DNA from: a virus | UHGV virus genome: UHGV-1372779 | DNA length: 64,000 nt | Reading direction: 5' to 3' (one strand) | In this document: positions 1 to 64,000 of the stretch, one piece after another | Position numbering within the stretch: position 1 is the first letter of the stretch | Layout of the letters: every line of letters begins with the position of its first letter | Translations under genes and position numbers: made by a program | The notes under the pieces: generated by a model | What the model saw: the letters and a program-made list of their open reading frames with translations, nothing else | Database searches by the model: none | What the model was told of the DNA's origin: nothing

Positions 1-2909
1 TCAAAGATTTTCTTTCTAATAGAAGCATGAGCAAATACATCTTCTAATAATTCTAGATTAGTTTCCCAATATCCAGTATCTTGTTCAGATAATAATTCTG
101 CTCTTCTGGCTTCATTAATATTTAAGAAATTATACATATGAGTATAGTCCCCAACCTGATTTTTTATATCTTGCTCTTGAGATCCTAAAATTCTTCTCAT
201 ATCAGCAGCTTCATTCCATTTATCTTTCAGCCACTTAGTGTAACTCTTATTCTTTAATTGACTAAAAGCAGTTCCTCTTAGTAATGGAACATCAAAATAA
301 TGACCACTTTCCATTAATCTTTGAACTTCTGGAGTTTTTACTGCCTCTGATTCAGATATATTAGGATCAGTTATTCCAGTTCTAGTTTTATTTATTGTCC
401 ATAAGAAGTCCTTTAACCACTTTCTTTCAGCATCAGTTAATGTAGAATCAGGATCATAAGGATTTTTAACCTTAAATTCTGAAGATATTTTTCCATTTGA
501 ATCTCTTATGAACATATTATCAAATGCATTAGTAGCATTTTGAAATGTCCATCTACCAGCTTGAGTATATCCTTTGGTTTTATATAGATTTAATACTCTT
601 TGCAAAGATTCTTCTTTATATTTATCATATTCTACCCTAATTTTCTGTAAACCCAACTCAGTAGTATCTACTATAGCTTTCATTACTGGATTTTTAACTA
701 GTTCTGGGTTATCTAATAAATATCCATTAATTAATAATGTCTCCTTCATGTTATTTAAATTTACCCCAATATCATGAATATCGTGATCTAAATTGAAGTA
801 AATATTATTATAATGTAATATTAATTGAGACAACTTTCTATGAACTATCCAGGCCTCATTACCATAGTTTGCCTCCTCATTGAAGTTTACATTAGGATTA
901 TTAGATTTTATTATTTCTTGTAATTGTCTAAGCATTTTAATTTTATGCTCACCAGTCATATTATTTAAATCTACTCCTGAATATAAGTCATATATTTGAT
1001 CACTAGCTTTTTTACTAATCTCAGTTCTGTCTTTATTTAATATCCCTAATATAGAAGTTTTTATTGCTTCTAAAGGATCAGCAAATTGTAGATTTCCTTT
1101 CTCAAAATTATTTTCTATATCCAATCTGTCAGTTAAGTACTTAAAGTTATTTCTTAATTGAGTTAAATCGGCATAATCAGATTGGCCTAATTTATGATTA
1201 ACTACTTGAATATTTCCTATTTGATAATTGGCAAATTGATCAGATAATGCATTAATAGCTAAAAGAGTTTGTAGTAATTTAGCATTTCCAGCTGTGGCAG
1301 TCATTACTCCTTTTAAATTTTTGGTAGAAGCTGATGAAGCAACATTAGCTAGGATACTATTGTATTTATATTGTAGATCCAATTCATGTTTGTTATCTAC
1401 ATCAGACATAGTAACAAAATTGACTATGTTAGTTCCAGTATCAACAAAGGCATATATACCTAATTGAGTTAATTCTGGAAGATCTTCCATCATTTCATAA
1501 GCACTATTATCTATGAATGAAGAGAATACGGTAGATAAATAAGCATGTACATTAGAGTCCTTGAAATTAAAAGGATCTCTACTGGATAAATTCTTTCCTG
1601 ATCTTTTTAATTGGGAGAATTGTTTCCATATATTAACAAAGTATCCTTCTTGATCATAGTCCTCTTTTTCAGCTAGATAAGCCTTAATTTTATCATTTAA
1701 TTCAGATTCAGAATATGCAACTATTTCTGGGAATTCTTTATTTTCTCTACCATGTATATAATCCTTAAATGACCACTTGTTTCCTTCTTTCTTTACATAT
1801 TTTCTTTTGAATTGCTCTTCTGTAAGAGCTGAGATTTTTCCAAAAGCTATTTCAGATAAATTACCTACATTATATGTAAAATCAGAATCTATATTTACTC
1901 TAGGAACACTAGATGATATATGCTGACTTACTATATTAGAATAATGTCCTCTAGGAAATTTAAGATTATCAAAATTTACTACTAATCTATTTTCTACATT
2001 GCCAATTTGAAAGGAATCAAAAGTTTCATTTTCATAATTTGGAGAAGGTATAACTATTGGAACTATATTTAATCCCATGTTAGATACCGGAATGCCTTTA
2101 TTAGCTAATAAAGCTCTATATGCAGCTAATTGATAATCAACATTAATCTTTTTAGCAGAACTCCAACCTTCAATGGGTTTAGTAGATACTTTAAAATCAT
2201 ATAAGTCTACATGTCCTCTATCATCAACTGTTAATAAGTCAATTCTACCTATAAGAGGATCTGAATTATCATCAGTAGTTTCAATAGTAACCTCTGGTAG
2301 GAATTCTACGTGTTTGCTTCCTGATATAGTATCTTTCAAAGACTCAAAAGACCTAATAAGATTATCAATAGTCTCCCTTGGAAGATTTACAACAGAGTAT
2401 ATATCATCACTATTAACATTTTCTGAGAAAAACATTTCTGCAACCTTATGAACTTTATCTCCAATTTTAGCAATGTGTTCAAAGTTCTTTATATTATTTT
2501 GAACCTGTTCATTAGCTTCAGACTCACTTAATCCTTCTTTTTCCATGAGATTTTTAGTCTCATTCTTTATATATTCAGATTCTATAAATTCTGGAACTAC
2601 CCTACTCCCATCTGGAGTTCTCCAATTAGATATAGCTTTAGTAATAGCTAATTTTTTAGGAGTCTTAATTTCATATTCTTGAGTTAATTCATTAAATACT
2701 GTGGAAGGTGTTACCACAGTATTTAATGATAATATCTTGGATTTCATGTTAGATTGTAAGGAGTTAGTTTCATCAAAAACAATATCATTGAATTGATTAT
2801 AACTAGCTAATACATTATAATGTTCCTTTATATATTTCTCTAATTCCTTTTCAGTATTAACTTCTGTTACTTTCTTCCCATTAATACTTAATATATATTT
2901 ACAAGCCAT
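1..2909 (-). CDS. Partial CDS whose 3' end lies off the left edge of the window. It starts MACKYILSINGKK at 2909. A hand-translated in-frame segment 'GRIDLLTVDDRGHVDLYDFKVS' looks like a PD-(D/E)xK (RecB/Cas4-like) nuclease motif.
   Basis: The ATG at 2907-2909 sits 2 nt after the upstream gene's stop codon. No minus-strand ORFs are reported by the track for 1-2912, which fits one edge-truncated ORF. The motif was read by hand in frame at about codon 211. The rest of the frame was not exhaustively checked. Confidence 0.45.
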   Translation of the reverse strand, partial: MACKYILSINGKKVTEVNTEKELEKYIKEHYNVLASYNQFNDIVFDETNSLQSNMKSKILSLNTVVTPSTVFNELTQEYEIKTPKKLAITKAISNWRTPDGSRVVPEFIESEYIKNETKNLMEKEGLSESEANEQVQNNIKNFEHIAKIGDKVHKVAEMFFSENVNSDDIYSVVNLPRETIDNLIRSFESLKDTISGSKHVEFLPEVTIETTDDNSDPLIGRIDLLTVDDRGHVDLYDFKVSTKPIEGWSSAKKINVDYQLAAYRALLANKGIPVSNMGLNIVPIVIPSPNYENETFDSFQIGNVENRLVVNFDNLKFPRGHYSNIVSQHISSSVPRVNIDSDFTYNVGNLSEIAFGKISALTEEQFKRKYVKKEGNKWSFKDYIHGRENKEFPEIVAYSESELNDKIKAYLAEKEDYDQEGYFVNIWKQFSQLKRSGKNLSSRDPFNFKDSNVHAYLSTVFSSFIDNSAYEMMEDLPELTQLGIYAFVDTGTNIVNFVTMSDVDNKHELDLQYKYNSILANVASSASTKNLKGVMTATAGNAKLLQTLLAINALSDQFANYQIGNIQVVNHKLGQSDYADLTQLRNNFKYLTDRLDIENNFEKGNLQFADPLEAIKTSILGILNKDRTEISKKASDQIYDLYSGVDLNNMTGEHKIKMLRQLQEIIKSNNPNVNFNEEANYGNEAWIVHRKLSQLILHYNNIYFNLDHDIHDIGVNLNNMKETLLINGYLLDNPELVKNPVMKAIVDTTELGLQKIRVEYDKYKEESLQRVLNLYKTKGYTQAGRWTFQNATNAFDNMFIRDSNGKISSEFKVKNPYDPDSTLTDAERKWLKDFLWTINKTRTGITDPNISESEAVKTPEVQRLMESGHYFDVPLLRGTAFSQLKNKSYTKWLKDKWNEAADMRRILGSQEQDIKNQVGDYTHMYNFLNINEARRAELLSEQDTGYWETNLELLEDVFAHASIRKKIF

Positions 2910-2912
2910 ATA

Positions 2913-5900
2913 TTAACATTTTTCAATTAAATTTCCAGAATTTAATAATGATGATTTTATATTATTAATAGTTCTATGTAAAAAGGCTTTATTTAAATTA
3001 TCGGCATTAAATAAAGAATATTTAGGATTAGCTGATTGTGCTAATAAACTATTAAATTCCATCACTATTTTTTCTAAAGGCATATTGGATAATTCCTTAC
3101 TTAAAACTTCTGCACTCTTGTTTCCAACTTCTGCAATATTTAAATCTAATCCATTGGATAAGATATTTAAATAATCGTTAAAGAAATTATTAGATTGTAA
3201 CAAATTATTAATATTGAAGTTATCAGAACTAAATATTCCTTGTAAGGATTTAGCTACAGCATCAACAAATGCTTCTTCTTTAGCATCAGAAAGTACTCTA
3301 TTTTGCATTACTTTTCTATACCTTTCAGTAAATCCAGATAATTCAGAAGCTTTATCTATTAATAGATTATATCTTTCTGGAGTAGTTTGTTTCATTACTC
3401 CCATTATAATATGCATAAGCTCATGCAGAGGAGAAGATAGTGAAGCTTTATCGGTATTCACATATACTTTATTTCCTAGGATAAATGCGCTAGATTGTTT
3501 AAGTTTAGTTGCTATATAAGGTGTTATATCTGGATTTTTATTTGCAATCCAATCTTTTATAGTAGCATCATCTATTACATTTATTATATTATTATAAGTA
3601 TTATTTATGTTACTTATGATCCTGTTAAGAATTTTCTTTTGGTTAAATCTATCAATAGTTTGGATAAAATAAGAACTTTCCTTAGGAGTAAATTGTTTAT
3701 CAGATAGAATATTATTTATTCTATCAGTTTTTGACTTATTAACAGGATAATAAAGTTCTACTATTTTATATTTCCCAGATTTAAGATCATTAAAGTTTAT
3801 ATTCCATTTGTTAGAATAGGTCTTCCCATCTAATCCTAGTATTTCCGATTCCAATTTAATTCCTTTATCAGTTTTAGATAGTATTCTTAAATACTTAGTT
3901 GTCTTTTTTCTATTATTAGAATCATATTGAATTTTAACAACATCTTGTACATCCAAAATTTCTGGAATCTTAATAGGATCTATTTGAGTAACCTTATTTA
4001 CATAATTAAAACCAGTAGCATTTGGAAGTTGTATATTATATTGAGTTCCATTAGAATATATAGTTTTTCTTAATCCATATAACTTACCGTCCTTAGAATT
4101 TATTTTATTTTGTTTTATATACTCTTCAGTAAGATCAATATAATCTCCAGATTTAATAAGTTTACTTATAGAGTCTGATATAATTACAGCTCTTCCTTTT
4201 TCCACTCCTTTCTCTTTAGAATCCCTAAATTTTTCTCTAAATTCTAAAGAACTATCCTTAGGAGCTATATATTTAACTTCAGTAACCTGAGTCCAATTGG
4301 TTGATTTATTAAACATATTAGATTTAGATAGAGCATCATCGTAAGATAAGGCATAAGTAGAGTGATTCATATCATATAATCTGCTTACTCTTTTACTATT
4401 ATATTCTCTAATATCAGAATGTCCACTTATTCCTAATTCATATATAGGGTTAGCTGCAAATCCCACATATATAATCTGATCTAAAGAAATATTTTTTCTA
4501 AACATATCTGTAGATCCATCTGGCCTATAGTATCCCGGAACCTCAATGATATTATTTAATATGTCTGCTCTAGAAACAATTCCTACATACTGCCTTCCAT
4601 TCTCTTCATATTTAATAATATCCCCTCTTTGTAACTTTGCTGCCTCTTCTGCAATATTAGATTCATCAGTATTTATTATATCATACAAGTCATTGAATGA
4701 TGTGGCAGTATTAGAATCTCCATTAAATACCCACTTTCCATCTATTAGCTCAAAAGCATTATTAATTTGAGATTTTTGAGTATTTAAGTGTTCTACTAAT
4801 TCAACATCTTCTGTATTGTTATAATATAAAGCAACTAAACTAGGAATAGGTCTATTAATTCCCTGATCAAATAAAACATTAGGCTCTATAGTTTTTAAAT
4901 CGACCATAGAAACTCTAGAAGTGGCAACTCCTTCTTCAGCTCTATTTTTATTTAAGAAGTATATATGATCTCCATCTATACCAATTACCATATGCTTACT
5001 AATTATAGGTCTTCCAGAATTAGTTGTTCCAAACCATTGAACTGCTACTGAATCTCCTATTTTTAATTGTTTGACTTTAGATCTTCTAAAATCAACAACT
5101 GATCTAGTATCAGCAGCCCCCACAAAATCTCCATTTAATTGTCTAGGAGATTCAGAATCCTCTTTTAGTCCAGGCAATGAGAACCATACACTTTGATATA
5201 AAGACCTATTTTTAGTAGATTCTAAATATTTGTTATAATCACTAGTAAACTCATTATGAATTCTAACTAATTCAGGGTGATTTTGTTTATTAAATATAGC
5301 TTCTTGTACATCATTAAATTTGTACAATTTACTAAAATATTTACCTTCTGCACTTTTTAATGCTACTTCTACAACAGTTCCAAAGGTTCTTAAAACCGGA
5401 GCAAAATATTCGAATCTTTCCCATTTATCACCTTTCTTAATTGGAGTAGATACTTTTACAATATCTCCTCTTCTAAGTTCTTGGTTAATTAAATTATTAC
5501 TTCCCTCTTTAGTTTTTAATCTAAATCCTCCCTTACCAGTGTTATAATATGTAAACTCTTTTCCAGTTCTAGTTGCAATTCCTAATTCTCTTAGTAAAGG
5601 TTGATTATCATAATCTCCAGAATTTAAACCTTCATCAAACTGATCTTTTACAGATTTTATTATTTCTATATCTATAGCTTCTCTGTCTAATTTACCATAG
5701 AATTTTCTAAATACTGGGTCTAAATTTTTCTCTGATAATAAATTTACTAGGTCTGTATAAGATATAGTAACTGGACTAACTCCATTACTTCCAAATTGTT
5801 TTAATACTGTTATAAGAGTTTCTCCTTTATCGTTTTTCCATATAGATCTAATAGGAAGATATTGTTTACTTGAAAAATATTTATCATCAAATTTTCCAAA

Positions 5901-7100
5901 TAAAACTTCTCCTTTAGATTTAGATATATTAGGAATTAATATTAAATCTCCTGGAGATAAACTATACAATTGTAAAGGAGACTCAAGTTTTACAGGCTCT
6001 GAATAATTAAGATCATATTTATATTTAGAGACCTTTTCATTAAGTTCAGAAGATGTTTCAATATAGTTCTTCCAAATAAAATCAGATACCTTTTTATAAT
6101 CTGATGAAATTTCTTTAGGAATAATTTGGTCTATATATTCTGAATCATATTTTCCTACAAAAGGAGGAACTTCAAATCTATTATCTACACTACTCCAATA
6201 AACTTCTTTAGGATCAAATTCAGTTGTTTTATCACCTCCATAAACGTATACAGGCTCTTTGCCATCCCATACTTTTTCTGCGCTAACATTGTCTAAATTA
6301 ATTCTATCAGCAATTATTCCAATATTAGAATCAATGTTAAATAATCTAGTAGTAAACTCTCTTCCTGCTCCTTCATTTAAATCAAAATTGAGAGCTTCTC
6401 TATACTTAGGATCTGCCAAAATATAAGAAACAAATTCTGTAAGATTCAAATATCCTTTATCCCCTGTTACTTTATTAACAAAGTCCTTGATAACAGGATT
6501 TGATTCTTTATTTTTTCTAGCAGTCTCAAAAACATTATAAGCTATTTCACTTATTCTTGAGAAATTTTCATTACTTTTAGGGATATTATTAAAATATAAA
6601 TGCAACATTTCATGATATAAATCTCTTAGAGTGTCTTCATTAAATCCTTCTTTAGTATTTAAAATTATGAAGTTATTTTTTAATAAAGTTCCTCTAATTC
6701 CTGTAGTGCCGTCAATATTTAAATTTATATTTTCTCCCTCAAGTAATAATATTTGAACTTGATTATTAGGTACTCCTAGATTTTCTAATTTGTTTCTTAG
6801 ATTATTGAAATCTTCTTTTAATTCATCATTTTGAATATAATCTACTTGTTCAGAAATAGTTTGTAAATCAAAATTTCCCAATAAAGGTTCTCCATTAGAG
6901 TATTCAATACTAATACTCATAGGATTTAATTGAGATAATCTAGATTTAATATCTAATAAATCCTCCGTAGATAATCCAGAAAAAGCTTCTAGTATCATAC
7001 TAGGATTTAAATTAGTGTCTTCTGTAAAGTTGGTTTGGACAGGAATCTCATATTCCTGTCCACCTACTTTATACTTAATAAATATTTTACAATTACTCAC
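2913..7100 (-). CDS. Giant virion or ejected-type protein of 1395 aa carrying two zincin HExxH motifs (HEMLH and HELMH).
   Basis: Long uninterrupted ORF. 'LYHEMLHLYF' and 'PLHELMHIIMG' are read directly from the translation. The gene is tightly packed against its neighbours. Confidence 0.7.
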   Translation of the reverse strand: MSNCKIFIKYKVGGQEYEIPVQTNFTEDTNLNPSMILEAFSGLSTEDLLDIKSRLSQLNPMSISIEYSNGEPLLGNFDLQTISEQVDYIQNDELKEDFNNLRNKLENLGVPNNQVQILLLEGENINLNIDGTTGIRGTLLKNNFIILNTKEGFNEDTLRDLYHEMLHLYFNNIPKSNENFSRISEIAYNVFETARKNKESNPVIKDFVNKVTGDKGYLNLTEFVSYILADPKYREALNFDLNEGAGREFTTRLFNIDSNIGIIADRINLDNVSAEKVWDGKEPVYVYGGDKTTEFDPKEVYWSSVDNRFEVPPFVGKYDSEYIDQIIPKEISSDYKKVSDFIWKNYIETSSELNEKVSKYKYDLNYSEPVKLESPLQLYSLSPGDLILIPNISKSKGEVLFGKFDDKYFSSKQYLPIRSIWKNDKGETLITVLKQFGSNGVSPVTISYTDLVNLLSEKNLDPVFRKFYGKLDREAIDIEIIKSVKDQFDEGLNSGDYDNQPLLRELGIATRTGKEFTYYNTGKGGFRLKTKEGSNNLINQELRRGDIVKVSTPIKKGDKWERFEYFAPVLRTFGTVVEVALKSAEGKYFSKLYKFNDVQEAIFNKQNHPELVRIHNEFTSDYNKYLESTKNRSLYQSVWFSLPGLKEDSESPRQLNGDFVGAADTRSVVDFRRSKVKQLKIGDSVAVQWFGTTNSGRPIISKHMVIGIDGDHIYFLNKNRAEEGVATSRVSMVDLKTIEPNVLFDQGINRPIPSLVALYYNNTEDVELVEHLNTQKSQINNAFELIDGKWVFNGDSNTATSFNDLYDIINTDESNIAEEAAKLQRGDIIKYEENGRQYVGIVSRADILNNIIEVPGYYRPDGSTDMFRKNISLDQIIYVGFAANPIYELGISGHSDIREYNSKRVSRLYDMNHSTYALSYDDALSKSNMFNKSTNWTQVTEVKYIAPKDSSLEFREKFRDSKEKGVEKGRAVIISDSISKLIKSGDYIDLTEEYIKQNKINSKDGKLYGLRKTIYSNGTQYNIQLPNATGFNYVNKVTQIDPIKIPEILDVQDVVKIQYDSNNRKKTTKYLRILSKTDKGIKLESEILGLDGKTYSNKWNINFNDLKSGKYKIVELYYPVNKSKTDRINNILSDKQFTPKESSYFIQTIDRFNQKKILNRIISNINNTYNNIINVIDDATIKDWIANKNPDITPYIATKLKQSSAFILGNKVYVNTDKASLSSPLHELMHIIMGVMKQTTPERYNLLIDKASELSGFTERYRKVMQNRVLSDAKEEAFVDAVAKSLQGIFSSDNFNINNLLQSNNFFNDYLNILSNGLDLNIAEVGNKSAEVLSKELSNMPLEKIVMEFNSLLAQSANPKYSLFNADNLNKAFLHRTINNIKSSLLNSGNLIEKC

Positions 7101-10100
7101 AGCGATATATTAATTTAATCTTATTTGTTCTTAATAAATTCATTACATTATTTACTAGATCTGTAACAGTTTTATTTCTGTTTACCGATTCAGCAAAGTT
7201 AGTATTTAAATTAGAATTAAACAAATAATAATTAGGATTCTTGTCTAAGACAATATCAGTGTACTTCTTTACTGGATACCCACCTTCGTTCATTTCAACC
7301 GTGACTTCTTGGATCTTATATGTAGATGTGTTTTTATCATATTTTTTCACATATTTATTTCCCATAGCCATTTCCTCAAAAGAACCTTTCACTGGAGCTA
7401 GTCTCATTTTTACATCATCCATATTTACATCATTGAGAGTAATCTTATCTCCTTGAAGATCATATTTGATATTTGGAATTGATGTATTATAATCTACTTC
7501 TCCTATATATTGGAAGAATCTACTTGCTAAACTATTTCTATTATATACTGATCCTTGTAGGATTTTTAATAAACTACCTTGTCCTTTTCTTCCTTTATTA
7601 ACTATTAAGTCATAAATAAGGAACAAATTAGATAATTTAATCCCATCAAATGTAATATTCTCAATAGCTCCAAATGCTGTAATTTGTTTATCAAATTCTA
7701 TATTATCTACAGTATTTAACATATTTACAGCAGATCTATAATGAGTATAAGGAGATCCATCCAGTTTGGATTTTTTATCAGTTAGAATAAGTTTATTCAA
7801 AAATTCATTTCTAGATAATACTGGAGTATTCACTCTTAATCCATTAGGAGAAATAGTATATCCATTTTTTAACATAGGAATTACTTTATTTTCCATATAA
7901 TATTTAAAAGAAGCCAATCCATCATCATCAGATAAGTTATATATGGTATCAGTAACAGCTTCAGTTAAAACTCCATTTATAAAATGAGAATCACCAGCTT
8001 TAACTTTAATTCCTATATTCTCATGATTTAAGAATTTCTTAATAATTAACTCATCTATATAATCTCTAATAGTACTAAACTGATTATCAGTTAATTTACC
8101 TATAGTACCATTGGACTTTTTCATTACTTCCGTTTCCAGTTGTCCTGTTATATCCATTAGTAAATTATATTTTATAGATGCCAATTTAAGATTATCTTCA
8201 TTTACTAAATAAGCTTTTAAGAAAGCATTGTAGTGAGGAAGTTTATCTATTAGATCAAATACATTAATTGCCCTCTTATAATTATTATAAAATTCAATTA
8301 CTGCATTTTTATATTCTGGGAGATTGAAAAATTTATTTAAGTCAAAATTAAAGTTGACTAAATTAGGATCTCCATTATTTGCATATTCTATAAGATTCTT
8401 AGTAACATTATATCTCTTTATAGCATCAGGATGATGATTTTCACTCTTTGTATCAAATCCAGCATATAATGTTGTAGCATCAGATAATGGATCAGATAAT
8501 AAATCATTAAATACTTTAGAGAAAGAATATCTATCAAATAATTTAGTTTTAGCACCTCCGTTTATACCTAATATTCTTCCTAATGAAGCTATTTCCTTAG
8601 CACTCTTAAATGCAGTAACAAATGATGAATAACTAGCATTGTCTTTATTTAACTTATCTCTAAGAGTTTTTAGATCTATAAGTTTACCCACATACCTCAA
8701 CAATCCCTTAGTAAAGTTATCAGATTCTTTATATAGGTAACTTTCACTTACCATTTCTCTAAATTCTTGAGCTATTTCATATTCATCTTGATTAGAATAT
8801 TCTTCAACAAATGTTCTGTTACTTTCCTCTAAGTCTTTTTTAATATTTAATAGCTCCTCTACAGGGATAGAATTTAAAATCTTACTAGGATTTTTTTCTA
8901 CTTTACCATCATTTCTTCTGATTTCTGAAACTTTTCCATCTGTTTGCAGTTTGCTTATATAATTTCTTAATGTTACTTTCCATTTATCATCTAAGAAATT
9001 ATTATAAGATAATCCATTATCAAGTTTTTTTAATATTGAATCAATACTCTCAGATTCATCATACATTCTATTTACATTAACAGCATTTTTTATGTCAGAT
9101 ACAGCATCACTTGTCATAAGATTTGCAATATCAGAGAATTCCAAACCATTAATGATTAGATATATATATGTTCCCATTAAATCTGGGTTGGCATTAATTT
9201 TATCAAGAATTAACTCTTTAGCATTATCTGTTGCGGCAGAAATGACGGCTGATATAACTAGAGATTTATCAGTTTGTATATACTTACTAGATACTGCATC
9301 TATATCATCAGCAGTTAAATCCCTTCCCTGCATTAGCTCAGCTCTATTTTCTTCTATAGCTTCATCTAATACTCTTCTTACATTAGGAGCATTATCAAGG
9401 TTTATATTAGCTAATGTATTTGCAAATACTCTAACTAATTTATTAACATCTTTGCCTTGATTATCTTTCATGCTCCTGTATATATTAAATATATTATTGA
9501 AATATATACTACTTGCTTTTAAATCTTCAACAGTAAGATTAGGCAATTTAGATAATCTTTGAGCTTCTTGATTAAAATATTGAGTTGCAGCTAAGAATAC
9601 TTTTTGTCCTACTGCACTAATACCAATACCTTCTTTTCCTGCCATATTAGCATAGAATAGATTATATTTAGTAGTAGGAGTAAATGTTGTCACTCTTTTA
9701 ATTTTCTCTCCCTCCTTAGACTTTTCTGCTGCTCTTTGAGGATCAGTCATAGCAATAGGAGAATAAGCTGCAATATGATTTTTCAGATTATTAGTAATCT
9801 GATATATAGTATTAAAGATAAAGTTCTTAGACCCTTGTAATAGTTCAGAATCTGAATTAGGTTGAGTATTATGGGATGATATATTTGACGAAATACGATC
9901 TATCCAATCTTCCTTCCCAGTTCCTTCATCATAATATAATTTAACATTATCTATTCCAGAATCATATATTCTATTTAATATCTTAACAGTAGCTTCAAAA
10001 GGAGTTCTTGAAGTTAATAATTCATTAGTTATATCAATAGAATCTACTCCCCTTTCCTTAGTAAATCCATAATTATTGGTTTCTGGATTAAAATTAGGAT

Positions 10101-10233
10101 AAGGAAGTTGTTTACTCAACTCAAAGTTGTTTATTCCCTCTTTAGATATATCATATCTAAATATTCTACTCCAAGGGGCATATACTCCAGAATCATTAAT
10201 TATAGGAGAAGTAATATATGCTTTGTCTATATC
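7093..10233 (-). CDS. Proposed exon 2 of a split giant gene. The frame is open upstream of the TTG 'start' the track annotated at 10119, back to a stop codon at 10237-10239. There is no ATG before about codon 113.
   Basis: The codon at 10117-10119 is TTG and the ORF caller printed it as M. The in-frame extension reads '..TDIDKAYITSPIINDSGVYAPWSRIFRYDISKEGINNFELSKQLPYP..'. It immediately follows the intron's proposed 3' splice site. Confidence 0.5.
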   Translation of the reverse strand, partial: DIDKAYITSPIINDSGVYAPWSRIFRYDISKEGINNFELSKQLPYPNFNPETNNYGFTKERGVDSIDITNELLTSRTPFEATVKILNRIYDSGIDNVKLYYDEGTGKEDWIDRISSNISSHNTQPNSDSELLQGSKNFIFNTIYQITNNLKNHIAAYSPIAMTDPQRAAEKSKEGEKIKRVTTFTPTTKYNLFYANMAGKEGIGISAVGQKVFLAATQYFNQEAQRLSKLPNLTVEDLKASSIYFNNIFNIYRSMKDNQGKDVNKLVRVFANTLANINLDNAPNVRRVLDEAIEENRAELMQGRDLTADDIDAVSSKYIQTDKSLVISAVISAATDNAKELILDKINANPDLMGTYIYLIINGLEFSDIANLMTSDAVSDIKNAVNVNRMYDESESIDSILKKLDNGLSYNNFLDDKWKVTLRNYISKLQTDGKVSEIRRNDGKVEKNPSKILNSIPVEELLNIKKDLEESNRTFVEEYSNQDEYEIAQEFREMVSESYLYKESDNFTKGLLRYVGKLIDLKTLRDKLNKDNASYSSFVTAFKSAKEIASLGRILGINGGAKTKLFDRYSFSKVFNDLLSDPLSDATTLYAGFDTKSENHHPDAIKRYNVTKNLIEYANNGDPNLVNFNFDLNKFFNLPEYKNAVIEFYNNYKRAINVFDLIDKLPHYNAFLKAYLVNEDNLKLASIKYNLLMDITGQLETEVMKKSNGTIGKLTDNQFSTIRDYIDELIIKKFLNHENIGIKVKAGDSHFINGVLTEAVTDTIYNLSDDDGLASFKYYMENKVIPMLKNGYTISPNGLRVNTPVLSRNEFLNKLILTDKKSKLDGSPYTHYRSAVNMLNTVDNIEFDKQITAFGAIENITFDGIKLSNLFLIYDLIVNKGRKGQGSLLKILQGSVYNRNSLASRFFQYIGEVDYNTSIPNIKYDLQGDKITLNDVNMDDVKMRLAPVKGSFEEMAMGNKYVKKYDKNTSTYKIQEVTVEMNEGGYPVKKYTDIVLDKNPNYYLFNSNLNTNFAESVNRNKTVTDLVNNVMNLLRTNKIKLIYRCE

Positions 10234-11314
10234 CGTTTAACCTTTATACTTTCACATAAAGACTGACTATATCATCACTGTTAATCTTCATTAACAGTGT
10301 CTTGCGCTTCGAGAACAGCTTTTTGCTGTGCAATAAACTCTTCTTTAGTAAAGTTATCTCTTATTTTATATAATAAAGATGGAACTTGTTCGATATATGG
10401 TTTTACAATTTCTATAAACTTTTTACAATCTTCTTCTGTGCTAGAGGCAATTGAAAAAGTGCCCTTTCCTTCTTTAAAAGGTCTAAATTTTATATTCCAG
10501 ACTTCTAAAAAGTATTGGATAATTATATTAATTGTAGGTTCATCAACACAAGTAGCTATTTTTATAGTATGTTGAATTGAACTTCTTTGTTTAGATGTAT
10601 TTACATTTATACACCCATCATCCATATACCAAATTGCAATCCCTAAAGGATTTAACCAATTTAGCAATCTTCTAGTAATAGTTTTCTTTGGAATATAAAT
10701 AGTTCTCCTTAATGCTTTAATAGTTGGATTTAAGGACATTTGCGAATATAAAACGTTCTTTCCTATATTGTAGCCGCATTTAGAAATATATTCCTTAATT
10801 CCATTATTTTTAATATTAAATTTGTTAAGAAGATCTACTTTCCATTGTAAAAACTCTCTCTGTGCTTCTGAATGAGAAAGTTTAAAAACGTAATTACTAG
10901 AAATTGTTCCATCTCCTAATAAAAGTCCTATTAATAGACTTTTTTGTTCTTTACTAAGTTTTTTAGTTATTTTTCGTGCCATATTACCTAATATTTTAAA
11001 TTAAACATTAGATAAAAGTCCCTACTCCCATAAAGGGATAGTCGATGAACTTTCATCCTTATAAATATAAAGATATAAGAAAATTTGTCAATTGACTAGT
11101 CTTATATCAAAATATTTATCTAGGATGCTTAGCTGCGGATTGTCCAATTTTAACCTTTTTTACTATACTGATAATAGTTAATTATCACCATTAAGTGTAT
11201 TTCTACCTTAATTTAGTAGGTTAAACTCTAAGGAGTTCCCCGCCAATTCACAAGATTTATTATAGTGACTACAATATTTAATTTGTCACCTAGCTAAACT
11301 TAAAAACTAGGTCA
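10234..11314 (-). mobile_element. Group I self-splicing intron of about 1081 nt carrying a LAGLIDADG homing-endonuclease ORF in the P8 region.
   Basis: Elements read on the minus strand:
- P-like 'aattggcgggg' at 11237-11249.
- Q-like 'acaatccgcagc' at 11132-11143.
- R 'gttcatcgactatcc' at 11035-11050.
- S 'gatatagtcagtc' at 10261-10273, with P7 formed by gacta/tagtc.
- P9 hairpin at 10242-10260.
- Internal guide sequence 'gtagtcact' at 11266-11274, pairing with the exon-1 end 'agtgactaT' at 11315-11323 (9 bp, closed by U:G at the splice site).
- P10 between 'atatt' and exon-2 'gatat'.
- The intron begins with the TGA that ends the upstream ORF. Its terminal G at 10234 precedes the first sense codon of the downstream open frame. 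Confidence 0.7.
10281..10982 (-). CDS. LAGLIDADG homing endonuclease with two motifs, encoded inside the intron.
   Basis: 'LLIGLLLGDGTIS' and 'IAIWYMDDGCIN' are the two LAGLIDADG motifs. The ORF sits between the intron R and S core elements. Confidence 0.8.
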   Translation of the reverse strand: MARKITKKLSKEQKSLLIGLLLGDGTISSNYVFKLSHSEAQREFLQWKVDLLNKFNIKNNGIKEYISKCGYNIGKNVLYSQMSLNPTIKALRRTIYIPKKTITRRLLNWLNPLGIAIWYMDDGCINVNTSKQRSSIQHTIKIATCVDEPTINIIIQYFLEVWNIKFRPFKEGKGTFSIASSTEEDCKKFIEIVKPYIEQVPSLLYKIRDNFTKEEFIAQQKAVLEAQDTVNED

Positions 11315-14300
11315 ATAGTCACTTCCCTGTAACCAAATTTGGTAATGTGATACATAAGCCTCATTGCTTTCAGCATCAGAGAATCCTACAACTTTCATAG
11401 TCATAATTGATTGGAAAGCCTGAGCTGGAATACGATTAGCTGTAACATTTAAAGCCTCCTTAAATGAAGTAAACATCTTTTCAGCTTTTCTATTTATATT
11501 ATTTCTAATAGATTGGTTATATCTACCTTTAACCTCTCTAACTAATTCTTCATTTTCTAAATTACTTAAATCTCCAAAGGAATTTAATAACTTAGTATCA
11601 TAAGTTCCAAAAAAGGTTAATAATGTATTTATATTATCAGGATTAAAATTATAGAATATTCCATTATAGTTTTGGTCTTTAGATACATCTAATAATCTAG
11701 TCATATTATTAGGATCAACTACTATAACTTCTTGCGGAATCTGTGATTTGGGATCTTTGTAAAACTTCAATCCATCTATTTTATATAATTTTCTTCCTGC
11801 TTCATCCATTCTCCAGATTTCTCCATCAATATTATCTTTAATAATATCTATCTCCTCTAATTCAGAAATATAATCATTCTTTGAAGAAGAATCATTAATT
11901 ATAACTTGAGCATTTGCTCCAGCTGGATTTAATAATAATGCATCTATATTGTTGTTATTCTTAATTTCCTCCTTAGCTGCATTATAGTTAGCTATAAGCT
12001 TTTCTCTAAAAAATCTGCCATTGCTATTTATTACATCTGGAATAGAATCCCCAGGTCTAAGGAAGAATTTAGTTTGATATATCTTAGATAGAACTACCTC
12101 TGCAGGATTTATTATTATATTCTCTATTTTAACCATTAATTCTTCTGGAGTATATTGAGACAACATCGTTCTATCAATTCTTTCTCCAGTACTAATATTA
12201 TATAAATTATCTTGATTTGCAGATATAATATCATTAATCCTAGGATCTAAAGAAGATAATTCATAAAATCCCTCATCCAATCTAGATAAAGACTTATTAA
12301 TTCTATTTTGCACCTCTAGTATTTGTTCATCAGAGCCTTTATTAGCTCTTAATTCAAAGATTGTTTTAACTAGTGGATTATCATAAATACTATATGTGTA
12401 ATCAATTCCTGGTATTCTGAATGTTACATTCATAGGAGCTAATTCCTTCCTAGAATCTTTTATTATAGTAAGAGGTTTATCAGAATTTTTATATTTCTGA
12501 TATAACTCATAGGTATTAATTTCTTCATCTTGACCTGATTCTTCATTAAACACCACATCTCCGAATTTTAGATCAGATGGATTTATTGTTGGATTCAGAT
12601 TCGGCGCAGAATCTTTAAAATTATCTACTGCACTTATTCTATCTAATCCTTCCCCAGTAGCTCTATATCCAGCCTTAGCAGCTATTAATTCTAAATCAAA
12701 TTCTGAATAAGTTCCATTTAAATTAATAGGGTTTCCATTAATATCAACAAATCCTTCTGTTCCATCAAAATGATAAAATTTCATAGAACCATAAGAAGGT
12801 TTCATTACAGCTCCCATACCAGAGAATGTTCTCTTAATACTATCAGAATTCATTTTGGATGTAAGCATTGTGATAAATTGATTATGAATACTTCCTGCAC
12901 TGAATGGAGTTTTAAAATTAAAATCAGCTGTATTAAATTCTGTATTTAAATTATTCTCAAATTCTTGAGCTATTTCATTTAAATATCCATTTAATAGTGC
13001 ATCAGAATCAGATCCAGTAGATAATGCTCTTAATAGAGATTTTGTCAGAGTTTTATATAATTTAGTCTTATTACCTAAAGATATCTCATTATATGCCTCA
13101 ACAGCTCTTGCATCATTCTGAGCTTCTAAATACTCTTTTAGTGTTAAATCAACAATACTTCCTAAAGCATTATAGGCTCTAGAAGCTAATTTTATTGTAT
13201 TACCATTAGCAGCCAATGTAGATATAATCTGAGTAGATTCAGTTACTTCTGAATTATCTGCATGGTGATCAGCATTCATTTGAATTCCAAAATATTGAGA
13301 ACCTATAGTGTAATAATTCAAATCTGAATCATCATATCTACTTGTGGCTGGATTAGTATTTCTAGCTCCAACTTTAAGTGCAGAACCATTGATTAAATAG
13401 TGAATATCACTATGCTTCATTGGTTGATAGATATAATTTTGATCTAATATTACCTTTAGATTTCCATTACTATCAAAGAAGTCTGATTTATTTTCAGATA
13501 ATTTATTTTCTTCTACATCATATATGTTAGATTGGAATGAAGCGTTTTCATTACCTATTACTTGTCTAATATTATTTAAGTCTTCCTTAGTTTTATAGAA
13601 TCCAGTAGAATTTATAAATTTGGCTACAGCTTTAACTGATGCTTCACTAGGTTCTAAAAATCTATTAACTGGATTTTCAGAGTTTAAAGAGAAACTTCTT
13701 TGTCCTCCTAATGCTTCCCATAATTTAAAATTGGTATCAATTAACACATTAGGTCTTTCTTTTATAAAACTGTTAGGAGCCTGAGTTCCATCTCTATTTA
13801 CATGAACCTCTTTTATAGTATATCTATTATTTCCCTCTGGAATTATGTCTAATATTTGACGATACTCACCTTCATCAGTATTAAAATAATAAATACTTTC
13901 CTTAAGAACCTGATCTAAAGATCTTAAATTTCCATCAAAATCTTGCATTAAATTAAGAACCGGAATAGGCCAAGCTCTGTCAGTCATTTTCTTTAATAGC
14001 TTAATTTTTTCTGGAGAATGTCTCATTACATTATTATCAATTGCAAATGAAGCACATTTAAATAATGAAGCAGAACCATGAATAGGATTTATGTCATATC
14101 CAAAGTTCTTTCTATTTTGTCCAGCTGAACTTGAGAACATTGAATTATTCTCTAATTCATTTTGCCAACCAGTACATTCCATAGAACCATCTAGGGGCTT
14201 AACTACATCTTCTTCTCCAGAAGGATTAAATACTGGTGCCTCAATATCTTTAATAACAGCACACCTAATTTCAGATCCAGTTCCTTCTAAAGATCCTTGA

Positions 14301-17300
14301 TAATAGTTATGAATAGTACCCTGCATCATAACCATACGTTTATATTGAGCAATCAATCTATTAGCATGGTCATTTATACAATAATTCTCTTCATTACCTT
14401 CAAATTTAACTTTCTTTAGTTTAGAAGGATGAGCATAAGGCTCCCCTGCAGTAATCTGCATAAATTGATTAGATAAATACCCATCTAAAAAGAAGAATTT
14501 TTCAAATATAGGATTTAATTTACCATCTCTAATAATATCCATGTACCCATCTTTTCCTATCCAAGAATATGCTGTGTAATCATCTTTTAAGAAACTAAAC
14601 ACATCAGTATCTATCTTAATGTGCTTATCTAAGATGTCTTGTTTGAAGTTATCCATAGACCTCTTTATAAATCTTTCATAAGCCTTATCAGAAGTTGTAG
14701 ATACTTTATATATCTCACTCATATATTCTATGAAAGGGTTCATTCTCATTTTTCCATCTACTTTAGAGAAATGAGTTTCTTCTACCCATTCAAAAGTGGG
14801 ATCTTCATGAGCAATTTGTGAAGCCACAGCTTGTACTTCTTTGAATCTATTAGTTAGCATATCATTAATAGTATTCATGTTTTTTCTAACAGCTCTAGCT
14901 TTTCCTTCTTCTGATGTACTATTAAATATATTAGTAGCTATATTAACCCCTAATCTTTCTCCTATTCTTGAATAAGTATTAAATAAGTTACTTAATACAT
15001 TAGTATAATAGGTCTTTTGTCTTCTCCTATTCTCTTGCTCAATTTCAGGAGCGGTTACACTTGATAAACTTTTATCATTAATCTTTAAATCTTTAGATAT
15101 AGTAACTAATGACTGGTTTGCCTTGTCTGCATATACAGTAGGAAGAAAGTTTATATCATTTCCATCTATTAAATTCTTATAAAAGTCTAATATAACAGAT
15201 GAAGTAGTATACTCAGCTACATTAAATTTATTCTTTTGTATAACTCTTCCTGATTGAGTTACAAATTCAGTTTTTAATCTAACTCCTTTAATTAAGTCAG
15301 GAGAATTAAATAAAATATTTTCAGAAAAAATATTTTTAAATTGAGGATTTCTTTTTAATTCTCTATTCTGATATTGTTTTACTACTTCTATAAAATCAGG
15401 AATAGTTTTCATAAGATTCATCAACCCCACTGAAGGAACATTATCCCCATCTGAATTTTTATATGTACTAGGATTAGTATCCCCATTTATTATACTTAGA
15501 GAAGATACTATAGATTTAAATATAGCACTTCTTCCGGTCCCTGAAGAATTTCTACTTATTAATAATCTAGGACTTATTGTAGGATTAATAAATTGTTTAT
15601 TAAATGCTTCTCCACTTAATCCAGAATATCTTCTATCACTTTTAACTTCTCTAACAAATTCTTCTGGTGTGAATTTCTTTTTATTATCTACTTCCTTCTT
15701 ATGAATATCCTCTAATACCCTTAACGTGTCTAAAGTGCTGTATAAAAATGATAATAAATCTGATTTAAGATTATTTTCATCTTTATATTCATTAGTCATT
15801 CTAGAATACAATTGTCCAGCTGTGTTCTTAAATGGGAATCCAGTAGTAAGCTGTAATAATTCTAGCAATCTATATCCATCCATTACATCTGGATCTACTT
15901 TTTCTCCATTTATAATTTTACTTACCTGATCTGGAGTAGGCATTATTAAACTTTCTCTTACAGATTTATTATAATCTGTTCTAGTAACAGGATCTAACTT
16001 TTCTGCCTTCATATTTGGAGATAAGTTAATAGATCTGTTATTTAGTTTAATAGTTATAGTTTGGTCATTATTATATGTTAATCCGAACCCATCGTTTTGG
16101 TCTTTAATTATATTTAATAGTTCATTAGTAACTAAGCTATTTAAATCATTAGCTGAATTTACTTCATAATTTTTTAATGTAGACTCATATGAAATATTTG
16201 AAAATGTATCAATTTCATATTGTTTTGTATCTGGATTAAATTTATATGAAATATATTCAGAAGGCCCTTGTTTATTTATATAAGCCATTATATCCATAAA
16301 ATAGTTAAAATCTAAATCAGTCTGATTTTTAGCTATTATGTTATATAATGATGTTGCTTTAGGACTTGGGTCTATAATACTTTTATATATAGAATATAAT
16401 GTATCTTTTACTGAATTATCAAAGCTATCATTATATTTAAATTGTTTAAATGCGGATTGAGTTCCGAAGAATCTATTAAATAATTTAAGATATGCCTTAG
16501 TAGGATTTAAATGGGCTTCATTTAATTCTGGATATTTATTCTTAACTGAAGAATTATTGAATTTAGCTATGGCTGTGTTAAAATCATTAACTGTTAAATA
16601 ACTAAATCCATCCCAATTCCCATTAAGATCTAATTTCTTAATATTTTGAATTATAGCTTTAGTAACTGCTGCAGTTTCTCTTTCTATACTTGTTTCAAAA
16701 TTAGTTGTGGAGAAACTTTGTCTAATTATATTCTTTTTAAATGGAAGATATTTAGGTTCATACAGATTAGAAGTTACAATTCCAAACTTCTTAGGATCTA
16801 TATAAACTAACCCAGTAGTAATAATGTTAATTAAATTATCAAAATTTTCTAAAGCTATAGTAGAATTATAAGCATCAATAAACAATTTATCATTAGGAGA
16901 TAATTTAGTAAATGCTCTGTCATTTATTGAATTTAATCTAGAAGTAGGATTATTAGTTTCATAGTATTCATTTATTCTTCTAATAACTTCATTAAATCCT
17001 TCTAAATTAAAATCTCCATTTACATTATATAGATTTACTTTAGGCAGTTCCAAAAAGTTAGTGATATTATCTAATAAGTCTTGTTTGTATTGACCTATAT
17101 TTAAATTCATATCCTTAACAGTTTTGGCTATCTTTCCAGAATCAAAATCTAAAAAGGATGTTTTAAATATGTCCTTTCCAAAACTATTTTGGAATCTGCT
17201 TAATAATGCAGAATTAGTTTGAAATTTATTGCTTAAATCTAGAGTAGATTTAATATTACTAGAATAATCTACATCTTTTCTACTAGATTCTATTTCATTT

Positions 17301-17719
17301 ACTAATGTCTCAGTAGCTATTTTTTGAGCTTGATCAAAATCTTCCACACTTTCATCTGGAGAAACTAGTACTTGATAAGTTTCATTAGTTAATGCCGGGT
17401 TATTAGTTGCATCTGATTTGATAGATGCTTTAGGATCAGCAGAAGGAACTGTAGAAATATTTAATATATTTTTATCTAAAGAATCTTTAATCTTAGAATA
17501 ATCTCTCCCATTTGTTAGTGTTTTTTGGTTAAGATATTCTTTTATAGCTTCTACTAAATTTTGATCAGAGGGAATTCTGAAATCTTTTTGCAAAGATTCT
17601 TTAATATCTCTGAACTGATCAGTAGAAATACTATCACCCTGGAATATTACATCCCAAGGTGATAGATTTATTAAAAAGGTTTGAGATCTGGATGACTCAT
17701 TAAAAAAATCACATGCCAT
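11312..17719 (-). CDS. Proposed exon 1 of the split giant gene, about 2135 aa. The first ATG gives MACDFFNE. The codon at 17728 that the track annotated as the start is TTG.
   Basis: The ATG at 17717-17719 lies 2 nt after the upstream stop. The ORF ends in a TGA that is the first triplet of the group I intron. There is no in-frame stop across 6.4 kb. Confidence 0.65.
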   Translation of the reverse strand: MACDFFNESSRSQTFLINLSPWDVIFQGDSISTDQFRDIKESLQKDFRIPSDQNLVEAIKEYLNQKTLTNGRDYSKIKDSLDKNILNISTVPSADPKASIKSDATNNPALTNETYQVLVSPDESVEDFDQAQKIATETLVNEIESSRKDVDYSSNIKSTLDLSNKFQTNSALLSRFQNSFGKDIFKTSFLDFDSGKIAKTVKDMNLNIGQYKQDLLDNITNFLELPKVNLYNVNGDFNLEGFNEVIRRINEYYETNNPTSRLNSINDRAFTKLSPNDKLFIDAYNSTIALENFDNLINIITTGLVYIDPKKFGIVTSNLYEPKYLPFKKNIIRQSFSTTNFETSIERETAAVTKAIIQNIKKLDLNGNWDGFSYLTVNDFNTAIAKFNNSSVKNKYPELNEAHLNPTKAYLKLFNRFFGTQSAFKQFKYNDSFDNSVKDTLYSIYKSIIDPSPKATSLYNIIAKNQTDLDFNYFMDIMAYINKQGPSEYISYKFNPDTKQYEIDTFSNISYESTLKNYEVNSANDLNSLVTNELLNIIKDQNDGFGLTYNNDQTITIKLNNRSINLSPNMKAEKLDPVTRTDYNKSVRESLIMPTPDQVSKIINGEKVDPDVMDGYRLLELLQLTTGFPFKNTAGQLYSRMTNEYKDENNLKSDLLSFLYSTLDTLRVLEDIHKKEVDNKKKFTPEEFVREVKSDRRYSGLSGEAFNKQFINPTISPRLLISRNSSGTGRSAIFKSIVSSLSIINGDTNPSTYKNSDGDNVPSVGLMNLMKTIPDFIEVVKQYQNRELKRNPQFKNIFSENILFNSPDLIKGVRLKTEFVTQSGRVIQKNKFNVAEYTTSSVILDFYKNLIDGNDINFLPTVYADKANQSLVTISKDLKINDKSLSSVTAPEIEQENRRRQKTYYTNVLSNLFNTYSRIGERLGVNIATNIFNSTSEEGKARAVRKNMNTINDMLTNRFKEVQAVASQIAHEDPTFEWVEETHFSKVDGKMRMNPFIEYMSEIYKVSTTSDKAYERFIKRSMDNFKQDILDKHIKIDTDVFSFLKDDYTAYSWIGKDGYMDIIRDGKLNPIFEKFFFLDGYLSNQFMQITAGEPYAHPSKLKKVKFEGNEENYCINDHANRLIAQYKRMVMMQGTIHNYYQGSLEGTGSEIRCAVIKDIEAPVFNPSGEEDVVKPLDGSMECTGWQNELENNSMFSSSAGQNRKNFGYDINPIHGSASLFKCASFAIDNNVMRHSPEKIKLLKKMTDRAWPIPVLNLMQDFDGNLRSLDQVLKESIYYFNTDEGEYRQILDIIPEGNNRYTIKEVHVNRDGTQAPNSFIKERPNVLIDTNFKLWEALGGQRSFSLNSENPVNRFLEPSEASVKAVAKFINSTGFYKTKEDLNNIRQVIGNENASFQSNIYDVEENKLSENKSDFFDSNGNLKVILDQNYIYQPMKHSDIHYLINGSALKVGARNTNPATSRYDDSDLNYYTIGSQYFGIQMNADHHADNSEVTESTQIISTLAANGNTIKLASRAYNALGSIVDLTLKEYLEAQNDARAVEAYNEISLGNKTKLYKTLTKSLLRALSTGSDSDALLNGYLNEIAQEFENNLNTEFNTADFNFKTPFSAGSIHNQFITMLTSKMNSDSIKRTFSGMGAVMKPSYGSMKFYHFDGTEGFVDINGNPINLNGTYSEFDLELIAAKAGYRATGEGLDRISAVDNFKDSAPNLNPTINPSDLKFGDVVFNEESGQDEEINTYELYQKYKNSDKPLTIIKDSRKELAPMNVTFRIPGIDYTYSIYDNPLVKTIFELRANKGSDEQILEVQNRINKSLSRLDEGFYELSSLDPRINDIISANQDNLYNISTGERIDRTMLSQYTPEELMVKIENIIINPAEVVLSKIYQTKFFLRPGDSIPDVINSNGRFFREKLIANYNAAKEEIKNNNNIDALLLNPAGANAQVIINDSSSKNDYISELEEIDIIKDNIDGEIWRMDEAGRKLYKIDGLKFYKDPKSQIPQEVIVVDPNNMTRLLDVSKDQNYNGIFYNFNPDNINTLLTFFGTYDTKLLNSFGDLSNLENEELVREVKGRYNQSIRNNINRKAEKMFTSFKEALNVTANRIPAQAFQSIMTMKVVGFSDAESNEAYVSHYQIWLQGSDY

Positions 17720-17721
17720 AT

Positions 17722-20700
17722 TTAACAAATATTATATTTACTTCTTATTTTATTTATATCTATAAGTGCAGATTTAACATTTTCATTACTTAGTATATTT
17801 AAAATATTAGAATCAATTCTTCCGTTGATTACTAAATCATTAATTAGTTTTAAATCACCAATATTTGATTCAATTAATTTAAAATTATCTGCTAATGTAG
17901 CTAAATCTATTGCACTTATTTCTGAAGCACTAAACATACTTCCGAAATTATTTTGTAAATATAATCTATTTTCATTACTTTTCCTAATATTATCTTCTAT
18001 ATTTTCAATTGGTTTAGGTTGAGTGAAGATAGTAAATTCTCCACCAACATATTTAATATGACTTACAATACTATCAGAACCATGACTTATATTTAATCCA
18101 GGAATAATACTATTTAATTGAGGAATGTATTTGGAAACCAAATTATCCACAAATGTCTTAATATTCACTGGTCCATCTACATTAGCTTCTATAGTAGGCA
18201 ACATACTAGGTATAATCTTGTCAAATTCAGATTTTACTACTGGATTAGATATTCTATCTGAAACCCAAGTAAGATAATCAAGAGCTTGCTTTACGTTCTT
18301 AGATTGAATTTGTGTTTTTTGTTCAGTTTCTGGCTTAATACTAGGCTCTGAATTGTTAATAGTTTGAGATTCTGGCTGAGAAACATCTTGAGGTTTTTCA
18401 ACTTTTTTATATCCAAATTCTTCAGGATTAGCTAAATCTCTAGAAGCAACAAATGCAAATTGTGGAGTTTGTAAATCTCTGTCTATATAATAAGATCCTT
18501 CAAGATTTACTGCTCTAATAAAATTCTTATCCCCAGTATGTCCCTGTTGATCCTTATCATACATCATTACTGGGAATGGGTAAATCCCTTCTTTAAATAT
18601 AGGATTATAATTAGGCATGTCTTTACCCTGAACTTTACCAGTTAATGCAGCCTCCATAAAATCAAATAAATTTTCAGAGGTTATGTCCTTATCTAAATTT
18701 AAGAAGAATGTTTCATTTTCTTTATTTTCAATAATATTTGAGGTATACTTGCCTTGCTCTTCTCTTATTTTATCATTTATTATTTCTCTAAAATATCTGA
18801 GAACATCATTACCATTAATTTTTTCTGCACTAGATTTATATTGATCTAATAGTTTAGAATCTAACTCTTGATGCATCCTTTCCATAATCCTCATGATGTG
18901 GAATTCTGTTGCATTTGGAGTTTTAATATTAGTAAGTTGCTGACTATTAGTACTAGCTAAGGCAGATAATCCAGAATATAATCTATCTGCGATTTTATAA
19001 AATTTATTTCCGGTTTGACCGTAAGCCTCTAACCAATTCTTATAATTTAATATAGATAATATTATATCAAATCCTGTATAATCCCCAAAATAAGACTTAT
19101 AGAATTTATTTCCTAATTTAGAAGCACTAGATTGTGAATAAGATTTTACATACTTATCATAGTTATTAAAGAACTCTCTAAAAGTTAAAGGATTAGGACT
19201 AAGAACAATCATTCTTATTTTATCCCTCATATCTGGATTGTTATCAAACTCTCCTGATGCTTGTCTAATGTAATAATCTCCATACTCACTTTCTGGAATT
19301 ACATTTCCATCTTCATCATAGATCTTTTCCGCATAGGTTGCAAAGACAATGGCTTTACCTTTTAGATTATATTTTTTGGTTTCATAAGTTAATTTTAATA
19401 ACTTATCTTGTAACTCTCTTCCTATTTTTGTTCTTTCAGTAAGATCCTCTGTAGAATTATATCTCTCTCTAGTTCTATTATAATCATTCTGAGCTTCTAT
19501 AATTCTATCACTGGCTTCTTGAATGTCAGAGTTTCTTTTAGTCTTATTACTATTATAATCTACAACAACATAAGGATTTGAGAAATATATTCCTTTAAAT
19601 TGTGTACCCCTATCTTCAAAATTATAATGTTTTCTTCCTTCTGGATCTTTCTTATAAATAACTAAATTGGTTATTTTTTCTAATTCAAAATCATCAGATA
19701 ATGGAATATATTCTGATGTATATAATTTAGAATAATCAGAAGGAACTCTATTCATAATTTCTGAATAGAATGGTTTATAAGAGGCAAACCATTTAGATTT
19801 TTCAAATTTAGCCTCATTTCCATTAGGAAGACTATATATAGATAATTCTATATTTTGTTGAGAAGTACTAGAATTTAAAATAGGTATAGTATAAACAACT
19901 CTTAACCTCTCTGATCTATTACTTCCATCTGAATGTATTTCCCCGTCGTAAAAATATTTAACTGCTTTAAGTTGGAATTTTCCATTTTTTAAATCTAATG
20001 ATCCAGTATTTCCGACTACATCTCTAAATGTATTATTAACATTAGATTCTATAAGATCTAATTCTTGATTTCTTCTTTCTTTAGATTTGAAACTATATAA
20101 TACACTCTTTATACTCTGAACCGTTCTATCGACCTTTTTAAAATTATCGGGGGATAATTTAGAATATGATCCATTAAAGAAGGCTGTATGATCAGAATCA
20201 TATAATCCAGAACTTGTTATATCAGATTTAATACTGTAAGATAAGATATTTCCATCTTTATCTTTTATTGGAAATTCTTTAATTCTATTATCATAAGAGT
20301 AAGCAATAAAACTATCTTCTGGATATTCTCTTACTTTGCTATCACTTCTATATAACTCTTCTGTAACTCTATTAGATTTTTCTTCGTCCTGATCAAATAC
20401 TTCATCTATTACTCTATCTAATGTTACATTTCCTGTTTTAGTATCACTTGTGGTAGTTTTAGATTTAGGTTCTTGGGGAGTAATAGTTTCAGGAGCTACA
20501 TAATTCTGTAATATAGATTCTAAAGATTTAAGTCTTAATTCAGAAAAAGATTTTGCAGATTCACTACTTAACACTGATTCTTGGGTATAATTTAATTTCT
20601 CTGAACCCTTTGTAAAGGTTTGTGAACTTAAATTATTATCTATTATAATAGTCCCATCTTTAGATCTAGTAATAGCTGTATATAAGTCTCTAATATTCTT

Positions 20701-23700
20701 TTCTATAAGAGCATCTTGCTTAAAATCTAAATGAAGATCTACTATAAAATATGGAGCTTCAAGACCCTGTACTTCGTTAAGTTTAAATATCTTAACTTTC
20801 TTATCATGAGTTCTATTGTATTCAGTGATAAGTTTATAGGTACTTGAATTGGTATCATCATATATATATCCTATATCTCCATTAGTGTTGGAATATAAAT
20901 TCTCAATCTCTTCAATAGAAGTAGAAGCAGCTAATTTTTCTCCGTTTAATATTCCATTTTCCTGATAATATTTTAGGGAAGGGATATTACCTAGAATTTG
21001 TCTGTGTAGTGGAACTAAATCATCAAAGGATAAATTATTATCTTTTGCATAAATTTGTTCATTAGCTGTTCTTAATGCATCTAAATTATCCTTCTTATGT
21101 ATATTAGAGACTCTTAATGAAGTTGATAATGTAGGGGTAGAAACTTTCAAAGCATCTACATCTATCCCCATATATAACCCATCTGATACTCTATGATACC
21201 CTGATTGAACTAAATCTCCGAATGTTAATAAAATCTTATTATTGATTCTTGCCCATTCAGAGAGTACTTCTAATTCAAATTTGGAGAAGTGAGTAACTTC
21301 ATCAATATAGATTATCCTTTGATCTTTAAAAGCATCATTATTGAAATTAGATTTACCTAAATATTTGTTCTTTAGTTTATAATTTTGATAATTATGCTCT
21401 TTAATATTTGTCCAATCTATATATTTACTATTATGTACTCCATTTTGGAAGTCATTGTTAGCTGAGGCTATTATTGAATAATCATTATATATATTGGTCA
21501 ATAATTCTTCTTTAGTAGAAGCAATATTACCTTGAGCATTAATTTCTCCATTAACAGTTGTTAGATCATCCTTATCACTAAAATTAGTTTCTAAAATTGC
21601 ATTAGTTAGATTTATAGCTTGTTGAGATTTAGGTCCAACTAATACAATTCTCTGATCACCTAGTAATTTATTAATTACCTTATTTGTAAGCCTTCCAACT
21701 CCATTGGTTTTCCCTACCCCAGGAGCACCATTATTGAATACTAAATTGTGATATGAGTCAGTATATTCTTTGTATACAGTTTTTAAGTGACCATCTCTAA
21801 TAGAGTTTAACTTATTTGAATCTACATATGTGATATTGTTCATAAAATCTGGATCTAATACCATTGCTACATTTATTCTAGTAGCATATTCTTGTGAAAA
21901 TATAGGTATTAAGAATTTTCCAGATTCTCTTTTAAATTCATCATCTATTATATCTTTAAGAGCTTTGCTATATTCAGAAGCCTTAATAGTAGATATAGTA
22001 TGATAGTATACAAATAACTCAGACGGGTCTAATTCCGATAAAGTTTCTGTTAGTGGGGAAGGATTATTATAATCACCTTTAACTAGCTTAGAATAATCAT
22101 ATCCTTGAAATAATCTTCCTATTAATTGTTGTTTAGTGAATTTATTAGAACTAGATAGAGAATTTACATTATCATATATTTTATCTTCTACCTTATTAAC
22201 TAAATCCTCTAGTTTAATAAAATCTTCATCAGATAAATCAGGTTTGAATAGTTCTTCTACATCATAATTATTTATAATATTGTCTACTTCCTCAAACATC
22301 TCTGGACATTTATTAGTAAAGTTCTTATCTAAGAAATTCTTTACTATAGCTTGTCTAGTTTTAATAGCTGTTAATTTATGTTCCCTTAATTTATTTCCTA
22401 CATTCTTTTCAGATAATTTTTTAAAGAAATTTAACTGATTCTGAACTCTAGTTAATTCATTAAGAACTTGAATAGCTATATTTTGATCAATTTCAGGAAG
22501 AATATCTGTAGAAGCTCCATCAACTTGATTTTGTTGTCTAAATCTATTTAAAGTAGTATTATATCCATATCCAGAACCATCTATATTAGTGGATCTAATA
22601 GTAGATGTTACTAATGATTTTAGTAAATCAATAGTTTGTATAGCATTAGTTAATTGCTCATTTCTGACTTTACCTTGAATAACATATTCTGAAAGTCTGG
22701 CTGCAGATTTAAGTTGAGCATTCTCATTCTCTAGAAGATCAAAAATATTAATTTGATTATCATCTCCTAATATTTCTACTTCTATTTTCTTTAATAAGTC
22801 TAGAATCGGATTATTTTTTAATTTATTCTCATTTATAAAAGAGTCAGATAATGTTACTAGTTCCTGAAGAGATGATTTAGAGTCGTAAACATTAGCATTA
22901 TTTAAAGCATTAACTAGAACCATTTTTCCCTGATCTGAGATACTGGAGGGAATAATTATATTAGATACTTCAAACCAATTTTTAGCTCCTTTTAACTCAT
23001 TTGTTACTCTAATTAGCTCATTTAAATCATTAAATCCATTATCTTCTAAAGCTTGTTCAGCAAATGATAGCATATCAGGAGTAAGACCTAGACTTTCAAA
23101 TCCCTCTGGAGTTAATTTATCAATAGTAATAACTTCCTCCACACTAGGATCTATCATTAAGGCTATAGATTTATTTAGTACAGAATCATTCAGACTAAAT
23201 GCGCTATCAGGTTTTATATAATCTAGAAGTTGTTTATATAAATCCTTAGTAAGTTCTACATTATCTGCCTTAGCATCCGCCAATAATTGTTTAGCACTAG
23301 CCATTTTCATAAGAGGAGATAGTTCATAATTATATTTGTTAACTACTTCTCTAATTCCTACTCTTATATTATTTAAATATTGAGAAAAATCCTCATTATA
23401 TCTAGCGGTTACTATATTGGTAAATAATTGTCTTAACTCTGGAGAAGATATTTTGTTAGAATAATCCAATAATCTATCTCTTATTAAATCTGAAGATTCT
23501 ATATTAGAATCTGGATTATTAGTATTTGTTTGAGCTTCTTCACGAATTTCTCTTAATACTTTCCCAAATTCTGTTTCTTGCCCATTTTGATCTATAGGAG
23601 CTAAATTGCTTAAGAAATCATCTATAAAAGTTTGATTAAGTTCAGAAAATTTAGTTTTAGACCCAACTAAGGATGCAGAATTTATTCCTATAGGAATTAA

Positions 23701-26610
23701 ATGTTCTCCAGATTTTAAAGATAGATTTTGGAAGAATGTATTTACAATGTTCTGATTATTAGGATCAGTGAATGTAACATTATCATTATTTAAAATATAT
23801 CCTAGCCCTCTATTGGCGGGAACACCTTGCTCTATGTTTAAATTTCTTAGTATATTAAATTGATTAAGAGCATCTTCCTGAAGAGCTAATAAACTTTCTT
23901 CACTGCCATTGGCTAAATATTGTCTTATACCTTGAATAACAGGTATTTGTTTAGCTAATTCTAATAAATCTTTTCCATACTTTTTAGTACTTTCTTGGAA
24001 AATTTTATATCCTTCTTCAAATTTTTTATCAAAACTTTCTTTGTATTTATTATATCTTTCTCTAATATCAGCTTGTTCTGATTCTGATAAGGAGTTATAA
24101 TCTTTACCTAAAACACTTTTACTATAAGTTTGTATATCAGTAGATAAGATTGGGTCTTTAAATGCACCTAAATAGAATAATGATCTTGCTATATAGTTCT
24201 CAGTATTTAAACCATTGAGCATATCATCTTTCTGCTTTCTTAGTTCCGCTAACTTGGCTTCATTCTGTCTGATTTTAGCCTCAGCACCTTCAACATTTAT
24301 TCCCTCCTTACCTTTACCAGGATCCATTTGATCTCTTAATTCAGCATTTTCTCTAACTAATTCAACAATTTGTGTACCAATTTTGTTATAATCTTTAGCT
24401 ATTTGATAAATACCTTCGAAATCTAATAAATCTTTAGTTCTTTTATCTTGTAAAGAAATTTTAGCTAATAACTCATTTTCATCAAATCTTAGACCTTCTT
24501 GATCTATAATAGCATCCCATTGGTCTATTAAATTATTAGCTATATCTATAACAGCATCATTTAATGAATCACCATTGCCTTTTGCTGGTTTATATTGGAT
24601 TTCATTATCTACTATAATAGGATCGAAAGCTGATAATTCTTTTGGAGCTACTCCTTTAGTTCTTAATTTCTCTAAAGCATTTTTTAATTCATACTTCTTT
24701 CCATTTCTAAGTAATTGGAATATGTGAGCTTTAGTATCTTCTGGGAGTTTATTATTTATTTCTGATCCTCTATTAGCTACTCTAAATATAGCTCCACCAA
24801 TAGCACCTCCGGCTCCTGCCATTAAGTATCTTTCTAAAGGATTAGAATTAAGAAAATCGAAACTTGCTTCTTTTTGAGTTCCAAATACTCCAGTTAGAGC
24901 ATCTGTGAATCCTTTAGATAAGTCCATAATAGCTTCTTCAGACATTTCTTCTATTCCTTCAGCTATAGCTCCTCCTATTACTCCTCCTTTAGCTATCTGA
25001 TCAGAAGCACTTCTATATATATTACCTGCCTTCTTCAGTAACAGGTTGAATGTTTTCTTGTCTTTTACTGGTTGAGATAAAAATTCTGGAACTTGTTCTT
25101 TGAGATCTTCTACTAATTTTTTACCTGCATTTCTATATATTACTCTTTCACTATCAAATCCTAATCCTTTTAATGCAGTTTGTCCTATTTCAGTGGATCC
25201 AATCATCCAAGTAGTTGCAGCCATAGCTAATGCAGCAGTAAATGCTGCTGTGGATCTGTCATATCCAGCATCTAATCCGTCATTGAATACATCCATAGTA
25301 GATATTCCAGACATATAGAAACTAGATAGCCACTTTCCTAATATACTATTTCTTATAGCCGCAGTTCTTGCCACTTTATCAATTTCAGGAACAGATCCCA
25401 TTAAAGTCCTTAAAGTCTCATTATTAGACAATTTTCCAGTGTTTAATATCTCATCAGCTATTTCATCACCAAATAATTCTCTAGTTTTCTTAATGGCTGC
25501 TCTTTCTGGATTTCCTAAACCTAACTTTGTAGGTATTTGAGCTAATAATCTTTGTTGATATAATTGAGATGCTACATCAGAAATTAAATTACCAAAATTT
25601 TCAAATGTAATCATGTTCTCCTTAGACTCCTCTGATACTCCAGGACTAAGAGAGGATAATTTGCCTTCTATAGTATTTAATAATCCATACTCATAATCTT
25701 TCTTATCTGGATTAAATACTCCATCAAGCATTTTATATAAAGTAATACCTAATTGAGCCGAATTTTTTGCAACTAATCCATATGTATAATATTCACCTAC
25801 ATAAGGAATAAACATAGGAGCAATGGTTGCCACAGTTTGAGCTATGGTTCCGGCTACACTTTTCTCTTTGCCATCATTGTCTAAGAAGTCAAATTTATTA
25901 ATTGTACTTCCTTCTTTAGTAATTACATTAAATGGAGACAAGAACTCCTTACCATGAGCAGCTCTATTACCTAAAGTTTCATAATAAGGACTTCCATTCT
26001 CATCTAATTTCATTTCTCCCTTATAATGTTTAACCATTCTTCCGGTTTCTGAATCTGGAATTTCTACATCTTCTTCATATCTTGCAAAGACAATAGGGGT
26101 TTCGTTAATAGTTCCCCAGAATCCTAGATCTTCAGGAGTTTTGTTCATCCAAGAACTTGTTCTAGTATCCCAAATTCTATTAGATTGAGCTATTTCATAA
26201 GGAGACAATTTGCTTTCAGAAGTTCCTAGGACTGTAGATAAACCCTCAGTTTCTATAAAAGGATTTCTTCTTTTATTTATTTTTAAATCAATCTTTTGAG
26301 TTTTTTCCTGAGGGAGCCTAATAGCTGACATTATATCATACTCTATTTCAGGTAACTTAGTATCCTTGAAGTCTCCCTGAGAGAAGGTATTGAATGAAGA
26401 TAGAGCTTGATTATAAAAATTATCAAAGGCTTCATTATTGAATTTACCCTCATTATCTGTAAAAGCTTGAACTATTTTATCATTTTTCTTATAATTATCT
26501 TTATCTTGTAGAATAACATCTTTAGGAGAAATTCCGTTTTGTAGATAGTCTGTATAATTTGCATTCTGGTTTTGATAATATAAACCAAACCAATCTCTTT
26601 TTTCTTCCAT
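17722..26610 (-). CDS. Giant protein of 2962 aa with an embedded SF1B (Dda/RecD/Pif1-like) helicase domain.
   Basis: Walker A 'GAPGVGKT', motif Ia-like 'LVGPKSQQAIN', Walker B 'IIYIDEVTHF', motif III-like 'LTFGDLVQ', motif V-like 'VQGLEAPYF' and motif VI-like 'LYTAITRSK' are read in order from the translation. Confidence 0.75.
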   Translation of the reverse strand: MEEKRDWFGLYYQNQNANYTDYLQNGISPKDVILQDKDNYKKNDKIVQAFTDNEGKFNNEAFDNFYNQALSSFNTFSQGDFKDTKLPEIEYDIMSAIRLPQEKTQKIDLKINKRRNPFIETEGLSTVLGTSESKLSPYEIAQSNRIWDTRTSSWMNKTPEDLGFWGTINETPIVFARYEEDVEIPDSETGRMVKHYKGEMKLDENGSPYYETLGNRAAHGKEFLSPFNVITKEGSTINKFDFLDNDGKEKSVAGTIAQTVATIAPMFIPYVGEYYTYGLVAKNSAQLGITLYKMLDGVFNPDKKDYEYGLLNTIEGKLSSLSPGVSEESKENMITFENFGNLISDVASQLYQQRLLAQIPTKLGLGNPERAAIKKTRELFGDEIADEILNTGKLSNNETLRTLMGSVPEIDKVARTAAIRNSILGKWLSSFYMSGISTMDVFNDGLDAGYDRSTAAFTAALAMAATTWMIGSTEIGQTALKGLGFDSERVIYRNAGKKLVEDLKEQVPEFLSQPVKDKKTFNLLLKKAGNIYRSASDQIAKGGVIGGAIAEGIEEMSEEAIMDLSKGFTDALTGVFGTQKEASFDFLNSNPLERYLMAGAGGAIGGAIFRVANRGSEINNKLPEDTKAHIFQLLRNGKKYELKNALEKLRTKGVAPKELSAFDPIIVDNEIQYKPAKGNGDSLNDAVIDIANNLIDQWDAIIDQEGLRFDENELLAKISLQDKRTKDLLDFEGIYQIAKDYNKIGTQIVELVRENAELRDQMDPGKGKEGINVEGAEAKIRQNEAKLAELRKQKDDMLNGLNTENYIARSLFYLGAFKDPILSTDIQTYSKSVLGKDYNSLSESEQADIRERYNKYKESFDKKFEEGYKIFQESTKKYGKDLLELAKQIPVIQGIRQYLANGSEESLLALQEDALNQFNILRNLNIEQGVPANRGLGYILNNDNVTFTDPNNQNIVNTFFQNLSLKSGEHLIPIGINSASLVGSKTKFSELNQTFIDDFLSNLAPIDQNGQETEFGKVLREIREEAQTNTNNPDSNIESSDLIRDRLLDYSNKISSPELRQLFTNIVTARYNEDFSQYLNNIRVGIREVVNKYNYELSPLMKMASAKQLLADAKADNVELTKDLYKQLLDYIKPDSAFSLNDSVLNKSIALMIDPSVEEVITIDKLTPEGFESLGLTPDMLSFAEQALEDNGFNDLNELIRVTNELKGAKNWFEVSNIIIPSSISDQGKMVLVNALNNANVYDSKSSLQELVTLSDSFINENKLKNNPILDLLKKIEVEILGDDNQINIFDLLENENAQLKSAARLSEYVIQGKVRNEQLTNAIQTIDLLKSLVTSTIRSTNIDGSGYGYNTTLNRFRQQNQVDGASTDILPEIDQNIAIQVLNELTRVQNQLNFFKKLSEKNVGNKLREHKLTAIKTRQAIVKNFLDKNFTNKCPEMFEEVDNIINNYDVEELFKPDLSDEDFIKLEDLVNKVEDKIYDNVNSLSSSNKFTKQQLIGRLFQGYDYSKLVKGDYNNPSPLTETLSELDPSELFVYYHTISTIKASEYSKALKDIIDDEFKRESGKFLIPIFSQEYATRINVAMVLDPDFMNNITYVDSNKLNSIRDGHLKTVYKEYTDSYHNLVFNNGAPGVGKTNGVGRLTNKVINKLLGDQRIVLVGPKSQQAINLTNAILETNFSDKDDLTTVNGEINAQGNIASTKEELLTNIYNDYSIIASANNDFQNGVHNSKYIDWTNIKEHNYQNYKLKNKYLGKSNFNNDAFKDQRIIYIDEVTHFSKFELEVLSEWARINNKILLTFGDLVQSGYHRVSDGLYMGIDVDALKVSTPTLSTSLRVSNIHKKDNLDALRTANEQIYAKDNNLSFDDLVPLHRQILGNIPSLKYYQENGILNGEKLAASTSIEEIENLYSNTNGDIGYIYDDTNSSTYKLITEYNRTHDKKVKIFKLNEVQGLEAPYFIVDLHLDFKQDALIEKNIRDLYTAITRSKDGTIIIDNNLSSQTFTKGSEKLNYTQESVLSSESAKSFSELRLKSLESILQNYVAPETITPQEPKSKTTTSDTKTGNVTLDRVIDEVFDQDEEKSNRVTEELYRSDSKVREYPEDSFIAYSYDNRIKEFPIKDKDGNILSYSIKSDITSSGLYDSDHTAFFNGSYSKLSPDNFKKVDRTVQSIKSVLYSFKSKERRNQELDLIESNVNNTFRDVVGNTGSLDLKNGKFQLKAVKYFYDGEIHSDGSNRSERLRVVYTIPILNSSTSQQNIELSIYSLPNGNEAKFEKSKWFASYKPFYSEIMNRVPSDYSKLYTSEYIPLSDDFELEKITNLVIYKKDPEGRKHYNFEDRGTQFKGIYFSNPYVVVDYNSNKTKRNSDIQEASDRIIEAQNDYNRTRERYNSTEDLTERTKIGRELQDKLLKLTYETKKYNLKGKAIVFATYAEKIYDEDGNVIPESEYGDYYIRQASGEFDNNPDMRDKIRMIVLSPNPLTFREFFNNYDKYVKSYSQSSASKLGNKFYKSYFGDYTGFDIILSILNYKNWLEAYGQTGNKFYKIADRLYSGLSALASTNSQQLTNIKTPNATEFHIMRIMERMHQELDSKLLDQYKSSAEKINGNDVLRYFREIINDKIREEQGKYTSNIIENKENETFFLNLDKDITSENLFDFMEAALTGKVQGKDMPNYNPIFKEGIYPFPVMMYDKDQQGHTGDKNFIRAVNLEGSYYIDRDLQTPQFAFVASRDLANPEEFGYKKVEKPQDVSQPESQTINNSEPSIKPETEQKTQIQSKNVKQALDYLTWVSDRISNPVVKSEFDKIIPSMLPTIEANVDGPVNIKTFVDNLVSKYIPQLNSIIPGLNISHGSDSIVSHIKYVGGEFTIFTQPKPIENIEDNIRKSNENRLYLQNNFGSMFSASEISAIDLATLADNFKLIESNIGDLKLINDLVINGRIDSNILNILSNENVKSALIDINKIRSKYNIC

Positions 26611-26615
26611 ATATT

Positions 26616-28508
26616 TTATTTGTTTAAACCAAATCTGTCTGATAAATCCAGTTGAGTAGGATTATCTAATGAACTTTGATTTCTTGCCATATTCATAAAT
26701 TCTAATCTATCTTTTGTAACTAATGGAGAATTTCCTCCAACAATAGACCTCATTATTATATCATCACTCATAGGTAAGAATAAAGAAGTTTTATATATAG
26801 CCTCATCTGGGAAGAATGGAATCCAAGTTGTGTCTGGAGCAAATGAAGATGTTCTTGTATCTTTATTAGATCCAGATGCTCTTACCTTAGCATATAGTTC
26901 TTGTACATCCTCTCTTTCTCTCTTTGGCAAAGCTTGTAAAAAGCTTTCTGCAGAAGTTTTCTCTACAACTGAATCTGGAACATAAGAAGGAATGACCATG
27001 AATTGAGTCATGAATTCTAATTGTTGAGAAGTAGGTAAATCCCCAGTTAAGATTAGATGAGATACATTATGTTTATCATATATCTTCTTTTTAGCTTCTT
27101 CAGATGGGTTATTTAATTGTTTAATTTCTTCATCAGCTAAACTTAATCTATTTAATGCATCTAAATCTACCACTTTAGATCCATTGGCATTTCTAATGAA
27201 CGGCATCCAAGCTGTTGCAACTTGATCATTAGAATATAATATCTTAGATAAATCTACATCTGATAAGGTTTCTCCAGTTCCTAGAGAAGCTCCATTAGGA
27301 TCTACTAATGCTCCTAGTCCTCCAGTAGAGATTATATCAGACATATAGTTATTATTTAATAACTTCTTATCAGCTCCAACTAAAGGAGATATATTTGCTT
27401 TAGTAGATAATGAATATTTACCTCCCAGTCTAACTGTATAATCCTTAGTTTTAGCTGCTCCTGCGTAGATTTCAAAAGGTCCTAATTCAGTTAATCCAGC
27501 ACTTCCAGAAGAAGATTTTCTGCCTGATCCATCAAGTACTCCTTCATCTTTAATAGATTGTTTTTCACTATGATAAGTTCCATATGTTAATAGATCAGCT
27601 AAAGCATTTAAAGCATTTTCTCTAGGATTTCCAGATTCATTTATAGCTGCTTGAGCTGTTAGAGTATTCTTTGCATGTTGAGGAAGTTTATTCCATATTC
27701 TTATCAGTGCTGTATTTAAATGATTTCTTTGAGTAGAAACTTCTGTTGTCATTTTATATAAATTATCATCTGGAGCTGTTCCTAATTTAGTGTTTATTAA
27801 TTTTTGAAGTTCATTATTAAACTCATTAGCTCTAGCTTTATTTATATATAAATCAGAAGAAGTATCTTCTTTTTGGATCATTTTAATAGCTGTATCTATT
27901 TCTTTATTTATATCGTTAATACTAAGACTTCCGGCCACAGTTTGAGATAAAGTTTTATCAAATAAAAATGCTTTGCTATTATTCCTTAATGTAAGAAGAT
28001 CATTATTAGTTAGTAAATGATATTGATCCTTATTCTCAGCATAGTCCATAGGATTAACTACAACCATTTTCCCTGACTTATCTTGTGCATATAAATTTCC
28101 ATCAAATGTGATAGCTGCTTCTGATAATGTTCCCTTATCCAAAGCTATTTTTCTAGCCTCATCATACATTTGTTTATTATTCTGTATTTCATTTAATCTA
28201 GCTACTAAATTAGTATATTGTCTAAGGGTCATTGGTTGACCTGTTAATTGTGAATCTGAAAATAGATCACCTACTTGTTGGGCAAAATAATTTACCTCAT
28301 TATTTAATCCCTTACCCGCCATACTCCCAATAACATCTTGAATCTGTTTTTGAGTAGCATCTATTTTAGTATCTCCACCTTTAGCACTTGCACTAGCCTG
28401 TGCTGATGTAGTTGGATCTGCTCCTATTTGTTGAAAAAAGGGGGTGTATCCCACCCACGGTGCTGATAGTTCACCCCCTTGTTGTAATTTTTGTATATTA
28501 AAGTTCAT
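26616..28508 (-). CDS. Putative internal virion protein of 630 aa with an N-terminal 'MNFNIQKLQQGG' leader.
   Basis: Long ORF, tightly packed against its neighbours. It shares the KLQxGG N-terminal motif with three neighbouring genes. Confidence 0.65.
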   Translation of the reverse strand: MNFNIQKLQQGGELSAPWVGYTPFFQQIGADPTTSAQASASAKGGDTKIDATQKQIQDVIGSMAGKGLNNEVNYFAQQVGDLFSDSQLTGQPMTLRQYTNLVARLNEIQNNKQMYDEARKIALDKGTLSEAAITFDGNLYAQDKSGKMVVVNPMDYAENKDQYHLLTNNDLLTLRNNSKAFLFDKTLSQTVAGSLSINDINKEIDTAIKMIQKEDTSSDLYINKARANEFNNELQKLINTKLGTAPDDNLYKMTTEVSTQRNHLNTALIRIWNKLPQHAKNTLTAQAAINESGNPRENALNALADLLTYGTYHSEKQSIKDEGVLDGSGRKSSSGSAGLTELGPFEIYAGAAKTKDYTVRLGGKYSLSTKANISPLVGADKKLLNNNYMSDIISTGGLGALVDPNGASLGTGETLSDVDLSKILYSNDQVATAWMPFIRNANGSKVVDLDALNRLSLADEEIKQLNNPSEEAKKKIYDKHNVSHLILTGDLPTSQQLEFMTQFMVIPSYVPDSVVEKTSAESFLQALPKREREDVQELYAKVRASGSNKDTRTSSFAPDTTWIPFFPDEAIYKTSLFLPMSDDIIMRSIVGGNSPLVTKDRLEFMNMARNQSSLDNPTQLDLSDRFGLNK

Positions 28509-28509
28509 A

Positions 28510-31500
28510 TTACCATATTTGTCTTAACATTCCTTTGGACTGTAGTAATTGATAACCAATATTTCTATTTAATCTACTTTGCTGAATAGCCATTAGATCA
28601 GACATTAATCTTTTCCTATCTTGTTCATAGGTAGGAGAGTTAAGATCTAAACTGTCTAATTCTTTTTGTAATCTAGCCTCATTCACATTTTCCTTTGCAA
28701 CTGTAGAGAAATCTTTTTTCTGAGTATTTAATAACTCTTGTTGAGTATTAAGTTGTTGTCTTTCTCCTGCTCTTTGCTTAATTTGTTCAGTTATATCATG
28801 TAAGAATACATCTGAATTCTGAGCATTTTGTGCTATTTTTTGAGCCTCTAGTTGTGCTTTTTGATTCTTCATATTAATTATAGAAGATCTATTTTGAGCT
28901 GCAACTTGTTCTCTTCTTGCTAAGTTATTAGCATTAACTTGGAAGGCTTTTTCTCTAGATTGCATTAAAGCTTGTTCATTAGCTAAATCTCCTTGGAGTC
29001 TAGCTTCAGAAGCAGCTTTATTCACAGCTAAATTATAAGCTAATTGTCTATCAGCATCAGAAGTCTGAGGAGTTCTAGTTAAATTTAATAAATTACCTGC
29101 TTGTCTATAATAAGAGTGTCTAACTCCTTCATTTCCCTGAATATTATAATTTATATCTTGAGGAGTATCTAATACAACAGGTTTTAATTTATTGTTTAAT
29201 AGATCAAATATCTTGTTATTAGCTCTATTTTTAGAATATAAAGAAATGATAGAAGATAAAGTACTTAATGGATAGCTAATATTAAAGTTTGGCTTATTTA
29301 ACTCTCCAACACTTGTTAATCCTGAACCATTAGTAGTCTTAGTAGAATAAGTAGTATTTGGAGTAATTCCTAAATTATTTCCTCCTAAAGCTTGTCTTTT
29401 TTGCTCTCTGCCTTGTTTAGCCAATTCACTTGTAATATAATCATCTCCGCTAACAGCTAATGTAACTCCAGGTTGAGAGGACATATTAAATGAAACAGGT
29501 CTCGCATTACCTTTCATGAACTCATATTTAGTATTGAGTCCAGGAAGAGAAGATAATCCTACCATATTTTTCTTAATATCATAAGCTCTATTATATTCTT
29601 TTGCAGACATTTGATTTAAGAAACTATTATCCACATCTTTATTTATGAAATCATCACCTGCAAGTAGTAGTGGTCCTCCATAAGCTAATTTAAGAACTCC
29701 ACCTAAACTTCTTCTTGCTATTCTTTCTCCCCTATCTTTAGATGTTTTTTTAGTTCCCTTAGCTTCTTTCTTAGAGACTTGTCTAGTTTTATTAGACTGT
29801 TTATCATATTCAACTTTTTGAGTAGCTTTCTGTGCTGCCTCTTTTTGTTGTTTATTGTAGTTTACTATATCCTGATACTCTTTTTGTCTAAACCTCTCTC
29901 TTTGTAGTCTTTCTCCAAGTTTTGCAGTTTCTTCTACATTCCTTCTTTCTTGATCAGCTTTTTCTTTTCTTTTAGCCTCCGCTTCCCTTTTACCCTTTTC
30001 TATATTATGAGCTTTTGCCTGTCTTTTTCTATCTTGTTCAGATATTCCACTAGCAAATTTGGCAGATTTTTGAGTTTTCTGTCTATTAGCTTCTGCCATA
30101 GTAGAGTATCTTCCTAAGTTTTCAGCCTCAGATTTATAAGGAGATTCTGAGGTTATTCTAACAGGTTTTATATCTTTTATAGATTTATATTGTATTTCTC
30201 CTACTCCTGCTGGGGCAGTGAAAGAATTTAATTGTCTAGATTCTGGAAGAGCTTCTATAATTTTTCCTTCTCCTAATTTGGGTCTATTTAGCACATTTTT
30301 ATCTACTTCTATAGTACCATAAGTATTAGGTTTAAGTTTTATGTACTTTTCCTCAGGAAGTGACACTTCTCCAGGCTTAGTAAACATTCTCTCTTCTAGT
30401 AATCCTTTCTTAAACCATCCATATTTATTATTAGCTAAATTTTCTACTACTTCTGGTTTAAGCTCTCTTCCTACTGTAGATTTATCTAGTTTAGCTTTAT
30501 TAGTTCCTATCCAAGATTTAGGAGATAATAATTCTTTCTTATTTAAATTAATAGTCCCTAACTCTTCATCGGATAGATTATATTGTTTTTTAAGTTTGTC
30601 TTTATAAAAAGCTAATTTTCCATTATTATCTAAACCATTAAATTTACCTATTTCTGATTCAGATAATGTTATAGTATAATTGTCTTTATTTGAAGAAACT
30701 GTGATTGGTTTAGATGAACCTTGTGTCTTTTGTGTAAAAGCTTGTTTAGCATAAGTTTGTCTTGCATTAGAGGCTAGTGGAGTTAATCCAGAAGCAAGCA
30801 TCCTCCAGTCTCCTATAGTCATTTCTTGTCCAGAAACTAATTTGGTCAACGCTGATCCAGCCTGAACGGCTCCTGCTGCTGTGAAATATTTTCTTAGTAA
30901 TGGAGCAACTCTTTTGGCAACTTTAGCCACTTTACTAGCTTTGGCAACACTTCCCAATCCTGGAATCAAGGTAGCAGCATCCATGCCTAAGTTCAATAAT
31001 GTGTTTCCTGCAATTCCCCAGCCAGACATATCACCTCTCTTAATATCAGCAGCTGTACTTAATGCAGTAGAACCAACTCCGGCAGTTGTTCCAACAACAT
31101 TTCCAACGCCAACAGCTGCAGTGGATACTAGACCAGTTACATCTAATGCAAGGGCAGCTAAATCTAATTTATCTGCATCAGATAAATCTCCAAAGCTGTC
31201 ATTGAATACATCTCCCATTGTAGCTGCGGTTTTCTCTCTAACATTATCTCCTAACATTATATTACCACCAGCCTGCAATTTAATAACTCCCCCATTTTTA
31301 TCCATTGCTACTGATCCTAGCCCACCTGTTGGTCTATTACCTCTAGTGACTTGTGCTAATGTAGTAGCTTGAGGTTTTATTGCTCCTTCAGTGCCTTTTA
31401 ATCCTCTTTGTATTAATTCTTGAAGAGTGACACTAACTGGATATTTAGATTGAGATGTTCCACTTCTTAATATAGTTTGATTACCTTGTTCATCAGTAAA

Positions 31501-33042
31501 TACTTGCATACCTGCATCATTATATGATAAAGTTCCTTTTCTAGGATTACCATTAGAATCTACCATAAATACATATTTAGTAGGTTGAAAAATACTCCCA
31601 CTAGAAGTATCATAGTTTTTATCATATATAGCAAATAAAGCATTATTATTTCTAACATCATCAGAATCTATAGAAGAAGTTAGATCTTCTATTTTTCCCT
31701 CAAAGTTATCAACAAATAATCCTGGGAATTTTTTATTTAAATAGTTTAGTACATGATAGTTACCAGCTCCAGTTCTAACTCCAATAGATTGAAGACCTTC
31801 AAAGTTAGTTTTATGTTTATTTAAAGTATCAAAAAATACATTTCTAAACTCTGAATCTGTGTTAGATAACTGTCTTGCAGCATTAGTGTCTCCTACATAC
31901 ACACCCCTATTATAAAACCCAGTTTTGTAATATCCAGTTGGATTAGCTTTTTTACCATAAGGTTCTAACCATAAATATCCACTAAATAAGTTACCTGAAG
32001 AATCTCTTAATCCTTCTTTACTTTGGGTATATGTTTCACCTCCTAAATTTAAAGATAATGGAGTATTTTCGGGTATTTTTAACTCAGATCTTAGTTGATT
32101 TTCTTGAGTTATTCTTTCCTGTTCTGGAGATAAGGGATTGGGACTAACAGGTTGTTGTCTATTATTTCCACTACCAAATATATAATCTGCCCAGAAATCA
32201 CCAAATTTTCTATTTCTTAGTTGTTCAGAGAAGCTCCAAGTGGATTTATTTTTATCAAATATTCTATTCCCATTTGCATCTAATTTATACTGACCATTAG
32301 CATCTTTTTCGTATAGATCATCATCTAAAGATTCTAGATCATTAACAAATTGATCATATTCTTCTAAAGATCCAAATGGTAATTCTCCTGCAACATTAAA
32401 TGCAGATTTATCAGTAAAATATTCAGCAAATCTATTTCTATTTTCTTTTAAAGTCTTTGCAACATCACTAGTTCTCTGTCTTTCAGTCATGTTGTTATAT
32501 GTATCTTGTCTAAATTTGTTTCCCCAGATTGTGCTTAACAACATATTCTTAGGATTATAATCTAAATTGATTTTTTCAGGAGAGCTTACAGAAGTATCTA
32601 TTGTAGATAAATTTAGTAAGTTTCTCTTTATTGCATTAGTTAAATAGTCACTACTATACTTATCAGAAGGATCAAAACTTCCGGCGGTTTGATTATTATA
32701 TTTAATATCAAATCCTCCTTTTGAGTTTAGATCAATAGATTGTATATCTCCTTGATCAATCATATTCAAGAATCTTTTGTAATCAGAATCTACATTTTTT
32801 CCTCTTTTTCTATAAGAAGAAACTAATCCTCTAGCATCATCTGTTCCTTGCCAGTTGATTAATTTTTCTTTAGCTTCAGACTTAGAATACTTCTTACCAT
32901 TTATAGTAATGGAATTAGTATCAGCTTCAAGTTGCTTTTTTCTTTTCTTCTCTTCTAATTTGGCCTTCTGATTATTATATTCTTGTAAGTTTTTAGGAGT
33001 TACTTTTCCTCCGTCTTGAAGTTTTTTTATAACTTGTGACAT
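28510..33042 (-). CDS. Large protein of about 1510 aa whose true start is MSQVIKKLQDGG. It is Gly/Ala-rich and coiled-coil-rich, suggesting a tape-measure or ejection-like protein.
   Basis: The 14-codon N-terminal extension in the ORF track overlaps a terminator hairpin. The internal Met yields the same KLQDGG leader as the neighbouring genes. There is an internal 'IKLQAGG' and a highly charged K/E/R/Q-rich segment. Confidence 0.65.
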   Translation of the reverse strand: MSQVIKKLQDGGKVTPKNLQEYNNQKAKLEEKKRKKQLEADTNSITINGKKYSKSEAKEKLINWQGTDDARGLVSSYRKRGKNVDSDYKRFLNMIDQGDIQSIDLNSKGGFDIKYNNQTAGSFDPSDKYSSDYLTNAIKRNLLNLSTIDTSVSSPEKINLDYNPKNMLLSTIWGNKFRQDTYNNMTERQRTSDVAKTLKENRNRFAEYFTDKSAFNVAGELPFGSLEEYDQFVNDLESLDDDLYEKDANGQYKLDANGNRIFDKNKSTWSFSEQLRNRKFGDFWADYIFGSGNNRQQPVSPNPLSPEQERITQENQLRSELKIPENTPLSLNLGGETYTQSKEGLRDSSGNLFSGYLWLEPYGKKANPTGYYKTGFYNRGVYVGDTNAARQLSNTDSEFRNVFFDTLNKHKTNFEGLQSIGVRTGAGNYHVLNYLNKKFPGLFVDNFEGKIEDLTSSIDSDDVRNNNALFAIYDKNYDTSSGSIFQPTKYVFMVDSNGNPRKGTLSYNDAGMQVFTDEQGNQTILRSGTSQSKYPVSVTLQELIQRGLKGTEGAIKPQATTLAQVTRGNRPTGGLGSVAMDKNGGVIKLQAGGNIMLGDNVREKTAATMGDVFNDSFGDLSDADKLDLAALALDVTGLVSTAAVGVGNVVGTTAGVGSTALSTAADIKRGDMSGWGIAGNTLLNLGMDAATLIPGLGSVAKASKVAKVAKRVAPLLRKYFTAAGAVQAGSALTKLVSGQEMTIGDWRMLASGLTPLASNARQTYAKQAFTQKTQGSSKPITVSSNKDNYTITLSESEIGKFNGLDNNGKLAFYKDKLKKQYNLSDEELGTINLNKKELLSPKSWIGTNKAKLDKSTVGRELKPEVVENLANNKYGWFKKGLLEERMFTKPGEVSLPEEKYIKLKPNTYGTIEVDKNVLNRPKLGEGKIIEALPESRQLNSFTAPAGVGEIQYKSIKDIKPVRITSESPYKSEAENLGRYSTMAEANRQKTQKSAKFASGISEQDRKRQAKAHNIEKGKREAEAKRKEKADQERRNVEETAKLGERLQRERFRQKEYQDIVNYNKQQKEAAQKATQKVEYDKQSNKTRQVSKKEAKGTKKTSKDRGERIARRSLGGVLKLAYGGPLLLAGDDFINKDVDNSFLNQMSAKEYNRAYDIKKNMVGLSSLPGLNTKYEFMKGNARPVSFNMSSQPGVTLAVSGDDYITSELAKQGREQKRQALGGNNLGITPNTTYSTKTTNGSGLTSVGELNKPNFNISYPLSTLSSIISLYSKNRANNKIFDLLNNKLKPVVLDTPQDINYNIQGNEGVRHSYYRQAGNLLNLTRTPQTSDADRQLAYNLAVNKAASEARLQGDLANEQALMQSREKAFQVNANNLARREQVAAQNRSSIINMKNQKAQLEAQKIAQNAQNSDVFLHDITEQIKQRAGERQQLNTQQELLNTQKKDFSTVAKENVNEARLQKELDSLDLNSPTYEQDRKRLMSDLMAIQQSRLNRNIGYQLLQSKGMLRQIW

Positions 33043-33051
33043 AAAAATTAA

Positions 33052-33082
33052 AATAAAAAAGGAGCATTTCTCAATGCTCCCC
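33052..33082 (-). terminator. Rho-independent terminator following the 102-aa gene.
   Basis: On the minus strand: ggagcatt-gaga-aatgctcc, a perfect 8-bp stem, followed by TTTTTTATTTT. Confidence 0.6.
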
Positions 33083-33096
33083 ATCTTTATAGATTT

Positions 33097-33405
33097 TTAA
33101 AGTCTCTTACTTACTACCAATTTACCTCCCCTTTTTGCCATTACAGGTTCCGCAGGAACAGGTTCTTGTCCTCCATTCATTTGTTGTTGTGCTGTGTTAA
33201 CTAAAGCTGCACAAACCTGTAGTGCTAATTGACCATCGTTAGCTTGAAGTGCTTGAATTGCAGCTTCGATGATCATTGCCACAGGATCTTGTCCTCCTTC
33301 ACCTTGTGCTGCGGGAGCTGCAGTTGGCTCAGGTGCAGGCGTAGGTTCAGCAGACATCTGACCACCATCCTGTAGTTTCTTTATTAAATTCTCACTTATT
33401 TTCAT
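33097..33405 (-). CDS. Small Ala/Pro/Gln/Gly-rich protein of 102 aa with a 'KLQDGG' leader. Its GC content is unusually high for this genome and it has its own promoter-like region and terminator.
   Basis: ORF bounded by an AT-rich upstream region and a strong terminator. Its codon GC is visibly higher than in the flanking genes. Confidence 0.6.
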   Translation of the reverse strand: MKISENLIKKLQDGGQMSAEPTPAPEPTAAPAAQGEGGQDPVAMIIEAAIQALQANDGQLALQVCAALVNTAQQQMNGGQEPVPAEPVMAKRGGKLVVSKRL

Positions 33406-33467
33406 AATATTAATTTTTAATTTTTAATTTTAAATTTTAATTACAAACTCTTAATCTTGAATTATTT

Positions 33468-33475
33468 ACAAAAAT
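33468..33475 (-). promoter_or_regulatory. Bacteroidota-type -7 promoter motif (TAttTTTG) upstream of the 102-aa gene.
   Basis: Matches TAnnTTTG on the minus strand about 65 nt upstream of the ATG, within a 210-bp AT-rich divergent intergenic region that also contains an 8-bp inverted repeat (cttgtaaa/tttacaag). Confidence 0.25.
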
Positions 33476-33615
33476 AAAACTTTTTAACCTTGTTTCCTAG
33501 CAACCTTGTAAAATTTTAATTTACAAGATGTTGCGTTATATTATCTAATTTCTTGATCTCTGTGATATAGCTTTTATGGATTTATATATCTAAGAGAGGT
33601 ATCTGCTTATTTTTC

Positions 33616-34038
33616 ATGATTCATATTATTTCAATTGTTGTTATTTCATTATATTTGCTGTTATTAATTTTAAATTTATTCATTATGTCTATTATATCTG
33701 TTGATCCCTTCATGATAAAAGGAAAATCTGAGAATGTTTATCAATTTGTAACTTACCCTCTTGATGCCGAATTTCCAGAAAGTTCTGGTGTATATATTTA
33801 TGCAAAATGTCATGATTCAGATGATTGTTTACTTATTTATTGTGGGAAATCCAATAATTTAAAAAATAGAATAAACAGTCATAAAGATCCAAAAGATAAA
33901 ATAAATGCTCATAATCCTAACTACATATTTATTTACTATACGAACACAAAAGAACAAGCATTAAATATTGAGACAGACATTCTAGCTAATAATAGTTTTC
34001 TTGAGAATCATCAACTTCAGAACAATAAACAGGAATAG
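33616..34038 (+). CDS. Freestanding GIY-YIG homing-endonuclease-like gene (catalytic domain only). It is the only plus-strand gene in the window.
   Basis: 'SGVYIYAKC...LIYCGKSNNLKNRINSH' matches the GIY...YIG...R...H pattern. The annotated hydrophobic N-terminus may be spurious, with the real start near 'MIKGKSE'. Confidence 0.6.
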   Translation: MIHIISIVVISLYLLLLILNLFIMSIISVDPFMIKGKSENVYQFVTYPLDAEFPESSGVYIYAKCHDSDDCLLIYCGKSNNLKNRINSHKDPKDKINAHNPNYIFIYYTNTKEQALNIETDILANNSFLENHQLQNNKQE

Positions 34039-34387
34039 TTTCAGTTATTCCTGTATCTGGATTTTTAATAACTTTATAATGGTGGATAACTTTACTTCTC
34101 CATTCTGGATCTTCATATTTCTTTTTTAATAATTCAATTCTCCATCTATCTGGGCAATCTAGTGATTGTAGTGCTTCATGTGCCTCATGAGAAATATATT
34201 TATTAGGGCGAAAAACGCCATCTTTATTTAGTGATAGTAGTATATAACAAGAATCATCTGTTATAATTGCATTTGTGCTGCCAAGTTCTCCTTCAAATAC
34301 TATAACCGGAGTATCTTCTATTATGCGACCACCTTCTTCATCAAAACTCATTTTGATTTTTCCTGTATGTTCTATTTGTTTAATCAT
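33986..34387 (-). CDS. Hypothetical protein of 133 aa.
   Basis: ORF only. Its 3' end overlaps the plus-strand GIY-YIG gene convergently. Confidence 0.4.
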   Translation of the reverse strand: MIKQIEHTGKIKMSFDEEGGRIIEDTPVIVFEGELGSTNAIITDDSCYILLSLNKDGVFRPNKYISHEAHEALQSLDCPDRWRIELLKKKYEDPEWRSKVIHHYKVIKNPDTGITETIPVYCSEVDDSQENYY

Positions 34388-34406
34388 AATTCATGTTCAT
34401 TTTAAG

Positions 34407-34727
34407 TTATTCACATATATATTCTTTTTCTACACTTTCATATAAGGGAGATTTTAATGCCATTTTAATTAGTTTATCAATCTCTGTTTTCATGTATAAT
34501 ATATCTTCTTTTGTCTTAACTTCCAGACATGTAAATCTGAATTGTTCTTTTTCGAACTCATCAAAATTAAGTCCTTTATCTAAAGATTTTTTCATATCAA
34601 TTAATTCACATATTAAATCCTCATATCCAAAATGTTCTGCAAGTCTTAAACATGTATTAATCATTCTATAAAGTAATTGACTTTTGGGATATATGATATA
34701 ATCTTCTTGATCCTTATTTATTATCAT
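34407..34727 (-). CDS. Hypothetical protein of 106 aa.
   Basis: ORF only. Confidence 0.4.
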   Translation of the reverse strand: MIINKDQEDYIIYPKSQLLYRMINTCLRLAEHFGYEDLICELIDMKKSLDKGLNFDEFEKEQFRFTCLEVKTKEDILYMKTEIDKLIKMALKSPLYESVEKEYICE

Positions 34728-36198
34728 TGTTAAAATTATTTAAAATGGTTAATCCTCCTACTGATGGTAATAATTTTATAACTTCTACCGCTTTAGGAAT
34801 GTTTATATCAGAGTTAAAATGCCTGTTTCCATATTGTTCAATGAATTTATAGGCTTCTTCATCAGTTAAATCTCTTGTTCCAATTTTATTTTCTTCCCTA
34901 AATCTCCATAGATTAGAATGTAATTCTTTGGGAAGCTTACTCCAATCTGAACCCTGATATAATAGCTCTTTTAAATCCTTTGATATAGACATTGAAGGAT
35001 TAATATTAGCAAAATCATCATTTAAATTTATATTAAATAAGTTTTGCATCATATGAGTACCTTCATGTGCTGCGGTTCCTTTTATGTCTTTTAATGTTCT
35101 TAATTTGCCATTTTTATATCTGTTGATTCCGATAATATCATAATCATCTACTGGTGTGTACACTCCATTTGTTGAAGTTGTATTTAATATAAAGGAAGTG
35201 CCATTATCAGCATTGTTAAATCTAGAATTATTCTTTACTGTTGACAATTTTGCAGGAACACTTTTAGAATATCTTTTATTATCATTTAAAAATATTTTTA
35301 ATGTGTTCCATCTATTTAAATCTCCAGATATTGCTCCCATTGGAGGAAATGTATTTTCACTGTACTCACCTAATCCTATTTTAGTTCCTCTGTTTTTTAT
35401 ATTTTCATTTAAAATTAGCTTTTGAGTATTAAAGAAAGGCTGAGAATTATCTAATTTCTCACTTCCATTGAAATTCTTAAGAATAGCTTTTACTCCCTTT
35501 AGCGCACTTCTATCTTGTAATTTAAAGTATCCATTTCTTAATAATGGAACTTTATCTACAACATCATTTAAAATATCTATTTGTGGAATATTTCTAGTCA
35601 CACCACTACTAGCACCAGCAAACATTCCCGGAGAAACCATATTAGCACCAAATCTTAAAACAGGATTCTTTACATCTAAAGCCTCACCTAATTGTGCAGG
35701 TTTGCCAGTAATAGCTTCATATCCTGTATCTATTGCCATACCACCTAATGCACTTCTGCCTAAAGCTCCAAGTGCTTGATTAACACCATTACTTCCAATA
35801 ACTCCATTTGTAATTCTACCAAAATTATTAGAAGCATTTAAGGAGTTAGTAATAACTGGATTAGATAAATATGATCCTATTGAAGGTGCTATTGATGCTG
35901 TAGCTCCTATAGCAAATGGAGCTATCATCATTCCTCCTAAAATCGGAGCCATTTGTTTACCAGTTTCATTAGTTGAATTAATTACTTTTCTACCAAATCT
36001 TTCTCCTTTGTCATAGTTAGAAGGCCTTACTGTTACCTCCTCTAATGGTGAAGATTCAAATGTATCATCTAATATTTGTTTTACTATTTCTCCTTTTGGA
36101 GCAATGGATTTATATGTATCTTTATATTCCTTAGAAGTATATTTCCCTTCTTTTAGGAGTTTTGACAATTTATTTATTTTCTCAAAATCTAAAGCCAT
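34714..36198 (-). CDS. Gly/Ala-rich protein of 494 aa with a zincin HExxH motif ('AAHEGTHMMQ') and an N-terminus of MALDFEKI.
   Basis: HEGTH is read from the translation. A long G/A/I-rich segment precedes it. Confidence 0.65.
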   Translation of the reverse strand: MALDFEKINKLSKLLKEGKYTSKEYKDTYKSIAPKGEIVKQILDDTFESSPLEEVTVRPSNYDKGERFGRKVINSTNETGKQMAPILGGMMIAPFAIGATASIAPSIGSYLSNPVITNSLNASNNFGRITNGVIGSNGVNQALGALGRSALGGMAIDTGYEAITGKPAQLGEALDVKNPVLRFGANMVSPGMFAGASSGVTRNIPQIDILNDVVDKVPLLRNGYFKLQDRSALKGVKAILKNFNGSEKLDNSQPFFNTQKLILNENIKNRGTKIGLGEYSENTFPPMGAISGDLNRWNTLKIFLNDNKRYSKSVPAKLSTVKNNSRFNNADNGTSFILNTTSTNGVYTPVDDYDIIGINRYKNGKLRTLKDIKGTAAHEGTHMMQNLFNINLNDDFANINPSMSISKDLKELLYQGSDWSKLPKELHSNLWRFREENKIGTRDLTDEEAYKFIEQYGNRHFNSDINIPKAVEVIKLLPSVGGLTILNNFNNDNK

Positions 36199-36233
36199 AT
36201 TATCCTCTATGATTTAGGATTTTTCAATTATTA

Positions 36234-36241
36234 CAAATTTA
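36234..36241 (-). promoter_or_regulatory. Bacteroidota-type -7 motif (TAaaTTTG) upstream of the 494-aa gene.
   Basis: Matches TAnnTTTG 36-43 nt upstream of the ATG at 36198, in the 107-bp intergenic gap. Confidence 0.25.
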
Positions 36242-36305
36242 ACATATATTCTCATAATTTCCAATATGTTATATATTATTTAGAATGAATATAAATAATT
36301 TTATT

Positions 36306-37514
36306 TTACTCTACAGTACTAATAAATTCACCTTCATCCTTAGTATTATATAATATCTCTCTAACTAATAACTTCCCAGCCTCAATTGCAGCCTCATCAG
36401 TACCTTCTTTAAATAACTCTTCTAATCTTTCAGTCACCTTTGGTCTGAATATAATCTCATTCTTCTCAATCTCAGCTGCTTGTTTAGTGGAACCTCCTTT
36501 TTCCATTAGGACAGGGATTCCTTTGTTAGTGACTACTCCTTCAACATTGATGTTGTGTTTTCTGGCGTGTAATGCTCCGATTGGTAGGAGGTTTACATCG
36601 TTTTCTTTGTCTTTTAGATATTTTCTGTAATGAGTGATGAATTTGGCTCCTTTTTTCCCAAATGTTATATAACTATTACCTCCTAATATTCCGGACTGCT
36701 GAAGTTGTTTTCTATTATTAAACATATCAGTAGATGATGCTTGAATAGCTCTTTGGTCACTTGCTTCTCCTAGAATATCCTGTATTCCAGATTGCCAGAC
36801 CTTAGCTTGCCCAATTTTTTTATTAGCTTTCTTTCTAGCTCTGTTAGAAAGTAATCCATATTTTTTATTAGAATATTGCCCAGCCTTTTGAATATCTGCA
36901 CCTGTTCCTGTATAAGATGAATTACTTACAGCATTTTGGTCAATATCTATTGTATCTGTTTTCTTTCCAAATGCATTATTTACTAGTCCTAAGGCTCCTA
37001 AATTAAAAAAAGAGCTTCCTAGTATTGCATCAGTAGTAGTCATTTTATCTGTTCCAATTCCTACTTTTTCTAAAGCACTTCCTGCTAATTTACCAGCCTT
37101 CATTATTCCTCCTACAACCATTCCTGCAGGGCCAAAAGACATTGCTACATTAGAAATTGTATCATAAGCAGAATCAAGCCCTTGAGTTAGATTACCTTTT
37201 TTACCTGAATAATTTTTTTGGAAGACTTTAAAATTGGATAACATATCTAATCCAGCTCCTATAGCTCCCATAGGATTTGCACCTCCACCTGTTGCTCCAG
37301 TTGTTTCAGCAACTGAAGTAGTAGAGGTATTAATCCCTAATACGGAATTACCAAGATTTCTGAGTCTATCTCCTAAGGTAAAGTTAGGTTTAATAGAATT
37401 TAAACTTGCTCCTTGAGCAGCCATAGCATTTAAAGTTAAGGCTGGAGTTGTTGCTGTGAGTTGGGGATCTGTAAGAACCCCTCCCCACTGTAATTTAAAT
37501 ATTATATGTTTCAT
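36306..37514 (-). CDS. Gly-rich protein of 402 aa with an N-terminal 'MKHIIFKLQWGG' leader.
   Basis: Shares the KLQxGG motif. There are Gly-rich hydrophobic stretches (GATGGGANPMGAIGAG..). Confidence 0.65.
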   Translation of the reverse strand: MKHIIFKLQWGGVLTDPQLTATTPALTLNAMAAQGASLNSIKPNFTLGDRLRNLGNSVLGINTSTTSVAETTGATGGGANPMGAIGAGLDMLSNFKVFQKNYSGKKGNLTQGLDSAYDTISNVAMSFGPAGMVVGGIMKAGKLAGSALEKVGIGTDKMTTTDAILGSSFFNLGALGLVNNAFGKKTDTIDIDQNAVSNSSYTGTGADIQKAGQYSNKKYGLLSNRARKKANKKIGQAKVWQSGIQDILGEASDQRAIQASSTDMFNNRKQLQQSGILGGNSYITFGKKGAKFITHYRKYLKDKENDVNLLPIGALHARKHNINVEGVVTNKGIPVLMEKGGSTKQAAEIEKNEIIFRPKVTERLEELFKEGTDEAAIEAGKLLVREILYNTKDEGEFISTVE

Positions 37515-40500
37515 TAGTTATAACTTGGTGTATATATAGTTTGTATTGCTGTTATAATTGGCTTATTTTTACCATCATATTTAAATCTCACTCTCATAAA
37601 TTTATCCCTAGGTCTAATTTCCATGAATGGAAGATCTTCTACTGTTACATCTTCTCCATTTTCATAAGTTCTTCTATGAGCTCTCATAGGATCGATTTCT
37701 AAGTAGAATAAGTCTTCTTTATATACAGAATTTCCTAAGATATTTCCCCAAACCTTAATATCCCTAACATCCATGCTCTTTCTCATAGTATATTGGTTTA
37801 ATTTTCTATCTTTAAAGAATTCTGCATTTAATTGATCTAAATATAAAGGTTCTCCAGTATCATCATCATATTGAAGTTTTCCTTTTTTATAATATAATTT
37901 TGGATCGAAGGTTATAATATATTCTGGAACAAATTCTCCATCCTCTTCTTCTTTACCTAATGAAGAAGTGCTAAAATTAGGATCTGATTGATATTTATAA
38001 GAATTTTCTTTACAATTACTAAAAGCATAGGCATCTCCTATTACATCATAGAGAATCTCTACAGGAGGAACATTATTAGATAATATTTGAAAGTTGTCAA
38101 ATATTTTATGTCTGGCTCCTTCTTTATTAACTATAAATTCTAGTTCGAATGGATATTGTCTATCATACCACACACAGTTTTTAATCTCTGTTTGGTTGTC
38201 AATTATTCCTGCCACTCCATGTTTCCAGAAGTATGTAAGTTCATGAGGTTCTTGGAGTTCTGGTATATTATTTAAATAAGATAATCTAATAGTTAAAGTA
38301 TCTCTAAATACTTGTCCTGATACTTCTTTATCTTTATCCACTCCTTCTCTATTTATTTCTACCTCAATATCTAGAGTAGCATAATATTTTCCTTCCAAAA
38401 CATATTTTTTATAGGTATTTTCTGATTGTTTAAACACTATTCTACTTTCTTTGTCAGAAATAGCTTCTATATAAAAATCGTCATTATCATTAGTTTGTCC
38501 TTCATCAGGTTCAATAAATTTATATTTTAAAGATCTAACTTCATTTATATCAATAGAATCTAGCTTAAGACTTAATTCTCCAATTCCTATATCTTTAGTA
38601 TCAGAACTTAACTTAGGAAACTCAACTCCGGGATAAACTACTTCTCTTAGATAATTAGAACTGTATTTATCCCCAGAATTATCATAGCAATTTGATAAAA
38701 CAATTCCCCTCGAAGTGTAGCTATCACTCCAACAAGAGGAAACAGATGATATATTTTTAGCAGAGTCTTTATCATAACTAAAATAAATATTATTAATATT
38801 CTCAGATAATAAAGGAATCCAAGAATATCTGGTTGTCCACAAATTTAATTTTTCATTAAAGCATATATTCCATCCTATTGAATTAATATCATTTCCTAAA
38901 TTATCAGTAGATTTAATATCATCATAGAATGTAAACATTATATCATATTTAAATGCGTTATAATGAGATTTAACATTTCTTATTCCTAACAACGGAAGTA
39001 TTTCCTTTTCAGTTAAAGTTATATTATCATTTAAATAAGATTGTATTTTAAAGTCAGAAATGGTTTCAAAAGATCTTCCATCTGTTCTCCAAATTCTCTT
39101 CCCTACTGTATCTACTCCATATACAAATCTTTCTGATTTAACTATAGAGTCCTTCCATTGTGATCCAAATGTCTTAGACAACATTGTAGGTCTTTCTGGT
39201 AATACTTTATTAGAGTTAATAAAAACCTCTTCTTTATTTTGCCCTTCTCCTAATGGAACTTTTTCATTAACTGGTAATATTCCTACTCCATGTTCAAATA
39301 CTACCAATAAATTGCTATACCATTCTAATATATCAGTTATGGCTCCAAATTCTTTGTTATAATCACTATAATTATTTAATCTAAATATTCTATAAGAATT
39401 TTTAAAGGCATCGGTAGTATATATATCTGAATATATTATTCTATTAGATAGCTCATTTTTTATATAAGGAACATCGGGGAGGATAAAGTTATTCTTCTCA
39501 GAAACTGTGGAGTTAAATCCTGCATTAAATAAAGTAGAGTCAGGAATTTTATAAGATCCATCAGATTGAAATCCATTTATAGGAGCAAAAGTTCTAGGAT
39601 GGCCTACTAACCCCATCTCTGATCCATTAGAGTCATCTTCTACTCTAAGAGATAAATTTATATTGCTCATACATTTAAAGGTTACCCAGTGTCCTATATT
39701 TACAGCATTAACATCTCCTCTATTTATCTCAGCACATTCTTCTAAATCTAAAGCTCCATTTTCAAATCCTGAGTAATGATCTTTCCATGTATTTTGGTTT
39801 ATAAAATCACTGTTAATGGGAGCTTCTGGATCTTGAAAATTCCTACACATTCTATGAGTAAAGTTTCCAATGAAACAATCTCCTCTATAGCAGACAATAA
39901 AATCATCTACAAATCCATATTCTGTTCTATCACATATAGGATAAAAGGGATCGGTTATATTACCTCTTATCTTAAAATAATCCTTTAAAGAATTTTCATT
40001 ATAACCATATGTAAGCACATTGAATATACTTAAAGGATCATTATATCCTTCTATTCCTACATAAGGCCCCCATTCTCCTCTTAATAAATTAGTAGCACTC
40101 TTATTAGGATTTTCTGATTTTAAGTAAGATACTCTATAAGCTTCTTCAGCAGCACCTGCTCTAGAAGAGAATTCCATAGTTCCAGAAGAAGAAAGTTGTA
40201 CACTATCTCCAACATAGGTTAAAGTAGATGTAGTTAAATATTCTGAAGTATTACTAGTATATCCATTTACATAATAGTGCCTAGAATTTTCAAACGAAGG
40301 TTCTAAAACATCGTTCTCTGGCTTAATAGGAGCAGCTACAACTTCATAAGGTATGGCAGAAAATAATTGTGAATATAATTCAGAGTTTAATTCTGCTTCC
40401 GGAATTATTGCAGCATTTATGCCGCAGGAGTCAATAGTTCTTAATCTGTCCTCAAATTCATGATCTAGTACTCTTTCATTAGTTAAAAATGATTCCGTTA

Positions 40501-42184
40501 TATATGTGTATGTTTGTCCTTCTTTTCTAATAGGAATAACAGGAAGATTAGATCCTGAGTCTAGTCCTATAGTTAATCCTTGACAGAGGATAGTTGGAAT
40601 TCTTTTTTGTCTAACTATAAAGAATCCTTTAGTATATTTATTAAGTTCTTCAATAACAGAATTATTAAATGTAAACTCAATTCCTATAGGATAAATATTC
40701 TTCGATGATGAATCTATAATGGGTCTAGAATCTATTTTAACCACTCCTTTACCATTCTCTAGTTGTACTGTTCCATTAGTGGATTTTAAAAATCCATCCT
40801 CATCTAATTCTATATATTTTCTATCTCCACTTACTGAATCATATATATCAAAATTAGTAAAGTCTGGAGAATCTGTTAATACTCCTCCCCTAACATTAAA
40901 TACTGGAGATAATGTATAGTTATTTAAAACATAGACTATTCCAAATCTATACAAATCATTCCAATATCCTAGCCTAAAATATATATTGTTAGGATTAGTG
41001 TATTCACCAGAATTAGAAGAGTTAGAAACATCTAAATATTGTTCATTAATATATCCTATAGACTCTTCTCTATATATTTTGGGGCATATTCTAAGACTTA
41101 AATCAGCTAATTCTTCATAAGGAATATCTGTTTTAGCAACATTTCCAAAAAATAATCTATTTTGTACTTGAGCTTGACCTTTTGCCTTAGAAATTATATT
41201 ATAAGTAGTATTTATTTCATCTAAAGAAATATCTATAAAAGGCTCTAGTCCTGTTATTATTATATGAGCTGATCCAGCTGTTATAGTAAACTTTGAATCA
41301 ACTATATAAGCTGAAGTTAGTCTACTTTTGTTATATGATCCAGTAGTTCTAGTACAATATACTTTAACATAATCATAAGTAGAATCTATATTAGTTAAAC
41401 TAAAAGCTACATATTTATCTGATATTGAATCAGATATATTTCCCTTAGGAGAAGTAGAACTTCCTGAGAAAATACTTACTATTCCAGATTCCCCTACAAA
41501 ATCTGTTTCGTTTCCATCAGAGTCCTCATATTTAAAGTAGAATACATAGTTACCTACTTTCAATTGTCCTCCTGATCTTGTTCCCAAGAATTGAATTTTT
41601 GGTATTTTGTTTATTATTTTATATAATCCTGCATCCCCTTCTAAGGTATCTTCATCATATATATTAGTATCATTATTTCCCGCTCTATCTACTACTTGAT
41701 ATTGATTATTTTCAGTAACAGAAAATCTACTATTTATCAGTTTAGGAGTATTTAAATCATCTGTTAGTATAAGATTAACAGATCCATCATAAGATGGTTG
41801 ACACTCTATATCTACTGGATGGTTTATATCTAAATTTAATTTTTTTGTTCTAAAATCTATTAACTCATTAGCATAATTTTTAATATATAAATGCCCAGAT
41901 TTTGGAGCTTCACCTGGATCAGCTGGTTCTATTGATTTATAATCTGATTCGCTTAGCTCTGAAATATTTTGAGTAGTTATATATTTACCATTTACTATTA
42001 TTGGTTGTGAATTTAGATCTAAATATCTTCCAGTTGTATTTTCTATGAGATACTTGTCTTCTGAAGATCTCATACATAATAAGGGATTATATTCATAACT
42101 TAGGAATCCCTTAACTGGCTTTATTTTGTATGCTACACTAAATACTAGACTTAGTGAGTTTAATATTTTGAAATCTGGAGCCAT
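37514..42184 (-). CDS. Giant structural protein of 1556 aa (tail or host-interaction type), N-terminus MAPDFKIL.
   Basis: Long ORF, contiguous with its neighbours. Confidence 0.65.
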   Translation of the reverse strand: MAPDFKILNSLSLVFSVAYKIKPVKGFLSYEYNPLLCMRSSEDKYLIENTTGRYLDLNSQPIIVNGKYITTQNISELSESDYKSIEPADPGEAPKSGHLYIKNYANELIDFRTKKLNLDINHPVDIECQPSYDGSVNLILTDDLNTPKLINSRFSVTENNQYQVVDRAGNNDTNIYDEDTLEGDAGLYKIINKIPKIQFLGTRSGGQLKVGNYVFYFKYEDSDGNETDFVGESGIVSIFSGSSTSPKGNISDSISDKYVAFSLTNIDSTYDYVKVYCTRTTGSYNKSRLTSAYIVDSKFTITAGSAHIIITGLEPFIDISLDEINTTYNIISKAKGQAQVQNRLFFGNVAKTDIPYEELADLSLRICPKIYREESIGYINEQYLDVSNSSNSGEYTNPNNIYFRLGYWNDLYRFGIVYVLNNYTLSPVFNVRGGVLTDSPDFTNFDIYDSVSGDRKYIELDEDGFLKSTNGTVQLENGKGVVKIDSRPIIDSSSKNIYPIGIEFTFNNSVIEELNKYTKGFFIVRQKRIPTILCQGLTIGLDSGSNLPVIPIRKEGQTYTYITESFLTNERVLDHEFEDRLRTIDSCGINAAIIPEAELNSELYSQLFSAIPYEVVAAPIKPENDVLEPSFENSRHYYVNGYTSNTSEYLTTSTLTYVGDSVQLSSSGTMEFSSRAGAAEEAYRVSYLKSENPNKSATNLLRGEWGPYVGIEGYNDPLSIFNVLTYGYNENSLKDYFKIRGNITDPFYPICDRTEYGFVDDFIVCYRGDCFIGNFTHRMCRNFQDPEAPINSDFINQNTWKDHYSGFENGALDLEECAEINRGDVNAVNIGHWVTFKCMSNINLSLRVEDDSNGSEMGLVGHPRTFAPINGFQSDGSYKIPDSTLFNAGFNSTVSEKNNFILPDVPYIKNELSNRIIYSDIYTTDAFKNSYRIFRLNNYSDYNKEFGAITDILEWYSNLLVVFEHGVGILPVNEKVPLGEGQNKEEVFINSNKVLPERPTMLSKTFGSQWKDSIVKSERFVYGVDTVGKRIWRTDGRSFETISDFKIQSYLNDNITLTEKEILPLLGIRNVKSHYNAFKYDIMFTFYDDIKSTDNLGNDINSIGWNICFNEKLNLWTTRYSWIPLLSENINNIYFSYDKDSAKNISSVSSCWSDSYTSRGIVLSNCYDNSGDKYSSNYLREVVYPGVEFPKLSSDTKDIGIGELSLKLDSIDINEVRSLKYKFIEPDEGQTNDNDDFYIEAISDKESRIVFKQSENTYKKYVLEGKYYATLDIEVEINREGVDKDKEVSGQVFRDTLTIRLSYLNNIPELQEPHELTYFWKHGVAGIIDNQTEIKNCVWYDRQYPFELEFIVNKEGARHKIFDNFQILSNNVPPVEILYDVIGDAYAFSNCKENSYKYQSDPNFSTSSLGKEEEDGEFVPEYIITFDPKLYYKKGKLQYDDDTGEPLYLDQLNAEFFKDRKLNQYTMRKSMDVRDIKVWGNILGNSVYKEDLFYLEIDPMRAHRRTYENGEDVTVEDLPFMEIRPRDKFMRVRFKYDGKNKPIITAIQTIYTPSYN

Positions 42185-42185
42185 C

Positions 42186-45100
42186 TTATTTATAGATTAA
42201 GTTCATTGTCTGGAATGACTTTGTTCCGTTATTTCCTATAGAAGACAGGCACTTAGAGATTAATGAATTAGTATTACTATCATTAATTATTGGAGCTATA
42301 TAAGCATTTAATTTATCACTTCTTCCTGCCCCCATAACAATTCCATTATTTCCACTAGAACTAAGTGTTAAAGTTTTTCCATTAACTATGAATAGAGTTT
42401 TAGTAAAACTTGATCCATTTTTAAAGTATAAATAATTATCAGCAGGAGCACTCTCATTTAAATCATGATTATAATCAGTTAATTCTCCCACTATTCCAGA
42501 AATAGTCATGGTATCTCCATCTTTTATTAGATAAAATTTAGATCCTAATAAATCAAACTCTTCGTTAATAGATAAATTAAATTCAAAGCTATCTTTATTA
42601 TAAAAATTACCAGTGAAATATTTGTCATTAGAATTAAATACTAAACCTATATTTGTAATTTCATCTTTCAAAATTATATTTTTTAAAGATTCATAAAAGT
42701 CTTCGTTTAAGGAAGTTTTATTGTTTTTAAACATAGTGACAATCTCAAATCCAGAAACGTTACATTTAGCTATACCTATATTTTTGAATAAAAACTTAGT
42801 ACTCAAGCTAGGAGAGTGTTGCACTTTCGTATTTATATCTGGGACATACATTTCTACTTCCTGAGAACTATTTTGTTGTACATAGGATAATTCGTAAAAC
42901 TTATTTGCAAATGAGCTTATAGCGTTACTCATTCTTAAATCCTTAACAACATCATTATCTACTAGATAGAAATCTGAAGAAATTCCATAATTAGCTTCAC
43001 TATAACTACTAAATTTTCCTTTCACAAAAGGAACTATTCTTACATAGTTTTGAGTATTATATTTACTTTTTTCTCCTATTTCTGGAACATCATACGTTAC
43101 CTTATTTCTAAACGAAGAAGCCCTTCCCCATGCTCCTTTTTTTCCATTTTTATTTTGTATAGCCAAATTAGCAAATATAAAAGGTTTTTGCATACCAGAG
43201 AAAATTCCCTGCTGACTTGTTTTTACAGATACAACCCCATTTTTTTGAATATCTGATTCAGATTTTGGATTTCCTTTTATTCCTGATGCTCCATCAGAAT
43301 CTACTCCAGCAAATTGATCCAAACTGTAAGTGGCTTTATAGAGAGTAGATCCACTTTTTATACTATGAATCTCTAATCTGAAAAAATCATCTTGATGAAT
43401 ACAGTTATTTTGAAAATCCTCTCCACTATCATATATTTGTTTATACTCATTTAAATATTTTGTGAATTTACTTAATCCGCTGTTACATTGTATAGCTCTA
43501 TTTGATCTAAGATTAATATTTACATTAAACTTTGTCCCAGATTCGGCAATAGGTGTACCTTTAGATATAGTAGTGTTTATGCTTTCTACCTCAGATCCGG
43601 TAGCCAAATCCGTGTTATTATCCTCCTCTATAGAGACTCCGCTCACTGAGACCTCTTTAGGATTTAGAATAGCTTGTCCAAATTTTAATTCCCCATATCC
43701 TTTCAGTACTGTATTGTTTGGAACTATGTTAGCTTGAAATGTTTTACTAATTTCACCCTTTACCAATATTCTAGTATTGTACTTAGGAGAACTACTTTTC
43801 TCTGGATCTATAACTATTTCATCATAACTTTGATAAGAATAATTTTCTAAATCAGTTTTAGATAATGCTGCAGGAAGCAGATTTTCCTCACTCCAAGCTG
43901 CTTGAGTAGAGGTAGACTCCATAGAAACAAAATTAGGTATGGATAATGTATTAAAATTCACATCATCTTCCCAGTATTTGTTAAATACCCCAGTAGTCCA
44001 TAAAAAGTTATAAGAAACATACTTATGACACTTTAATTCTTCTTCATTGTTATAAAAATCTAATCCTACTATAGCAACAACATAAAAATTATTCTTCCTT
44101 AACTTACTATTTTCTTTACCTAGATTTATCCCTAAATTATTATACCTAGTTGTATTTCCAAATAGACTCTCTACTTTATAAGCTACTGGTATATTATAGT
44201 TAGAATTAAGTTTCTTAGATAATGTATCTAGATCAGTATACCCAGATGAGTCATCATTATCTATTTTCCCTAAAGCAGCATTATATACTTCTTTATAAGT
44301 TTTATCTATTAATACATAATAATCATTTGATGTTACTAAAGATTGATCAAGTCCCCCTGTTGAGGTCATTTCTGGATTTTGTCCAACAAAACAATCTAAG
44401 GTTATGGTTTTTACATCTTTAATATCAGTAGAGTAGAACATAGAAGTATTACTTATAATATCATAAAACTCTATATAAACAGCATCTACTTTATTTCTTT
44501 GATTCTTAGTCCCTCTAACTATAAACTCATAGAATATTCTCATTTTATCAGAAGTTATCTCAGAATCTAAAGATTCATCTAAATAGTACTTCCAGAATGT
44601 GGATTCCTGAGCTGTAGTTAGTATATTATAATTTATAATATTAGAATATTTTAGATTGGATAGGTAGCCAAATGCAGAATAAGGTTTTATTTCCAGTGAA
44701 ATATTCTTATCTATGTCTTTATTAGATATAGTATGTTCTATTTCAACATGTTCTGCTCCATAAGATACATTGGAAGAACCTGAAAAAACCCCTTCTATAT
44801 TTTCTGTTGTTAAATATTTTTGATCTGCCTCTGCTAATTCAGAATCTAAATCATCAACTTTTACTTCTAGACCAATCACATTATTCATACATTGATTAGT
44901 CACATCAGAAGATGCTTCTATGTCAAAGCTGAATGTATTTGCATCTATTGCATCTTTATGTATATTAGTTATATCTAACGAAAAATTATCTACCTGTTCT
45001 AATTCCAAGGATAACATTAGATAACCATTTAGTTTATTATTATAAACAGCATATAAACTTCCTTCTGAATCATTTAATAACTCTGATTTAGTATAATAGA

Positions 45101-45746
45101 ATGATCCATTGCTTGTACTGAATCTTGGCACTATTTCTTTAACAGATTCACTATATCCAGAGGAGGTTACTCTTAGTAATTTAAATTTAAACAGTCTCCT
45201 TTTTATTAACTGACCTCCACTATATATTTCTAATAGTTTTTCAAAGTTTTGAATTCCCTTGAAATCATCTTCTCCAAGATATATGGCAAACTTATCTCCT
45301 GGCCTTAGTATTTGTTCTGCTAATTCATTATCTATTCTAAAATCTAAATTTAATGTAGTATTAGTTATTCCTTCACTTTTATTGTCAGAATATAGATTGT
45401 CTAATCTTAGTACAGTTTGGGGAGCTTTTTCTATATCAGTAGTTCTAAATATAGTTCTTTCTGGAGAAGGAAAACTTCCAATTTCACATTCTCCTGTAAA
45501 GGGATTCTGTGATACTATATAAATAACTCCTCCATATTCTTTCATTCCTATAGGAATAAAATCCTTTGGAAGTTTACATCCATCTATAGCAGCATTACCA
45601 TCATCACTCTGTAGAACAAATTCATTACCATCATAAGTAATCAATGTTCCATTTAAACAATCTGTTAATACTGAATTTGGAGTAGTTAATGGTTGCATAT
45701 CCATTAACATTCCATCATTAAATGTATTATTAGCTATTTGTCTCAT
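42186..45746 (-). CDS. Large structural protein of 1186 aa.
   Basis: Long ORF. Confidence 0.65.
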   Translation of the reverse strand: MRQIANNTFNDGMLMDMQPLTTPNSVLTDCLNGTLITYDGNEFVLQSDDGNAAIDGCKLPKDFIPIGMKEYGGVIYIVSQNPFTGECEIGSFPSPERTIFRTTDIEKAPQTVLRLDNLYSDNKSEGITNTTLNLDFRIDNELAEQILRPGDKFAIYLGEDDFKGIQNFEKLLEIYSGGQLIKRRLFKFKLLRVTSSGYSESVKEIVPRFSTSNGSFYYTKSELLNDSEGSLYAVYNNKLNGYLMLSLELEQVDNFSLDITNIHKDAIDANTFSFDIEASSDVTNQCMNNVIGLEVKVDDLDSELAEADQKYLTTENIEGVFSGSSNVSYGAEHVEIEHTISNKDIDKNISLEIKPYSAFGYLSNLKYSNIINYNILTTAQESTFWKYYLDESLDSEITSDKMRIFYEFIVRGTKNQRNKVDAVYIEFYDIISNTSMFYSTDIKDVKTITLDCFVGQNPEMTSTGGLDQSLVTSNDYYVLIDKTYKEVYNAALGKIDNDDSSGYTDLDTLSKKLNSNYNIPVAYKVESLFGNTTRYNNLGINLGKENSKLRKNNFYVVAIVGLDFYNNEEELKCHKYVSYNFLWTTGVFNKYWEDDVNFNTLSIPNFVSMESTSTQAAWSEENLLPAALSKTDLENYSYQSYDEIVIDPEKSSSPKYNTRILVKGEISKTFQANIVPNNTVLKGYGELKFGQAILNPKEVSVSGVSIEEDNNTDLATGSEVESINTTISKGTPIAESGTKFNVNINLRSNRAIQCNSGLSKFTKYLNEYKQIYDSGEDFQNNCIHQDDFFRLEIHSIKSGSTLYKATYSLDQFAGVDSDGASGIKGNPKSESDIQKNGVVSVKTSQQGIFSGMQKPFIFANLAIQNKNGKKGAWGRASSFRNKVTYDVPEIGEKSKYNTQNYVRIVPFVKGKFSSYSEANYGISSDFYLVDNDVVKDLRMSNAISSFANKFYELSYVQQNSSQEVEMYVPDINTKVQHSPSLSTKFLFKNIGIAKCNVSGFEIVTMFKNNKTSLNEDFYESLKNIILKDEITNIGLVFNSNDKYFTGNFYNKDSFEFNLSINEEFDLLGSKFYLIKDGDTMTISGIVGELTDYNHDLNESAPADNYLYFKNGSSFTKTLFIVNGKTLTLSSSGNNGIVMGAGRSDKLNAYIAPIINDSNTNSLISKCLSSIGNNGTKSFQTMNLIYK

Positions 45747-46405
45747 TAATATTCTCTTAATTTATCAGTTTTATACTCATTTATCATACTCTCATAACCA
45801 TCAAAAGTCCTTTTGGCTATGTATTCAGCCTTATTAGACTTATAACCTTGCCTCACTTGTTTATGTCCCATCATAGCTAACATGGGAACTCTAAAAAAGT
45901 GAGTATATTTTATATTTAATTTACATTCATCAAACACTTTAAATAGAACTATATCTCCATAATTGAACTCAGTTCTATTATATCTTTTCTTTCTCTTTTC
46001 TGGATTTTTAAACCAAGGATTCATTTGTGATTCATAATTCTCAAATTGGGAGTCTGTTAATCCAAAGTAATAATATCCATCCCATTTAATTTTTCTTCTC
46101 TTATATAATATTTTAAACTTTAATGATACTTTCTTAAGAATATACCTAACCTTATGAGCTAGACTTTGAAAATTTATTCTTCCAAATAGTAATTTAAAGT
46201 TCTGATTATTTATTTTGCTAATAAAAAATACATCTGCATTCCTATAAATTAGTTTATAAAGATTTCTACTTCCATATTTAATGATATAATCTAAATCTTC
46301 TATACTAAATTCAGGAAACTTTTCTTGTAATTCATGGACATAATCATTATATCTTGTATATCCCTTTTTCTTATCCGTAAACTTTTCCATTATTGATATT
46401 ATCAA
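45746..46405 (-). CDS. Basic hypothetical protein of 219 aa.
   Basis: ORF only. The start may be the internal 'MEKFTD'. Confidence 0.45.
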   Translation of the reverse strand: MIISIMEKFTDKKKGYTRYNDYVHELQEKFPEFSIEDLDYIIKYGSRNLYKLIYRNADVFFISKINNQNFKLLFGRINFQSLAHKVRYILKKVSLKFKILYKRRKIKWDGYYYFGLTDSQFENYESQMNPWFKNPEKRKKRYNRTEFNYGDIVLFKVFDECKLNIKYTHFFRVPMLAMMGHKQVRQGYKSNKAEYIAKRTFDGYESMINEYKTDKLREY

Positions 46406-46832
46406 AAAATTCTTTATTCAAGGAATAATTTAATATAACCTCTTTTGTTTTAATTTCCTTTTTTCTATATTCATAAAAAAGAGTTATCCTAGGAAGTACA
46501 AATCCAGAGCCTATATAGTCATACATTTCTGAATCTTTTCTTCTTACATACTCTTTTAATTTTTGTCCTTCTAATATTTTAATTCCTAAAATGAAGGTTC
46601 TTCTTATTGGGAATATAAAAGTAATATTATTTCTGATAATATCCAAGATAATTAGATATAAAAAGTAAATAAAAACTCTACAACAGATATTTCTTGTATT
46701 TACATGTTGTCCATATCTATGTTGTAGAGCTTTTCTCTTAACCGATAACTTTTTTATATCAAAATCTTCGAATAGTTCCTCTGCATTGAAATAGTATTTA
46801 ACAAGACTTGATATAAAATTATTATTTTTCAT
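46371..46832 (-). CDS. Hypothetical protein, probably starting at the internal 'MKNNNFIS'.
   Basis: The start annotated in the track overlaps the upstream gene by 59 nt. The internal Met at 46832 removes that overlap. Confidence 0.4.
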   Translation of the reverse strand: MKNNNFISSLVKYYFNAEELFEDFDIKKLSVKRKALQHRYGQHVNTRNICCRVFIYFLYLIILDIIRNNITFIFPIRRTFILGIKILEGQKLKEYVRRKDSEMYDYIGSGFVLPRITLFYEYRKKEIKTKEVILNYSLNKEFFDNINNGKVYG

Positions 46833-46833
46833 A

Positions 46834-47523
46834 TTATCTAACTGGTTTGTATGATTTACCGTAAGTCTTTCTATCAAATGAGAATTGAGCATCTAATATC
46901 TTATCTACATCATTTTGTGATAATTTATCAGGAGTTCTTGCTCTCTCACATAATCTTCCCCATTCCATTTGAATATCTTTAGCTATTTGCATAGCATTTT
47001 GATCTCTGTTGGCTATGCCTTGTTTATATAACATTGTATAAGCACAATAAGCTGCAATAGCTTCTGCTTCTTTATCACTTATAAATGGAAGTCCTTCTGG
47101 ATCTAACTTCTCTGCTCTATATAATAATAATACATTATGATAATCTCTATCAAAATATAAAGTATCCCCTGATTGATAATATTTAAGAAGTCTTCCATCA
47201 TCATATAATATTGACTCATTAATTTTCCAATAATTTATATATCTCTCAATAAAGCTACTGGCAATTTGAGGAAACCTTTGTAAATTGGAAGTCATTACCA
47301 TATTTGGGAAGTCAGCAAATACTGCTTCTATACTTAATATATCACAAGGAAGTTGCACTTCTCCATTTTTAACATCTAATATAATTCCTTTCACTTCTGT
47401 ATTTCTGTTACCTATTTTAGTATAAGCAATCATTCCTACAGTTGTAAATTCATTCTGATCCATTGTTAGACCATATTTAGCACTTATATATGTATAAGCT
47501 ACATTAAAGTTTAGTGTTTTCAT
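46834..47523 (-). CDS. Hypothetical protein of 229 aa.
   Basis: ORF only. Confidence 0.5.
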   Translation of the reverse strand: MKTLNFNVAYTYISAKYGLTMDQNEFTTVGMIAYTKIGNRNTEVKGIILDVKNGEVQLPCDILSIEAVFADFPNMVMTSNLQRFPQIASSFIERYINYWKINESILYDDGRLLKYYQSGDTLYFDRDYHNVLLLYRAEKLDPEGLPFISDKEAEAIAAYCAYTMLYKQGIANRDQNAMQIAKDIQMEWGRLCERARTPDKLSQNDVDKILDAQFSFDRKTYGKSYKPVR

Positions 47524-47677
47524 TATATCCTTTTAATATTTTAGAATAATGATATTTTCCACATTTAGAGCACTTCCAAATTGATCTTGAATTTAATAGA
47601 TTGACCTCATCTCCATATATATTCCTAATAAATATATTATAATTATGTTTACAAAATAATTGTTTTAAAAATTTCAT
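47505..47677 (-). CDS. Possible small zinc-ribbon protein of about 57 aa (MKFLKQLFCKHN...CSKCGKYHY).
   Basis: Translated by hand. It lies below the ORF-track size cutoff. It has C-x2-H and C-x2-C pairs, with an ATGA start-stop overlap with the upstream gene. Confidence 0.3.
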
Positions 47678-48369
47678 TATCTTGGAGGAGTTTGGTGATC
47701 AAGGTTTATTGGAGTTGCTAATTGGCGATACCATCTGACTTTTTTCTCTGTTAACCTTCTCTTGATATCATTAGCTATAGAATTGAAGTTTATAACATCT
47801 CCATTATTACAACAAGAGAATCCCAAGACTTGTCTAGGATCTTTAAATACCGCTATAATTGTTACTGTTTTTAATAAAGGAACATTAAACAAGTAACAAT
47901 CATACATATTATTTTCATTAGGTGTAGTATCTATATAAACATAAGGTTTTCTTCCTACCCATCTATCATATTTGTGATATTGATAAGATATATCAGTATA
48001 TACCTTAAATGGAGTTTCTCTATCAATAGTCCCAAAATAATCCACAGCTAAAGATCCTAAATCATTCACAATTTGTGGAATCTCTACATGGGGAATCTCA
48101 GTTTGTTTAAATTTAGATCCTATCCCACATATTCCACATTTTTCTATAGGCTTACAATCTACTTCTAAACATGTTATTGAGGTATATAAATCTTTATATG
48201 GAACTAATCCTTTAATAGCATATTCTTTAATAATAGTAAGCCTCTCATCTATTATATCATCCTCTAACTGTTCCATAGAAATTCTAGGATTAGAGGATAA
48301 TCCAGATAATCCAGCTATTATATCATTATATATAGCACTAGATAATTTGTTTAGCCAATCAATTTGCAT
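47677..48369 (-). CDS. Hypothetical protein. The first ATG gives MQIDWLNKL. The start at 48393 in the ORF track is TTG and overlaps a terminator hairpin.
   Basis: The codon at 48391-48393 is TTG. The ATG is at 48367-48369. Confidence 0.5.
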   Translation of the reverse strand: MQIDWLNKLSSAIYNDIIAGLSGLSSNPRISMEQLEDDIIDERLTIIKEYAIKGLVPYKDLYTSITCLEVDCKPIEKCGICGIGSKFKQTEIPHVEIPQIVNDLGSLAVDYFGTIDRETPFKVYTDISYQYHKYDRWVGRKPYVYIDTTPNENNMYDCYLFNVPLLKTVTIIAVFKDPRQVLGFSCCNNGDVINFNSIANDIKRRLTEKKVRWYRQLATPINLDHQTPPR

Positions 48370-48387
48370 ATTAGTATATAAAATTAA

Positions 48388-48418
48388 AGGCAAGCAGGAA
48401 GTTAATCCCGCCTGCCTT
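48388..48418 (-). terminator. GC-rich hairpin, a candidate terminator downstream of the Big_2-domain gene.
   Basis: aaggcaggcgg...cctgcttgcctt forms an imperfect stem in otherwise AT-rich DNA, followed by a T-rich run on the minus strand. Confidence 0.4.
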
Positions 48419-48448
48419 ATTAATTAAAATAGTTCTCTTCTCAAAAGA

Positions 48449-49600
48449 TTAGGTTGTTACAGTTACATCAACTGCTTTGAAGTTTCCATCTTCACCACTT
48501 ACAACTACTTGAGTTTCCCCTACTTCAACACCAGTGATAGTTTTATCATCAACAGTAGCTACTTTCTCATCAAGTGACTCTGTGTAGTACATACCACCAG
48601 CAGGATTTGTAGTAATGGTTAGAACGGCTGTATTACCTTTCTGTACAGTTACAGTTTCTGGAGAAACAGTTAAAGATTTAACTTCCAAATCTATATTATC
48701 AACAATAACATCAGCTGAGCTAAGCATTGCATCAAATTCTTCAACAAGATCATCATTTACCCACATAATGTGTTTAGTAATAGATACTAATTCTTCTCCT
48801 ACAGCTCCCATACCAGTAATATCTCTATGATGTCTATAATCTAATACATATTGAGTATAACTTGCTCCAGGTATTAGTCTAGTATCATCATTATCTTGAG
48901 AGAATATATCTGTTCTGTTGCTATTTTGGATTTGGATGTTTTTAAGCATTGTCCAATAAGTTCCAAAGCCTTCTTTACCATCAACTTTAGTATCAGCATC
49001 ATATTTAACTAATGTTCTCCAAACTGGCTCAACTGGATAATAAGTACCTAAAGCAGCAGTATTCCAGTTTACTAATTCTTGTACTTCTACATTATAGAAA
49101 TATTGGAATTCATCTTCACCAGAAAGAACAATAGTAGTTCCTCCATCTGTTTTTAATTTAAAGTTAATAACAAGATTATCATATAAGAAATCTTGATCTT
49201 TTAAGATCTCTACAAATTCTGCAGCTATTCCCTTAGCAGTATCATCTTTAGTGATGGTTAAGTTAGCTACAATAGGTCTTGCTTTAACTCTACTATTATA
49301 AGTAGAATAATCAGATCTAACTGAGCCTCTTCTTCTTACTTCTACCATTAATCTAATATTCTTTACTTCTCCAACCTGTGTAGGAATTATAGAATCAGGA
49401 ATAGTGATTTCGATAGAAGGTTTAATTGGTTGAGACGATGGGGTTTTATAGACAGTTCTATTTACAATATGGTTAGCTTCAAAAGTTCCATATCTATAGA
49501 TTCTAAAGCCACTCCCCTTTGGCAATTTTTCAAATTTTGGTCTGCCGCTATAAGCGTCGATCGCGGAATTAATTAATCGTTCGTTTACAAATTCAAACAT
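48449..49600 (-). CDS. Protein of 383 aa with a C-terminal bacterial Ig-like (Big_2) domain, a candidate head fibre or decoration protein.
   Basis: The C-terminal ~80 aa ('LTVSPETVTVQKGNTAVLTITTNP...GETQVVVSGEDGNFKAVDVTV') match the Big_2 pattern. Confidence 0.6.
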   Translation of the reverse strand: MFEFVNERLINSAIDAYSGRPKFEKLPKGSGFRIYRYGTFEANHIVNRTVYKTPSSQPIKPSIEITIPDSIIPTQVGEVKNIRLMVEVRRRGSVRSDYSTYNSRVKARPIVANLTITKDDTAKGIAAEFVEILKDQDFLYDNLVINFKLKTDGGTTIVLSGEDEFQYFYNVEVQELVNWNTAALGTYYPVEPVWRTLVKYDADTKVDGKEGFGTYWTMLKNIQIQNSNRTDIFSQDNDDTRLIPGASYTQYVLDYRHHRDITGMGAVGEELVSITKHIMWVNDDLVEEFDAMLSSADVIVDNIDLEVKSLTVSPETVTVQKGNTAVLTITTNPAGGMYYTESLDEKVATVDDKTITGVEVGETQVVVSGEDGNFKAVDVTVTT

Positions 49601-49648
49601 TGTTTTAATTTTTAAAAGTTAATAATATTATCTCACGCATAAATTTAT

Positions 49649-50680
49649 TTATCTTCTAGATCCTTGTTGCTCTTGTTGCACTCCAGCAGGAGGTGCTATT
49701 GTGTTATTAATAGCTGCATTAGTTTGCAGTCTAGGATCAGAATAGTTTTCTAATAATAATTTTACTAAAGTATGCAAAATCTCCTGACAAATATACTCTG
49801 GGAATTCTAAAACCTGAGAAGTATCTATATCCATATCAAATTGTCTTTGAGATAATCTGATATATTGAGGAGTTTTTAAATAGTCAATATATATATTAAC
49901 TACCTTAAATACATCAGTTGCTCCAACTCTTATTTGTAATAATACATTATTATAAGCATCATTTAATATTTGTCTAGCAATATCTGGTGTATCTGCTTTA
50001 ATTAATTTTTCTTTTACTTCTGACTCTATTTCTACACTTTCAAAATCTTCAGCTAGTCTTGATTTATATTTAGTATTTACTTGACCTTTTTGATCAGAGG
50101 TCAAGGCTCTATATATAATATCTAAGGTACTACCCTTCATTCTACTTTTCTCAATGTCTGAAAAATCTTCATCTTGATAATCTATCAAGTGTAAATAGTT
50201 TTTCCAAACTCCATTTGAGTAAGAATTATTTATAATATAGAAATAGGGTGTTCTGTAACTAGGTCTAAAATAAGCATTATTTATTGCATCTGAATTAATC
50301 TCTCCAGTTGCTCTTATTGCTTTATTAGTCCATTTTTGCCCCTTATCATAGCATCTCCAAGTATGCAAAAGTTCAAATTGGACTTGACAAGAAATGAGAT
50401 GATAATAATTTTCTGGGAGTCTTACTTCATATATAGTTCCCATATTATCTTCTTCACTTAGGCTTATATTATTGTCAGTTACAGGAATTTTTATAAAATC
50501 TTTTAATACTCTAAGATCATCAGTTCTTTGCTGATCAGCATTATAGAAATTATAAATAGAATTTACAGTTTGTTGAATGGATTTATTAATAAAATAATTA
50601 TAATCTTCTATTAATAAATTAGGTGCTCCATTTTTCTTAGTCTCAATTATTGCATACTGTAAAAGTTCTTTAACAGTCAT
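49649..50680 (-). CDS. Hypothetical structural protein of 343 aa.
   Basis: ORF only. Confidence 0.5.
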   Translation of the reverse strand: MTVKELLQYAIIETKKNGAPNLLIEDYNYFINKSIQQTVNSIYNFYNADQQRTDDLRVLKDFIKIPVTDNNISLSEEDNMGTIYEVRLPENYYHLISCQVQFELLHTWRCYDKGQKWTNKAIRATGEINSDAINNAYFRPSYRTPYFYIINNSYSNGVWKNYLHLIDYQDEDFSDIEKSRMKGSTLDIIYRALTSDQKGQVNTKYKSRLAEDFESVEIESEVKEKLIKADTPDIARQILNDAYNNVLLQIRVGATDVFKVVNIYIDYLKTPQYIRLSQRQFDMDIDTSQVLEFPEYICQEILHTLVKLLLENYSDPRLQTNAAINNTIAPPAGVQQEQQGSRR

Positions 50681-50683
50681 TTA

Positions 50684-51610
50684 CTATTTATTTTTAGTTT
50701 TAGTAGCAGTGGCTGAAACAGTTTCTGCTTCTACTTCTGGAGCAGTTTTTTCAGCGGCTGAGGTTGTAGGATTGATGTCTTCTGCTGTAAATCCATCTTC
50801 TCCCATAGTAAGAGCTTCAGTTACTTCTTTAATAATTCTATCTGTTATTACTTTATTTTTAGGATCTTTGAAGAATCTTATACAGTCTTCCATAGTTCTA
50901 CCTATAACTGTGGTCTCATTATATATAAATAATCCACCCTTGTTTTGAAGAATATTTTTCTCTTTAGCTGTAATAAAGATAAGAGATAATTTCATGTCTG
51001 AGCCAGTATATAGGTTAATAATTTTCTCTGGATCTGTATTAGCTACATTTATAAGGAATTCTTCTATTTCTTCTCTCGTAGAAGTTTTTACAAAACATCC
51101 TAAGATCTTAGCTTTAACAGTTAATCCTGAAGCATTATCTCCATATATGTATGTTTTGGCCTTTACTTTTGTTCTTTCAAGCTGGTTTCTCTTCTTAGTC
51201 TCATCTACTATTCTTTCTACATAAAATAAAGAATTAGCAGGAGCAATATCTGAAGGCTCTTGAATTACTCTACCCTTTTCATCCAATTTACCTCTTGGAT
51301 CAAAAATTAATTCAGAAAATCTAATTGCTTCCCAATTAGCTTTTTGAATAGGATTAGTTAAATCAAAATCTGTTCCATTCTTTATTTCAAAACCATCAGT
51401 TTCTCTAATGAAATAATCAGCTTGATTATCATTTTTATCATAAATAATATCTCCTTTGGAATCTACTCTTCTTACACAAGAAGGGAATTCTCCTGTTAAA
51501 GGATTTCTTACTGGATAAATTTTAGCTCCAGCATGAGCAGGGCCGTGAAAACATCTTATATGTACATTTTCATTTAATTCATTTAAAATTTCAGCATTAT
51601 TCATAGTCAT
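50684..51610 (-). CDS. Hypothetical structural protein of 308 aa.
   Basis: ORF only. Confidence 0.5.
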   Translation of the reverse strand: MTMNNAEILNELNENVHIRCFHGPAHAGAKIYPVRNPLTGEFPSCVRRVDSKGDIIYDKNDNQADYFIRETDGFEIKNGTDFDLTNPIQKANWEAIRFSELIFDPRGKLDEKGRVIQEPSDIAPANSLFYVERIVDETKKRNQLERTKVKAKTYIYGDNASGLTVKAKILGCFVKTSTREEIEEFLINVANTDPEKIINLYTGSDMKLSLIFITAKEKNILQNKGGLFIYNETTVIGRTMEDCIRFFKDPKNKVITDRIIKEVTEALTMGEDGFTAEDINPTTSAAEKTAPEVEAETVSATATKTKNK

Positions 51611-51624
51611 TTTATTTAATAGTA

Positions 51625-51673
51625 TATAAATAAAAATCTGTAGAGAAGAATATGGTTATATTATCTCTACAGA
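51625..51673 (-). terminator. Strong Rho-independent terminator after the 296-aa ORF (candidate capsid exon).
   Basis: An 11-bp perfect stem (atctgtagaga/tctctacagat) is followed by TTTTATTTAT on the minus strand. Confidence 0.65.
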
Positions 51674-51687
51674 TTTATCTTAAATTT

Positions 51688-52578
51688 TTATTTTCTTCTT
51701 CTGTTTTGTTTAAATATTACAGATCTATAAGGAGCATATACGGTGATTCCAGAATATCCCCAATAGATCATCTTAGATCCTGCAACTGGAGTAGAAGCAG
51801 TACCTCCCTCAAGACCAGTTAGACCTCCAACACCTTTAACATCAGTTTTGATCATATCAGCTCCCTTGAATGTCCAAGACTCAATAGCTGGTTTACCATT
51901 AGCTAAATCTGGTGTTAGATCTAGTATAAATCCAAATGCTTCATCTGGATACTCAACATCTAAAGTTCTATCAGGCATGAAGGTAATAAAGTTACCTGCA
52001 TATTCATAAGATGTAAATGTAGCTCCAACTCTAACTCCAGGAACACTTTCACCTATTGATTTCTTAGTTCCAGAAACTTTAGAATACATTAAAGTATTAG
52101 AAGGATTCCACTTAGCAATTTCATTCATCAAGTTGTCATTAACTTGTCTCCACATTAGAGAGTTACAAACAACAGTGAAATCATTACCAGTCAAGTTATC
52201 AGTCTTACTTGTCATGAAGTTAATTGCTTCCTTAAAGTGAGTTACTAATAACTGATCAAATGTGATAACATAAGCAAATCTTTCGATTTGTGGTATAATA
52301 CCATCACCAATATAAATTGGTCTGTTAGTTTCTGGATCTGTAATAGTAGGTTTACCATTAACGTCTACATTGGATCTAGCAAATAGATCATGCTTACTTT
52401 TAACTTCTAAGAAGTTATCAATTAAGGTTTTCTCCATACTAGTCATGGTAAAGTATCTTTCACTTCCATGAGTTTCAGTATCAGAGATTTTTAAGAATAC
52501 ATCCTCATTAGCTAAATAAGCTTGAGAAGCATCAATATCATTTCTGTGTAGAGTCAGATAATTACGATGCGTCTCCAT
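51688..52578 (-). CDS. ORF of 296 aa, a candidate 3' exon of an intron-split major capsid protein gene.
   Basis: It follows the 3' end of group I intron 2. The frame is open 13 codons upstream of the ATG. A strong terminator lies downstream. Confidence 0.55.
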   Translation of the reverse strand: METHRNYLTLHRNDIDASQAYLANEDVFLKISDTETHGSERYFTMTSMEKTLIDNFLEVKSKHDLFARSNVDVNGKPTITDPETNRPIYIGDGIIPQIERFAYVITFDQLLVTHFKEAINFMTSKTDNLTGNDFTVVCNSLMWRQVNDNLMNEIAKWNPSNTLMYSKVSGTKKSIGESVPGVRVGATFTSYEYAGNFITFMPDRTLDVEYPDEAFGFILDLTPDLANGKPAIESWTFKGADMIKTDVKGVGGLTGLEGGTASTPVAGSKMIYWGYSGITVYAPYRSVIFKQNRRRK

Positions 52579-52593
52579 GTTTGATTGGTATTT

Positions 52594-53608
52594 CGTATCA
52601 TTTATGTTAGCTCTATATTACTATAGAGATCAGACTATATCTTAATCTTATTTAATTATACTATAAATACTTAAATATAAATCCTTTACAACTGTTTCTT
52701 TCTCCATTTAGAACTTTTTTAACATTTGCATATCCTGCTTTTCTGCAGTCTCTCAAACATTTAAAAGTTTCCAAAAGATTACCATCAATATCATACTTAC
52801 CAATTGGAATATTCTCATATTTATGATTGGTTTTATTTCCAATTCTTTCTCCAGTATATTGTTTTTTCTTAAACTTCTTCATAAAAGGAAGTTTTTCATA
52901 AGAAAATTGATAACCATGAAATTGATGTCCTTGTTTGATGCTTCTAGGAAGATGCCCAGCACTAACATTTAAGTACTTTGCTGCATCTGTTACAGTTTCA
53001 AATTCTTTAACAAATTCTCCTTCTAGATCATACATATAAACTTTTACCTTTAAAATCTCAGGGCATCCACCTTCACCTCCGAGCTTTATATTATATGTAT
53101 CTTCTCTTTTTATATATTCTTCTGTAACTAACTCAGATTCTAATTTATAAGCCTCTTCTTTATTATCGAATATATTCAGAGTAATTCTTTTAAATTTGTC
53201 TATGCCATATTTATTAACTGCACATTGAAAAGGAGTTTTACTCTTTTTATAAGTTGCAGGTCTATTAATAAACACACCATTTCCTAAATATCCATCAAAT
53301 TTATCAGGATTTAACGTCTCATGAACTCCTATATATTGTTTATTGTTCACCAGACAAATTGTCATATACACTAAGTATTTTTTCATATTTTATATAATTA
53401 ATAAGATTTTCCCCATTTCGAACTTATGAATCTAAGTCCTACTCCTTTCGGATAGTCGTTGAACGTTCTCTAGCACTTCTAAAATAGCTTGTGTACTCTA
53501 GAGCTTCGCTGCTGATTGTCTTTAGATATACCAATTCTAAAGAGTTTCCAGCAATTAAAGGAATTTTTCTTACAACTTCCTCTGTTAAGCTACCAATGAA
53601 CAGATGTA
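52594..53608 (-). mobile_element. Second group I intron, related to the first, carrying a GIY-YIG homing endonuclease. The 3' boundary is uncertain: candidate omega-G positions are 52599, 52594 and 52565.
   Basis: Elements read on the minus strand:
- P-like 'aattgctgg'.
- Q-like 'acaatcagcagc'. The P4 pairing gcTg/cAgc covaries against gcGg/cCgc in intron 1.
- R 'gttcaacgactatcc' at 53450-53464.
- S 'aagatatagtc' at 52633-52643.
- P3 formed by tccttt/aaagga.
- P9 'ctctata-gtaa-tatagag' with a GNRA loop at 52611-52628.
- A guide-like 'Gttgtaag' in the position analogous to intron 1, pairing with exon 'cttacaaT' (8 bp plus U:G), which puts the 5' splice site after 53609. Confidence 0.6.
52661..53386 (-). 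CDS. GIY-YIG homing endonuclease of 241 aa, encoded inside the intron.
   Basis: 'YLVYMTICLVNNKQYIGV' followed by a downstream '...E...YNIKLGG' gives the GIY-YIG pattern. It lies between the R and S elements. Confidence 0.65.
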   Translation of the reverse strand: MKKYLVYMTICLVNNKQYIGVHETLNPDKFDGYLGNGVFINRPATYKKSKTPFQCAVNKYGIDKFKRITLNIFDNKEEAYKLESELVTEEYIKREDTYNIKLGGEGGCPEILKVKVYMYDLEGEFVKEFETVTDAAKYLNVSAGHLPRSIKQGHQFHGYQFSYEKLPFMKKFKKKQYTGERIGNKTNHKYENIPIGKYDIDGNLLETFKCLRDCRKAGYANVKKVLNGERNSCKGFIFKYL

Positions 53609-54172
53609 TATTGTAAGGGAGCTACTTTTTAACCCCTGGTCGTGATAATCATAAGGATGAGCATTAGATAAGAAGTGAGTAGTCATTCCTGGCTTACATG
53701 CACTTAAATCTAAGTGTTGTTTTCCATCATTGTCTACAAGAACACAAGTGTATTCAAAATATTGATTAGTTCTCCAAAGAGGTCTTCTTGTTACATATAA
53801 TTGTTGATGAGAACCATCTATAACAAAGATGTCATGTTTTTCATAATATCTTTCTTTTAAAGGTATAATTATCTCGGTATTTCCAACACCGTCTCCAATA
53901 GGTTCTCCTGCAATTTCAATTCTCTTAATGAAATTAACATTAACATCCCATTCTATACAGAATGCATTAATGCTCTTAGTTCCTTTCTTTGGAATATCTT
54001 GGTAAACTAAATTTCCTAATTTATCTACCAATGTAGAAACGGTATGATTTTTGCAAAGGGAAGCAGCTAATCCTACTCTATGTTTAGCTCTTCCTAAAAA
54101 TTGTGAAAAGTCATGATATGTCCGTGATCCAGACACATTGGCTCTATTACTGATGTATTCAGCTACAAACAT
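53585..54172 (-). CDS. ORF of 195 aa, a candidate 5' exon of the split capsid gene. Its last 7 codons and stop are probably intron sequence.
   Basis: It is immediately downstream of the scaffold-like acidic gene. The intron P1 pairing places the splice site at 53609. Confidence 0.55.
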   Translation of the reverse strand: MFVAEYISNRANVSGSRTYHDFSQFLGRAKHRVGLAASLCKNHTVSTLVDKLGNLVYQDIPKKGTKSINAFCIEWDVNVNFIKRIEIAGEPIGDGVGNTEIIIPLKERYYEKHDIFVIDGSHQQLYVTRRPLWRTNQYFEYTCVLVDNDGKQHLDLSACKPGMTTHFLSNAHPYDYHDQGLKSSSLTIYICSLVA

Positions 54173-54203
54173 TTAATTTAAATTTTAAAGTTTAACTAAT
54201 ATT

Positions 54204-55316
54204 TTATTGTTTAAGTTTAAACAACATACTTAGATCATCCTCATCAGATAGTACTGATGTGCTTTTAACAGTTACATTTGATTTTGGACTAGGTTTGTTG
54301 TTTCCCTTAGGGTTGGATGGATTTTTTAAATTTTGTATTTCTTTATCTTTTTTAGATAATTCACTCATATAAGCAGTGTGAAGATTTTGAAGTAGCTCAT
54401 CACCATGTGCCATGAAGAAGGCCATCTTAAATAACTTTTCAGGGTTATTTAAATCCATTGCCAATTTACTAGCCCCATTTAAGGTAGGTTTAAACGCATA
54501 ATCATAAGTAGAAGTTAAATCTCTATCTTCAAGATCTACACCAGAGAAGTTTTTATATTTATTGCCAGCTTCTTTAAAAGAATTTAAGAATTGCTGTTGT
54601 TCTTCTGTGGTAACTTGTTGATTATTTTGATTATTTTGTTCTTCAAGTTGTTGCTGTTCTAATTCTTTATAAATCTCTCTAAGTCTTTCAACTTTTTTAG
54701 TGAACAGATTAGGATTTTCTTTAGCTCTTTCTACTTCATCATGAATTTCTTCATCTGTCCAATCTTCATATCTCTCTTTAAGATCAAAAGCTAGAATCTC
54801 TTCATCAGAGAGATTATCTACACTGAATTGAACATTATTATCAAGATATTCTTGAATACCTTGTTGTTTATAGTAGTTAATCATTTCCTCTTGAGATAAC
54901 TCATGCTCTCTCATAAATGATATTAACTGTATTTCATCTTTACTTAAATCATAATCTTCATTTGGGGAAGTATTTAAAATTTGTAGCTTCTCCTCATTGG
55001 TCAATTCATCAAATGATTTGGTAACTATTGCTCCAAAATCATTTTCTATTTTAATATTATTAGGATCTTTAAATCCTCTTGCCTTTAGTGCCTCAGTAAT
55101 TAAATCAAATTGCTCTGTGGCTACAGGATTAGATGGATCGGGATTGTTTCCATCTTGGTTCTGTGGATCTGGTTCAGTTGGAGGTTCTGGATTAGAATTA
55201 TTTCCTTCTTGTGAACCATCTGGAAGATTTGTCAGTAATGAAGGATCATTTCCATCAGGATTTGGTTCTCCTTTACCTTCTTCTAATCCTAATAATAAAT
55301 CTAAATCATCATTCAT
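54204..55316 (-). CDS. Acidic, Gln- and Glu-rich coiled-coil protein of 370 aa, scaffold-like.
   Basis: Composition read from the translation ('EQQQLEEQNNQNNQQVTTEEQQQ', a very acidic N-terminus). It sits just upstream of the capsid candidate. Confidence 0.5.
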   Translation of the reverse strand: MNDDLDLLLGLEEGKGEPNPDGNDPSLLTNLPDGSQEGNNSNPEPPTEPDPQNQDGNNPDPSNPVATEQFDLITEALKARGFKDPNNIKIENDFGAIVTKSFDELTNEEKLQILNTSPNEDYDLSKDEIQLISFMREHELSQEEMINYYKQQGIQEYLDNNVQFSVDNLSDEEILAFDLKERYEDWTDEEIHDEVERAKENPNLFTKKVERLREIYKELEQQQLEEQNNQNNQQVTTEEQQQFLNSFKEAGNKYKNFSGVDLEDRDLTSTYDYAFKPTLNGASKLAMDLNNPEKLFKMAFFMAHGDELLQNLHTAYMSELSKKDKEIQNLKNPSNPKGNNKPSPKSNVTVKSTSVLSDEDDLSMLFKLKQ

Positions 55317-55336
55317 AGTATATCTATGTTAGTTAA

Positions 55337-55627
55337 TTATAGACTATTAATATAGTCATAGAAAGTAATTAAATCTTTATGTCTAATTGGCCATACAGAT
55401 TTATTAACTATTTTCTTAATAGATTCTATAGACTCAGAAGGAAGATCAAAAGATTCAACTTCAATGTTCTCTTCTAAAACATCCATAAGTTCCATATCTT
55501 TCTTCATTTGTCCTAGTGAAAGTCCTTCTGGACTCGCTTGTCTATACAAAAATAAAAGTAACTTTGCATAATTAGCATCCTCATTCTCTACGAGTCTTAA
55601 TTCCGTATTTCTATTCTCAAATTTCAT
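55337..55627 (-). CDS. Hypothetical protein of 96 aa.
   Basis: ORF only. Confidence 0.4.
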   Translation of the reverse strand: MKFENRNTELRLVENEDANYAKLLLFLYRQASPEGLSLGQMKKDMELMDVLEENIEVESFDLPSESIESIKKIVNKSVWPIRHKDLITFYDYINSL

Positions 55628-55702
55628 ATCATTTAAAGTTTATAGTTTTATTTTGCAAATATAGATATTATTTAGACTGAATCCAAATAAACAAAATATT
55701 TT

Positions 55703-56344
55703 TTAATTTTTGATTTTTATTAGCTCTATGTTAATATCACTTCCAAAATCTTTAGCTTTAGCATAAGTTTTATCTATATAATGATTTCTGAAGCCAATTA
55801 AAGAGTACCCATGCTCTTTCCTTTTTCTAAAATTATACCAATGTATAACATCATAGTAATTAGTTACTACTATAGTTAAATCTATTTTTGCATCCTTGAA
55901 TACAAGATCAATTTTGTTATTTTTTATAGTTAATTCTCCTTGAACAGTGATACATTTAATTGGTTCTGTAAAATGTATAATAGTATCTTTAGACGCATCA
56001 ATTTGTTGTACTATAGTATCTTTGAGCGTAATAGTATCTGTTATTGTTATCTTTCCTATTGATGTTAAATTTTTTATCTTTATATCTTTTTCTTTAATTA
56101 TATCCTTATATAATGAATCTTGTTTCAAGATTAAGGTTTTAAATTGCTTTTCAGAAACATTGTATACCTTTTGTATAGAATCTTTTTGAATTAGCTCTGT
56201 AGTGTGGAGGTCTTTTAAATCTCTTATCTCTGTAGCCTGATTCCAACAAGTTTTTGTTATGAATATTATATAAATAATAGCTATTATAATAAGAGTATAT
56301 TTAGTTATTATCTTTTTCATATTCTTTTCTTCCATAATTATCAA
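55703..56344 (-). CDS. Protein of about 205 aa with an N-terminal transmembrane anchor.
   Basis: Hydrophobic 'TKYTLIIIAIIYIIFI' segment near the N-terminus. Confidence 0.45.
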   Translation of the reverse strand: MIIMEEKNMKKIITKYTLIIIAIIYIIFITKTCWNQATEIRDLKDLHTTELIQKDSIQKVYNVSEKQFKTLILKQDSLYKDIIKEKDIKIKNLTSIGKITITDTITLKDTIVQQIDASKDTIIHFTEPIKCITVQGELTIKNNKIDLVFKDAKIDLTIVVTNYYDVIHWYNFRKRKEHGYSLIGFRNHYIDKTYAKAKDFGSDINIELIKIKN

Positions 56345-56564
56345 TTTTCTTTTCCTTCACACTAACCCCTAAAAGACCTAATCCTGATGTAATTAAGGTT
56401 CCTATAAAGATTAATATTGATTCATCTATTACTCCAACTGGATCTAGTGATAGAGCAGCTATGTACCCTATTACTATTCCAGACAGAGTTAAAATTGTTC
56501 CTATAATTCTTTTAGAGGATAAATCTCCATTTGTTCCTCTAAAAATTTCTCTAAATATATTCAT
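56301..56564 (-). CDS. Small membrane protein of 87 aa with two transmembrane segments, holin-like.
   Basis: Two hydrophobic helices, 'IIGTILTLSGIVIGYIAALSL' and 'ILIFIGTLITSGLGLLGV', and a charged C-terminus. Confidence 0.4.
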   Translation of the reverse strand: MNIFREIFRGTNGDLSSKRIIGTILTLSGIVIGYIAALSLDPVGVIDESILIFIGTLITSGLGLLGVSVKEKKIDNYGRKEYEKDNN

Positions 56565-56566
56565 GA

Positions 56567-59500
56567 TTAATCATCACCCATTCTTCCTTTGATTAGTCTC
56601 CACCCTTCTGATGTATAGATAAATCCGGCTGCTCTTTGTTCTATTAGCCAGAACCATCCATTCATAAGCATTATCTCTATTCTATGAGATCCATAAGTGT
56701 TGGTATTATATATATAACATACTTGTCCTATTCTTCCTCCATTTAAAGAAACATTTCTAGTAGTATCATTAGAATTTATTTCTATGTAAGATATACCATC
56801 CAAATTTAATGGATAGGGATTATCTGAATCTCCAGACGTTATAGTAACAGAAATAGCTTTTGTTAAAGATAGGTCTTTAATTATAGTTTTTCCACTCAAA
56901 ATACATTCATTACTAACTTGGAGGTTATTAAAAACTCCTACAAGACTCCCATTTAGCCTTCCAAAGAATGAATCTTGGTTATACCAATAATTACTAACAG
57001 TATCTTTAGTTCCAAATACTAATCCGAAGATAGACTGTGAAGAAATAGAAGTTTTTACTTTACCCATAGCTAACCCATCTCTGTATCTATCTCCTTCTGA
57101 ACTTCTATCTGGGTCAAAGATTTCATAACTAAAATCTGATAATAGTATATCTCCTATATAATCTCCTACATTAATTTGAAATGCTCCATTTATCACATCC
57201 CCATTCACAAATAATTTACCTCCTTGAGTAACAACAAATGGTGCAATCGGAGTATCACTTGTTCCATTTAGGTTATTCAATACTGTGTTCATAGCTGACT
57301 CTAAAGTTCCTCCTGCCCAGTATCTAACTAGATCATCTCCTGATAAACTACCTTGATCTTTAGATGCAGTAATTCCTGATTTAGGAGCAAGCATGGTAAC
57401 ATCTCCATCTGAATTCCAATACAAATTATTATAGGCTAATAATCCACTACCATCATTATTAAATCTCCAAGGGTTATTATTATCATCACTCATTCTTAAC
57501 CCGTACATAGTTCCATCTGGGAGAAATTTAACATGAGGCCTCTCTACAGTAGTTACTACTCCATCAAGGGAAGTTGATTCTACTAATTCTATTCCTCCTG
57601 TAATACCCTCTTCACTAAATCTCCACTTAGTTATTATATCCTCTCCTGATATGGCTTTTATTTCTATTTTAGAACTTCTCATATAGTCTCCTTCTGGAAG
57701 TTTGCTACCTATATATATGTCAGCTTCTAATATTCTGGGATTTATATATCCATTTTTTATGATCATTCTATTAGAGGTAGCCCAAGATACCATATCTATG
57801 TATCCAAGATATCCTATTTTAGATGCAAAGTCTTCTCTTAACCCAGTTTGAATAGTGTTAAATCTTTCCCAATCAGAGACATTTCCAGGCTTAGAAGTTA
57901 TTCCTTCTTCTATTTCTTCTTTAGTTAATTCTATAGAAGAATTACATACTAATATTTCATAGTCATAATTCATCCAGAAATCTCCAACTGCATAGGGTCC
58001 TTTAGGCACATTCTTAGAAAAATATAGAGTTCCATTTGAACCTAGTATTTTTAAGCTATTACATATGCTAATTTGAAGAGGAACTAAGTCTACTTCTATG
58101 TATGTGGGGTCTTCTGGGTCTTTAGGACTAGGATAAGTAGTCACAACACTCCCATCAATATAACAAGTTGTAGATCCATTTTTAGTATAGTTATAAACAT
58201 TCAAACTAGCTCCTCCAGAAGGAATTTCCATAACTTTTTCTATATACATAGGAGGTCTGTCTGGAAAATTATCACTATATGTGGGATCCATTTTTTTATT
58301 AGGATCAGTATCATAGTTATAGTCTTCACTTCTCATATCTGGAACAACGTATTCTGGATTTTTGATAATTCTCTTTTCGCCTGGGCTATAGTCTCCATTA
58401 TAAAAAGCTAAACAGTCTGAATCTTCATTAGTTATGAATTCTTTTAATAAATGCGCCTTAGAAATGTTTATAGAATTTGCTTCTATAAAATTTCCAACAT
58501 CTACTAAATTTGATTTATTATGTCCATATACAGATGATCTTCCGATTATATAAGAATTATTACTATATAATCCACACTCATTCTTTAAACTTAATCCCCT
58601 ATAAATAGAGTTAGATAAATCTCCAAATTTACATTTAGAATCTTCTGAATATTCTGTATTATTTACTTCTTCTAAAATTTCTACTATAGGTTTATTACTG
58701 TCAAAAGCTGAAAGATAAATTATATTTTGTCTATTTATATCTACTACATTACCAAATTGACACAGTTCATCCCCAACTTCTATCATTCCACTTATATCTT
58801 CTATTACAGTAGGAGATTCATCTTCCTCATCCTCATCTTCTGAAGGTATGTCTTCATCTTCATCTGGATTAGGATACTTACTAAATTGATCTATATCAAT
58901 ATATACTTTACTATCAATTACATCCCTAATCCAAACTATATAATCTTTAGATCTAGGGTATTTTAAAGATTTGCATCTTACTAGATCATTCTTAGTAAAT
59001 GGAAGAAATTCTTCATTAAATGTTAGTTCATATACATCTACATTAACTAGATTACCTGTTTTTATATAGTTTTCATCTACCTCTTCGAACTCCATCTCTT
59101 CTATAATAGAGATTCCTTTAATTATAGCACTGCCCTGAGACATTACTGTGGCCCCTCTTATGGATCTAGCTTTTTCTAGTGTAAGTTCTGGAATATTTAA
59201 ATCATCTCTTACTAATATTGAATCTATCTCTAGAGTATATTTTCCTCCATCTTCATATATACTATATCCAGACCCATCAATACCAGGAGAGAAGTCATAG
59301 GATTCTACATTAGAAGTAGTAATTCCTCCATTTACGGAGGTTTCTATTCTATTATCAACATAAAGGTCTCCTGATATATTAGTATTTACATTTATATTTA
59401 AATTTTCTTCTGATAACTCTATTTTTGGAGATTCTTCATTATTATAGTATATTCCTAAAGAATCTTCAACTAGCTTTAATTTAAATAGTATAGAGTTATT

Positions 59501-60109
59501 ATATAAAGAGACTAGGTCTTCTCCTATTATATTTATTTTAGAATTGAGTATAGGATTTTTGGAGTCCCCAAAAGTTACATTTCCTTTAACAACTCCTCCA
59601 TCTTTTAAATTCAAATATATTTCTTCAAAACCATTAGCGGTTTTTAGAAAATGTCTTCCTTCGCTTATAATAAAGTAAGGATAGTTAATTGGGAGTTCTA
59701 CAGAATCATCAGTTTTATAATTAAGTATCTGCTTTAAATTACCTAATACTAGTTTGATTTGATCTTCAGTTAAGCTTTGTTTATTATTATAGGACAAAAA
59801 TCCTTCAATGCTTCCACCTTCTCCCTGAATAGATAGATTTATTAAAGAATTTCCATATTTTATATAGAATTGTCCTTCATCTTTTGTAAAATATATACCA
59901 TCAGACTTAATATCTGAGGCAGAGGTGACTTCATTGATTATTGGAGGGAAAGTAACATCTATTTTACCATTTTTAATTAGGTTCAGGAAAGAATTCCCGA
60001 ACCTAACTTTAACATTACCTTTTCCATTTAATATAACATCAGTAGTGCCATCGCCTACTATAGTATATATTTTATCTAATATTCTTTCATGTTTTACTAA
60101 CTCTCCCAT
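56567..60109 (-). CDS. Large structural protein of 1180 aa, a candidate tail fibre or spike, with an acidic 'DEDEDIPSEDEDEEDE' insert.
   Basis: Long ORF beginning at an ATG (60107-60109). Confidence 0.6.
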   Translation of the reverse strand: MGELVKHERILDKIYTIVGDGTTDVILNGKGNVKVRFGNSFLNLIKNGKIDVTFPPIINEVTSASDIKSDGIYFTKDEGQFYIKYGNSLINLSIQGEGGSIEGFLSYNNKQSLTEDQIKLVLGNLKQILNYKTDDSVELPINYPYFIISEGRHFLKTANGFEEIYLNLKDGGVVKGNVTFGDSKNPILNSKINIIGEDLVSLYNNSILFKLKLVEDSLGIYYNNEESPKIELSEENLNINVNTNISGDLYVDNRIETSVNGGITTSNVESYDFSPGIDGSGYSIYEDGGKYTLEIDSILVRDDLNIPELTLEKARSIRGATVMSQGSAIIKGISIIEEMEFEEVDENYIKTGNLVNVDVYELTFNEEFLPFTKNDLVRCKSLKYPRSKDYIVWIRDVIDSKVYIDIDQFSKYPNPDEDEDIPSEDEDEEDESPTVIEDISGMIEVGDELCQFGNVVDINRQNIIYLSAFDSNKPIVEILEEVNNTEYSEDSKCKFGDLSNSIYRGLSLKNECGLYSNNSYIIGRSSVYGHNKSNLVDVGNFIEANSINISKAHLLKEFITNEDSDCLAFYNGDYSPGEKRIIKNPEYVVPDMRSEDYNYDTDPNKKMDPTYSDNFPDRPPMYIEKVMEIPSGGASLNVYNYTKNGSTTCYIDGSVVTTYPSPKDPEDPTYIEVDLVPLQISICNSLKILGSNGTLYFSKNVPKGPYAVGDFWMNYDYEILVCNSSIELTKEEIEEGITSKPGNVSDWERFNTIQTGLREDFASKIGYLGYIDMVSWATSNRMIIKNGYINPRILEADIYIGSKLPEGDYMRSSKIEIKAISGEDIITKWRFSEEGITGGIELVESTSLDGVVTTVERPHVKFLPDGTMYGLRMSDDNNNPWRFNNDGSGLLAYNNLYWNSDGDVTMLAPKSGITASKDQGSLSGDDLVRYWAGGTLESAMNTVLNNLNGTSDTPIAPFVVTQGGKLFVNGDVINGAFQINVGDYIGDILLSDFSYEIFDPDRSSEGDRYRDGLAMGKVKTSISSQSIFGLVFGTKDTVSNYWYNQDSFFGRLNGSLVGVFNNLQVSNECILSGKTIIKDLSLTKAISVTITSGDSDNPYPLNLDGISYIEINSNDTTRNVSLNGGRIGQVCYIYNTNTYGSHRIEIMLMNGWFWLIEQRAAGFIYTSEGWRLIKGRMGDD

Positions 60110-60124
60110 TGTTTATATTTTAAA

Positions 60125-60445
60125 TCACCCTTCTAGTGCTGCAACTCTTGCTTCTAAGCTAGATACCTTAGAAGCTAAAGTCTGAAGTAATTCTTTATCA
60201 CTATTAGTATAATCATTAGAAGATAGTCCTTTACCAGATACCTTATCCACCTTACCTTCTTCTAACTCATTAGTCTTATTAGTAAATTTAGTGTCTAAAT
60301 CATCTATAGACCCTTCTAACTCATTCTTAGTATCTTCAATAATTTCTAAAGTCTCATCTTGGTTGGAGTTTATCTTCACTACCATATCCCTCAGATTATC
60401 TCCACCCTGATTGTTTGCTAATCTTCCTAAAATAAGTTTATTCAT
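60125..60445 (-). CDS. Coiled-coil protein of 106 aa that shares the 'KVDKxxGKxLSxNDYTN' repeat with the DGR target fibre.
   Basis: 'KVDKVSGKGLSSNDYTNSDK' matches the repeat in the target gene's N-terminal region. Confidence 0.5.
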   Translation of the reverse strand: MNKLILGRLANNQGGDNLRDMVVKINSNQDETLEIIEDTKNELEGSIDDLDTKFTNKTNELEEGKVDKVSGKGLSSNDYTNSDKELLQTLASKVSSLEARVAALEG

Positions 60446-60448
60446 ATC

Positions 60449-60811
60449 TTAATTTATTCCTAATTCTGCACAATCAGAATCAACTATAGATTTAATTTCT
60501 GCTCTTATATTCAAGAAATCTAAATATTTCTGAATATAAGATTCATCTAATAACCCCTCTTTCGCAGAGTTATAATCATTGATTAATTTCTTTTCATCTT
60601 CGTTAGTCCAAATGGACTCAATTGCTGCTTTTAAAATAGTATCACTATCTGGTTGTCCATAGAATACAATCTCATTACATTTATATTGAGTTGCAGGCTC
60701 TTCACCTTCTTCTCTCTCAACTGTAATTTGTTCTATGCCCCATCTATAGAAATACTTATTATTAACTATTTTTTCTAATTTTTCAGGCTGAAAGTCATAA
60801 TATGCGTTCAT
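60449..60811 (-). CDS. Acidic hypothetical protein of 120 aa immediately downstream of the RT. It is not Avd-like.
   Basis: ORF only. It is acidic rather than basic. Confidence 0.45.
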   Translation of the reverse strand: MNAYYDFQPEKLEKIVNNKYFYRWGIEQITVEREEGEEPATQYKCNEIVFYGQPDSDTILKAAIESIWTNEDEKKLINDYNSAKEGLLDESYIQKYLDFLNIRAEIKSIVDSDCAELGIN

Positions 60812-61808
60812 AATCTTGTCTAATTAAATGTTTCGGATTATAAATTTTGTTTAATAAATTCTGTGAATTACAATGTTTAGCCCAACTCCTATAACTAGAC
60901 ATTATCATTTTATATTGTCTGTAGCATAAGTATCTTTTATTAGTTCTAGCAGCTAATTTAGCAAACTTCTTCTTTGTCTTTTTTCTTAACAAAGTATGAG
61001 TATGCCTAAATACATATCCTACAAAGTCTATTCCTCTTATGGCAACAGGAAAGACTTGATAATTTTGTTTAACAGTTAATTTTAATGTTGCAAGATATTC
61101 CTTGATTTCTATTAATAAGTTATGAAGAAATTCTTTATTAGAATGTAATATAACTATATCATCGGCATATCTGTAATAAAATTTAACTCCTTTGACTTCT
61201 TTCAACCAATGGTCAAAATATGCTAAGAATAAATTAGCAAAGAATTGTGATAGATAGTTACCTATAGGAACCCCAGGTGCAGAGTCTATTATCTCATCTA
61301 ATAGAGATAATAGTTTTTTATCCTTTATCTTTTTCCTGATTATCTTCTTCAATATATCATGATCTATTGAAGGATAGAATTTTTTAATATCAAGTTTAAG
61401 ACAATATTTAGTTTCCTCTACATTTTGTCTAAGTTCTTTTTTTAATTTTCTAACTATTCTATGTATTCCTCTGTTTTTAATACAACTATATGTATCAGCA
61501 GTGAATACAGAAACCCAAATTGGCTCCATGATATTCATTATAGCATGGTGTACTATTCTATCTGGATAATATGGAAGCCTAAAGATTTCTCTTTCTTTAG
61601 GCTCATATATTTTAAATATTTTATATTCTGAGGTTTTATATGTACCAGATTTTAATTGTTCATGAAGTTTAAGAATATTTTCTTTTCTATTCTTATCATG
61701 TTTCATTACTCCAAAACTTCTGGTTTTGCCCTTTCTAGCTTTAGAATCAGCTAACTCTAGGTTTTCTATACTAATTATTTGCTCAAATAAATTATTGATT
61801 CTTTTCAT
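60795..61808 (-). CDS. Reverse transcriptase of the diversity-generating retroelement, 337 aa.
   Basis: The RT motif-4 DGR signature 'IGNYLSQ' and the catalytic 'YADD' ('YRYADDIVIL') are both present. The gene is adjacent to, and co-oriented with, the TR/VR pair. Confidence 0.85.
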   Translation of the reverse strand: MKRINNLFEQIISIENLELADSKARKGKTRSFGVMKHDKNRKENILKLHEQLKSGTYKTSEYKIFKIYEPKEREIFRLPYYPDRIVHHAIMNIMEPIWVSVFTADTYSCIKNRGIHRIVRKLKKELRQNVEETKYCLKLDIKKFYPSIDHDILKKIIRKKIKDKKLLSLLDEIIDSAPGVPIGNYLSQFFANLFLAYFDHWLKEVKGVKFYYRYADDIVILHSNKEFLHNLLIEIKEYLATLKLTVKQNYQVFPVAIRGIDFVGYVFRHTHTLLRKKTKKKFAKLAARTNKRYLCYRQYKMIMSSYRSWAKHCNSQNLLNKIYNPKHLIRQDYERIL

Positions 61809-61977
61809 ATTTTTGTTTTCTAATGGGAACTTTCAAATTGCATTTGCATTGCAATTACTACACTATGGTATTTTTGCACTGTTGCACTTTTACTAATACC
61901 CTCTGAAGGGTTTATTTTTTGCCAAGAGGCAAGGCCTTCACAAGTATATATTAGTTTTTGATATTCTTGAAAACACT

Positions 61978-62083
61978 AAGCTGGCCGCTGACATTGGCAT
62001 TGGCATTAGACACGCTGTTGTTCGAATTACAGTAGCTGAAACTGGAGTTGGCACTGTTATTACAAGAGCTACCAAGCAGCAAC
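61978..62083 (-). repeat. DGR template repeat (TR), intergenic.
   Basis: It is 106 bp long, shares about 82% identity with the VR, lies in the 320-bp gap between the RT and the target, and its coding strand is rich in AAY (Asn) codons. Confidence 0.8.
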
Positions 62084-62129
62084 AAGGTTGTGAACAGCCT
62101 ATATTATATTGTTTTTAACTCATAATATT

Positions 62130-64000
62130 CTAGATTAGGTAACAAAGCCGGCCGCCGACATCGGCATAGGCAGCAGACACGCCGCGGTGCGAATAACAGT
62201 AGCCGAAACCGGAGAGGGCACCGCTATAACAAGAGCCACCAAGCAGCAACGTACGCAAGCTACTTGAGCTTATAGATGTATAAAAATAATCACACCAATA
62301 AGTAGTAGAACCTCCACCATTATCAGAAGGAGCAAATTCACCATTCTCTCCAAAGATTAATTTAGTCACATAACCATCTTTCCTTGGGACATTTCCAACT
62401 TTAGTGAATCCTTCTAAGGTATCTCCGAATTTAGTTTTATCACTAGTTGTATAGAACTCACTTGTGCCTCCATCAGCATCAGTTTTAATATCAAATATAG
62501 CTCCTTCTACATTAGTCCAAATATGACCAAAAGGATTCTCAATTCCTCTATATCTACAACAAGCTAATGTAGTAGGAGTATCAACCTTATAATCATCTGG
62601 AAGATTTACAATAACTTCTCCAGATCCAGATGCCAATGAGTTAGATGCTCCACATTTTAACATTGGATAATAGCTATTATAAGCACTCCAATCAGAAGAA
62701 GCTAATGTAGTAGCTCCATTTCCTAAACCACCTTGCTTATATCCTTCAGCAGTTAGTTCTGAATTAACAGCAGCCTGGCAGTTTCTGTTAGCATATTCTA
62801 CATAATATAACCAGAATACAGTCTTCCAAGATTCATAATCCATTTCATTCCAATTATCCCCTCTATTTCTAGCTCTAGTTCTCATAGTAGCTCTAGTCAT
62901 ATATGTAGCACATTTTCCTAATTGAGATTTAGATAAAGTATCCCAATCAGCTTGATTGTTTCCACCTCTATATTGTTCTGTTTCATTACATACAGAGGCT
63001 AGTTTATTATTAGTTCTATCTAAAGCAGCTTCATAAGCTCCTACATAGACCTTAGGAACTTTAGTAAATCCAGTACATTTACCTTCTGATAAGTAACATC
63101 TTCTAATATTACCGTCTTCTTCAAATTTTCTGTAATGTTCTGGTATTTCTATCATAACTTGTCCATCAGTTCCATCTAGATTAGATGCTTCTCCTGTGAT
63201 TTTCTTACTCCAATCATTAGGATTTAAGTAATAATTTACACTTCCATCATCATTTAAAAGACAAGCTTTCATTTTAGATTGAATAGGCAGAGATTTATGT
63301 AATGACATATCTCCTATTCTTGTACAAGTTGGATCAGATACAGTAGTATCCCATTCTATACCATAGACTTTGTTTAGATAAATCTCTCCTTCTGAGTTAA
63401 ATGAGAAATCAGAGGATAATTTAACTGCTCCTAGAGTAGATTCTGTTGCAGGTCTAAGGTTATCATTAACTGTATCTTCTATATTATCTAACATTGATTT
63501 ATAATTATTCGAAAAGTCATTGGTGGAAAGAGATTTACCTTCGACTTTATCTACTTTATTTCCTAGTTTAGTTGTTAATTCAGCATTGGTGTCTAGTTCA
63601 TCTAATTTAGTTTTTAGATCATTAGTGAAGTCATTAGTTGATAATGATTTACCATCAATCTTGTCCACTTTGTTAGATATAGTTGCTACTAGATTCTTCT
63701 CAGCTGTTGTATAATTGTTATCAGAAAGAACCTTAGAACCGTCTTTATCGACCTTAGTTTCTAAATCAGATTCAATAGTTGCAATCTTCGCAACTTGTTC
63801 TTTTTCTGCTGTAGTATAATTATTATCTGATAACACTTTTGATCCATCCTTATCTACTTTTGTGTCTAATTCAGTATTAATTGTACTGATATTTTCATTG
63901 ATTGTGTCTATATCACCTTCTATAGTTGAGATGTTTCCCTCTATAGTTGTAATATCAGATTCAATAGTAGGAATTTTGTTTACATTTGTTTTATCTCCAT
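62130..64000 (-). CDS. DGR target gene, a tail-fibre-like protein with tandem ~20-aa repeats and a C-terminal VR (C-type-lectin-type 'GGSCYSG...GYCYSHRG' end). Partial: the frame is open to the window edge.
   Basis: The codon at 63836 that the track annotated as the start is GTG. The frame continues '..TIEGNISTIEGDIDTINENISTINTELDTKVDKDGSKVLSDNNYTTAEK' to position 64000. It contains the VR. Confidence 0.75.
   Translation of the reverse strand, partial: GDKTNVNKIPTIESDITTIEGNISTIEGDIDTINENISTINTELDTKVDKDGSKVLSDNNYTTAEKEQVAKIATIESDLETKVDKDGSKVLSDNNYTTAEKNLVATISNKVDKIDGKSLSTNDFTNDLKTKLDELDTNAELTTKLGNKVDKVEGKSLSTNDFSNNYKSMLDNIEDTVNDNLRPATESTLGAVKLSSDFSFNSEGEIYLNKVYGIEWDTTVSDPTCTRIGDMSLHKSLPIQSKMKACLLNDDGSVNYYLNPNDWSKKITGEASNLDGTDGQVMIEIPEHYRKFEEDGNIRRCYLSEGKCTGFTKVPKVYVGAYEAALDRTNNKLASVCNETEQYRGGNNQADWDTLSKSQLGKCATYMTRATMRTRARNRGDNWNEMDYESWKTVFWLYYVEYANRNCQAAVNSELTAEGYKQGGLGNGATTLASSDWSAYNSYYPMLKCGASNSLASGSGEVIVNLPDDYKVDTPTTLACCRYRGIENPFGHIWTNVEGAIFDIKTDADGGTSEFYTTSDKTKFGDTLEGFTKVGNVPRKDGYVTKLIFGENGEFAPSDNGGGSTTYWCDYFYTSISSSSLRTLLLGGSCYSGALSGFGYCYSHRGVSAAYADVGGRLCYLI
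62145..62250 (-). repeat. DGR variable repeat (VR) at the 3' end of the target gene.
   Basis: All ~19 mismatches to the TR fall at TR adenines on the coding strand (T on plus). On plus they read T to C, A or G. The VR carries a GC-richer IMH-like end (gtcggcggccggc, against TR gtcagcggccagc). Confidence 0.8.

Follow-up and report, generated by a model that had tools for sequence, protein, structure and literature searches.

A LAGLIDADG-bearing group I intron in the catalytic-motif codons of a predicted crAss-like virion RNA polymerase gene

Two giant open reading frames (ORFs) annotated as hypothetical in the virus genome UHGV-1372779, together with the 1.2-kb gap between them, are best described as one gene for a 3,181-aa virion RNA polymerase with an exact splice junction. 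The window analysed here is the whole stretch of 64,000 nucleotides, and all genes in the part that concerns us lie on the minus strand. The best overall explanation, which we hold with high confidence, is a homing-type group I intron in a crAss-like virion RNA polymerase gene. The observations behind it are the sequence elements of the intron, the covariation of its helices, the collinearity of homologues over the junction, the identity of the polymerase and an intron much better conserved than the exons; from the sequence we infer that the RNA is spliced in vivo, that the endonuclease is active and that the intron homes. With the gene comes a candidate endonuclease whose predicted target is the DxDxD-coding sequence, and a widespread intron family with ORF-containing and ORF-less members that is missed by domain-based annotation.

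The intron has 1,081 nt (10234..11314, minus strand). It lies between exon 1 (11315..17719, minus strand; 2,135 codons from the ATG at 17719, ending ...WLQGSDY) and exon 2 (7093..10233, minus strand; 1,046 codons plus stop, starting DIDKAYITSP...). The ATG at 17719 was chosen as the start because the N-terminus MAC fits the conserved MxC of the homologues. The upstream ORF (11312-17728, 2,138 codons) ends in ...WLQGSDY and is closed by the TGA at 11314-11312. Downstream, the reading frame extends without a stop back to 10236, its earliest in-frame start-type codon is a TTG at 10119, and the G at 10234 stands immediately before GAT ATA GAC (DID...). Since the intron starts with UGA (5' end UGAC...), an unspliced message would stop at once. 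The 3' end reads ...UUAAACG with 10234 as its terminal G, a base found in 24 of the 24 introns of this site. A TGA at the intron start is shared by the window (11312-11314) and many relatives; in the MT835470 lineage (L002, 9122-9157) the intron starts with CGG and the frame stays open for 11 more codons before it meets a stop. The predicted spliced RNA has the junction ...GGAAGTGACTAT|GATATAGACAAA..., which can also be written as ...CAGGGAAGTGACTAT joined to GATATAGACAAAGCA...; conceptual splicing gives ...YVSHYQIWLQGSDY-DIDKAYITSP... with the predicted junction peptide VVGFSDAESNEAYVSHYQIWLQGSDYDIDK, and the product has 3,181 aa with ATG 17719 as start. The evidence supports a LAGLIDADG-bearing group I intron that would split one gene of about 3,180 codons exactly at 11315|11314 and 10234|10233. 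The initial annotation had set the boundaries at 11314 and 10234, and these proved exact; its description of a downstream ORF without ATG, whose M in the gene track is a TTG and whose frame is open to 10236 behind a G at 10234, holds in every detail, and the single product of about 3180 aa that it expected agrees with the computed length and with the collinear homologues.

The ribozyme core P3-P9 was found in canonical order, with the P3/P7 pseudoknot and with the P, Q, R and S elements, each motif lying where the initial annotation had quoted it; partial Rfam alignments place the elements identically. All elements are on the minus strand. The internal guide region (11264..11277) supplies the P1 guide and the P10 strand. 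In P1, the guide GTAGTCACT (also written GUAGUCACU; 11264-11272) pairs over 9 bp with the end of exon 1, AGTGACTAT (also written AGUGACUAU; 11315-11323), and the helix ends in a U·G pair. A 9-bp pairing of the guide with the upstream ORF end, U:G last, had been proposed before, and it does put the 5' splice site just before the TGA. P10 (5 bp) joins AUAUU at 11273-11277 to the first five nucleotides of exon 2, GAUAU at 10229-10233. The 5' core block (11134..11255) contains the 5' strand of P3 (11249-11255; P3' is CGCAAGA at 10300-10306), P4 (11239-11245 with 11134-11139), P5 (11232-11234 with 11143-11145), P5a (11219-11225 with 11149-11155) and the hairpins P5b (11190-11212) and P5c (11169-11187). 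It is followed by P6, an extended hairpin with inner helices (11054..11127; CAUCCU.../...AGGAUG), by the 5' strand of P7 (GACUAU, 11038-11043, with the 3' strand AUAGUC, 10265-10270) and by the P7.1 hairpin (11027-11037, CCC-UUUAU-GGG), whose loop is a GNRA in most relatives. P7.2 pairs GGGA at 11019-11022 with UCUC at 10311-10314 and covaries to GGAA/UUCC, GGAC/GUCC and GGGC/GCCC in relatives. The 3' core block (10242..10314) comprises the 3' strand of P7.2, P3', the P8 hairpin (10276-10299), the 3' strand of P7 and P9 with its GAAA loop (10242-10261). P2 is absent. In the classification of Michel and Westhof, subgroup IA is marked by two additional helices, P7.1 and P7.2, that follow the P7 5' strand and precede P3'; as both are present, we place the intron in this subgroup.

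Covariation was scored in 13 distinct introns of the same site, whose cores were aligned over 403 columns (alignment A6) after removal of the variable P1 and P7.2 loops; the structure has 88 pairs in P1, P10, P3, P4, P5, P5a-c, P6, P7, P7.1, P7.2, P8 and P9. Paired cells amount to 98.0% over the 13 introns against 37-44% when the partners are slid, a difference that is inflated because the relatives were consulted when the helices were drawn up on the window sequence, and in which cell counts are not independent events, some of the 13 sequences being close relatives. This derivation has less influence on compensatory changes: 37 of the 88 pairs changed on both sides, compared with 3-6 in slid controls, the covariation score was 0.337 against ~0.06, and none of 500 shuffles reached the observed values. 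Such changes occur in P5a (7/7 pairs), P5b (4/6), P5c (5/7), P3 (4/7), P7.2 (2/4), P8 (2/5) and P9 (7/8), and also in P6 and P7.1. P4, P5, P7 and P10 are invariant among the 13 introns and so carry no covariation evidence, and the splice-site U·G pair is likewise invariant (13/13). The P1 guide covaries with the coding exon from C:G to U:A, guide GTAGTC facing exon GAC and guide GTAATC facing exon GAT. For the Ser codon AGT the partner is the guide ...ACT, and genomes with TCT or TCC at this codon have a 7-bp P1; over the 24 introns, exon AG with guide (IGS) CU is set against an unpaired exon UC. In the window itself, each of the 88 modelled pairs is a standard one. Without the modelled structure, the double changes would be difficult to account for.

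The initial annotation had named an Rfam search for Intron_gpI as a check, and at the gathering score (50 bits for RF00028, Intron_gpI) no match to this model was found over the window. In E-value mode RF00028 gave two partial matches, both on the minus strand as expected: one of 27 bits (E 1.6e-4) at 10243-10360 and one of 17.4 bits at 11025-11254. The intron is missed at the gathering score because its 701-nt ORF loop splits the model into these two parts. The ORF-less orthologue L019 reaches 63 bits, above the gathering score, and its Rfam alignment covers P3-P9, and a stretch inserted behind P7 folds into P7.1 (CCC-GAAA-GGG) and P7.2 (GGAA-GAAA-UUCC); the smallest ORF-less orthologue, L010, scores 18.5 bits. 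For comparison, the DNA-polymerase spacer of cr271_1 has 51.7 bits, and the intron of a Staphylococcus Twort-like phage falls below the threshold with 37 bits. Five related loci searched at the gathering score yielded only a tRNA. The sub-threshold scores of related loci indicate that RF00028 is insensitive for this AT-rich class of phage introns, and the miss is not a refutation. Matches of low Rfam score to snoRNA and miRNA families in the region were treated as chance. By blastn, the 5' half of the intron (about 11121-11275) is 72-76% identical to spacers at known intron positions that split other phage genes, namely the DNA polymerase of Crassvirales cr271_1 and cr127_1 (~73% identity), and the lysin of Twortvirinae Staphylococcus phages and a gene of Vibrio phages JA-1 and VCO139 (72-74% identity).

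At the polymerase site, gene calls break at the same codon boundary in the metagenome proteins P0009-P0011 and in GenBank MT835470. A scan for the 19-nt intron core TTGGACAATCCGCAGCTAA found it in 76 IMG/VR contigs (L014-L089), and in about 23 of these the element lies between ...GSDY and DIDKAY.... The other contigs with the exact core, about 53, carry it away from the polymerase DxDxD site; evidently, the intron family occupies several other genes besides the polymerase. Altogether 24 introns were found at this one site, three of which are ORF-less (L010, L019 and L034) with sizes of 284, 363 and 378 nt. The smallest (L010, 1339-1622; 284 nt) retains little of the P5 and P6 extensions, and in place of P7.1/P7.2 and the ORF it has an AT-rich filler of ~60 nt, which may be a remnant of ORF loss. 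Between the window intron and its orthologues the nucleotide identity is 72-81%, compared with 51-59% in the flanking 600 nt and 25-32% of residues in the flanking 200 codons, and the sole megablast match of window positions 7000-30000 in the phage collection is the intron. Intron-less target sequences are available from L011-L013; such alleles read ...GGNTCNGAYTAT|GATATTGATAAR..., and the target in L013 is CAAGGATCAGATTAT|GATATTGATAAAGCT. This pattern of conservation, together with the ORF-containing and ORF-less forms at one site, fits an intron that would home into an invariant coding sequence.

The putative homing endonuclease gene (10281..10982, minus strand) encodes 233 aa and matches Pfam LAGLIDADG_2 (PF03161; E 4.5e-26, 92.2 bits, cut-off 25) and phrog_11023. 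The chain contains two LAGLIDADG motifs (LLLGDG... and WYMDDG...), the sequence AGGU lies 5 nt ahead of its ATG, and residues 12-217 align with 32-234 of I-SceI at E 5e-4, which is nearly full length. With its own start and stop codons and in the absence of a Hint domain, the endonuclease does not belong to an intein, and this candidate was rejected. The last 11 codons and the stop overlap the P7.2 3' strand, P3' and P8, and the stop codon TAA (10281-10283) is inside P8. As the ORF is closed by P7.2, with P3' and P8 downstream of the ORF body, the gene is placed in the loop of P7.2; the LAGLIDADG identity given in the initial annotation is borne out by Pfam, and only the location in P8 had to be corrected.

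Rather than only an endonuclease, the LAGLIDADG protein could be a maturase without which the intron does not splice. Some mitochondrial LAGLIDADG proteins are maturases, which speaks for such a role. A LAGLIDADG protein shown in the transcription gene block of crAss-like phages is labelled "intron-encoded endonuclease maturase" in a figure legend (Fig. 3 in Yutin et al. 2021, PMC7886860). Against it stand the ORF-less introns L010, L019 and L034, which reside in otherwise intact polymerase genes, so that splicing there cannot depend on a cis-encoded protein; moreover, peripheral helices and GNRA loops typical of self-splicing phage IA introns surround the core. We consider dependence on a maturase improbable and favour an autonomously splicing intron.

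An exhaustive phmmer search with the host protein returned 783 relatives, and 161 proteins were compared, the best 150 of the 783 plus 11 from an earlier search. The junction stretch LQGSDYDIDKAY, as expected from the in-frame fusion of ...WLQGSDY to DIDKAYITSP... proposed at the outset, is contiguous in 137 of the 161, most of which have 3,000-3,700 aa; 5 proteins end at the junction and 9 begin there. Among homologues of at least 2,700 aa, 114 of 116 span the junction in one HSP, which answers in the affirmative the earlier call for homology that is collinear across it. The homologue P0019 is collinear in one HSP from query position 736 to the C-terminus (736-3184). In alignment A1 the junction block is contiguous in eight homologues, and three others stop exactly at ...GSDY; the invariant columns at the junction are G, D, D, I and D. 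Related phages read TAG as a sense codon, probably for Gln, in the polymerase gene. This is seen in L001 (MT835492.1, 9000-9300), in L009 (about 2000-2050) and in L010 (about 1300-1340), with SHF*AWL*GADYDIDKAY as an example, and with the standard bacterial code no ORF of L001 reaches 150 aa.

Neither exon product had a match in Pfam or PHROGs, and no polymerase was hit among PDB sequences, either by the exon products searched singly or by two family profiles. The residues R-I-P-x-Q...Q-S...G-S-D-x-D-I-D are invariant in the family, as is an upstream KR...DG...K...K block, which is held by exon 1 in the first, beta-like barrel region. In an hhalign comparison of the family profile with phi14:2 gp66 (probability 96.9%, E 1.6e-10), GSDYDIDKAY was placed on GSDFDIDKMY. 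The catalytic motif of gp66 is 1361-DFDID-1365, each Asp of which was found essential by experiment, and the motif of the gp66 family is DxDxD with I or V at the fourth position (bioRxiv 10.1101/2020.03.07.982082). In this polymerase family the motif lies in a double-psi beta-barrel. The DYDID that splicing would restore is invariant in the family and aligns to DFDID of gp66; thus, the intron splits the Mg-binding loop as D-Y|D-I-D. Foldseek with the predicted structure ranked 6vr4_A first, weakly, the AlphaFold model being moderately confident (mean pLDDT 63.9). The gene order of a large virion protein, the polymerase and a protein of ~1,400 aa mirrors phi14:2 g067-g065. In the window the flanking ORFs, both on the minus strand, have 2,962 aa (17722-26610; weak SF1-helicase-like matches, below Pfam thresholds) and 1,395 aa (2913-7100; located where phi14:2 has its "RNA polymerase associated protein" g065). 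These findings support the assignment of the host protein to the crAss-like virion-packaged two-barrel RNA polymerases of the phi14:2 gp66 family. The initial annotation had suggested a probable virion-cargo protein, a vague label which hhalign and gene order sharpen to a gp66-family virion RNA polymerase.

Upstream of the polymerase gene, the window encodes a Crassvirus muzzle protein of 1,556 aa (37514-42184, minus strand; PF25731 with E 1.9e-24, and its C-terminal domain), a match that places the window in the extended crAss-like assemblage. From this neighbourhood of muzzle and large virion proteins we predict that virions carry the polymerase and that it serves early transcription. The nearest records, MT835470 and MT835492, come from unclassified gut phages, and Flavobacterium phages follow at a distance; a candidate capsid ORF had no phage match by tblastn. 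At the far end of the window there is a diversity-generating retroelement (DGR; 60795-63836, minus strand) with a reverse transcriptase (60795-61808; Pfam RVT_1, E 1.3e-19; phrog_1423), a template repeat (61975-62083) and a variable repeat (62142-62250) at the 3' end of a tail-protein gene (62130-63836), all on the minus strand; 20 of the 20 differences between the repeats fall on template adenines. The reverse transcriptase belongs to this DGR and the core described here is of group I, so a group II intron was rejected.

Could the two ORFs be what gene callers list, that is two separate genes and a free-standing endonuclease gene, whose products are translated apart and assemble as a split polymerase without splicing? 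Database entries are often called in this way, as the proteins that end or begin at the junction illustrate, and split large subunits occur in other phage and cyanobacterial RNA polymerases. However, the break would then separate the first Asp of the invariant DxDxD loop from the second, and exon 2 could start only at the TTG, 38 codons in, with the loss of two catalytic Asp residues and of the DIDKAY...WS block. Furthermore, the spacer has the fold of a group I ribozyme, its guide is complementary to both exon ends and covaries with exon bases, and ORF-less spacers of 284-378 nt with the same core occupy the same codon boundary. We regard two genes as very improbable compared with one gene interrupted by an intron. 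Equally far-fetched is a decayed, non-splicing remnant in a polymerase pseudogene or in a contig of a defective phage: the sub-threshold Rfam score of the window would suit it, but the 88 pairs are complete, the terminal G, the U·G pair, P10 and the P9 GAAA loop are intact, the endonuclease ORF has its full length, both exons are long open frames with all invariant family residues, and the characterised relative needs its polymerase for early transcription (bioRxiv 10.1101/2020.03.07.982082).

For the group I intron in the polymerase gene, we propose the following course of events. The ribozyme would fold in the late pre-mRNA, and the last nine bases of exon 1 would form P1 with the internal guide, with U·G as its last pair. 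Bound at P7, an external guanosine would attack after U11315; the terminal G (10234) would next occupy the G site, with exon 2 aligned by P10. Ligation of the exons would restore ...LQGSDY-DIDKAY... with the catalytic DYDID and make one 3,181-aa polymerase translatable. If splicing did not occur, translation would stop at the UGA of the intron and the first Asp would be cut off from the other two. By analogy with other phage introns, the monomeric I-SceI-like endonuclease would, during co-infection, cleave the conserved DxDxD-coding sequence of intron-less alleles, which would then receive a copy of the intron by repair.

Delta- and Zeta-group crAss-like phages are described as having core genes densely populated by group I introns and inteins (Yutin et al. 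2021, Nat Commun 12:1044, PMC7886860). In the Zeta group, RNA polymerase ORFs were found to be broken within the DxDxD motif of RNAPB', for which "additional, yet unknown expression mechanisms" were suggested (PMC7886860); a 2023 review of the Crassvirales restates this account. Those introns were detected via protein domains, and neither a ribozyme structure nor a splice junction was given for the polymerase break, whereas the DY|DID break is resolved here to the nucleotide as an ordinary group I intron, with and without ORF. ORF-less forms of 284-378 nt have no protein domain, so they are invisible to domain-based intron searches and would look like stops or frameshifts. Since the 3' end of the endonuclease ORF runs through P3' into P8, its translation and the folding of the ribozyme may exclude each other, which could time expression of the homing enzyme against splicing. 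Leaning slightly to the sceptical side, we consider it possible that a large share of the reported Zeta-group DxDxD breaks represents this one mobile IA intron family and, as a smaller point, that endonuclease translation and ribozyme folding are exclusive. The intron offers an ordinary and testable account of crAss-like polymerase genes broken in the catalytic motif, which the literature has flagged as maybe needing unknown mechanisms.

Among the systems that resemble the parts of this locus, phi14:2 gp66 (PDB 6VR4) is likewise a two-barrel polymerase with the catalytic DFDID in place of DYDID and the same gene neighbourhood, but it is an uninterrupted protein of 2,180 aa, whereas the window protein has 3,181 aa, is interrupted and shares ~22% identity in the aligned core. 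I-SceI, from the intron of the yeast mitochondrial LSU rRNA, is similar to the window endonuclease in size (235 versus 233 aa), in its two LAGLIDADG motifs and in being encoded by a group I intron; the relationship is remote, and the predicted target of the window enzyme is a protein-coding site. Conserved sites of essential phage genes are classic places for group I introns that encode homing endonucleases. The phage IA introns of T4 (td, nrdB and nrdD/sunY) and of Staphylococcus Twort-like phages share with the window intron P7.1 and P7.2 between P7 and P3', the U·G pair, the terminal G, a strongly conserved insertion site in an essential gene and an optional endonuclease ORF looped from a peripheral helix. 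The endonucleases of T4 introns are of the GIY-YIG or H-N-H type. In contrast to these introns, that of the window resides in a crAss-like virion RNA polymerase gene, is devoid of P2, and carries in the loop of P7.2 an ORF for a LAGLIDADG enzyme whose 3' end extends through P3' into P8.

Follow-up and report, generated by a model that had tools for sequence, protein, structure and literature searches.

In bacteriophage T4, the capsid-targeting sequences of IPI-III and Alt are needed for incorporation and are removed by the gp21 prohead protease at (L/I)-x-E sites. Gly-Gly sites are used by adenain, which cuts (M/I/L)-x-G-G↓x, and by ASFV pS273R, which also cuts Gly-Gly-X of core proteins and polyproteins. 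The classical double-glycine leader is 15-30 aa long and follows the consensus L-S-x-x-E-L-x-x-I-x-G-G, with hydrophobic residues at -4, -7, and -12 and Glu at -8.

No viruses are more abundant in the human gut than crassviruses. For the podovirus-like crassviruses, a 2023 review describes capsid assembly and packaging as unestablished and names no protease, and how megadalton internal cargo is loaded, arranged, and released is described as unresolved both in that review and in work on N4 ejection proteins published in 2026. In ΦcrAss001, the cargo proteins gp45 and gp46 (C1 and C2) are encoded after the muzzle gene, and the published picture of gp45 is that of one chain threaded ~420 Å through the portal. 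Bayfield et al. (2023) describe neither a motif nor processing for these two proteins, and no processing is reported in the ΦcrAss001 papers.

We analyzed a 64,000-nucleotide stretch of UHGV virus genome UHGV-1372779 (the window), in which KLQxGG opens four minus-strand genes encoding proteins of 402, 102, 1510, and 630 aa. Judged by its gene content, the window belongs to a crassvirus: Pfam matches to the muzzle, Ring_1, Ring_2, and capsid families all lie above the cut-off, and the muzzle protein scores 86.4 bits for crAss_MUZ and 28.3 bits for crAss_MUZ_C, both above the cut-off of 27. The muzzle gene marks the block as the crassvirus tail/cargo block, and its gene order agrees with that of ΦcrAss001 gp43-gp50. 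A scaffold-like protein of 370 aa is encoded at 54204-55316. The four motif genes lie just downstream of the muzzle gene and before the giant RNA-polymerase-associated genes, as follows.

37514..42184, minus strand: crassvirus muzzle protein (crAss_MUZ, crAss_MUZ_C)
36306..37514, minus strand: 402-aa protein, first gene after the muzzle gene, N-terminus MKHIIFKLQWGG
37479..37496, minus strand: motif copy KLQWGG of the 402-aa protein
34714..36198, minus strand: accessory 494-aa ORF with HEGTH at 35053-35067
33097..33405, minus strand: 102-aa small protein, N-terminus MKISENLIKKLQDGG
33361..33378, minus strand: motif copy KLQDGG of the 102-aa protein
33059..33082, minus strand: terminator-like 10-bp hairpin and T-run, separating the 102-aa gene from the true start codon of the 1510-aa gene
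28510..33042, minus strand: 1510-aa protein (C1-like), N-terminus MSQVIKKLQDGG
33007..33024, minus strand: N-terminal motif copy KLQDGG of the 1510-aa protein
31264..31284, minus strand: internal copy IKLQAGG, residues 589-595 of the 1510-aa protein, context GGVIKLQAGG
29674..29694, minus strand: internal copy LKLAYGG, residues 1119-1125 of the 1510-aa protein, context GGVLKLAYGG
26616..28508, minus strand: 630-aa protein (C2-like), N-terminus MNFNIQKLQQGG
28473..28490, minus strand: motif copy KLQQGG of the 630-aa protein
17722..26610, minus strand: 2962-aa giant ORF downstream of the 630-aa gene, without the motif
2913..7100, minus strand: 1395-aa ORF closing the cargo block, HExxH at 6600-6614 and 3411-3425

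A sequence-only reading of the window had taken the four carriers for internal or ejected virion proteins, and their location directly after the muzzle gene, in the cargo-gene position of a crassvirus, supports this; most likely, all four are packed in the particle and injected into the host. PHROGs and Pfam assigned no family to them, sequence and fold searches of the PDB gave no matches, and megablast and tblastn against a phage collection found no close relatives, one unannotated relative record (MT835470) being reached via a different gene. Foldseek returned weak matches to uncharacterised crAss-like proteins and to one phi14:2 structural protein. When the window proteins were compared by BLAST with ΦcrAss001 gp44-gp50, p-crAssphage, and phi14:2, only the muzzle and ring proteins matched, and no similarity between the carriers and gp45 or gp46 was detected by BLAST or by searching gp46 with an HMM of the 630-aa family. 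What the carriers share with gp45 and gp46 (Bayfield et al. 2023) is their gene position, Gly-rich composition, and a membrane-type segment. The protein gp46 is without a leader, and phi14:2 lacks the motif. In gp45, F-x-x-G-G occurs at residues 17-21, 260-264, and 559-563, the latter two just following segments located in the tail barrel (214-245) and on the portal (425-552). The motif is only loosely present in gp45, which is GG-rich in general, and these matches may therefore be compositional. For a cut in gp45, the diagnostic peptide masses would be 2816.27 and 2985.44 (uncleaved) and 1786.81 (cleaved); in the portion of the published ΦcrAss001 MALDI peak lists that was covered, gp45 peptides do not occur.

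All four N-termini that had been quoted with KLQxGG match the ORF translations. They had been ascribed to four consecutive genes; the carriers are indeed neighbors, but the 402-aa gene is not strictly consecutive with the other three, from which it is separated by minus-strand ORFs of 494, 106, and 133 aa and a plus-strand GIY-YIG ORF. The correction of the large ORF to a start at ATG 33042 also holds, since the hairpin and T-run separate the upstream ATG 33084 from it and distant orthologues begin directly at M-x-Q-V-x-K. In a six-frame translation of the window, stop-free KLQxGG was confined to the four N-termini and one site inside the 1510-aa protein, the IKLQAGG that had already been noticed. 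Against an expectation of 7e-4 chance sites at the N-termini of 25 proteins, 4 are observed (probability of at least 4, ~1e-14; maximum of 1 in 2000 shuffles). The sharing of KLQxGG by the four genes is thus real and far beyond chance, and outside the motif the four proteins show no mutual similarity. Given that the Leu, Gln, and Gly codons vary from one copy to another, selection acts on the protein, with no DNA repeat involved. The complete tag spans eight residues, I-x-K-L/F/Y-Q-x-G-G, with a longer form [VI]-I-x-K-[LFYM]-Q-x-G-G. A fifth instance, IKYKVGG at the start of ORF 2913-7100, is a chance look-alike, as it is not kept in the 17 orthologues of that ORF.

A family-wide search with the 630-aa protein, not driven by the motif, yielded 863 clusters at 50% identity, whose members are ~20% identical to the query. 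Phi-x-x-GG lies at most 30 residues from the start in 121 of the 138 unfused representatives. In the alignment of 121 sequences (~20% identity), the only invariant columns are M1, G11, R175, and P436, so that the first motif Gly (G11) is one of just four, and G12 is at least 90% conserved. Among 127 members, P8 is I in 75, P6 is K in 80, P5 is L/Y/F/M in 105, and P4 is Q in 101, with P1' varying freely. The leader measures 9-12 aa in this family and 12-15 aa in the window. The AlphaFold2 model of the 630-aa protein, built from a deep alignment, has a mean pLDDT of 85, whereas residues 1-47 fall below 50 and show no secondary structure; the motif is thus predicted to sit in a disordered N-terminal tail, where motifs recognised by a partner are typically found.

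The other families gave a similar picture. The 102-aa protein opens with the motif, continues through a linker rich in Ala/Pro/Glu and then a helical segment, and ends in a basic C-terminus; all 15 distinct orthologous N-termini contain Phi-x-x-GG. Syntenic small proteins carry KYQEGG or KFQQGG, followed by an A/P-rich stretch, even in relatives where the protein of the 630-aa family shows ~25% identity to that of the window. Orthologues of the 402-aa protein, which has hydrophobic stretches rich in Gly/Ala, retain MKKFQEGG, MKKFYDGG, MDINTLKLQWGG, and MHNIKKYQ(TGA=W)GG. In its distant relatives of ~600 aa, the N-terminal motif is often missing, with KYQKGG and EFKEGG present internally; the many distant members of this family without an N-terminal motif count against the reading that we favor below. 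Across the carriers, G-G is replaced by GS, SG, GT, or GN in some orthologues (e.g., KLQTGS, KFQTSG, KYANGN), and a few have Phi-E-x-G-G in place of Phi-Q-x-G-G.

These comparisons show extreme conservation of the motif across hundreds of distant relatives at the sequence level; its absence from related genomes had been named as grounds for dismissing it, and orthologues keep it. They likewise show it to be specific to cargo genes, as judged from 176 distinct N-termini of related loci which BLAST had left outside the four families. The strict matches among them all belong to cargo-block proteins encoded between the muzzle gene and the giant ORF, and represent small-protein orthologues, C1-like orthologues, or a fifth family of 270 aa. 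No motif was found in orthologues of the 2962-aa giant ORF, and the giant ORFs of the RNA-polymerase block, sited where ΦcrAss001 encodes virion-packaged RNA-polymerase proteins, are without it, so the motif is not a universal packaging signal. A DUF192 gene that is conserved in this module of relatives is absent from the window and yielded nothing in a literature search.

Copies of the motif also occur inside proteins. The 1510-aa protein comprises three modules, each preceded by the motif, if one counts the second internal copy (LKLAYGG) that the sequence-only reading had missed. Throughout this family, internal copies follow the pattern GG-[VI]-[IL]-K-Phi-Q-x-GG at relative positions of ~0.4 and ~0.75; orthologues have GGILKFQEGG, GIPIKYQEGG, GGIIKLQYGG, and similar sequences at the first site, and GGVLRLAYGG and GGVIKYQDGG at the second (~0.75 of the length). 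Gene splits in the family coincide with these copies, and elsewhere the C-terminal module forms the N-terminal part of an independent ORF whose start lies at the motif. Moreover, in fusion proteins of the 630-aa family, a perfect motif is found at the junction in 12 of 12 cases (e.g., ...HPKRKLQYGGQAPFMVYTP), and several of the 12 have an additional motif at their own N-terminus. The N-terminal half of the fusions corresponds to the C-terminal module of the C1-like protein, aligning from residue ~807 of its orthologue L053, in which an internal motif lies at residue 810. A free N-terminus is therefore not required, and the presence of the motif both at fusion junctions and at points of gene fission indicates that it marks module boundaries. 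At the junctions, Pro precedes the motif (HPKKLQQGG), i.e., at P8, implying that the recognised core there amounts to only about six residues, K-Phi-Q-x-G-G. A core of this size would fit extended binding in a protease cleft better than it would a docking helix.

Very probably, the tag signals either assembly or processing of the proteins that are injected, a role for which our literature searches, covering the motif and cargo processing in crassviruses, found no description. A common packaging or processing signal had been suggested at the outset, and it is still the best reading of the putative function. We infer an assembly role, cleavage, a scissile bond, and a protease as follows, and tentatively give slightly less than an even chance to a short linear signal at the starts of cargo modules that is read in assembly and then, most likely, cut by a maturation protease. 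The motif, lying in a flexible segment, would be read by a component of the assembling particle, which would direct or order the incorporation of the cargo proteins. A maturation protease would then most likely cut at the motif, removing a leader of 9-15 residues from the stand-alone proteins and parting the modules of the 1510-aa protein and of the fusion proteins in a polyprotein-like manner. Candidate scissile bonds would follow G-G, in the style of adenovirus and ASFV, or Phi-Q, as in a 3C-like site or, after Glu, a T4 gp21-like one.

The T4 capsid-targeting sequences resemble the tag in being short leaders (~10 residues) on several unrelated proteins that are packed and injected; here too, four unrelated proteins in cargo position, plus a fifth family in relatives, share a short N-terminal sequence. 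They differ in that T4 has (L/I)-x-E sites and a known protease, whereas the crassvirus motif is Phi-Q-x-G-G (in a few cases Phi-E-x-G-G), also stands at internal module boundaries, and is linked to no prohead protease in the scanned ORFs; cleavage in crassviruses is putative. In the adenovirus and ASFV systems, as here, internal virion proteins have a Gly-Gly consensus both at the N-terminal boundary and at internal ones, and their modules are polyprotein-like. The hydrophobic residue, however, is at P4 in the adenain site and at P5 in the crassvirus motif, which has Gln at P4; in addition, the host here is bacterial, and the scanned ORFs (28 of the window and 20 of the late region of MT835470) contain no clan-CE cysteine protease. 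It is possible, though less likely than not, that the ejectosome resembles a polyprotein and that a virion-packaged protease cuts it at the motif copies. If so, this would be the first case of maturation processing on record for Crassvirales, and cleavage at the weaker F-x-x-G-G counterparts in gp45 (after residues 21, 264, and 563) would make its tail-resident and portal-bound parts separate polypeptides.

Nearly as likely as cleavage, and a reading that we regard as possible, is that the motif is an uncleaved docking or anchoring peptide, a glycine-flanked segment for which the particle would offer one common binding site, engaged either as a helix or through an added beta-strand. The peptide would remain attached, position the cargo modules, and set the order of ejection, with the portal, tail-barrel rings, muzzle, or scaffold as binding sites. 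The predicted disorder suits this, since the motif would fold upon binding, as does the GG on both sides of the internal copies, which isolates the segment as an independent unit. So do the amphipathic pattern in longer leaders and the tolerance of degenerate GS, SG, and GN variants; indeed, a hinge would tolerate GS, SG, GT, and GN more easily than a strict G-G protease. In ΦcrAss001, moreover, fibre residues 1-26 dock N-terminally, six copies of an unassigned 14-residue helical cargo segment lie on the muzzle, and segments of gp45 are bound to the portal and tail barrel; Pfam, in turn, found no matching protease in the ORFs scanned (window and late region of MT835470). Docking, however, would need only a single tag per fusion, whereas each of the 12 has retained a perfect copy internally and several have a further one at the N-terminus; the Pro at P8 of the junctions leaves about six residues, too few for an amphipathic helix; and a specificity lying wholly N-terminal to an invariant G-G, with P1' free, has the look of a protease site. 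The hydrophobic spacing of the longer leaders (-13, -9, -8, -5) would also suit an amphipathic docking helix.

An action after ejection, in which the motif of each module would, for example, help to oligomerise the trans-envelope channel, insert into the membrane, or bind a host factor, is improbable: the carriers are proteins thought to form the ejection channel and the giants of the RNA-polymerase block are without the motif, but nothing specific supports this role, the motif is hydrophilic and basic and not membrane-active, and neither its strict position at module starts nor its retention at junctions is predicted. A bacteriocin-type double-glycine leader cut by a C39 peptidase or PCAT exporter is hardly credible. 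The resemblance that had been drawn to such leaders goes no further than a short N-terminal leader ending in Gly-Gly, and fails in detail, as the hydrophobic residues are at -5/-8, K at -6, and Q at -4 (counts from 127 members), in a register and with residues unlike LSxxELxxIxGG. Length, substrate, and machinery differ as well: the bacteriocin and quorum-sensing (C39/PCAT) substrates are small exported peptides, whereas those here are virion proteins of 102-1510 aa that also carry the motif internally, and no C39 domain occurs in the scanned ORFs. We also considered a prepilin-type leader and rejected it, there being no hydrophobic helix or Glu+5 after the Gly. Equally far-fetched is the idea that the motif does nothing at the protein level and is either left over from common ancestry (paralogous N-termini) or an element of the nucleotide sequence, e.g., a translation-initiation signal. 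Neighboring genes could stem from duplication, but the carriers are dissimilar beyond the motif, synonymous codons vary between copies, the motif is kept at ~20% overall identity with its first G among the four invariant columns, and internal copies persist at sites that lack a translation start.

As a short and portable sequence under extreme conservation, the tag defines cargo modules and can be approached directly by experiment. It also lets cargo genes and their module boundaries be annotated by a simple sequence rule across hundreds of phage lineages that have not been cultured. Should it act as a packaging signal, foreign proteins could be loaded into crassvirus particles with its help.

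A search for a C39-like or prohead protease, which had been suggested as a check, found neither: Pfam revealed no C39, clan-CE, or prohead-type protease, and no ABC exporter, in 28 ORFs of the window and 20 late-region ORFs of MT835470, where the sole protease match was Peptidase_S74 on a fibre protein. The earlier remark that no protease is evident in the window was nevertheless inaccurate, as HExxH motifs occur in ORF 2913-7100 and ORF 34714-36198. The HEGTH-containing 494-aa ORF (pLDDT of 35 in a single-sequence AlphaFold model) is conserved in one close relative only, and we rejected it as a general partner of the motif. In the 1395-aa ORF, both HExxH motifs are invariant among orthologues, making it a candidate virion-packaged metalloprotease with a putative link to the motif. 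Zincin-type domains in packaged crassvirus proteins, along with likely polyprotein cleavage, have been proposed earlier, and the p-crAssphage record annotates a zincin fusion that begins MDVLKFLQGG.

The four minus-strand genes singled out by the sequence-only reading open with a K-L-Q-x-G-G-type motif, and their N-termini were confirmed:

36306-37514, minus strand, 402-aa protein, N-terminus MKHIIFKLQWGG
33097-33405, minus strand, 102-aa protein, N-terminus MKISENLIKKLQDGG
28510-33042, minus strand, 1510-aa protein, N-terminus MSQVIKKLQDGG
26616-28508, minus strand, 630-aa protein, N-terminus MNFNIQKLQQGG

The corrected start of the large ORF (ATG 33042) also held up, in that a 10-bp hairpin followed by a T-run (33082-33059) separates it from the upstream in-frame ATG, and more distant orthologues begin with M-x-Q-V-x-K. 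This protein carries the reported internal IKLQAGG (31264-31284) as well as a second internal copy, LKLAYGG (29674-29694), and no further K-L-Q-x-G-G was found in a six-frame translation of the 64-kb window. Given the amino-acid composition of the window, 7e-4 N-terminal sites would be expected in 25 proteins versus the four observed (probability of at least four, ~1e-14; maximum of one in 2000 shuffles). Since the Leu, Gln, and Gly codons vary between the copies, conservation is at the protein level and does not reflect a DNA repeat. The sequence IKYKVGG that opens ORF 2913-7100 was considered as a further copy and rejected as a chance look-alike because the orthologues of that ORF do not conserve it.

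Contrary to the earlier description, the four genes are not strictly consecutive; between the 402-aa gene and the other three lie a plus-strand GIY-YIG ORF (33616-34038) and three further ORFs (494, 106, and 133 aa). This interval (33406-36305) is a variable region, which in relatives contains genes for DUF192, a GH108 lysozyme, an HTH protein, and a motif-bearing 270-aa protein. The DUF192 (PF02643) gene sits between the genes for the 402-like and small proteins in most relatives (e.g., loci L005, 1446-2126; L030, 4112-4687; and L061, reverse strand, 17976-18542), and the window has none. Its C-terminal extension (..GGERIFSR..) is similar to the C-terminus of the 402-aa protein, the C-terminal part of which (36306-36600, minus strand) also includes a strongly conserved block, IPxGALHA(R/H)KHN...KGIPV, common to >2000 database proteins, ~600-aa relatives included.

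The window is part of the 129.6-kb IMG/VR contig UViG_3300045988_115714. A Pfam scan, in which every match exceeded the curated cut-off, placed the window among crassviruses:

37514-42184, crassvirus muzzle protein (Pfam, 86 bits)
46834-47523, tail ring protein 1 (Pfam)
47677-48393, tail ring protein 2 (Pfam)
51688-52578, part of the crassvirus capsid protein (Pfam)

In ΦcrAss001, cargo proteins C1 (gp45) and C2 (gp46) are encoded after the muzzle gene and are followed by three giant RNA-polymerase-associated proteins; the virion contains all of them, and their ejection into the host is presumed. The motif-bearing genes lie exactly at this cargo-gene position, with giant ORFs of 2962, 2138, 1008, and 1395 aa next; giant ORFs lack the motif. 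Going by their positions, we termed the 1510-aa and 630-aa proteins C1-like and C2-like, respectively; neither has sequence similarity to gp45 or gp46. Foldseek returned only weak matches for the AlphaFold model of the 630-aa protein (uncharacterised crAss-like phage proteins and a phi14:2 structural protein) and none in the PDB.

The motif is kept in related genomes, both in the 630-aa family and in its syntenic neighbours. K-[LF]-Q-[QE]-G-G is retained in 630-aa orthologues down to 50% identity, and a search over 1.8 billion representatives matched 863 clusters to the 630-aa profile; as scoring uses all 630 residues, this search was not motif-driven. Phi-x-x-G-G (Phi, hydrophobic) lies within 30 residues of the start in 121 of 138 unfused representatives, the others being mostly near variants or truncated gene calls. 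The only invariant columns in the alignment of 121 sequences (~20% identity to the window protein) are M1, G11, R175, and P436, with G12 conserved at 90% or more. Counting back from the end of G-G, the motif has I at P8, K at P6, L/Y/F/M at P5, and Q at P4 (101/127), followed by Q/S/E/A/D, G, and G; P1' is variable, and leaders in this family are typically 9-12 residues long.

Loci with a ~25%-identical 630-family protein were partly found via the motif, so that ascertainment bias affects that family only and the neighbours are unbiased. In relatives, the syntenic 402-like protein begins with MHNIKKYQWGG (Trp from TGA), the small protein has KYQEGG or KFQQGG followed by an Ala/Pro-rich stretch, and the large C1-like protein has KLQKGG or KYQTGG; the pattern recurs in MT835470, an unannotated GenBank record. 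Of 176 distinct N-termini from these loci that were not BLAST-assigned to the four families, all that matched strictly belonged to cargo-block proteins, and the 270-aa proteins of ~160-kb relatives constitute a fifth motif family. Some orthologues have GS, SG, GT, or GN in place of G-G, and many distant 402-family members lack the N-terminal copy and contain internal KYQKGG and EFKEGG. The motif is absent from phi14:2. In the late module of L030, L035, L041, and L043, TGA is a sense codon, apparently for Trp: translation table 4 joins their fragmented ORFs into the expected genes, and MHNIKKYQ-TGA-GG then matches KLQWGG of the window.

Further analysis addressed the setting of the motif. In a confident AlphaFold2 model of the 630-aa protein built from a deep alignment (mean pLDDT, 85), residues 1-47 have pLDDT <50 and no secondary structure, so that a position ranking among the family's most conserved falls in a flexible tail; such an arrangement typifies short linear motifs that a partner molecule recognizes. 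In addition, 12 representatives of the family are fusions (about 1150-1275 aa), and the junction motif is perfect in each (e.g., ...HPKRKLQYGGQAPFMVYTP and ...SKKAPKFQQGGGMPPFTIYTP), which indicates that a free N-terminus is not needed. Pro and Lys precede it at the junctions, delimiting a core of about six residues. Several fusions have an additional motif at their own N-terminus, thus retaining a second tag though a single one would be enough to carry the fusion along. Homology links the N-terminal half of the fusions to the C-terminal third of the C1-like protein, and the alignment starts at ~807 of the orthologue in L053, coinciding with an internal motif (GNIIKYQGGG, residue 810); gene fission and fusion hence occur at motif sites. 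Internal copies share the extended consensus GG-[VI]-[IL]-K-Phi-Q-x-GG at relative positions ~0.4 and 0.75. The 1510-aa protein is therefore best seen as three motif-led modules (about 1-588, 596-1118, and 1126-1510), with the 630-aa protein as a fourth.

We hold with high confidence that the motif is a functional signal of the cargo modules, whichever mechanism applies; the common packaging or processing signal proposed earlier is still the favored reading. The motif would mark the N-terminal boundary of each module as a recognition signal, be read during particle assembly, and then be cut, which would free stand-alone proteins of a short leader and split multi-module proteins into modules. 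Such a combined assembly and processing signal is, tentatively, the most likely mechanism: specificity lies wholly N-terminal of the invariant G-G with P1' free, the core is short, no fusion junction has lost the motif, and there are precedents in the cleaved capsid-targeting sequences of T4 and in the core proteins of adenovirus and ASFV, which mature at Gly-Gly-X sites. The scissile bond could follow G-G, or Phi-Q as in 3C-like sites; the few orthologues with Glu for Gln (KFETGG) recall the preference of T4 gp21. The motif would work like T4-type targeting or processing signals or like adenovirus/ASFV Gly-Gly-X sites, and it probably belongs to neither system, as its consensus and machinery differ from theirs. 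Against cleavage count the degenerate G-G of some orthologues, the failure to find a matching protease family, and the ΦcrAss001 papers, which do not mention processing.

The main rival, nearly as likely though itself doubtful, is an uncleaved docking peptide. The segment is GG-flanked and disordered, longer leaders show an amphipathic pattern, ΦcrAss001 fibre N-termini dock in hubs, and the ΦcrAss001 muzzle bears six copies of an unassigned 14-residue helical cargo segment. A role after ejection is improbable. The small remaining probability is shared by a relic of common ancestry or nucleotide-level element, the bacteriocin-type double-glycine leader, and anything else; the bacteriocin likeness drawn earlier was rejected on all three defining features, as the leader consensus differs, the 28 window ORFs and 20 MT835470 ORFs scanned have no C39 peptidase, and the carriers are proteins of 102-1510 aa rather than small exported peptides. 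Full-text searches turned up no description of such a motif or of crassvirus cargo-protein processing, and a 2023 review and a 2026 paper list crassvirus capsid assembly and ejection proteins as open questions.

Although no protease had seemed evident in the window, ORF 2913-7100 (1395 aa, the last cargo-block gene) has HExxH at two sites (6600-6614 and 3411-3425). Neither site varies among 17 orthologues with identities as low as 46%, and a conserved segment containing Glu comes after each. The 494-aa ORF, which has HEGTH, is accessory and missing from most relatives. Packaged zincin-type domains are known from other crassviruses. In phi14:2, gp65 is a packaged protein with a zincin-type domain, and cleavage of fused giant proteins has been suggested (Drobysheva et al.); p-crAssphage gp45, annotated as a zincin protease fusion, itself starts with MDVLKFLQGG. 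A link of any of these proteins to the motif is hypothetical, the 1395-aa protein being a candidate protease. Pfam scans of 28 ORFs from the window and 20 from the late region of MT835470 detected no C39, clan-CE, or prohead-type protease. Directly after its muzzle gene, phi14:2 encodes a virion protein (g070; L058, 20360-22141, minus strand) with a tandem pair of HExxH units, and GG-x-VDPP-[TS]-K precedes each unit.

ΦcrAss001 gp45 contains F-x-x-G-G at 260-264, after the tail-barrel segment (214-245), and at 559-563, after the portal-bound domain (425-552). If these sites were cut, the parts of gp45 in the tail and in the capsid would be distinct polypeptides rather than one chain spanning 420 Å; because gp45 is generally GG-rich, these are look-alikes and the consequence is only a lead.

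A homing-endonuclease ORF (52661-53386) divides the major capsid gene (Pfam Crass_capsid; 51688-54172, minus strand) into 195-aa and 296-aa parts; the capsid gene is intact (483 aa) in a contig with an identical reverse transcriptase, so the insertion looks intron-type. A LAGLIDADG homing endonuclease (10281-10982, minus strand) lies in the RNA-polymerase block between giant ORFs 11312-17728 and 7093-10119, which may be exons of one gene; MT835470 has a matching arrangement. A reverse transcriptase of the diversity-generating retroelement type (60795-61808, minus strand) adjoins tail-fibre genes (PHROG 1423, E 3e-126). Another shared N-terminal motif, G-x-x-P-x-N-x-QGGD-x-LRD-x-VVK-[LI]-N, occurs in a 106-aa ORF (60125-60445, minus strand) and in two tail-fibre-type proteins of L059 (681-7373, 2230 aa; 7403-9679, 758 aa), and is probably a common fibre-docking segment.

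Follow-up and report, generated by a model that had tools for sequence, protein, structure and literature searches.

The major capsid protein (MCP) gene of this phage, UHGV-1372779, is interrupted, as its alignment to intron-less relatives indicates, by a 1033-nt group I intron, within which a homing endonuclease is encoded. The intron, which is subgroup IA2-like, occupies 52599..53631 on the minus strand of the window (the whole 64,000-nucleotide stretch of DNA that was analysed) and equals the stretch missing from two intron-less relatives, L001 and L012. Taken together, our observations are best explained, with high probability, by a spliced IA2-type phage intron in the MCP gene that homes through a GIY-YIG/NUMOD enzyme.

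The boundaries of the insertion were located by aligning both the DNA and the protein with those of intron-less relatives, whose MCPs are 85-87% identical. A blastn comparison with the intron-less locus L001 returned two colinear blocks that abut at L001 850/853 and omit window 53631..52599. On the exon-1 side, window 54207..53634 corresponds to L001 279-850, with no gap in L001 onward and with a concordant protein alignment, and on the exon-2 side window 52598..51609 corresponds to L001 853-1843. At the junction L001 reads CAAGGTT/ATACAAAA and the window reads CAGGGGT/ATACGAAA. The second relative, L012, is identical to L001 at this point; the intron-less allele sequence at the insertion site is CAAGGTTATACAAAATATC, and both intron-less alleles have synonymous differences adjoining the site. 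These alignments place the 5' splice site after U53632 and the 3' splice site after G52599, with the insertion point between the first and second bases of codon 181 (Tyr). The intron starts with UAAAAAGUAGCUCCC and ends with ...CUAACAUAAAUG, of which the final G, 52599, is the omega-G; the inserted DNA is flanked exactly by the 5' U·G and the 3' G.

Exon 1 (53632..54172, minus strand, 541 nt; delimited by blastn to L001 and by protein alignment) contains codons 1-180 and the first base of codon 181, and its 3' end reads ...CAC GAC CAG GGG U. Exon 2 (51688..52598, minus strand, 911 nt; blastn and Pfam) begins AU ACG AAA UAC CAA and completes codon 181 with two bases before continuing through codons 182-483 to the stop. 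Excising the intron in silico restores the frame: the spliced CDS of 1452 nt encodes a protein of 483 aa that reads ...HDQG-Y-TKYQSNMETHRNY... in frame and is colinear with the intron-less homologue P0001. In the predicted ligated message, ...CAGGGGU is joined to AUACGAAA..., and the predicted junction reads are ...CCAGGGGU-AUACGAAAUACC... and ...GATTATCACGACCAGGGGT-ATACGAAATACCAATC.... The spliced MCP also aligns colinearly to over 100 homologues of ~473 aa (470-476 aa), in all of which the motif G-Y-x-K-Y-Q-S-N runs uninterrupted across the site. Aligned with P0001, the corrected junction gives 421/482 identities and a single gap column, at the C-terminus, whereas alternative junctions give gaps of 4-12 residues at the site. 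The ATG at 52578, which opens the separately called 296-aa ORF, is the internal Met188 of the MCP.

The 195-aa and 296-aa ORFs together make up, as an earlier note on this DNA had suspected, a single split MCP gene; its product is of the crAss type with an HK97 fold. Two trial fusions, scanned in place of the corrected 483-aa product, matched the Pfam family Crass_capsid (PF23898), which the MCP homologues carry; they scored 39.6-42.5 bits (cut-off 27), and the match to profile positions 103-380 ran through the junction. An AlphaFold model, made for the 85%-identical intron-less homologue P0001 (mean pLDDT 66), matched the phicrAss001 capsid protein (7QOH_D, E 2.1e-19, TM 0.51; 7QOF_A, E 3.6e-18) over its full length, with ~500 aligned columns, and further HK97-fold capsids came next in the list. 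Sequence searches of the PDB with the MCP and with a 59-sequence MCP profile gave nothing useful, and tblastn retrieved MCPs at 45% identity or less. The phage is a crAss-like (Crassvirales-type) gut phage. Downstream of the gene, a stem-loop recognized by eye at 51634..51676 (minus strand) has a 13-bp stem, AAAUCUGUAGAGA/UCUCUACAGAUUU, and a 17-nt loop and is followed by UUAUUU; the earlier note had described a terminator here with an 11-bp stem. This stem-loop is probably the terminator of the capsid transcript. A consensus terminator scan did not list it after the MCP gene, presumably because its 17-nt loop exceeds the 8-nt limit of the scan.

The predicted fold of the intron is subgroup IA2-like, with helices P1-P9, the additional P7.1-GUA-P7.2 and the ORF in the P8 loop. 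The presence of P7.1 and P7.2, joined by GUA and placed between P7 and P3', is a hallmark of subgroup IA2 (PMC3428280). All helices are given on the minus strand. P1 (53618..53636; from sequence and RNAfold) pairs the exon bases GGGGU (53636..53632) and intron U53631 with the internal guide AGCUCC (53623..53618). It has 6 bp, with the splice-site wobble U53632·G53622 and the loop AAAAAGU, and is present in both the RNAfold MFE and the centroid; it is invariant among same-site relatives, hence without covariation support. A P10 of 3 bp is possible between G53625-U53624-A53623 and exon-2 positions +2..+4, UAC (52597..52595), where the same-site relatives again do not vary and covariation gives no support. 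P2 (within 53569..53617; RNAfold) pairs CUUACAAU (53617..53610) with GUUGUAAG (53576..53569) and encloses an inner helix, P2a, of CUGUU (53603..53599) with AACAG (53586..53582), also from RNAfold. In L002-type relatives the outer 6 bp of P2 are kept and the inner helix looks rebuilt by eye, for which the aligned count is not supportive.

The 5' part of the catalytic core (53409..53563) was delineated with RNAalifold on 39 phage introns and the Rfam alignment. It comprises P3 (UUCCUU 53563..53558 with GGGGAA 53414..53409), P4 (UGCUGG 53553..53548 with UCAGCA 53515..53510), P5 (53543..53536 with 53526..53519), P6 (GCG 53509..53507 with CGU 53465..53463), P6a (53503..53498 with 53473..53468), J6/7 and the 5' strand of P7 (GACUA 53457..53453), P7.1 (UCC-GAAA-GGA 53452..53443, then the GUA linker) and the 7-bp P7.2 (53439..53420). 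The 3' part (52611..52652), based on the second Rfam piece and on compensatory changes, contains the 3' strand of P8 (AAUAAGAUU 52652..52644, pairing with AAUCUUAUU 53408..53400), the 3' strand of P7 (UAGUC 52637..52633) and P9 (CUCUAUA-GUAA-UAUAGAG 52628..52611). The conserved elements that had been listed for this intron, P-like AATTGCTGG (53556..53548), Q-like AATCAGCAGC (53517..53508), R GTTCAACGACTATCC (53464..53450) and S AAGATATAGTC (52643..52633), are all present on the minus strand at these positions. As another candidate for P3', AAAGGAGU, an 8-bp match to AUUCCUUU, was rejected: in the 39 family members it corresponds to the P7.1 hairpin and the GUA linker, and the covarying P3' is GGGGAA at 53414..53409. 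The RNAfold MFE prefers AUUCCUUU/AAAGGAGU over the comparative P3 and P7.1, and the thermodynamic z-score of the 5' half of the intron is only -1.68.

A local Rfam scan recovered RF00028 (Intron_gpI) in two colinear pieces with the ORF between them, at 53572..53408 (42.2 bits, E 5.7e-9, model 42-158) and 52645..52613 (27.5 bits, E 1.4e-4, model 219-251). They sum to 69.7 bits, each being below the gathering score of 50. Whole-window Rfam scans with gathering and E-value thresholds gave no intron match; scanning at default thresholds misses the intron because the ORF splits the match. Kinship to the other intron of the window, claimed previously, was borne out by the covariance model R1 (96 positions, with the window sequence included in its training set), which at E < 0.01 matched only these two places in the window, scoring 81 bits for this intron and 31.5 bits for the one at 11150..11023.

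Covariation supports the comparative helices. In the alignment of 39 phage introns, 95.2% of cells are paired, whereas shuffles reach 74% and slid controls 30-50%. The covariation score is 0.572; the corresponding values are 0.166 for shuffles and no more than 0.156 for slid controls. Across P3, P4, P5, P6, P7.1 and P7.2, double-sided changes affect 17 of 28 pairs (5 of 6 in P3); P7.1 and P7.2 both covary within the family, and P7 is invariant. The U-A versus G-C change in P4, which the earlier note had seen against intron 1, is real and extends to the wider family, where this position is UA in 36 introns, GC in 2 and AU in 1. Among close relatives (introns 85% and 67% identical), compensatory changes are found in P3, P5, P6a, P7.2, P8 (U-A to C-G) and P9. 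The 7-bp P9 stem with its GUAA loop, likewise correctly described before, keeps its pairing through compensation at two positions (CUCUAUA-GUAA-UAUAGAG, CUAUAUA-GCAA-UAUAUAG, CUCUAUG-GUGA-CAUAGAG).

These data bear on the alternative that the RNA is not spliced and that the 195-aa and 296-aa polypeptides assemble non-covalently, the endonuclease gene being free-standing and the ribozyme-like sequence a relic. Both pieces are indeed ORFs with ATG starts and are called separately in several contigs. However, the ribozyme core is intact and its pairing is under selection, with compensatory changes between the 85%- and 67%-identical copies, and the 5' U·G and 3' G exactly bracket the inserted DNA. 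Moreover, P1-P2 of the intron encode the C-terminal 15 residues of the 195-aa ORF, and the Met at which the 296-aa ORF appears to start is internal, lying seven residues into the conserved motif, so that a separate 296-aa protein would lack TKYQSN. We therefore regard two separate polypeptides as very unlikely. Apparent independent homologues of the 296-aa product, which the earlier note would have counted against a split gene, do exist (P0003-P0005, 295-297 aa); they are exon-2 gene calls in relatives with the same intron, not independent proteins.

The intron ORF (52661..53386, minus strand, 241 aa), located in the P8 loop, encodes GIY-YIG, NUMOD1 and I-HmuI-like NUMOD modules, in agreement with the GIY-YIG endonuclease proposed earlier. 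Pfam identified NUMOD1 (E 2.8e-12, 47 bits, cut-off 22.8), I-HmuI_NUMOD-like (E 4.5e-7, 29.8 bits, cut-off 27) and GIY-YIG (PF01541; E 1.8e-5, 25.4 bits, cut-off 22.6), and the ORF matched PHROG 314, 'homing endonuclease', at E 2e-28. A sequence search of solved structures (PDB) with the endonuclease gave no match. As in the I-TevI and Seg-type enzymes of T4-like phages, the GIY-YIG catalytic domain is N-terminal and precedes the NUMOD-type DNA-binding modules. In GenBank phage DNA no close relative was found; the only match was a 150-bp stretch of this ORF, with 72% DNA identity to seg/homing endonuclease genes of T4-like phages.

It could also be argued that the intron has decayed and can no longer be spliced, the phage genome being defective or mis-assembled and its capsid gene a pseudogene. 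The window is metagenomic, so the phage may not be viable, and its likely source contig, IMGVR_UViG_3300045988_115714, has 129.6 kb and is shorter than relatives of 176-183 kb. Against this, every core helix pairs (94.8% of core-helix cells in A5, an alignment of close relatives), the two exons have open frames and share 85-87% identity with intact homologues, the endonuclease ORF has stayed intact, and the arrangement recurs in many samples, with at least nine intron-carrying contigs from different samples sharing the site and the gene order. A decayed copy is thus highly improbable.

The least credible reading, which the intron-less alleles already refute, is the splice model of the earlier note: its proposed P1, cttacaaT/Gttgtaag (53617..53610 with 53576..53569), is a genuine 8-bp pairing with a terminal U·G, its favoured junction of 53610 to 52564, with the 3' site after G52565, is in frame, and Crass_capsid still matches the resulting 479-aa fusion (...SSLTI-NYLTLHRND), but the intron-less allele DNA runs on through 53632/52598 and not 53610/52564, the helix lies entirely within the sequence missing from those alleles, between P1 and P3 in the position of P2, and in the fusion the conserved YTKYQSNMETHR motif is lost and replaced by LKSSSLTI, with a 4-residue gap relative to P0001. 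The intron therefore spans 53631..52599 instead of 52565..53609, with its 5' splice site 22 nt upstream of the one proposed. The alternative 3' site, G52599, agrees with the intron-less alleles; it had been thought to leave two proteins, but used together with the correct 5' site it joins the exons in frame. The earlier note worded its 5' site as 'after 53609', although the last base of the pairing it proposed is T53610 and the span it gave has 53609 as the first base of the intron. Two further junctions were rejected against the homologues, 53610/52612 and the alternative 53610/52598 of that note, which is out of frame.

Our model for the spliced intron is that its RNA would fold into P1-P9 with the extra P7.1-GUA-P7.2, and that the internal guide AGCUCC would pair with the final exon bases GGGGU, the resulting U·G wobble marking the 5' splice site. 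Exogenous guanosine bound in P7 would attack at this site; the exon-1 3'-OH, once freed, would attack after the terminal G52599 and ligate the exons, producing a message for a continuous 483-aa HK97-fold capsid protein. We infer self-splicing, as well as the activity and target site of the endonuclease, from sequence. By analogy with I-TevI-type enzymes, the endonuclease would cut intron-less capsid alleles during co-infection, and repair would copy the intron in (homing).

Among crAss-like phages, members of the Delta and Zeta groups have been reported to carry group I introns in their MCP genes (Yutin et al. 2021, Nat Commun 12:1044, PMC7886860), and the intron described here is a further case of this element type. 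In the portions of that article on which we draw, the introns likewise combine a crAss-type MCP host gene with a group I intron and an endonuclease ORF, and an intron within the transcription gene block, with a LAGLIDADG ORF, parallels intron 1 of the window. The Zeta genomes given there measure 145-192 kb, and contigs with relatives of the window MCP 163-190 kb. Those portions describe introns found through endonuclease protein domains, whereas splice sites and RNA structure are given here.

With the known phage IA2 introns (T4 td, Twort orf142, Bacillus/T7-like DNA polymerase; RF00028) the present intron shares P1-P9 with P7.1-GUA-P7.2 between P7 and P3', the AAUUGCUGG/AAUCAGCAGC (P4) and GUUCAACGACUA / AGAUAUAGUC (J6/7-P7) tracts, the 5' splice-site U·G and the terminal G. 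The same P4 and J6/7-P7 tracts occur in more than 200 stretches of viral contigs. In contrast to these known introns, which reside in nucleotide-metabolism or polymerase genes, the host gene here encodes the capsid. The position of the ORF also differs: it lies in the P8 loop, unlike that of the T4 td intron, which is located in P6.

For annotation, our results mean that the window encodes one 483-aa MCP, join(54172..53632, 52598..51688) on the minus strand, and that P0003-P0005 likewise need joining, these database entries being artefacts of intron-blind gene callers. Rfam misses at default thresholds partly account for the difficult annotation of intron-rich crAss-like genomes. The overall picture is unchanged: introns have been reported to be abundant in large crAss-like phages, and the present one is a further example, resolved in structure and placed to the base.

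Finally, two related introns lie one nucleotide apart in different phages, at GGGGU/AUAC in the window and at AAGGU/UACAC in L005/L006. Their catalytic cores are ~67% identical and both carry GIY-YIG-like endonucleases, whereas their P1-P2 guide modules are completely different, each with its own U·G wobble. Other relatives have further introns in the same MCP gene, after residues ~276 and ~390. We tentatively suggest, as a possibility that we rate somewhat below even, that the G-Y-T-K-Y-Q-S-N motif of this MCP lineage is a contested homing site at which a swap of the guide module retargets the intron. If true, this would represent natural retargeting of a group I intron by exchange of its guide module.

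Every gene between 48 and 60 kb of the window lies on the minus strand. There, a 241-aa ORF (53386..52661) is flanked by ORFs of 195 aa (54172..53585) and 296 aa (52578..51688). The 241-aa product carries GIY-YIG (PF01541), NUMOD1 and I-HmuI-type NUMOD domains, each above its Pfam cut-off, and also matches PHROG 314 ‘homing endonuclease’ (E 2e-28). The 296-aa ORF corresponds to positions 200-381 of the 496 in the Pfam Crass_capsid profile (PF23898) and therefore begins partway through a capsid protein. Whole-window Rfam scans reported no intron; a local scan of 52300..53900 matched RF00028 as two colinear minus-strand pieces, 53572..53408 (42.2 bits, E 5.7e-9, model positions 42-158) and 52645..52613 (27.5 bits, E 1.4e-4, model positions 219-251), with the endonuclease ORF between them. 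The earlier note had proposed a group I intron with a GIY-YIG endonuclease in a split capsid gene, and Rfam, Pfam, PHROG and intron-less alleles show this to be right in kind.

We searched a protein database with the 479-aa fusion predicted in the earlier note. The search returned a full-length homologue of 482 aa (P0001, 85% identity), over 100 others that are 470-476 aa long (38-47% identity) and several entries of 295-297 aa (P0003-P0005), which are exon-2 gene calls in relatives with the same intron and gene order. All uninterrupted homologues in the alignment read ...H-D/E-x-G-Y-x-K-Y-Q-S-N-x-E-x-H-R... The window’s exon 1 runs to ...HDQG and then diverges from them (LKSSSLTI...), and the conserved TKYQSNMETHRNY resumes 5' of the start of the 296-aa ORF. 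The contig encoding P0001 (L001) is without the intron, and blastn of window 54250..51600 against it gave two blocks, 54207..53634 to 279-850 and 52598..51609 to 853-1843. At the junction L001 reads CAAGGTT followed by ATACAAAATATC, and the window reads CAGGGGT followed by ATACGAAATACC. The junction reads as in L001 in another relative without the intron, L012 (an IMG/VR contig of 175.9 kb whose major capsid protein, MCP, is 87% identical). This defines an insert of 1033 nt, 53631..52599.

Group I chemistry requires a 5' exon ending in U and an intron ending in G; here U53632 is the last base of the 5' exon and G52599 the last base of the insert. The spliced coding sequence (541 + 911 nt) encodes 483 aa, with 421 identities to P0001 and a single terminal gap column. 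With the 479-aa fusion, or with a third in-frame junction, the alignment to P0001 opens gaps of 4-12 residues at the site. Judged by the intron-less alleles and this alignment, the earlier P1 helix, both splice sites and the predicted products were wrong.

In the RNA, P1 is formed by exon GGGGU and U1 of the intron with AGCUCC (53623..53618, minus strand), placing U53632·G53622 at the splice site. Directly after it comes P2, CUUACAAU/GUUGUAAG, which is entirely intronic and is the helix previously taken for P1; RNAfold forms both. Because P1 is invariant among same-site introns, all its support comes from the boundary evidence and thermodynamics. On the same strand, P2 is followed in order by P3 (UUCCUU/GGGGAA), P4, P5, P6/P6a and the 5' strand of P7, by the P7.1 hairpin (UCC-GAAA-GGA), GUA and a 7-bp P7.2 hairpin, and by P3', P8 (AAUCUUAUU/AAUAAGAUU), P7', P9 and 12 nt to the terminal G. 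The four core sequence elements and the P9 hairpin were all found where first reported, and the endonuclease ORF is housed in the P8 loop. Subgroup IA2 is recognized by P7.1 and P7.2 linked by G-U-A (PMC3428280), and the window intron has this P7.1-GUA-P7.2 arrangement. As an alternative P3', AAAGGAGU offers an 8-bp match, favoured by the MFE fold too, and is overruled by the comparative data. A 3-bp P10 (UAC/GUA) is suggested as a candidate.

The P4-P5 and J6/7-P7 tracts of the intron (15-19 nt; GTTCAACGACTATCC and AATTGCTGGAAACTCTTTA) occur in more than 200 stretches of IMG/VR viral contigs among the matches listed (L014-L241), and within this listed subset several loci have between three and six copies of the core (L165 has six, L234 four). 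On this evidence, the IA2-like intron family is very widespread in uncultured phages. The tract-bearing stretches yielded 158 distinct core segments; from a non-redundant subset, RNAalifold recovered P3, P4, P5, P6, P7.1 and P7.2, and the window sequence fits each. In an alignment of 39 related introns, scored with a structure derived from that alignment itself, 95.2% of cells were paired, compared with 74.2% in shuffles and 30-50% with slid partners; both sides changed in 17 of 28 pairs, and the covariation score was 0.572 (0.166 in shuffles, at most 0.156 in slid controls). Most P3 positions had four or five different pair types. Among close relatives aligned with the ORF removed (the L002 type, 85% identical; L008; the L005 type, 67% identical), 94.8% of all cells were paired and 14 pairs had double changes, those in P3, P5, P6a, P7.2, P8 and P9 accompanying at least 95% paired cells.

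A 96-position covariance model from the family core, run on the whole window with filters off, gave two matches at E < 0.01, every other match scoring at most 15 bits. One is the capsid intron (81 bits; its sequence was in the training set). The other, 11150..11023 on the minus strand (31.5 bits, E 6.4e-7), is the core of intron 1 (about 11320..10240), so the two window introns are related, bearing out the earlier suggestion; the U-A versus G-C covariation noted in P4 between them is also real. Intron 1 occupies the gap between ORFs of 2138 and 1008 aa, which are probably one giant gene. The gap contains a 233-aa ORF (10982..10281) with an LLLGDG motif, by eye LAGLIDADG-like, and this resembles the LAGLIDADG intron ORF of the crAss transcription block shown by Yutin et al. 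2021 (PMC7886860).

The capsid gene of relatives carries other insertions. At L005:1033-2219 and L006:1524-2710, a related intron lies one nucleotide upstream, between GGU and UAC (GGGGU and AUAC in the window). Its core is ~67% and its 3' end 93% identical to the window intron, and within it lies a GIY-YIG-like ORF of 277 aa. P1-P2 is unrelated between the two introns: in the centroid fold, the upstream-shifted intron pairs through a guide of its own (CGCC) that forms a U·G wobble. Two more sites occur at L242:1244-2575 and L243:5177-6385. One, after about residue 276, contains an ORF of 362 aa and scores 51 bits with Rfam Intron_gpI (L242:1282-1423); the other, after about residue 390, has a 317-aa NUMOD ORF and no Rfam match at E <= 0.001.

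In a comparison of the window with L001, L012 and L243, the alleles with the intron have CAG GGG U/AU ACx AAA UAC (slash, insertion site; window 53633..53638 and 52585..52598) and those without it CAA GGU/GGG UAU ACA AAA UAU (slash, alternative codons). These differences, immediately beside the insertion site, are synonymous. In the intron alleles they make P1 (GGGG with CUCC) pair more strongly. They may also reflect endonuclease resistance or tracts of co-conversion.

In trial fusions, Crass_capsid positions 103-380 were matched through the junction. PDB sequence searches gave no match. A structure model of P0001, built with 57 homologues, had a mean pLDDT of 66 with a well-predicted core, and Foldseek against the PDB placed the phicrAss001 capsid protein on top (7QOH_D, E 2.1e-19; 7QOF_A, E 3.6e-18), in an alignment of ~500 columns covering both exons, followed by many HK97-fold capsids. 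Identity to the closest MCPs of GenBank phages does not exceed 45%, and it is ~22% for annotated crAss-like ‘major head proteins’. The intron sits inside the most conserved motif of the MCP family, in which G180, K183 and S186 never vary and Y184, Q185 and N187 almost never do. Insertion in a highly conserved motif is typical of homing-endonuclease targets.

A stem-loop (13-bp stem, T-run) lies 3' of the capsid gene. Nearby minus-strand structural genes (48449..49600 and 56567..60109) include a gene for 383 aa with a Big_2 Ig-like domain at the C-terminus and an ORF of 1180 aa; in relatives, CrAss_Ring_1 and CrAss_Ring_2 genes lie downstream, which supports the crAss-like identity. A complete diversity-generating retroelement occupies 60795..63836 on the minus strand: a 568-aa target ORF (63836..62130) with a C-terminal variable repeat (62250..62142), a 109-nt template repeat (62083..61975; 82% identical, with adenine in the template at all 20 mismatches), a match to the Rfam RT-17 RNA (61936..61840) that scores 39.4 bits where the gathering score is 40.4, and a reverse transcriptase of 337 aa (61808..60795) containing a YADD motif.

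Yutin et al. 2021 (PMC7886860) described group I introns in the MCP and other core genes of Delta- and Zeta-group crAss-like phages. They detected these introns through endonuclease domains, and reported up to 14 introns in a Zeta genome, one MCP gene in five fragments and a transcription block with a LAGLIDADG intron ORF. Relatives of the window MCP are on contigs of 163-190 kb, within the Zeta range of 145-192 kb given there. The intron-split capsid gene is a real observation; self-splicing and homing we infer from the intron’s anatomy and from knowledge of the family. The intron is a new, base-precisely defined example of an already reported kind of element.

Follow-up and report, generated by a model that had tools for sequence, protein, structure and literature searches.

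The window, the 64,000-nt stretch of virus genome UHGV-1372779 that was analysed, ended in a cassette comprising a tail-fibre gene (the target), two copies of a repeat, a spacer and a reverse transcriptase (RT) gene. Target, both repeat copies and RT were all encoded on the minus strand. One repeat copy (VR) formed the end of the target and the other (TR) was non-coding; the RT gene started 166 nt downstream of the TR and was overlapped at its stop codon by a small open reading frame, ORF120 (Table 1).

Table 1. Features of the cassette and its surroundings, in order of position in the window
Feature	Position	Strand	Basis
ORF106, "mini-fibre"; context, outside the DGR	60125..60445	minus	translation, tblastn
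ORF120, 120 aa, pI 4.35	60449..60811	minus	phrog_11557, synteny
DGR RT, 337 aa, pI 9.9	60795..61808	minus	Pfam, PHROG, PDB, motifs
TR-RT spacer with RT-17-type structured RNA	61809..61974 (match 61840-61936)	minus	Rfam
TR, non-coding	61975..62083	minus	direct-repeat search
VR-TR gap, 58 nt, holding the target stop codon	62084..62141	minus	sequence
Target, tail-fibre protein, C-terminal 622 codons and stop	62130..64000	minus	ORF list, translation, phrog_5302
Target C-terminal globular domain, 430 residues, C-type-lectin (FGE-type) fold, VR at its end	62133..63422	minus	
VR, last 36 codons of target	62142..62250	minus	TR mismatches, variability in relatives
GC-rich hairpin GTCGG-CGG-CCGGC at VR 3' end	62147..62159	minus	terminator-like scan, RNA fold
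Target stalk, four KVDKxxGKxLSxNDxT-type repeats	63423..64000	minus	translations

The host is a large crAss-like phage, with both muzzle and ring proteins present: the crAss_MUZ muzzle domain (PF25731) was matched at 37514-42184 with 86.4 bits, and CrAss_Ring_1 (46837-47523) and CrAss_Ring_2 (47680-48393) both scored over their cut-offs. The phage probably belongs to the Zeta group. The GC content of the window was 29.4%.

A direct-repeat search aligned the TR and VR over 109 nt without gaps, at 82% identity and a spacing of 167. The earlier note had described two 106-bp copies with about 19 differences; the repeat pair was recovered, but its extent was revised, since the match runs 3 nt further at the 3' end and takes in one extra mismatch, making 20. 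On the coding (minus) strand all 20 mismatches were located at TR adenines (11 A>G, 5 A>T and 4 A>C). Of the 27 TR adenines, seven were retained in the VR, and the two copies agreed at all 82 non-adenine positions (P = 2.5e-16 for all 20 mismatches falling on 27 adenines out of 109 positions). The claim that the mismatches were restricted to adenines was therefore upheld, and a spread over the four TR bases was refuted. The run of Asn codons reported for the intergenic copy was also present, as 10 AAY codons in the TR translation LLLGSSCNNSANSSFSYCNSNNSVSNANANVSGQLS; the corresponding translation of the gene copy was LLLGGSCYSGALSGFGYCYSHRGVSAAYADVGGRLC. Besides these AAY codons, the 27 adenines were distributed over six AGY codons, a TAC, a CAG and a terminal AGT. 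The hypervariable core of the VR extended over approximately 62161-62228, and the VR ended 9 nt before the target stop codon (62130-62132). No third copy of the repeat was found in the 64 kb, even when the TR-adenine positions were left free.

The TR and VR had a common GC-rich 3' end, in which the differences consisted of three fixed changes, all at TR adenines; a clearly distinct IMH/IMH* pair was not found in these 3' ends. Two of the three fixed changes, both A>G, created the GC-rich hairpin, which was specific to the VR. RNA folding gave -7.2 kcal/mol for the VR end and -3.4 kcal/mol for the TR end, which had no equivalent stem. The VR hairpin is a candidate IMH-like marker. A second, small hairpin (62085-62100) was located within the VR-TR gap, just 5' of the TR. 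At the eight TR adenines that precede a G, no variation was seen in the VR, which almost always had a G there. To account for this invariance, either adenine mutagenesis plus selection or a context effect must be invoked.

The target matched phrog_5302 ("tail protein"; E 4e-121). Its start lies beyond the window end at 64000; in the nearest relative, the IMG/VR contig L004, the full-length homologue was 758 aa (3403-5679). Two more KVDK-type repeats and an N-terminal anchor were located outside the window, and the stalk gave weak matches to the tail-fibre families phrog_18608 and phrog_32680. The best structural match to the target C-terminus was a DGR variable protein, and the VR was situated within the C-type-lectin fold. 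These results bore out the earlier description of a fibre with KVDK-type repeats that ends in a C-type lectin.

The RT contained the motifs IGNYLSQ (residues 182-188, 61245-61265) and YADD (residues 214-217, 61158-61169), and matched Pfam RVT_1 (71 bits) and phrog_1423 (E 2.6e-126). Its best PDB relative was Brt of Bordetella phage BPP-1 (8ub7; 164.9 bits, E 2.6e-47), compared to 68.8 bits (E 4.8e-18) for the highest-scoring group II intron RT in the PDB; retron RTs scored no higher. At least 591 relatives of the RT were present in IMG/VR, and a target-VR-TR-RT layout with adenine-specific mismatches was found in 60 of 80 RT-related IMG/VR loci.

The spacer between the TR and RT aligned across the whole 95-position model of the Rfam family RT-17 (RF03020), including the CCUUGCC...GGCAAAA hairpin, with a score of 39.4 bits (E 4.7e-6), 1 bit short of the gathering score of 40.4. 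The homologous spacer of a more distant relative, L005, exceeded the gathering score (46.7 bits), and that of L008, from the larger sister family (main family), had its P1 loop enlarged by a 42-nt insertion and scored 30.8 bits. In BPP-1 the equivalent position is taken by RT-10, which is the only RT motif tied to a DGR, the others being speculative (Weinberg et al. 2017, PMC5737381). The spacer is presumed to be the "Sp" region of the DGR RNA that is bound by the RT.

Variation was examined in five genomes that were approximately 97% identical to the window in this region. The TR was the same in L004, L113 and L116 and one base off in L114 and in L115; the VRs differed. Among the six closely related genomes there were two variable DNA sites in the TR and 21 in the VR, of which 19 were TR adenines, one mirrored a TR change and one was a stray non-adenine change (index 49, L114). 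When the window was compared to L004, there were 11 differences in the 109 nt of the VR, all 11 at TR adenines (P = 3.4e-8), compared to 2.2% in the target outside the VR and three differences in the 1347 nt that comprise the gap, TR, spacer and RT. The VR differences among the approximately 97%-identical genomes were five-fold denser than background. At the protein level, 15 relatives with 92-97% identity had seven to eight different residues per AAY-derived position and almost none elsewhere. Non-adenine changes in the TR were copied into the cognate VR in eight of eight cases, seven of them in the comparison with L005 and one among the six genomes. The VR thus varies while the TR is conserved, and information passes from TR to VR, which suggests that mutagenic retrohoming is apparently ongoing. 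At the population level, this agrees with the VR heterogeneity at TR-adenine positions that the earlier note had proposed to look for in reads.

We conclude, with a probability of roughly 0.93, that the cassette is a functional Avd-less DGR in the order target-VR-TR-spacer RNA-RT, located in the tail-fibre module of the phage. This conclusion is based on the adenine-only asymmetry, the DGR-type RT, the C-type-lectin fold, the hypervariability of the VR beside a conserved TR and the copying of TR changes into the VR. It was also considered whether the repeats might have arisen simply by duplication or gene conversion, with an RT that belongs to a group II intron, a retron or a defence system. 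Annotation lends itself to such a view, since the top NCBIfam model for the RT was the group II intron RT/maturase TIGR04416 (127 bits) and homologues are annotated as "retron-type" in cr55_1 and as "Intron reverse transcriptase" in cr115_1. However, 127 bits is far under the model cut-off of 300, and the same applied to Drt3a (78, cut-off 200) and retron St85 (57, cut-off 235); no DGR-type family was returned by the NCBIfam search. The PDB comparison placed Brt far ahead, in agreement with the xGxxxSQ motif and with the DGR-type RT that the earlier note had proposed, and the Rfam search returned RT-17 and RT-18 only, with no group II intron RNA or retron ncRNA. Together with the probability calculated for the adenine-only mismatches, the Brt match effectively refutes a non-DGR origin. 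Very improbable too, if less extremely so, is a relic that once diversified the fibre, is inactive today and has left the TR/VR differences as fossils. The RT reading frame is intact and its protein was identical in a genome with a 2.2% different fibre gene, and neither the confinement of the dense VR differences to TR adenines among close relatives nor the mirroring of TR point changes in the VR agrees with such a relic.

A further question was whether the DGR is self-sufficient. No Avd-type domain was found in the 20 small ORFs of the window, which is part of the genome, or in the ORFs that flank the RT, and the VR-TR gap is too short for an avd gene; the only small ORF adjoining the RT is acidic, as had been noted before. 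ORF120 is a candidate cassette partner or fibre-associated protein. It matched phrog_11557 (E 1e-26), a family that forms at least 590 clusters at 50% identity and for which Pfam, NCBIfam and PDB contain no relative, and its AF2 model (pLDDT 90.9) gave no informative PDB fold match. ORF120 could be translationally coupled to the RT and stand in for Avd in this lineage as an accessory factor that the DGR cannot do without, comparable to CH1, the small, acidic (pI 4.7), motif-less protein of lineage 3a, architecture E1, that occurs in Avd-less DGRs only (Wu et al. 2018, PMC5758913) and was compared here by description. Consistent with such a role, the first 17 nt of ORF120 overlap the end of the RT gene, and a homologue directly followed the RT in approximately 70 of 80 RT-anchored IMG/VR loci and in 17 of 22 informative loci of bacterial genomes. 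When contigs were reached from ORF120 homologues instead, the gene was RT-adjacent in all five, two of which had host-like genes rather than a fibre gene further downstream, and in L115 the RT and ORF120 form a single reading frame as the result of a 10-nt deletion. In contrast, in four loci (L098, L099, L104 and L106) an ORF120-like gene was located right after a gene for a C-type-lectin fibre, and neither an RT nor a TR lay within 4 kb, so the primary linkage of ORF120 may be to the fibre gene. A CBM_5_12 carbohydrate-binding module in long family members suggests a virion or adhesion role, and an unrelated ORF occupies this position in the DGR of crAssphage LMMB. Furthermore, CH1 has 160-169 aa whereas the ORF120 family mostly has 110-135 aa, and no CH1-length member was found among the best 150. 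On balance an obligatory role is considered unlikely. It is equally doubtful that the ORF120 family provides Avd-independent DGRs of Bacteroidota phages with their missing protein partner, co-translated with the RT, acting with the RT-17 RNA and required for homing or for adenine-mutagenic synthesis of cDNA.

If the locus is a functional Avd-less DGR, the minus-strand operon would be transcribed and the RT would bind an RNA composed of the TR and the RT-17-type spacer. By analogy with BPP-1, cDNA synthesis would be RNA-primed from the spacer and the product would home to the VR. The cDNA would replace the VR and re-randomise the ligand-binding face of the C-type-lectin tip at approximately 11 codons, and receptor switching would be the benefit. 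Up to approximately 1e16 peptide variants would theoretically be available over all 18 adenine-containing codons, and selection would retain only those with an intact scaffold. Neither an Avd nor a clearly distinct IMH/IMH* pair was found, so the BPP-1 scheme of priming and homing is not simply transferable.

Several known systems were compared. BPP-1 (Mtd-Avd-TR-Brt) has in common with the window an adenine-specific TR-to-VR transfer that alters a receptor-binding protein at its C-type-lectin tip, and its Brt is homologous to the RT. In contrast, BPP-1 has Avd, where the window has merely 58 nt between VR and TR; its spacer RNA belongs to another Rfam family; and the window differs in its 3' repeat ends, which diverge at TR adenines only. 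For the target domain, TaqVP, the Thermus aquaticus DGR variable protein (PDB 5vf4), TvpA and Mtd are close known systems; TaqVP has only 16% sequence identity and is cellular, whereas the window domain is part of a phage fibre and is fused to a KVDK-repeat stalk. The DGR of crAssphage LMMB, TG-VR(IMH)-TR(IMH*)-RT, has the same gene order without avd, a VR of 35-36 codons with 27-28 TR adenines as in the window, and likewise a tail-fibre target that ends a structural module (Viruses 2020, PMC7290462). Its RT is 55% identical and longer (431 aa), and the LMMB phage, whose genome is approximately 98 kb, is a member of another crAss family (Intestiviridae). The LMMB DGR was placed by its authors in lineage 3 of Wu et al. 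2018, which is Avd-less with a CLec3 VR (PMC7290462). According to Wu et al. 2018 (PMC5758913), accessory genes are absent from Architecture A, which accounts for approximately 29% of DGRs, and lineage 3 is without avd. The window cassette has the lineage 3 core architecture of target-TR-RT without avd. L005, with an RT 85% and a target approximately 80% identical to those of the window, indicated that the window genome is a distinct relative.

Avd-less target-VR-TR-RT cassettes have already been published for crAss-like phages (PMC7290462, PMC11054128, PMC12386605). In the closest known systems, the DGR-bearing large crAss-like genomes are 155-190 kb and likewise have a tail-fibre target-VR-TR-RT order, a GxxxSQ RT and a C-type-lectin tip, mostly without avd; the DGR-positive ctSlg4 (175,907 bp, 29.31% GC) is listed as having the shortest RT of that set. 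ORF120, the RT-17 spacer and the AG-context adenines were not mentioned in the available portion of the paper on ctSlg4-type crAss-like DGRs. The cassette is an unexceptional example of a well-populated group that has been described before, and its DGR biology is not new. It adds a well-documented case of tail-fibre hypervariation in crAss-like gut phages, with a bearing on host-range flexibility. How DGRs work without Avd is a question raised by Wu et al. 2018 (PMC5758913), and no later paper addressing it was found in a literature search. The cassette is a clean test bed for this question because it is compact, its VR turns over in several approximately 97%-identical natural genomes, it has an RT-17-type spacer RNA and a candidate partner ORF overlapping the RT stop, and a subset of its TR adenines behaves differently.

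Immediately beyond ORF120, ORF106 combines a coiled coil and a single KVDK repeat with the N-terminal module that also occurs in the target and in the neighbouring fibre. In tblastn it matched the L004 fibres at their N-termini and repeats.

A repeat search of positions 58000-64000 returned one outstanding direct repeat, gapless, 109 nt long and 82% identical. It comprised an intergenic template repeat (TR) and a variable repeat (VR) that makes up the final 36 codons of an ORF that lies on the minus strand and continues past the window end. This was the same repeat that the earlier note had described as a 106-bp pair with about 19 differences; its true extent was 3 nt longer, with 20 differences. 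On the coding (minus) strand the intergenic copy had an adenine at all 20 of these positions (11 A>G, 5 A>T and 4 A>C changes). The other seven TR adenines were unchanged in the VR, and the two copies agreed at every one of the 82 non-adenine positions. The earlier note had likewise placed all differences at adenines. The probability of all 20 mismatches falling on the 27 adenines was 2.5e-16, which ruled out a spread over all four TR bases. The repeat observation was therefore confirmed, and its interpretation as the product of mutagenic retrohoming by a diversity-generating retroelement (DGR) was supported. There was no third copy in the 64-kb window, even when the adenine positions were left free. 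The TR was located 166 nt upstream of a 337-aa reverse transcriptase (RT) ORF on the same strand.

Coordinates and annotation of features in the window
Feature	Position	Strand	Annotation
LAGLIDADG_2 ORF	10284-10982	-	homing endonuclease
GIY-YIG ORF	33616-34035	+	homing endonuclease
crAss muzzle protein	37514-42184	-	PF25731, 86 bits
crAss tail ring protein 1	46837-47523	-	Pfam model
crAss tail ring protein 2	47680-48393	-	Pfam model
GIY-YIG+NUMOD1 ORF	52664-53386	-	homing endonuclease
Downstream tail-fibre gene	56567-60109	-	1180 aa
ORF106 ("mini-fibre")	60125-60445	-	
ORF120	60449-60811	-	120 aa, pI 4.35, overlaps RT stop by 17 nt, phrog_11557
RT	60795-61808	-	Pfam RVT_1; phrog_1423 E 2.6e-126
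TR	61975-62083	-	
VR	62142-62250	-	

The assignment of the RT to the DGR type, previously made from its motifs, was borne out. The IGNYLSQ motif was found at residues 182-188 and YADD at 214-217, and the best PDB match among all chains was Brt, the RT of the Bordetella phage DGR (8ub7, 164.9 bits, E 2.6e-47), whereas group II intron and retron RTs in the PDB scored at most 68.8 bits. No DGR-type NCBIfam family was returned for the RT, and the group II, retron and Drt models fell far under their cut-offs.

The TR-RT spacer of L005, a more distant relative, was homologous to that of the window and scored 46.7 bits, above the gathering score of the Rfam RT-17 model. In the larger sister family, the spacers of L008 (5870-5994) and of other loci on contigs of about 50 kb kept the RT-17 core at 30.8 bits; they fell below the gathering score because of a 42-nt insertion, comprising two hairpins, in the loop of the first hairpin (P1). 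The sister-family spacer is a variant outside the reach of the Rfam model. In the prototype phage BPP-1 an RT-10 RNA occupies the same position, and other RT motifs have been speculated to serve other DGRs (Weinberg et al. 2017, PMC5737381). Folding of the TR and spacer as a single RNA was no better than that of shuffles (z = -0.9), and a sigma-70 promoter scan found fewer sites than in shuffles, Bacteroidota-type promoters being outside the models of that scan.

Comparison with close genomes argued against the cassette being a fossil. The nearest contig, IMG/VR UViG_3300045988_115714 (L003/L004), was about 97% identical in the DGR region, and no fetched contig was identical to the window. The TR and the RT protein were identical in the window and L004, with three differences in 1347 nt of gap, TR, spacer and RT, and the target outside the VR differed by 2.2%. 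The VR differed at 11 of 109 positions, all 11 of which were TR adenines (P = 3.4e-8). When four further close genomes (L113-L116) were added, the six genomes had two variable positions in the TR versus 21 in the VR, 19 of the latter at TR adenines; variation at VR index 63 mirrored a C>T change in the TR of the same genome, and index 49 was the lone non-adenine change. Among 15 protein relatives (92-97% identical in the aligned C-terminal part, and 95-97% across the 430-aa search query), each AAY-derived position had seven to eight residue types and essentially none varied elsewhere. The TR of L005, whose RT was 85% identical, had seven non-adenine differences from the window TR, and all seven were also present in its own VR; this match is concerted evolution, as expected from repeated copying of TR into VR. 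Population-level VR variation, a near-invariant TR and mirrored TR/VR changes are difficult to reconcile with a fossil cassette, and taken together they are the counterpart, at population level, of the read-mapping check suggested in the earlier note. The mechanism is that of a standard DGR, with inferred Avd-independent steps.

Two related loci showed other changes. The TR of L115 carries a G in place of A at TR index 13. In P0031, a 663-aa target homologue, the C-terminus …LLLGSSCNNSANSSFSYCNSNNSVSNSNANVSGQLSVFMNIYN corresponded to the translated TR and downstream spacer rather than to the VR, which indicates a VR-TR deletion or recombination, or assembly collapse of both repeats.

At the eight TR adenines followed by G, the VR was invariant among the six genomes. 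Seven of these sites read G, which converts AGY Ser to GGY Gly and CAG to CGG, and one reads T. Across 53 distinct TR/VR pairs of the lineage (L004-L083), the VR carried G opposite an adenine before G at about 98-99% of some 155 sites, and other contexts were mixed. A dislocation model, with the RT adding the nucleotide that it has just inserted a second time, was rejected, since adenines before C rarely read C (1%). Conserved scaffold residues (Gly, Arg and Cys) are encoded at the AG-context sites. The fibre family as a whole conserves these glycines, so selection is sufficient to explain the G; the retention of A by the TR at these sites remains odd. Two fixed AG-site changes form a VR-only GC hairpin (62147-62159) which, speculatively, could be an IMH-like discriminator.

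No Avd-type domain was found among 20 small ORFs of the window, in agreement with the earlier note, which had seen no basic Avd-like ORF and had correctly described the small neighbouring ORF, ORF120, as acidic. A second small ORF family, ORF-B (100-138 aa, pI 6.3-9.2, C-terminal FPFTTTI...F.FT motif), follows ORF120, or directly follows the RT, in most related cassettes (L008 7372-7806, L084 5392-5706, L085 5351-5653 and about 60 other loci). It was rejected as a basic Avd substitute because neither the window nor L003-L005 contains it.

At 50% identity the ORF120 family falls into at least 590 clusters; most are of 110-135 aa, and neither Pfam nor NCBIfam has a model for the family. The predicted fold has four strands and three helices (pLDDT 90.9), and no informative PDB match to it was found. 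A role as a DGR accessory factor would fit its position: a homologue directly followed the RT in about 70 of the 80 loci anchored on the RT, in all five contigs reached from ORF120 homologues and in 17 of the 22 bacterial-genome loci that were informative (almost exclusively Bacteroidales), and at L115 6540-6620 (logan SRR21431840_1732) a 10-nt deletion removing the RT stop region yields an in-frame RT-ORF120 fusion (called product 449 aa). However, in four loci that show no RT the gene immediately following a C-type-lectin fibre gene is ORF120-like, and a CBM_5_12 module is present in some of the long family members. An accessory role is considered unlikely, and a fibre-associated protein is at least as likely an identity. 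Like the CH1 protein described by Wu et al., ORF120 is small and acidic and is confined to cassettes that lack Avd, but it is shorter.

Avd-less TG-VR-TR-RT cassettes on C-type-lectin fibre tips have been reported in crAssphage LMMB together with 15 further Alpha-group genomes (PMC7290462), in Epsilon crAss-like phages (PMC11054128) and in 18 of 43 Zeta genomes (PMC12386605). The definition of an Avd-less lineage 3 implies an Avd-independent mechanism (Wu et al. 2018, PMC5758913). The RT had at least 591 IMG/VR relatives, and in 60 of the best 80 of these loci an identical layout with adenine-specific mismatches was observed. The window DGR thus belongs to a known, common kind and its novelty is low; its main use would be as a convenient system in which to study DGRs that lack Avd.

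The muzzle protein and ring proteins 1 and 2 identified the window as the virion module of a crAss-like phage. This classification rests on the Pfam models, because PHROG scans yielded almost nothing for 15 other ORFs of the window. When 56000-64000 was searched by megablast, none of 50,697 phage records matched, and a guess that a 494-aa ORF encoded the capsid protein was abandoned when tblastn returned no match. The GC content was 29.4%, close target relatives sit on contigs of 176-185 kb, and the phage is probably a Zeta-group relative. The Zeta crAss-like phage ctSlg4 is described as DGR-positive, with 175,907 bp, 29.31% GC, Butyricimonas as predicted host and the shortest RT of its set (PMC12386605). 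All long window ORFs but one were on the minus strand, and they were intact with the standard code, so there was no sign of stop-codon recoding in this structural module. Such recoding is seen in some crAss-like phages of the Zeta and Epsilon groups. No tRNA genes were found in 1-64000. Three homing-endonuclease ORFs lie within the structural module, of which the plus-strand GIY-YIG ORF is the only convincing plus-strand gene of the window.

ORF106 has an N-terminal module (G..NQGGD.LRD..VK.N), a single KVDK repeat and a coiled coil; the module also occurs in both the DGR target and a 975-aa fibre upstream in L004. The downstream tail-fibre gene was mosaic relative to L004, which was otherwise 94-97% identical: between about 56830 and 59960 identity collapsed, and all that aligned there was a 230-nt stretch at 85%. 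This pattern suggests that a second receptor-binding protein has undergone recombinational exchange.
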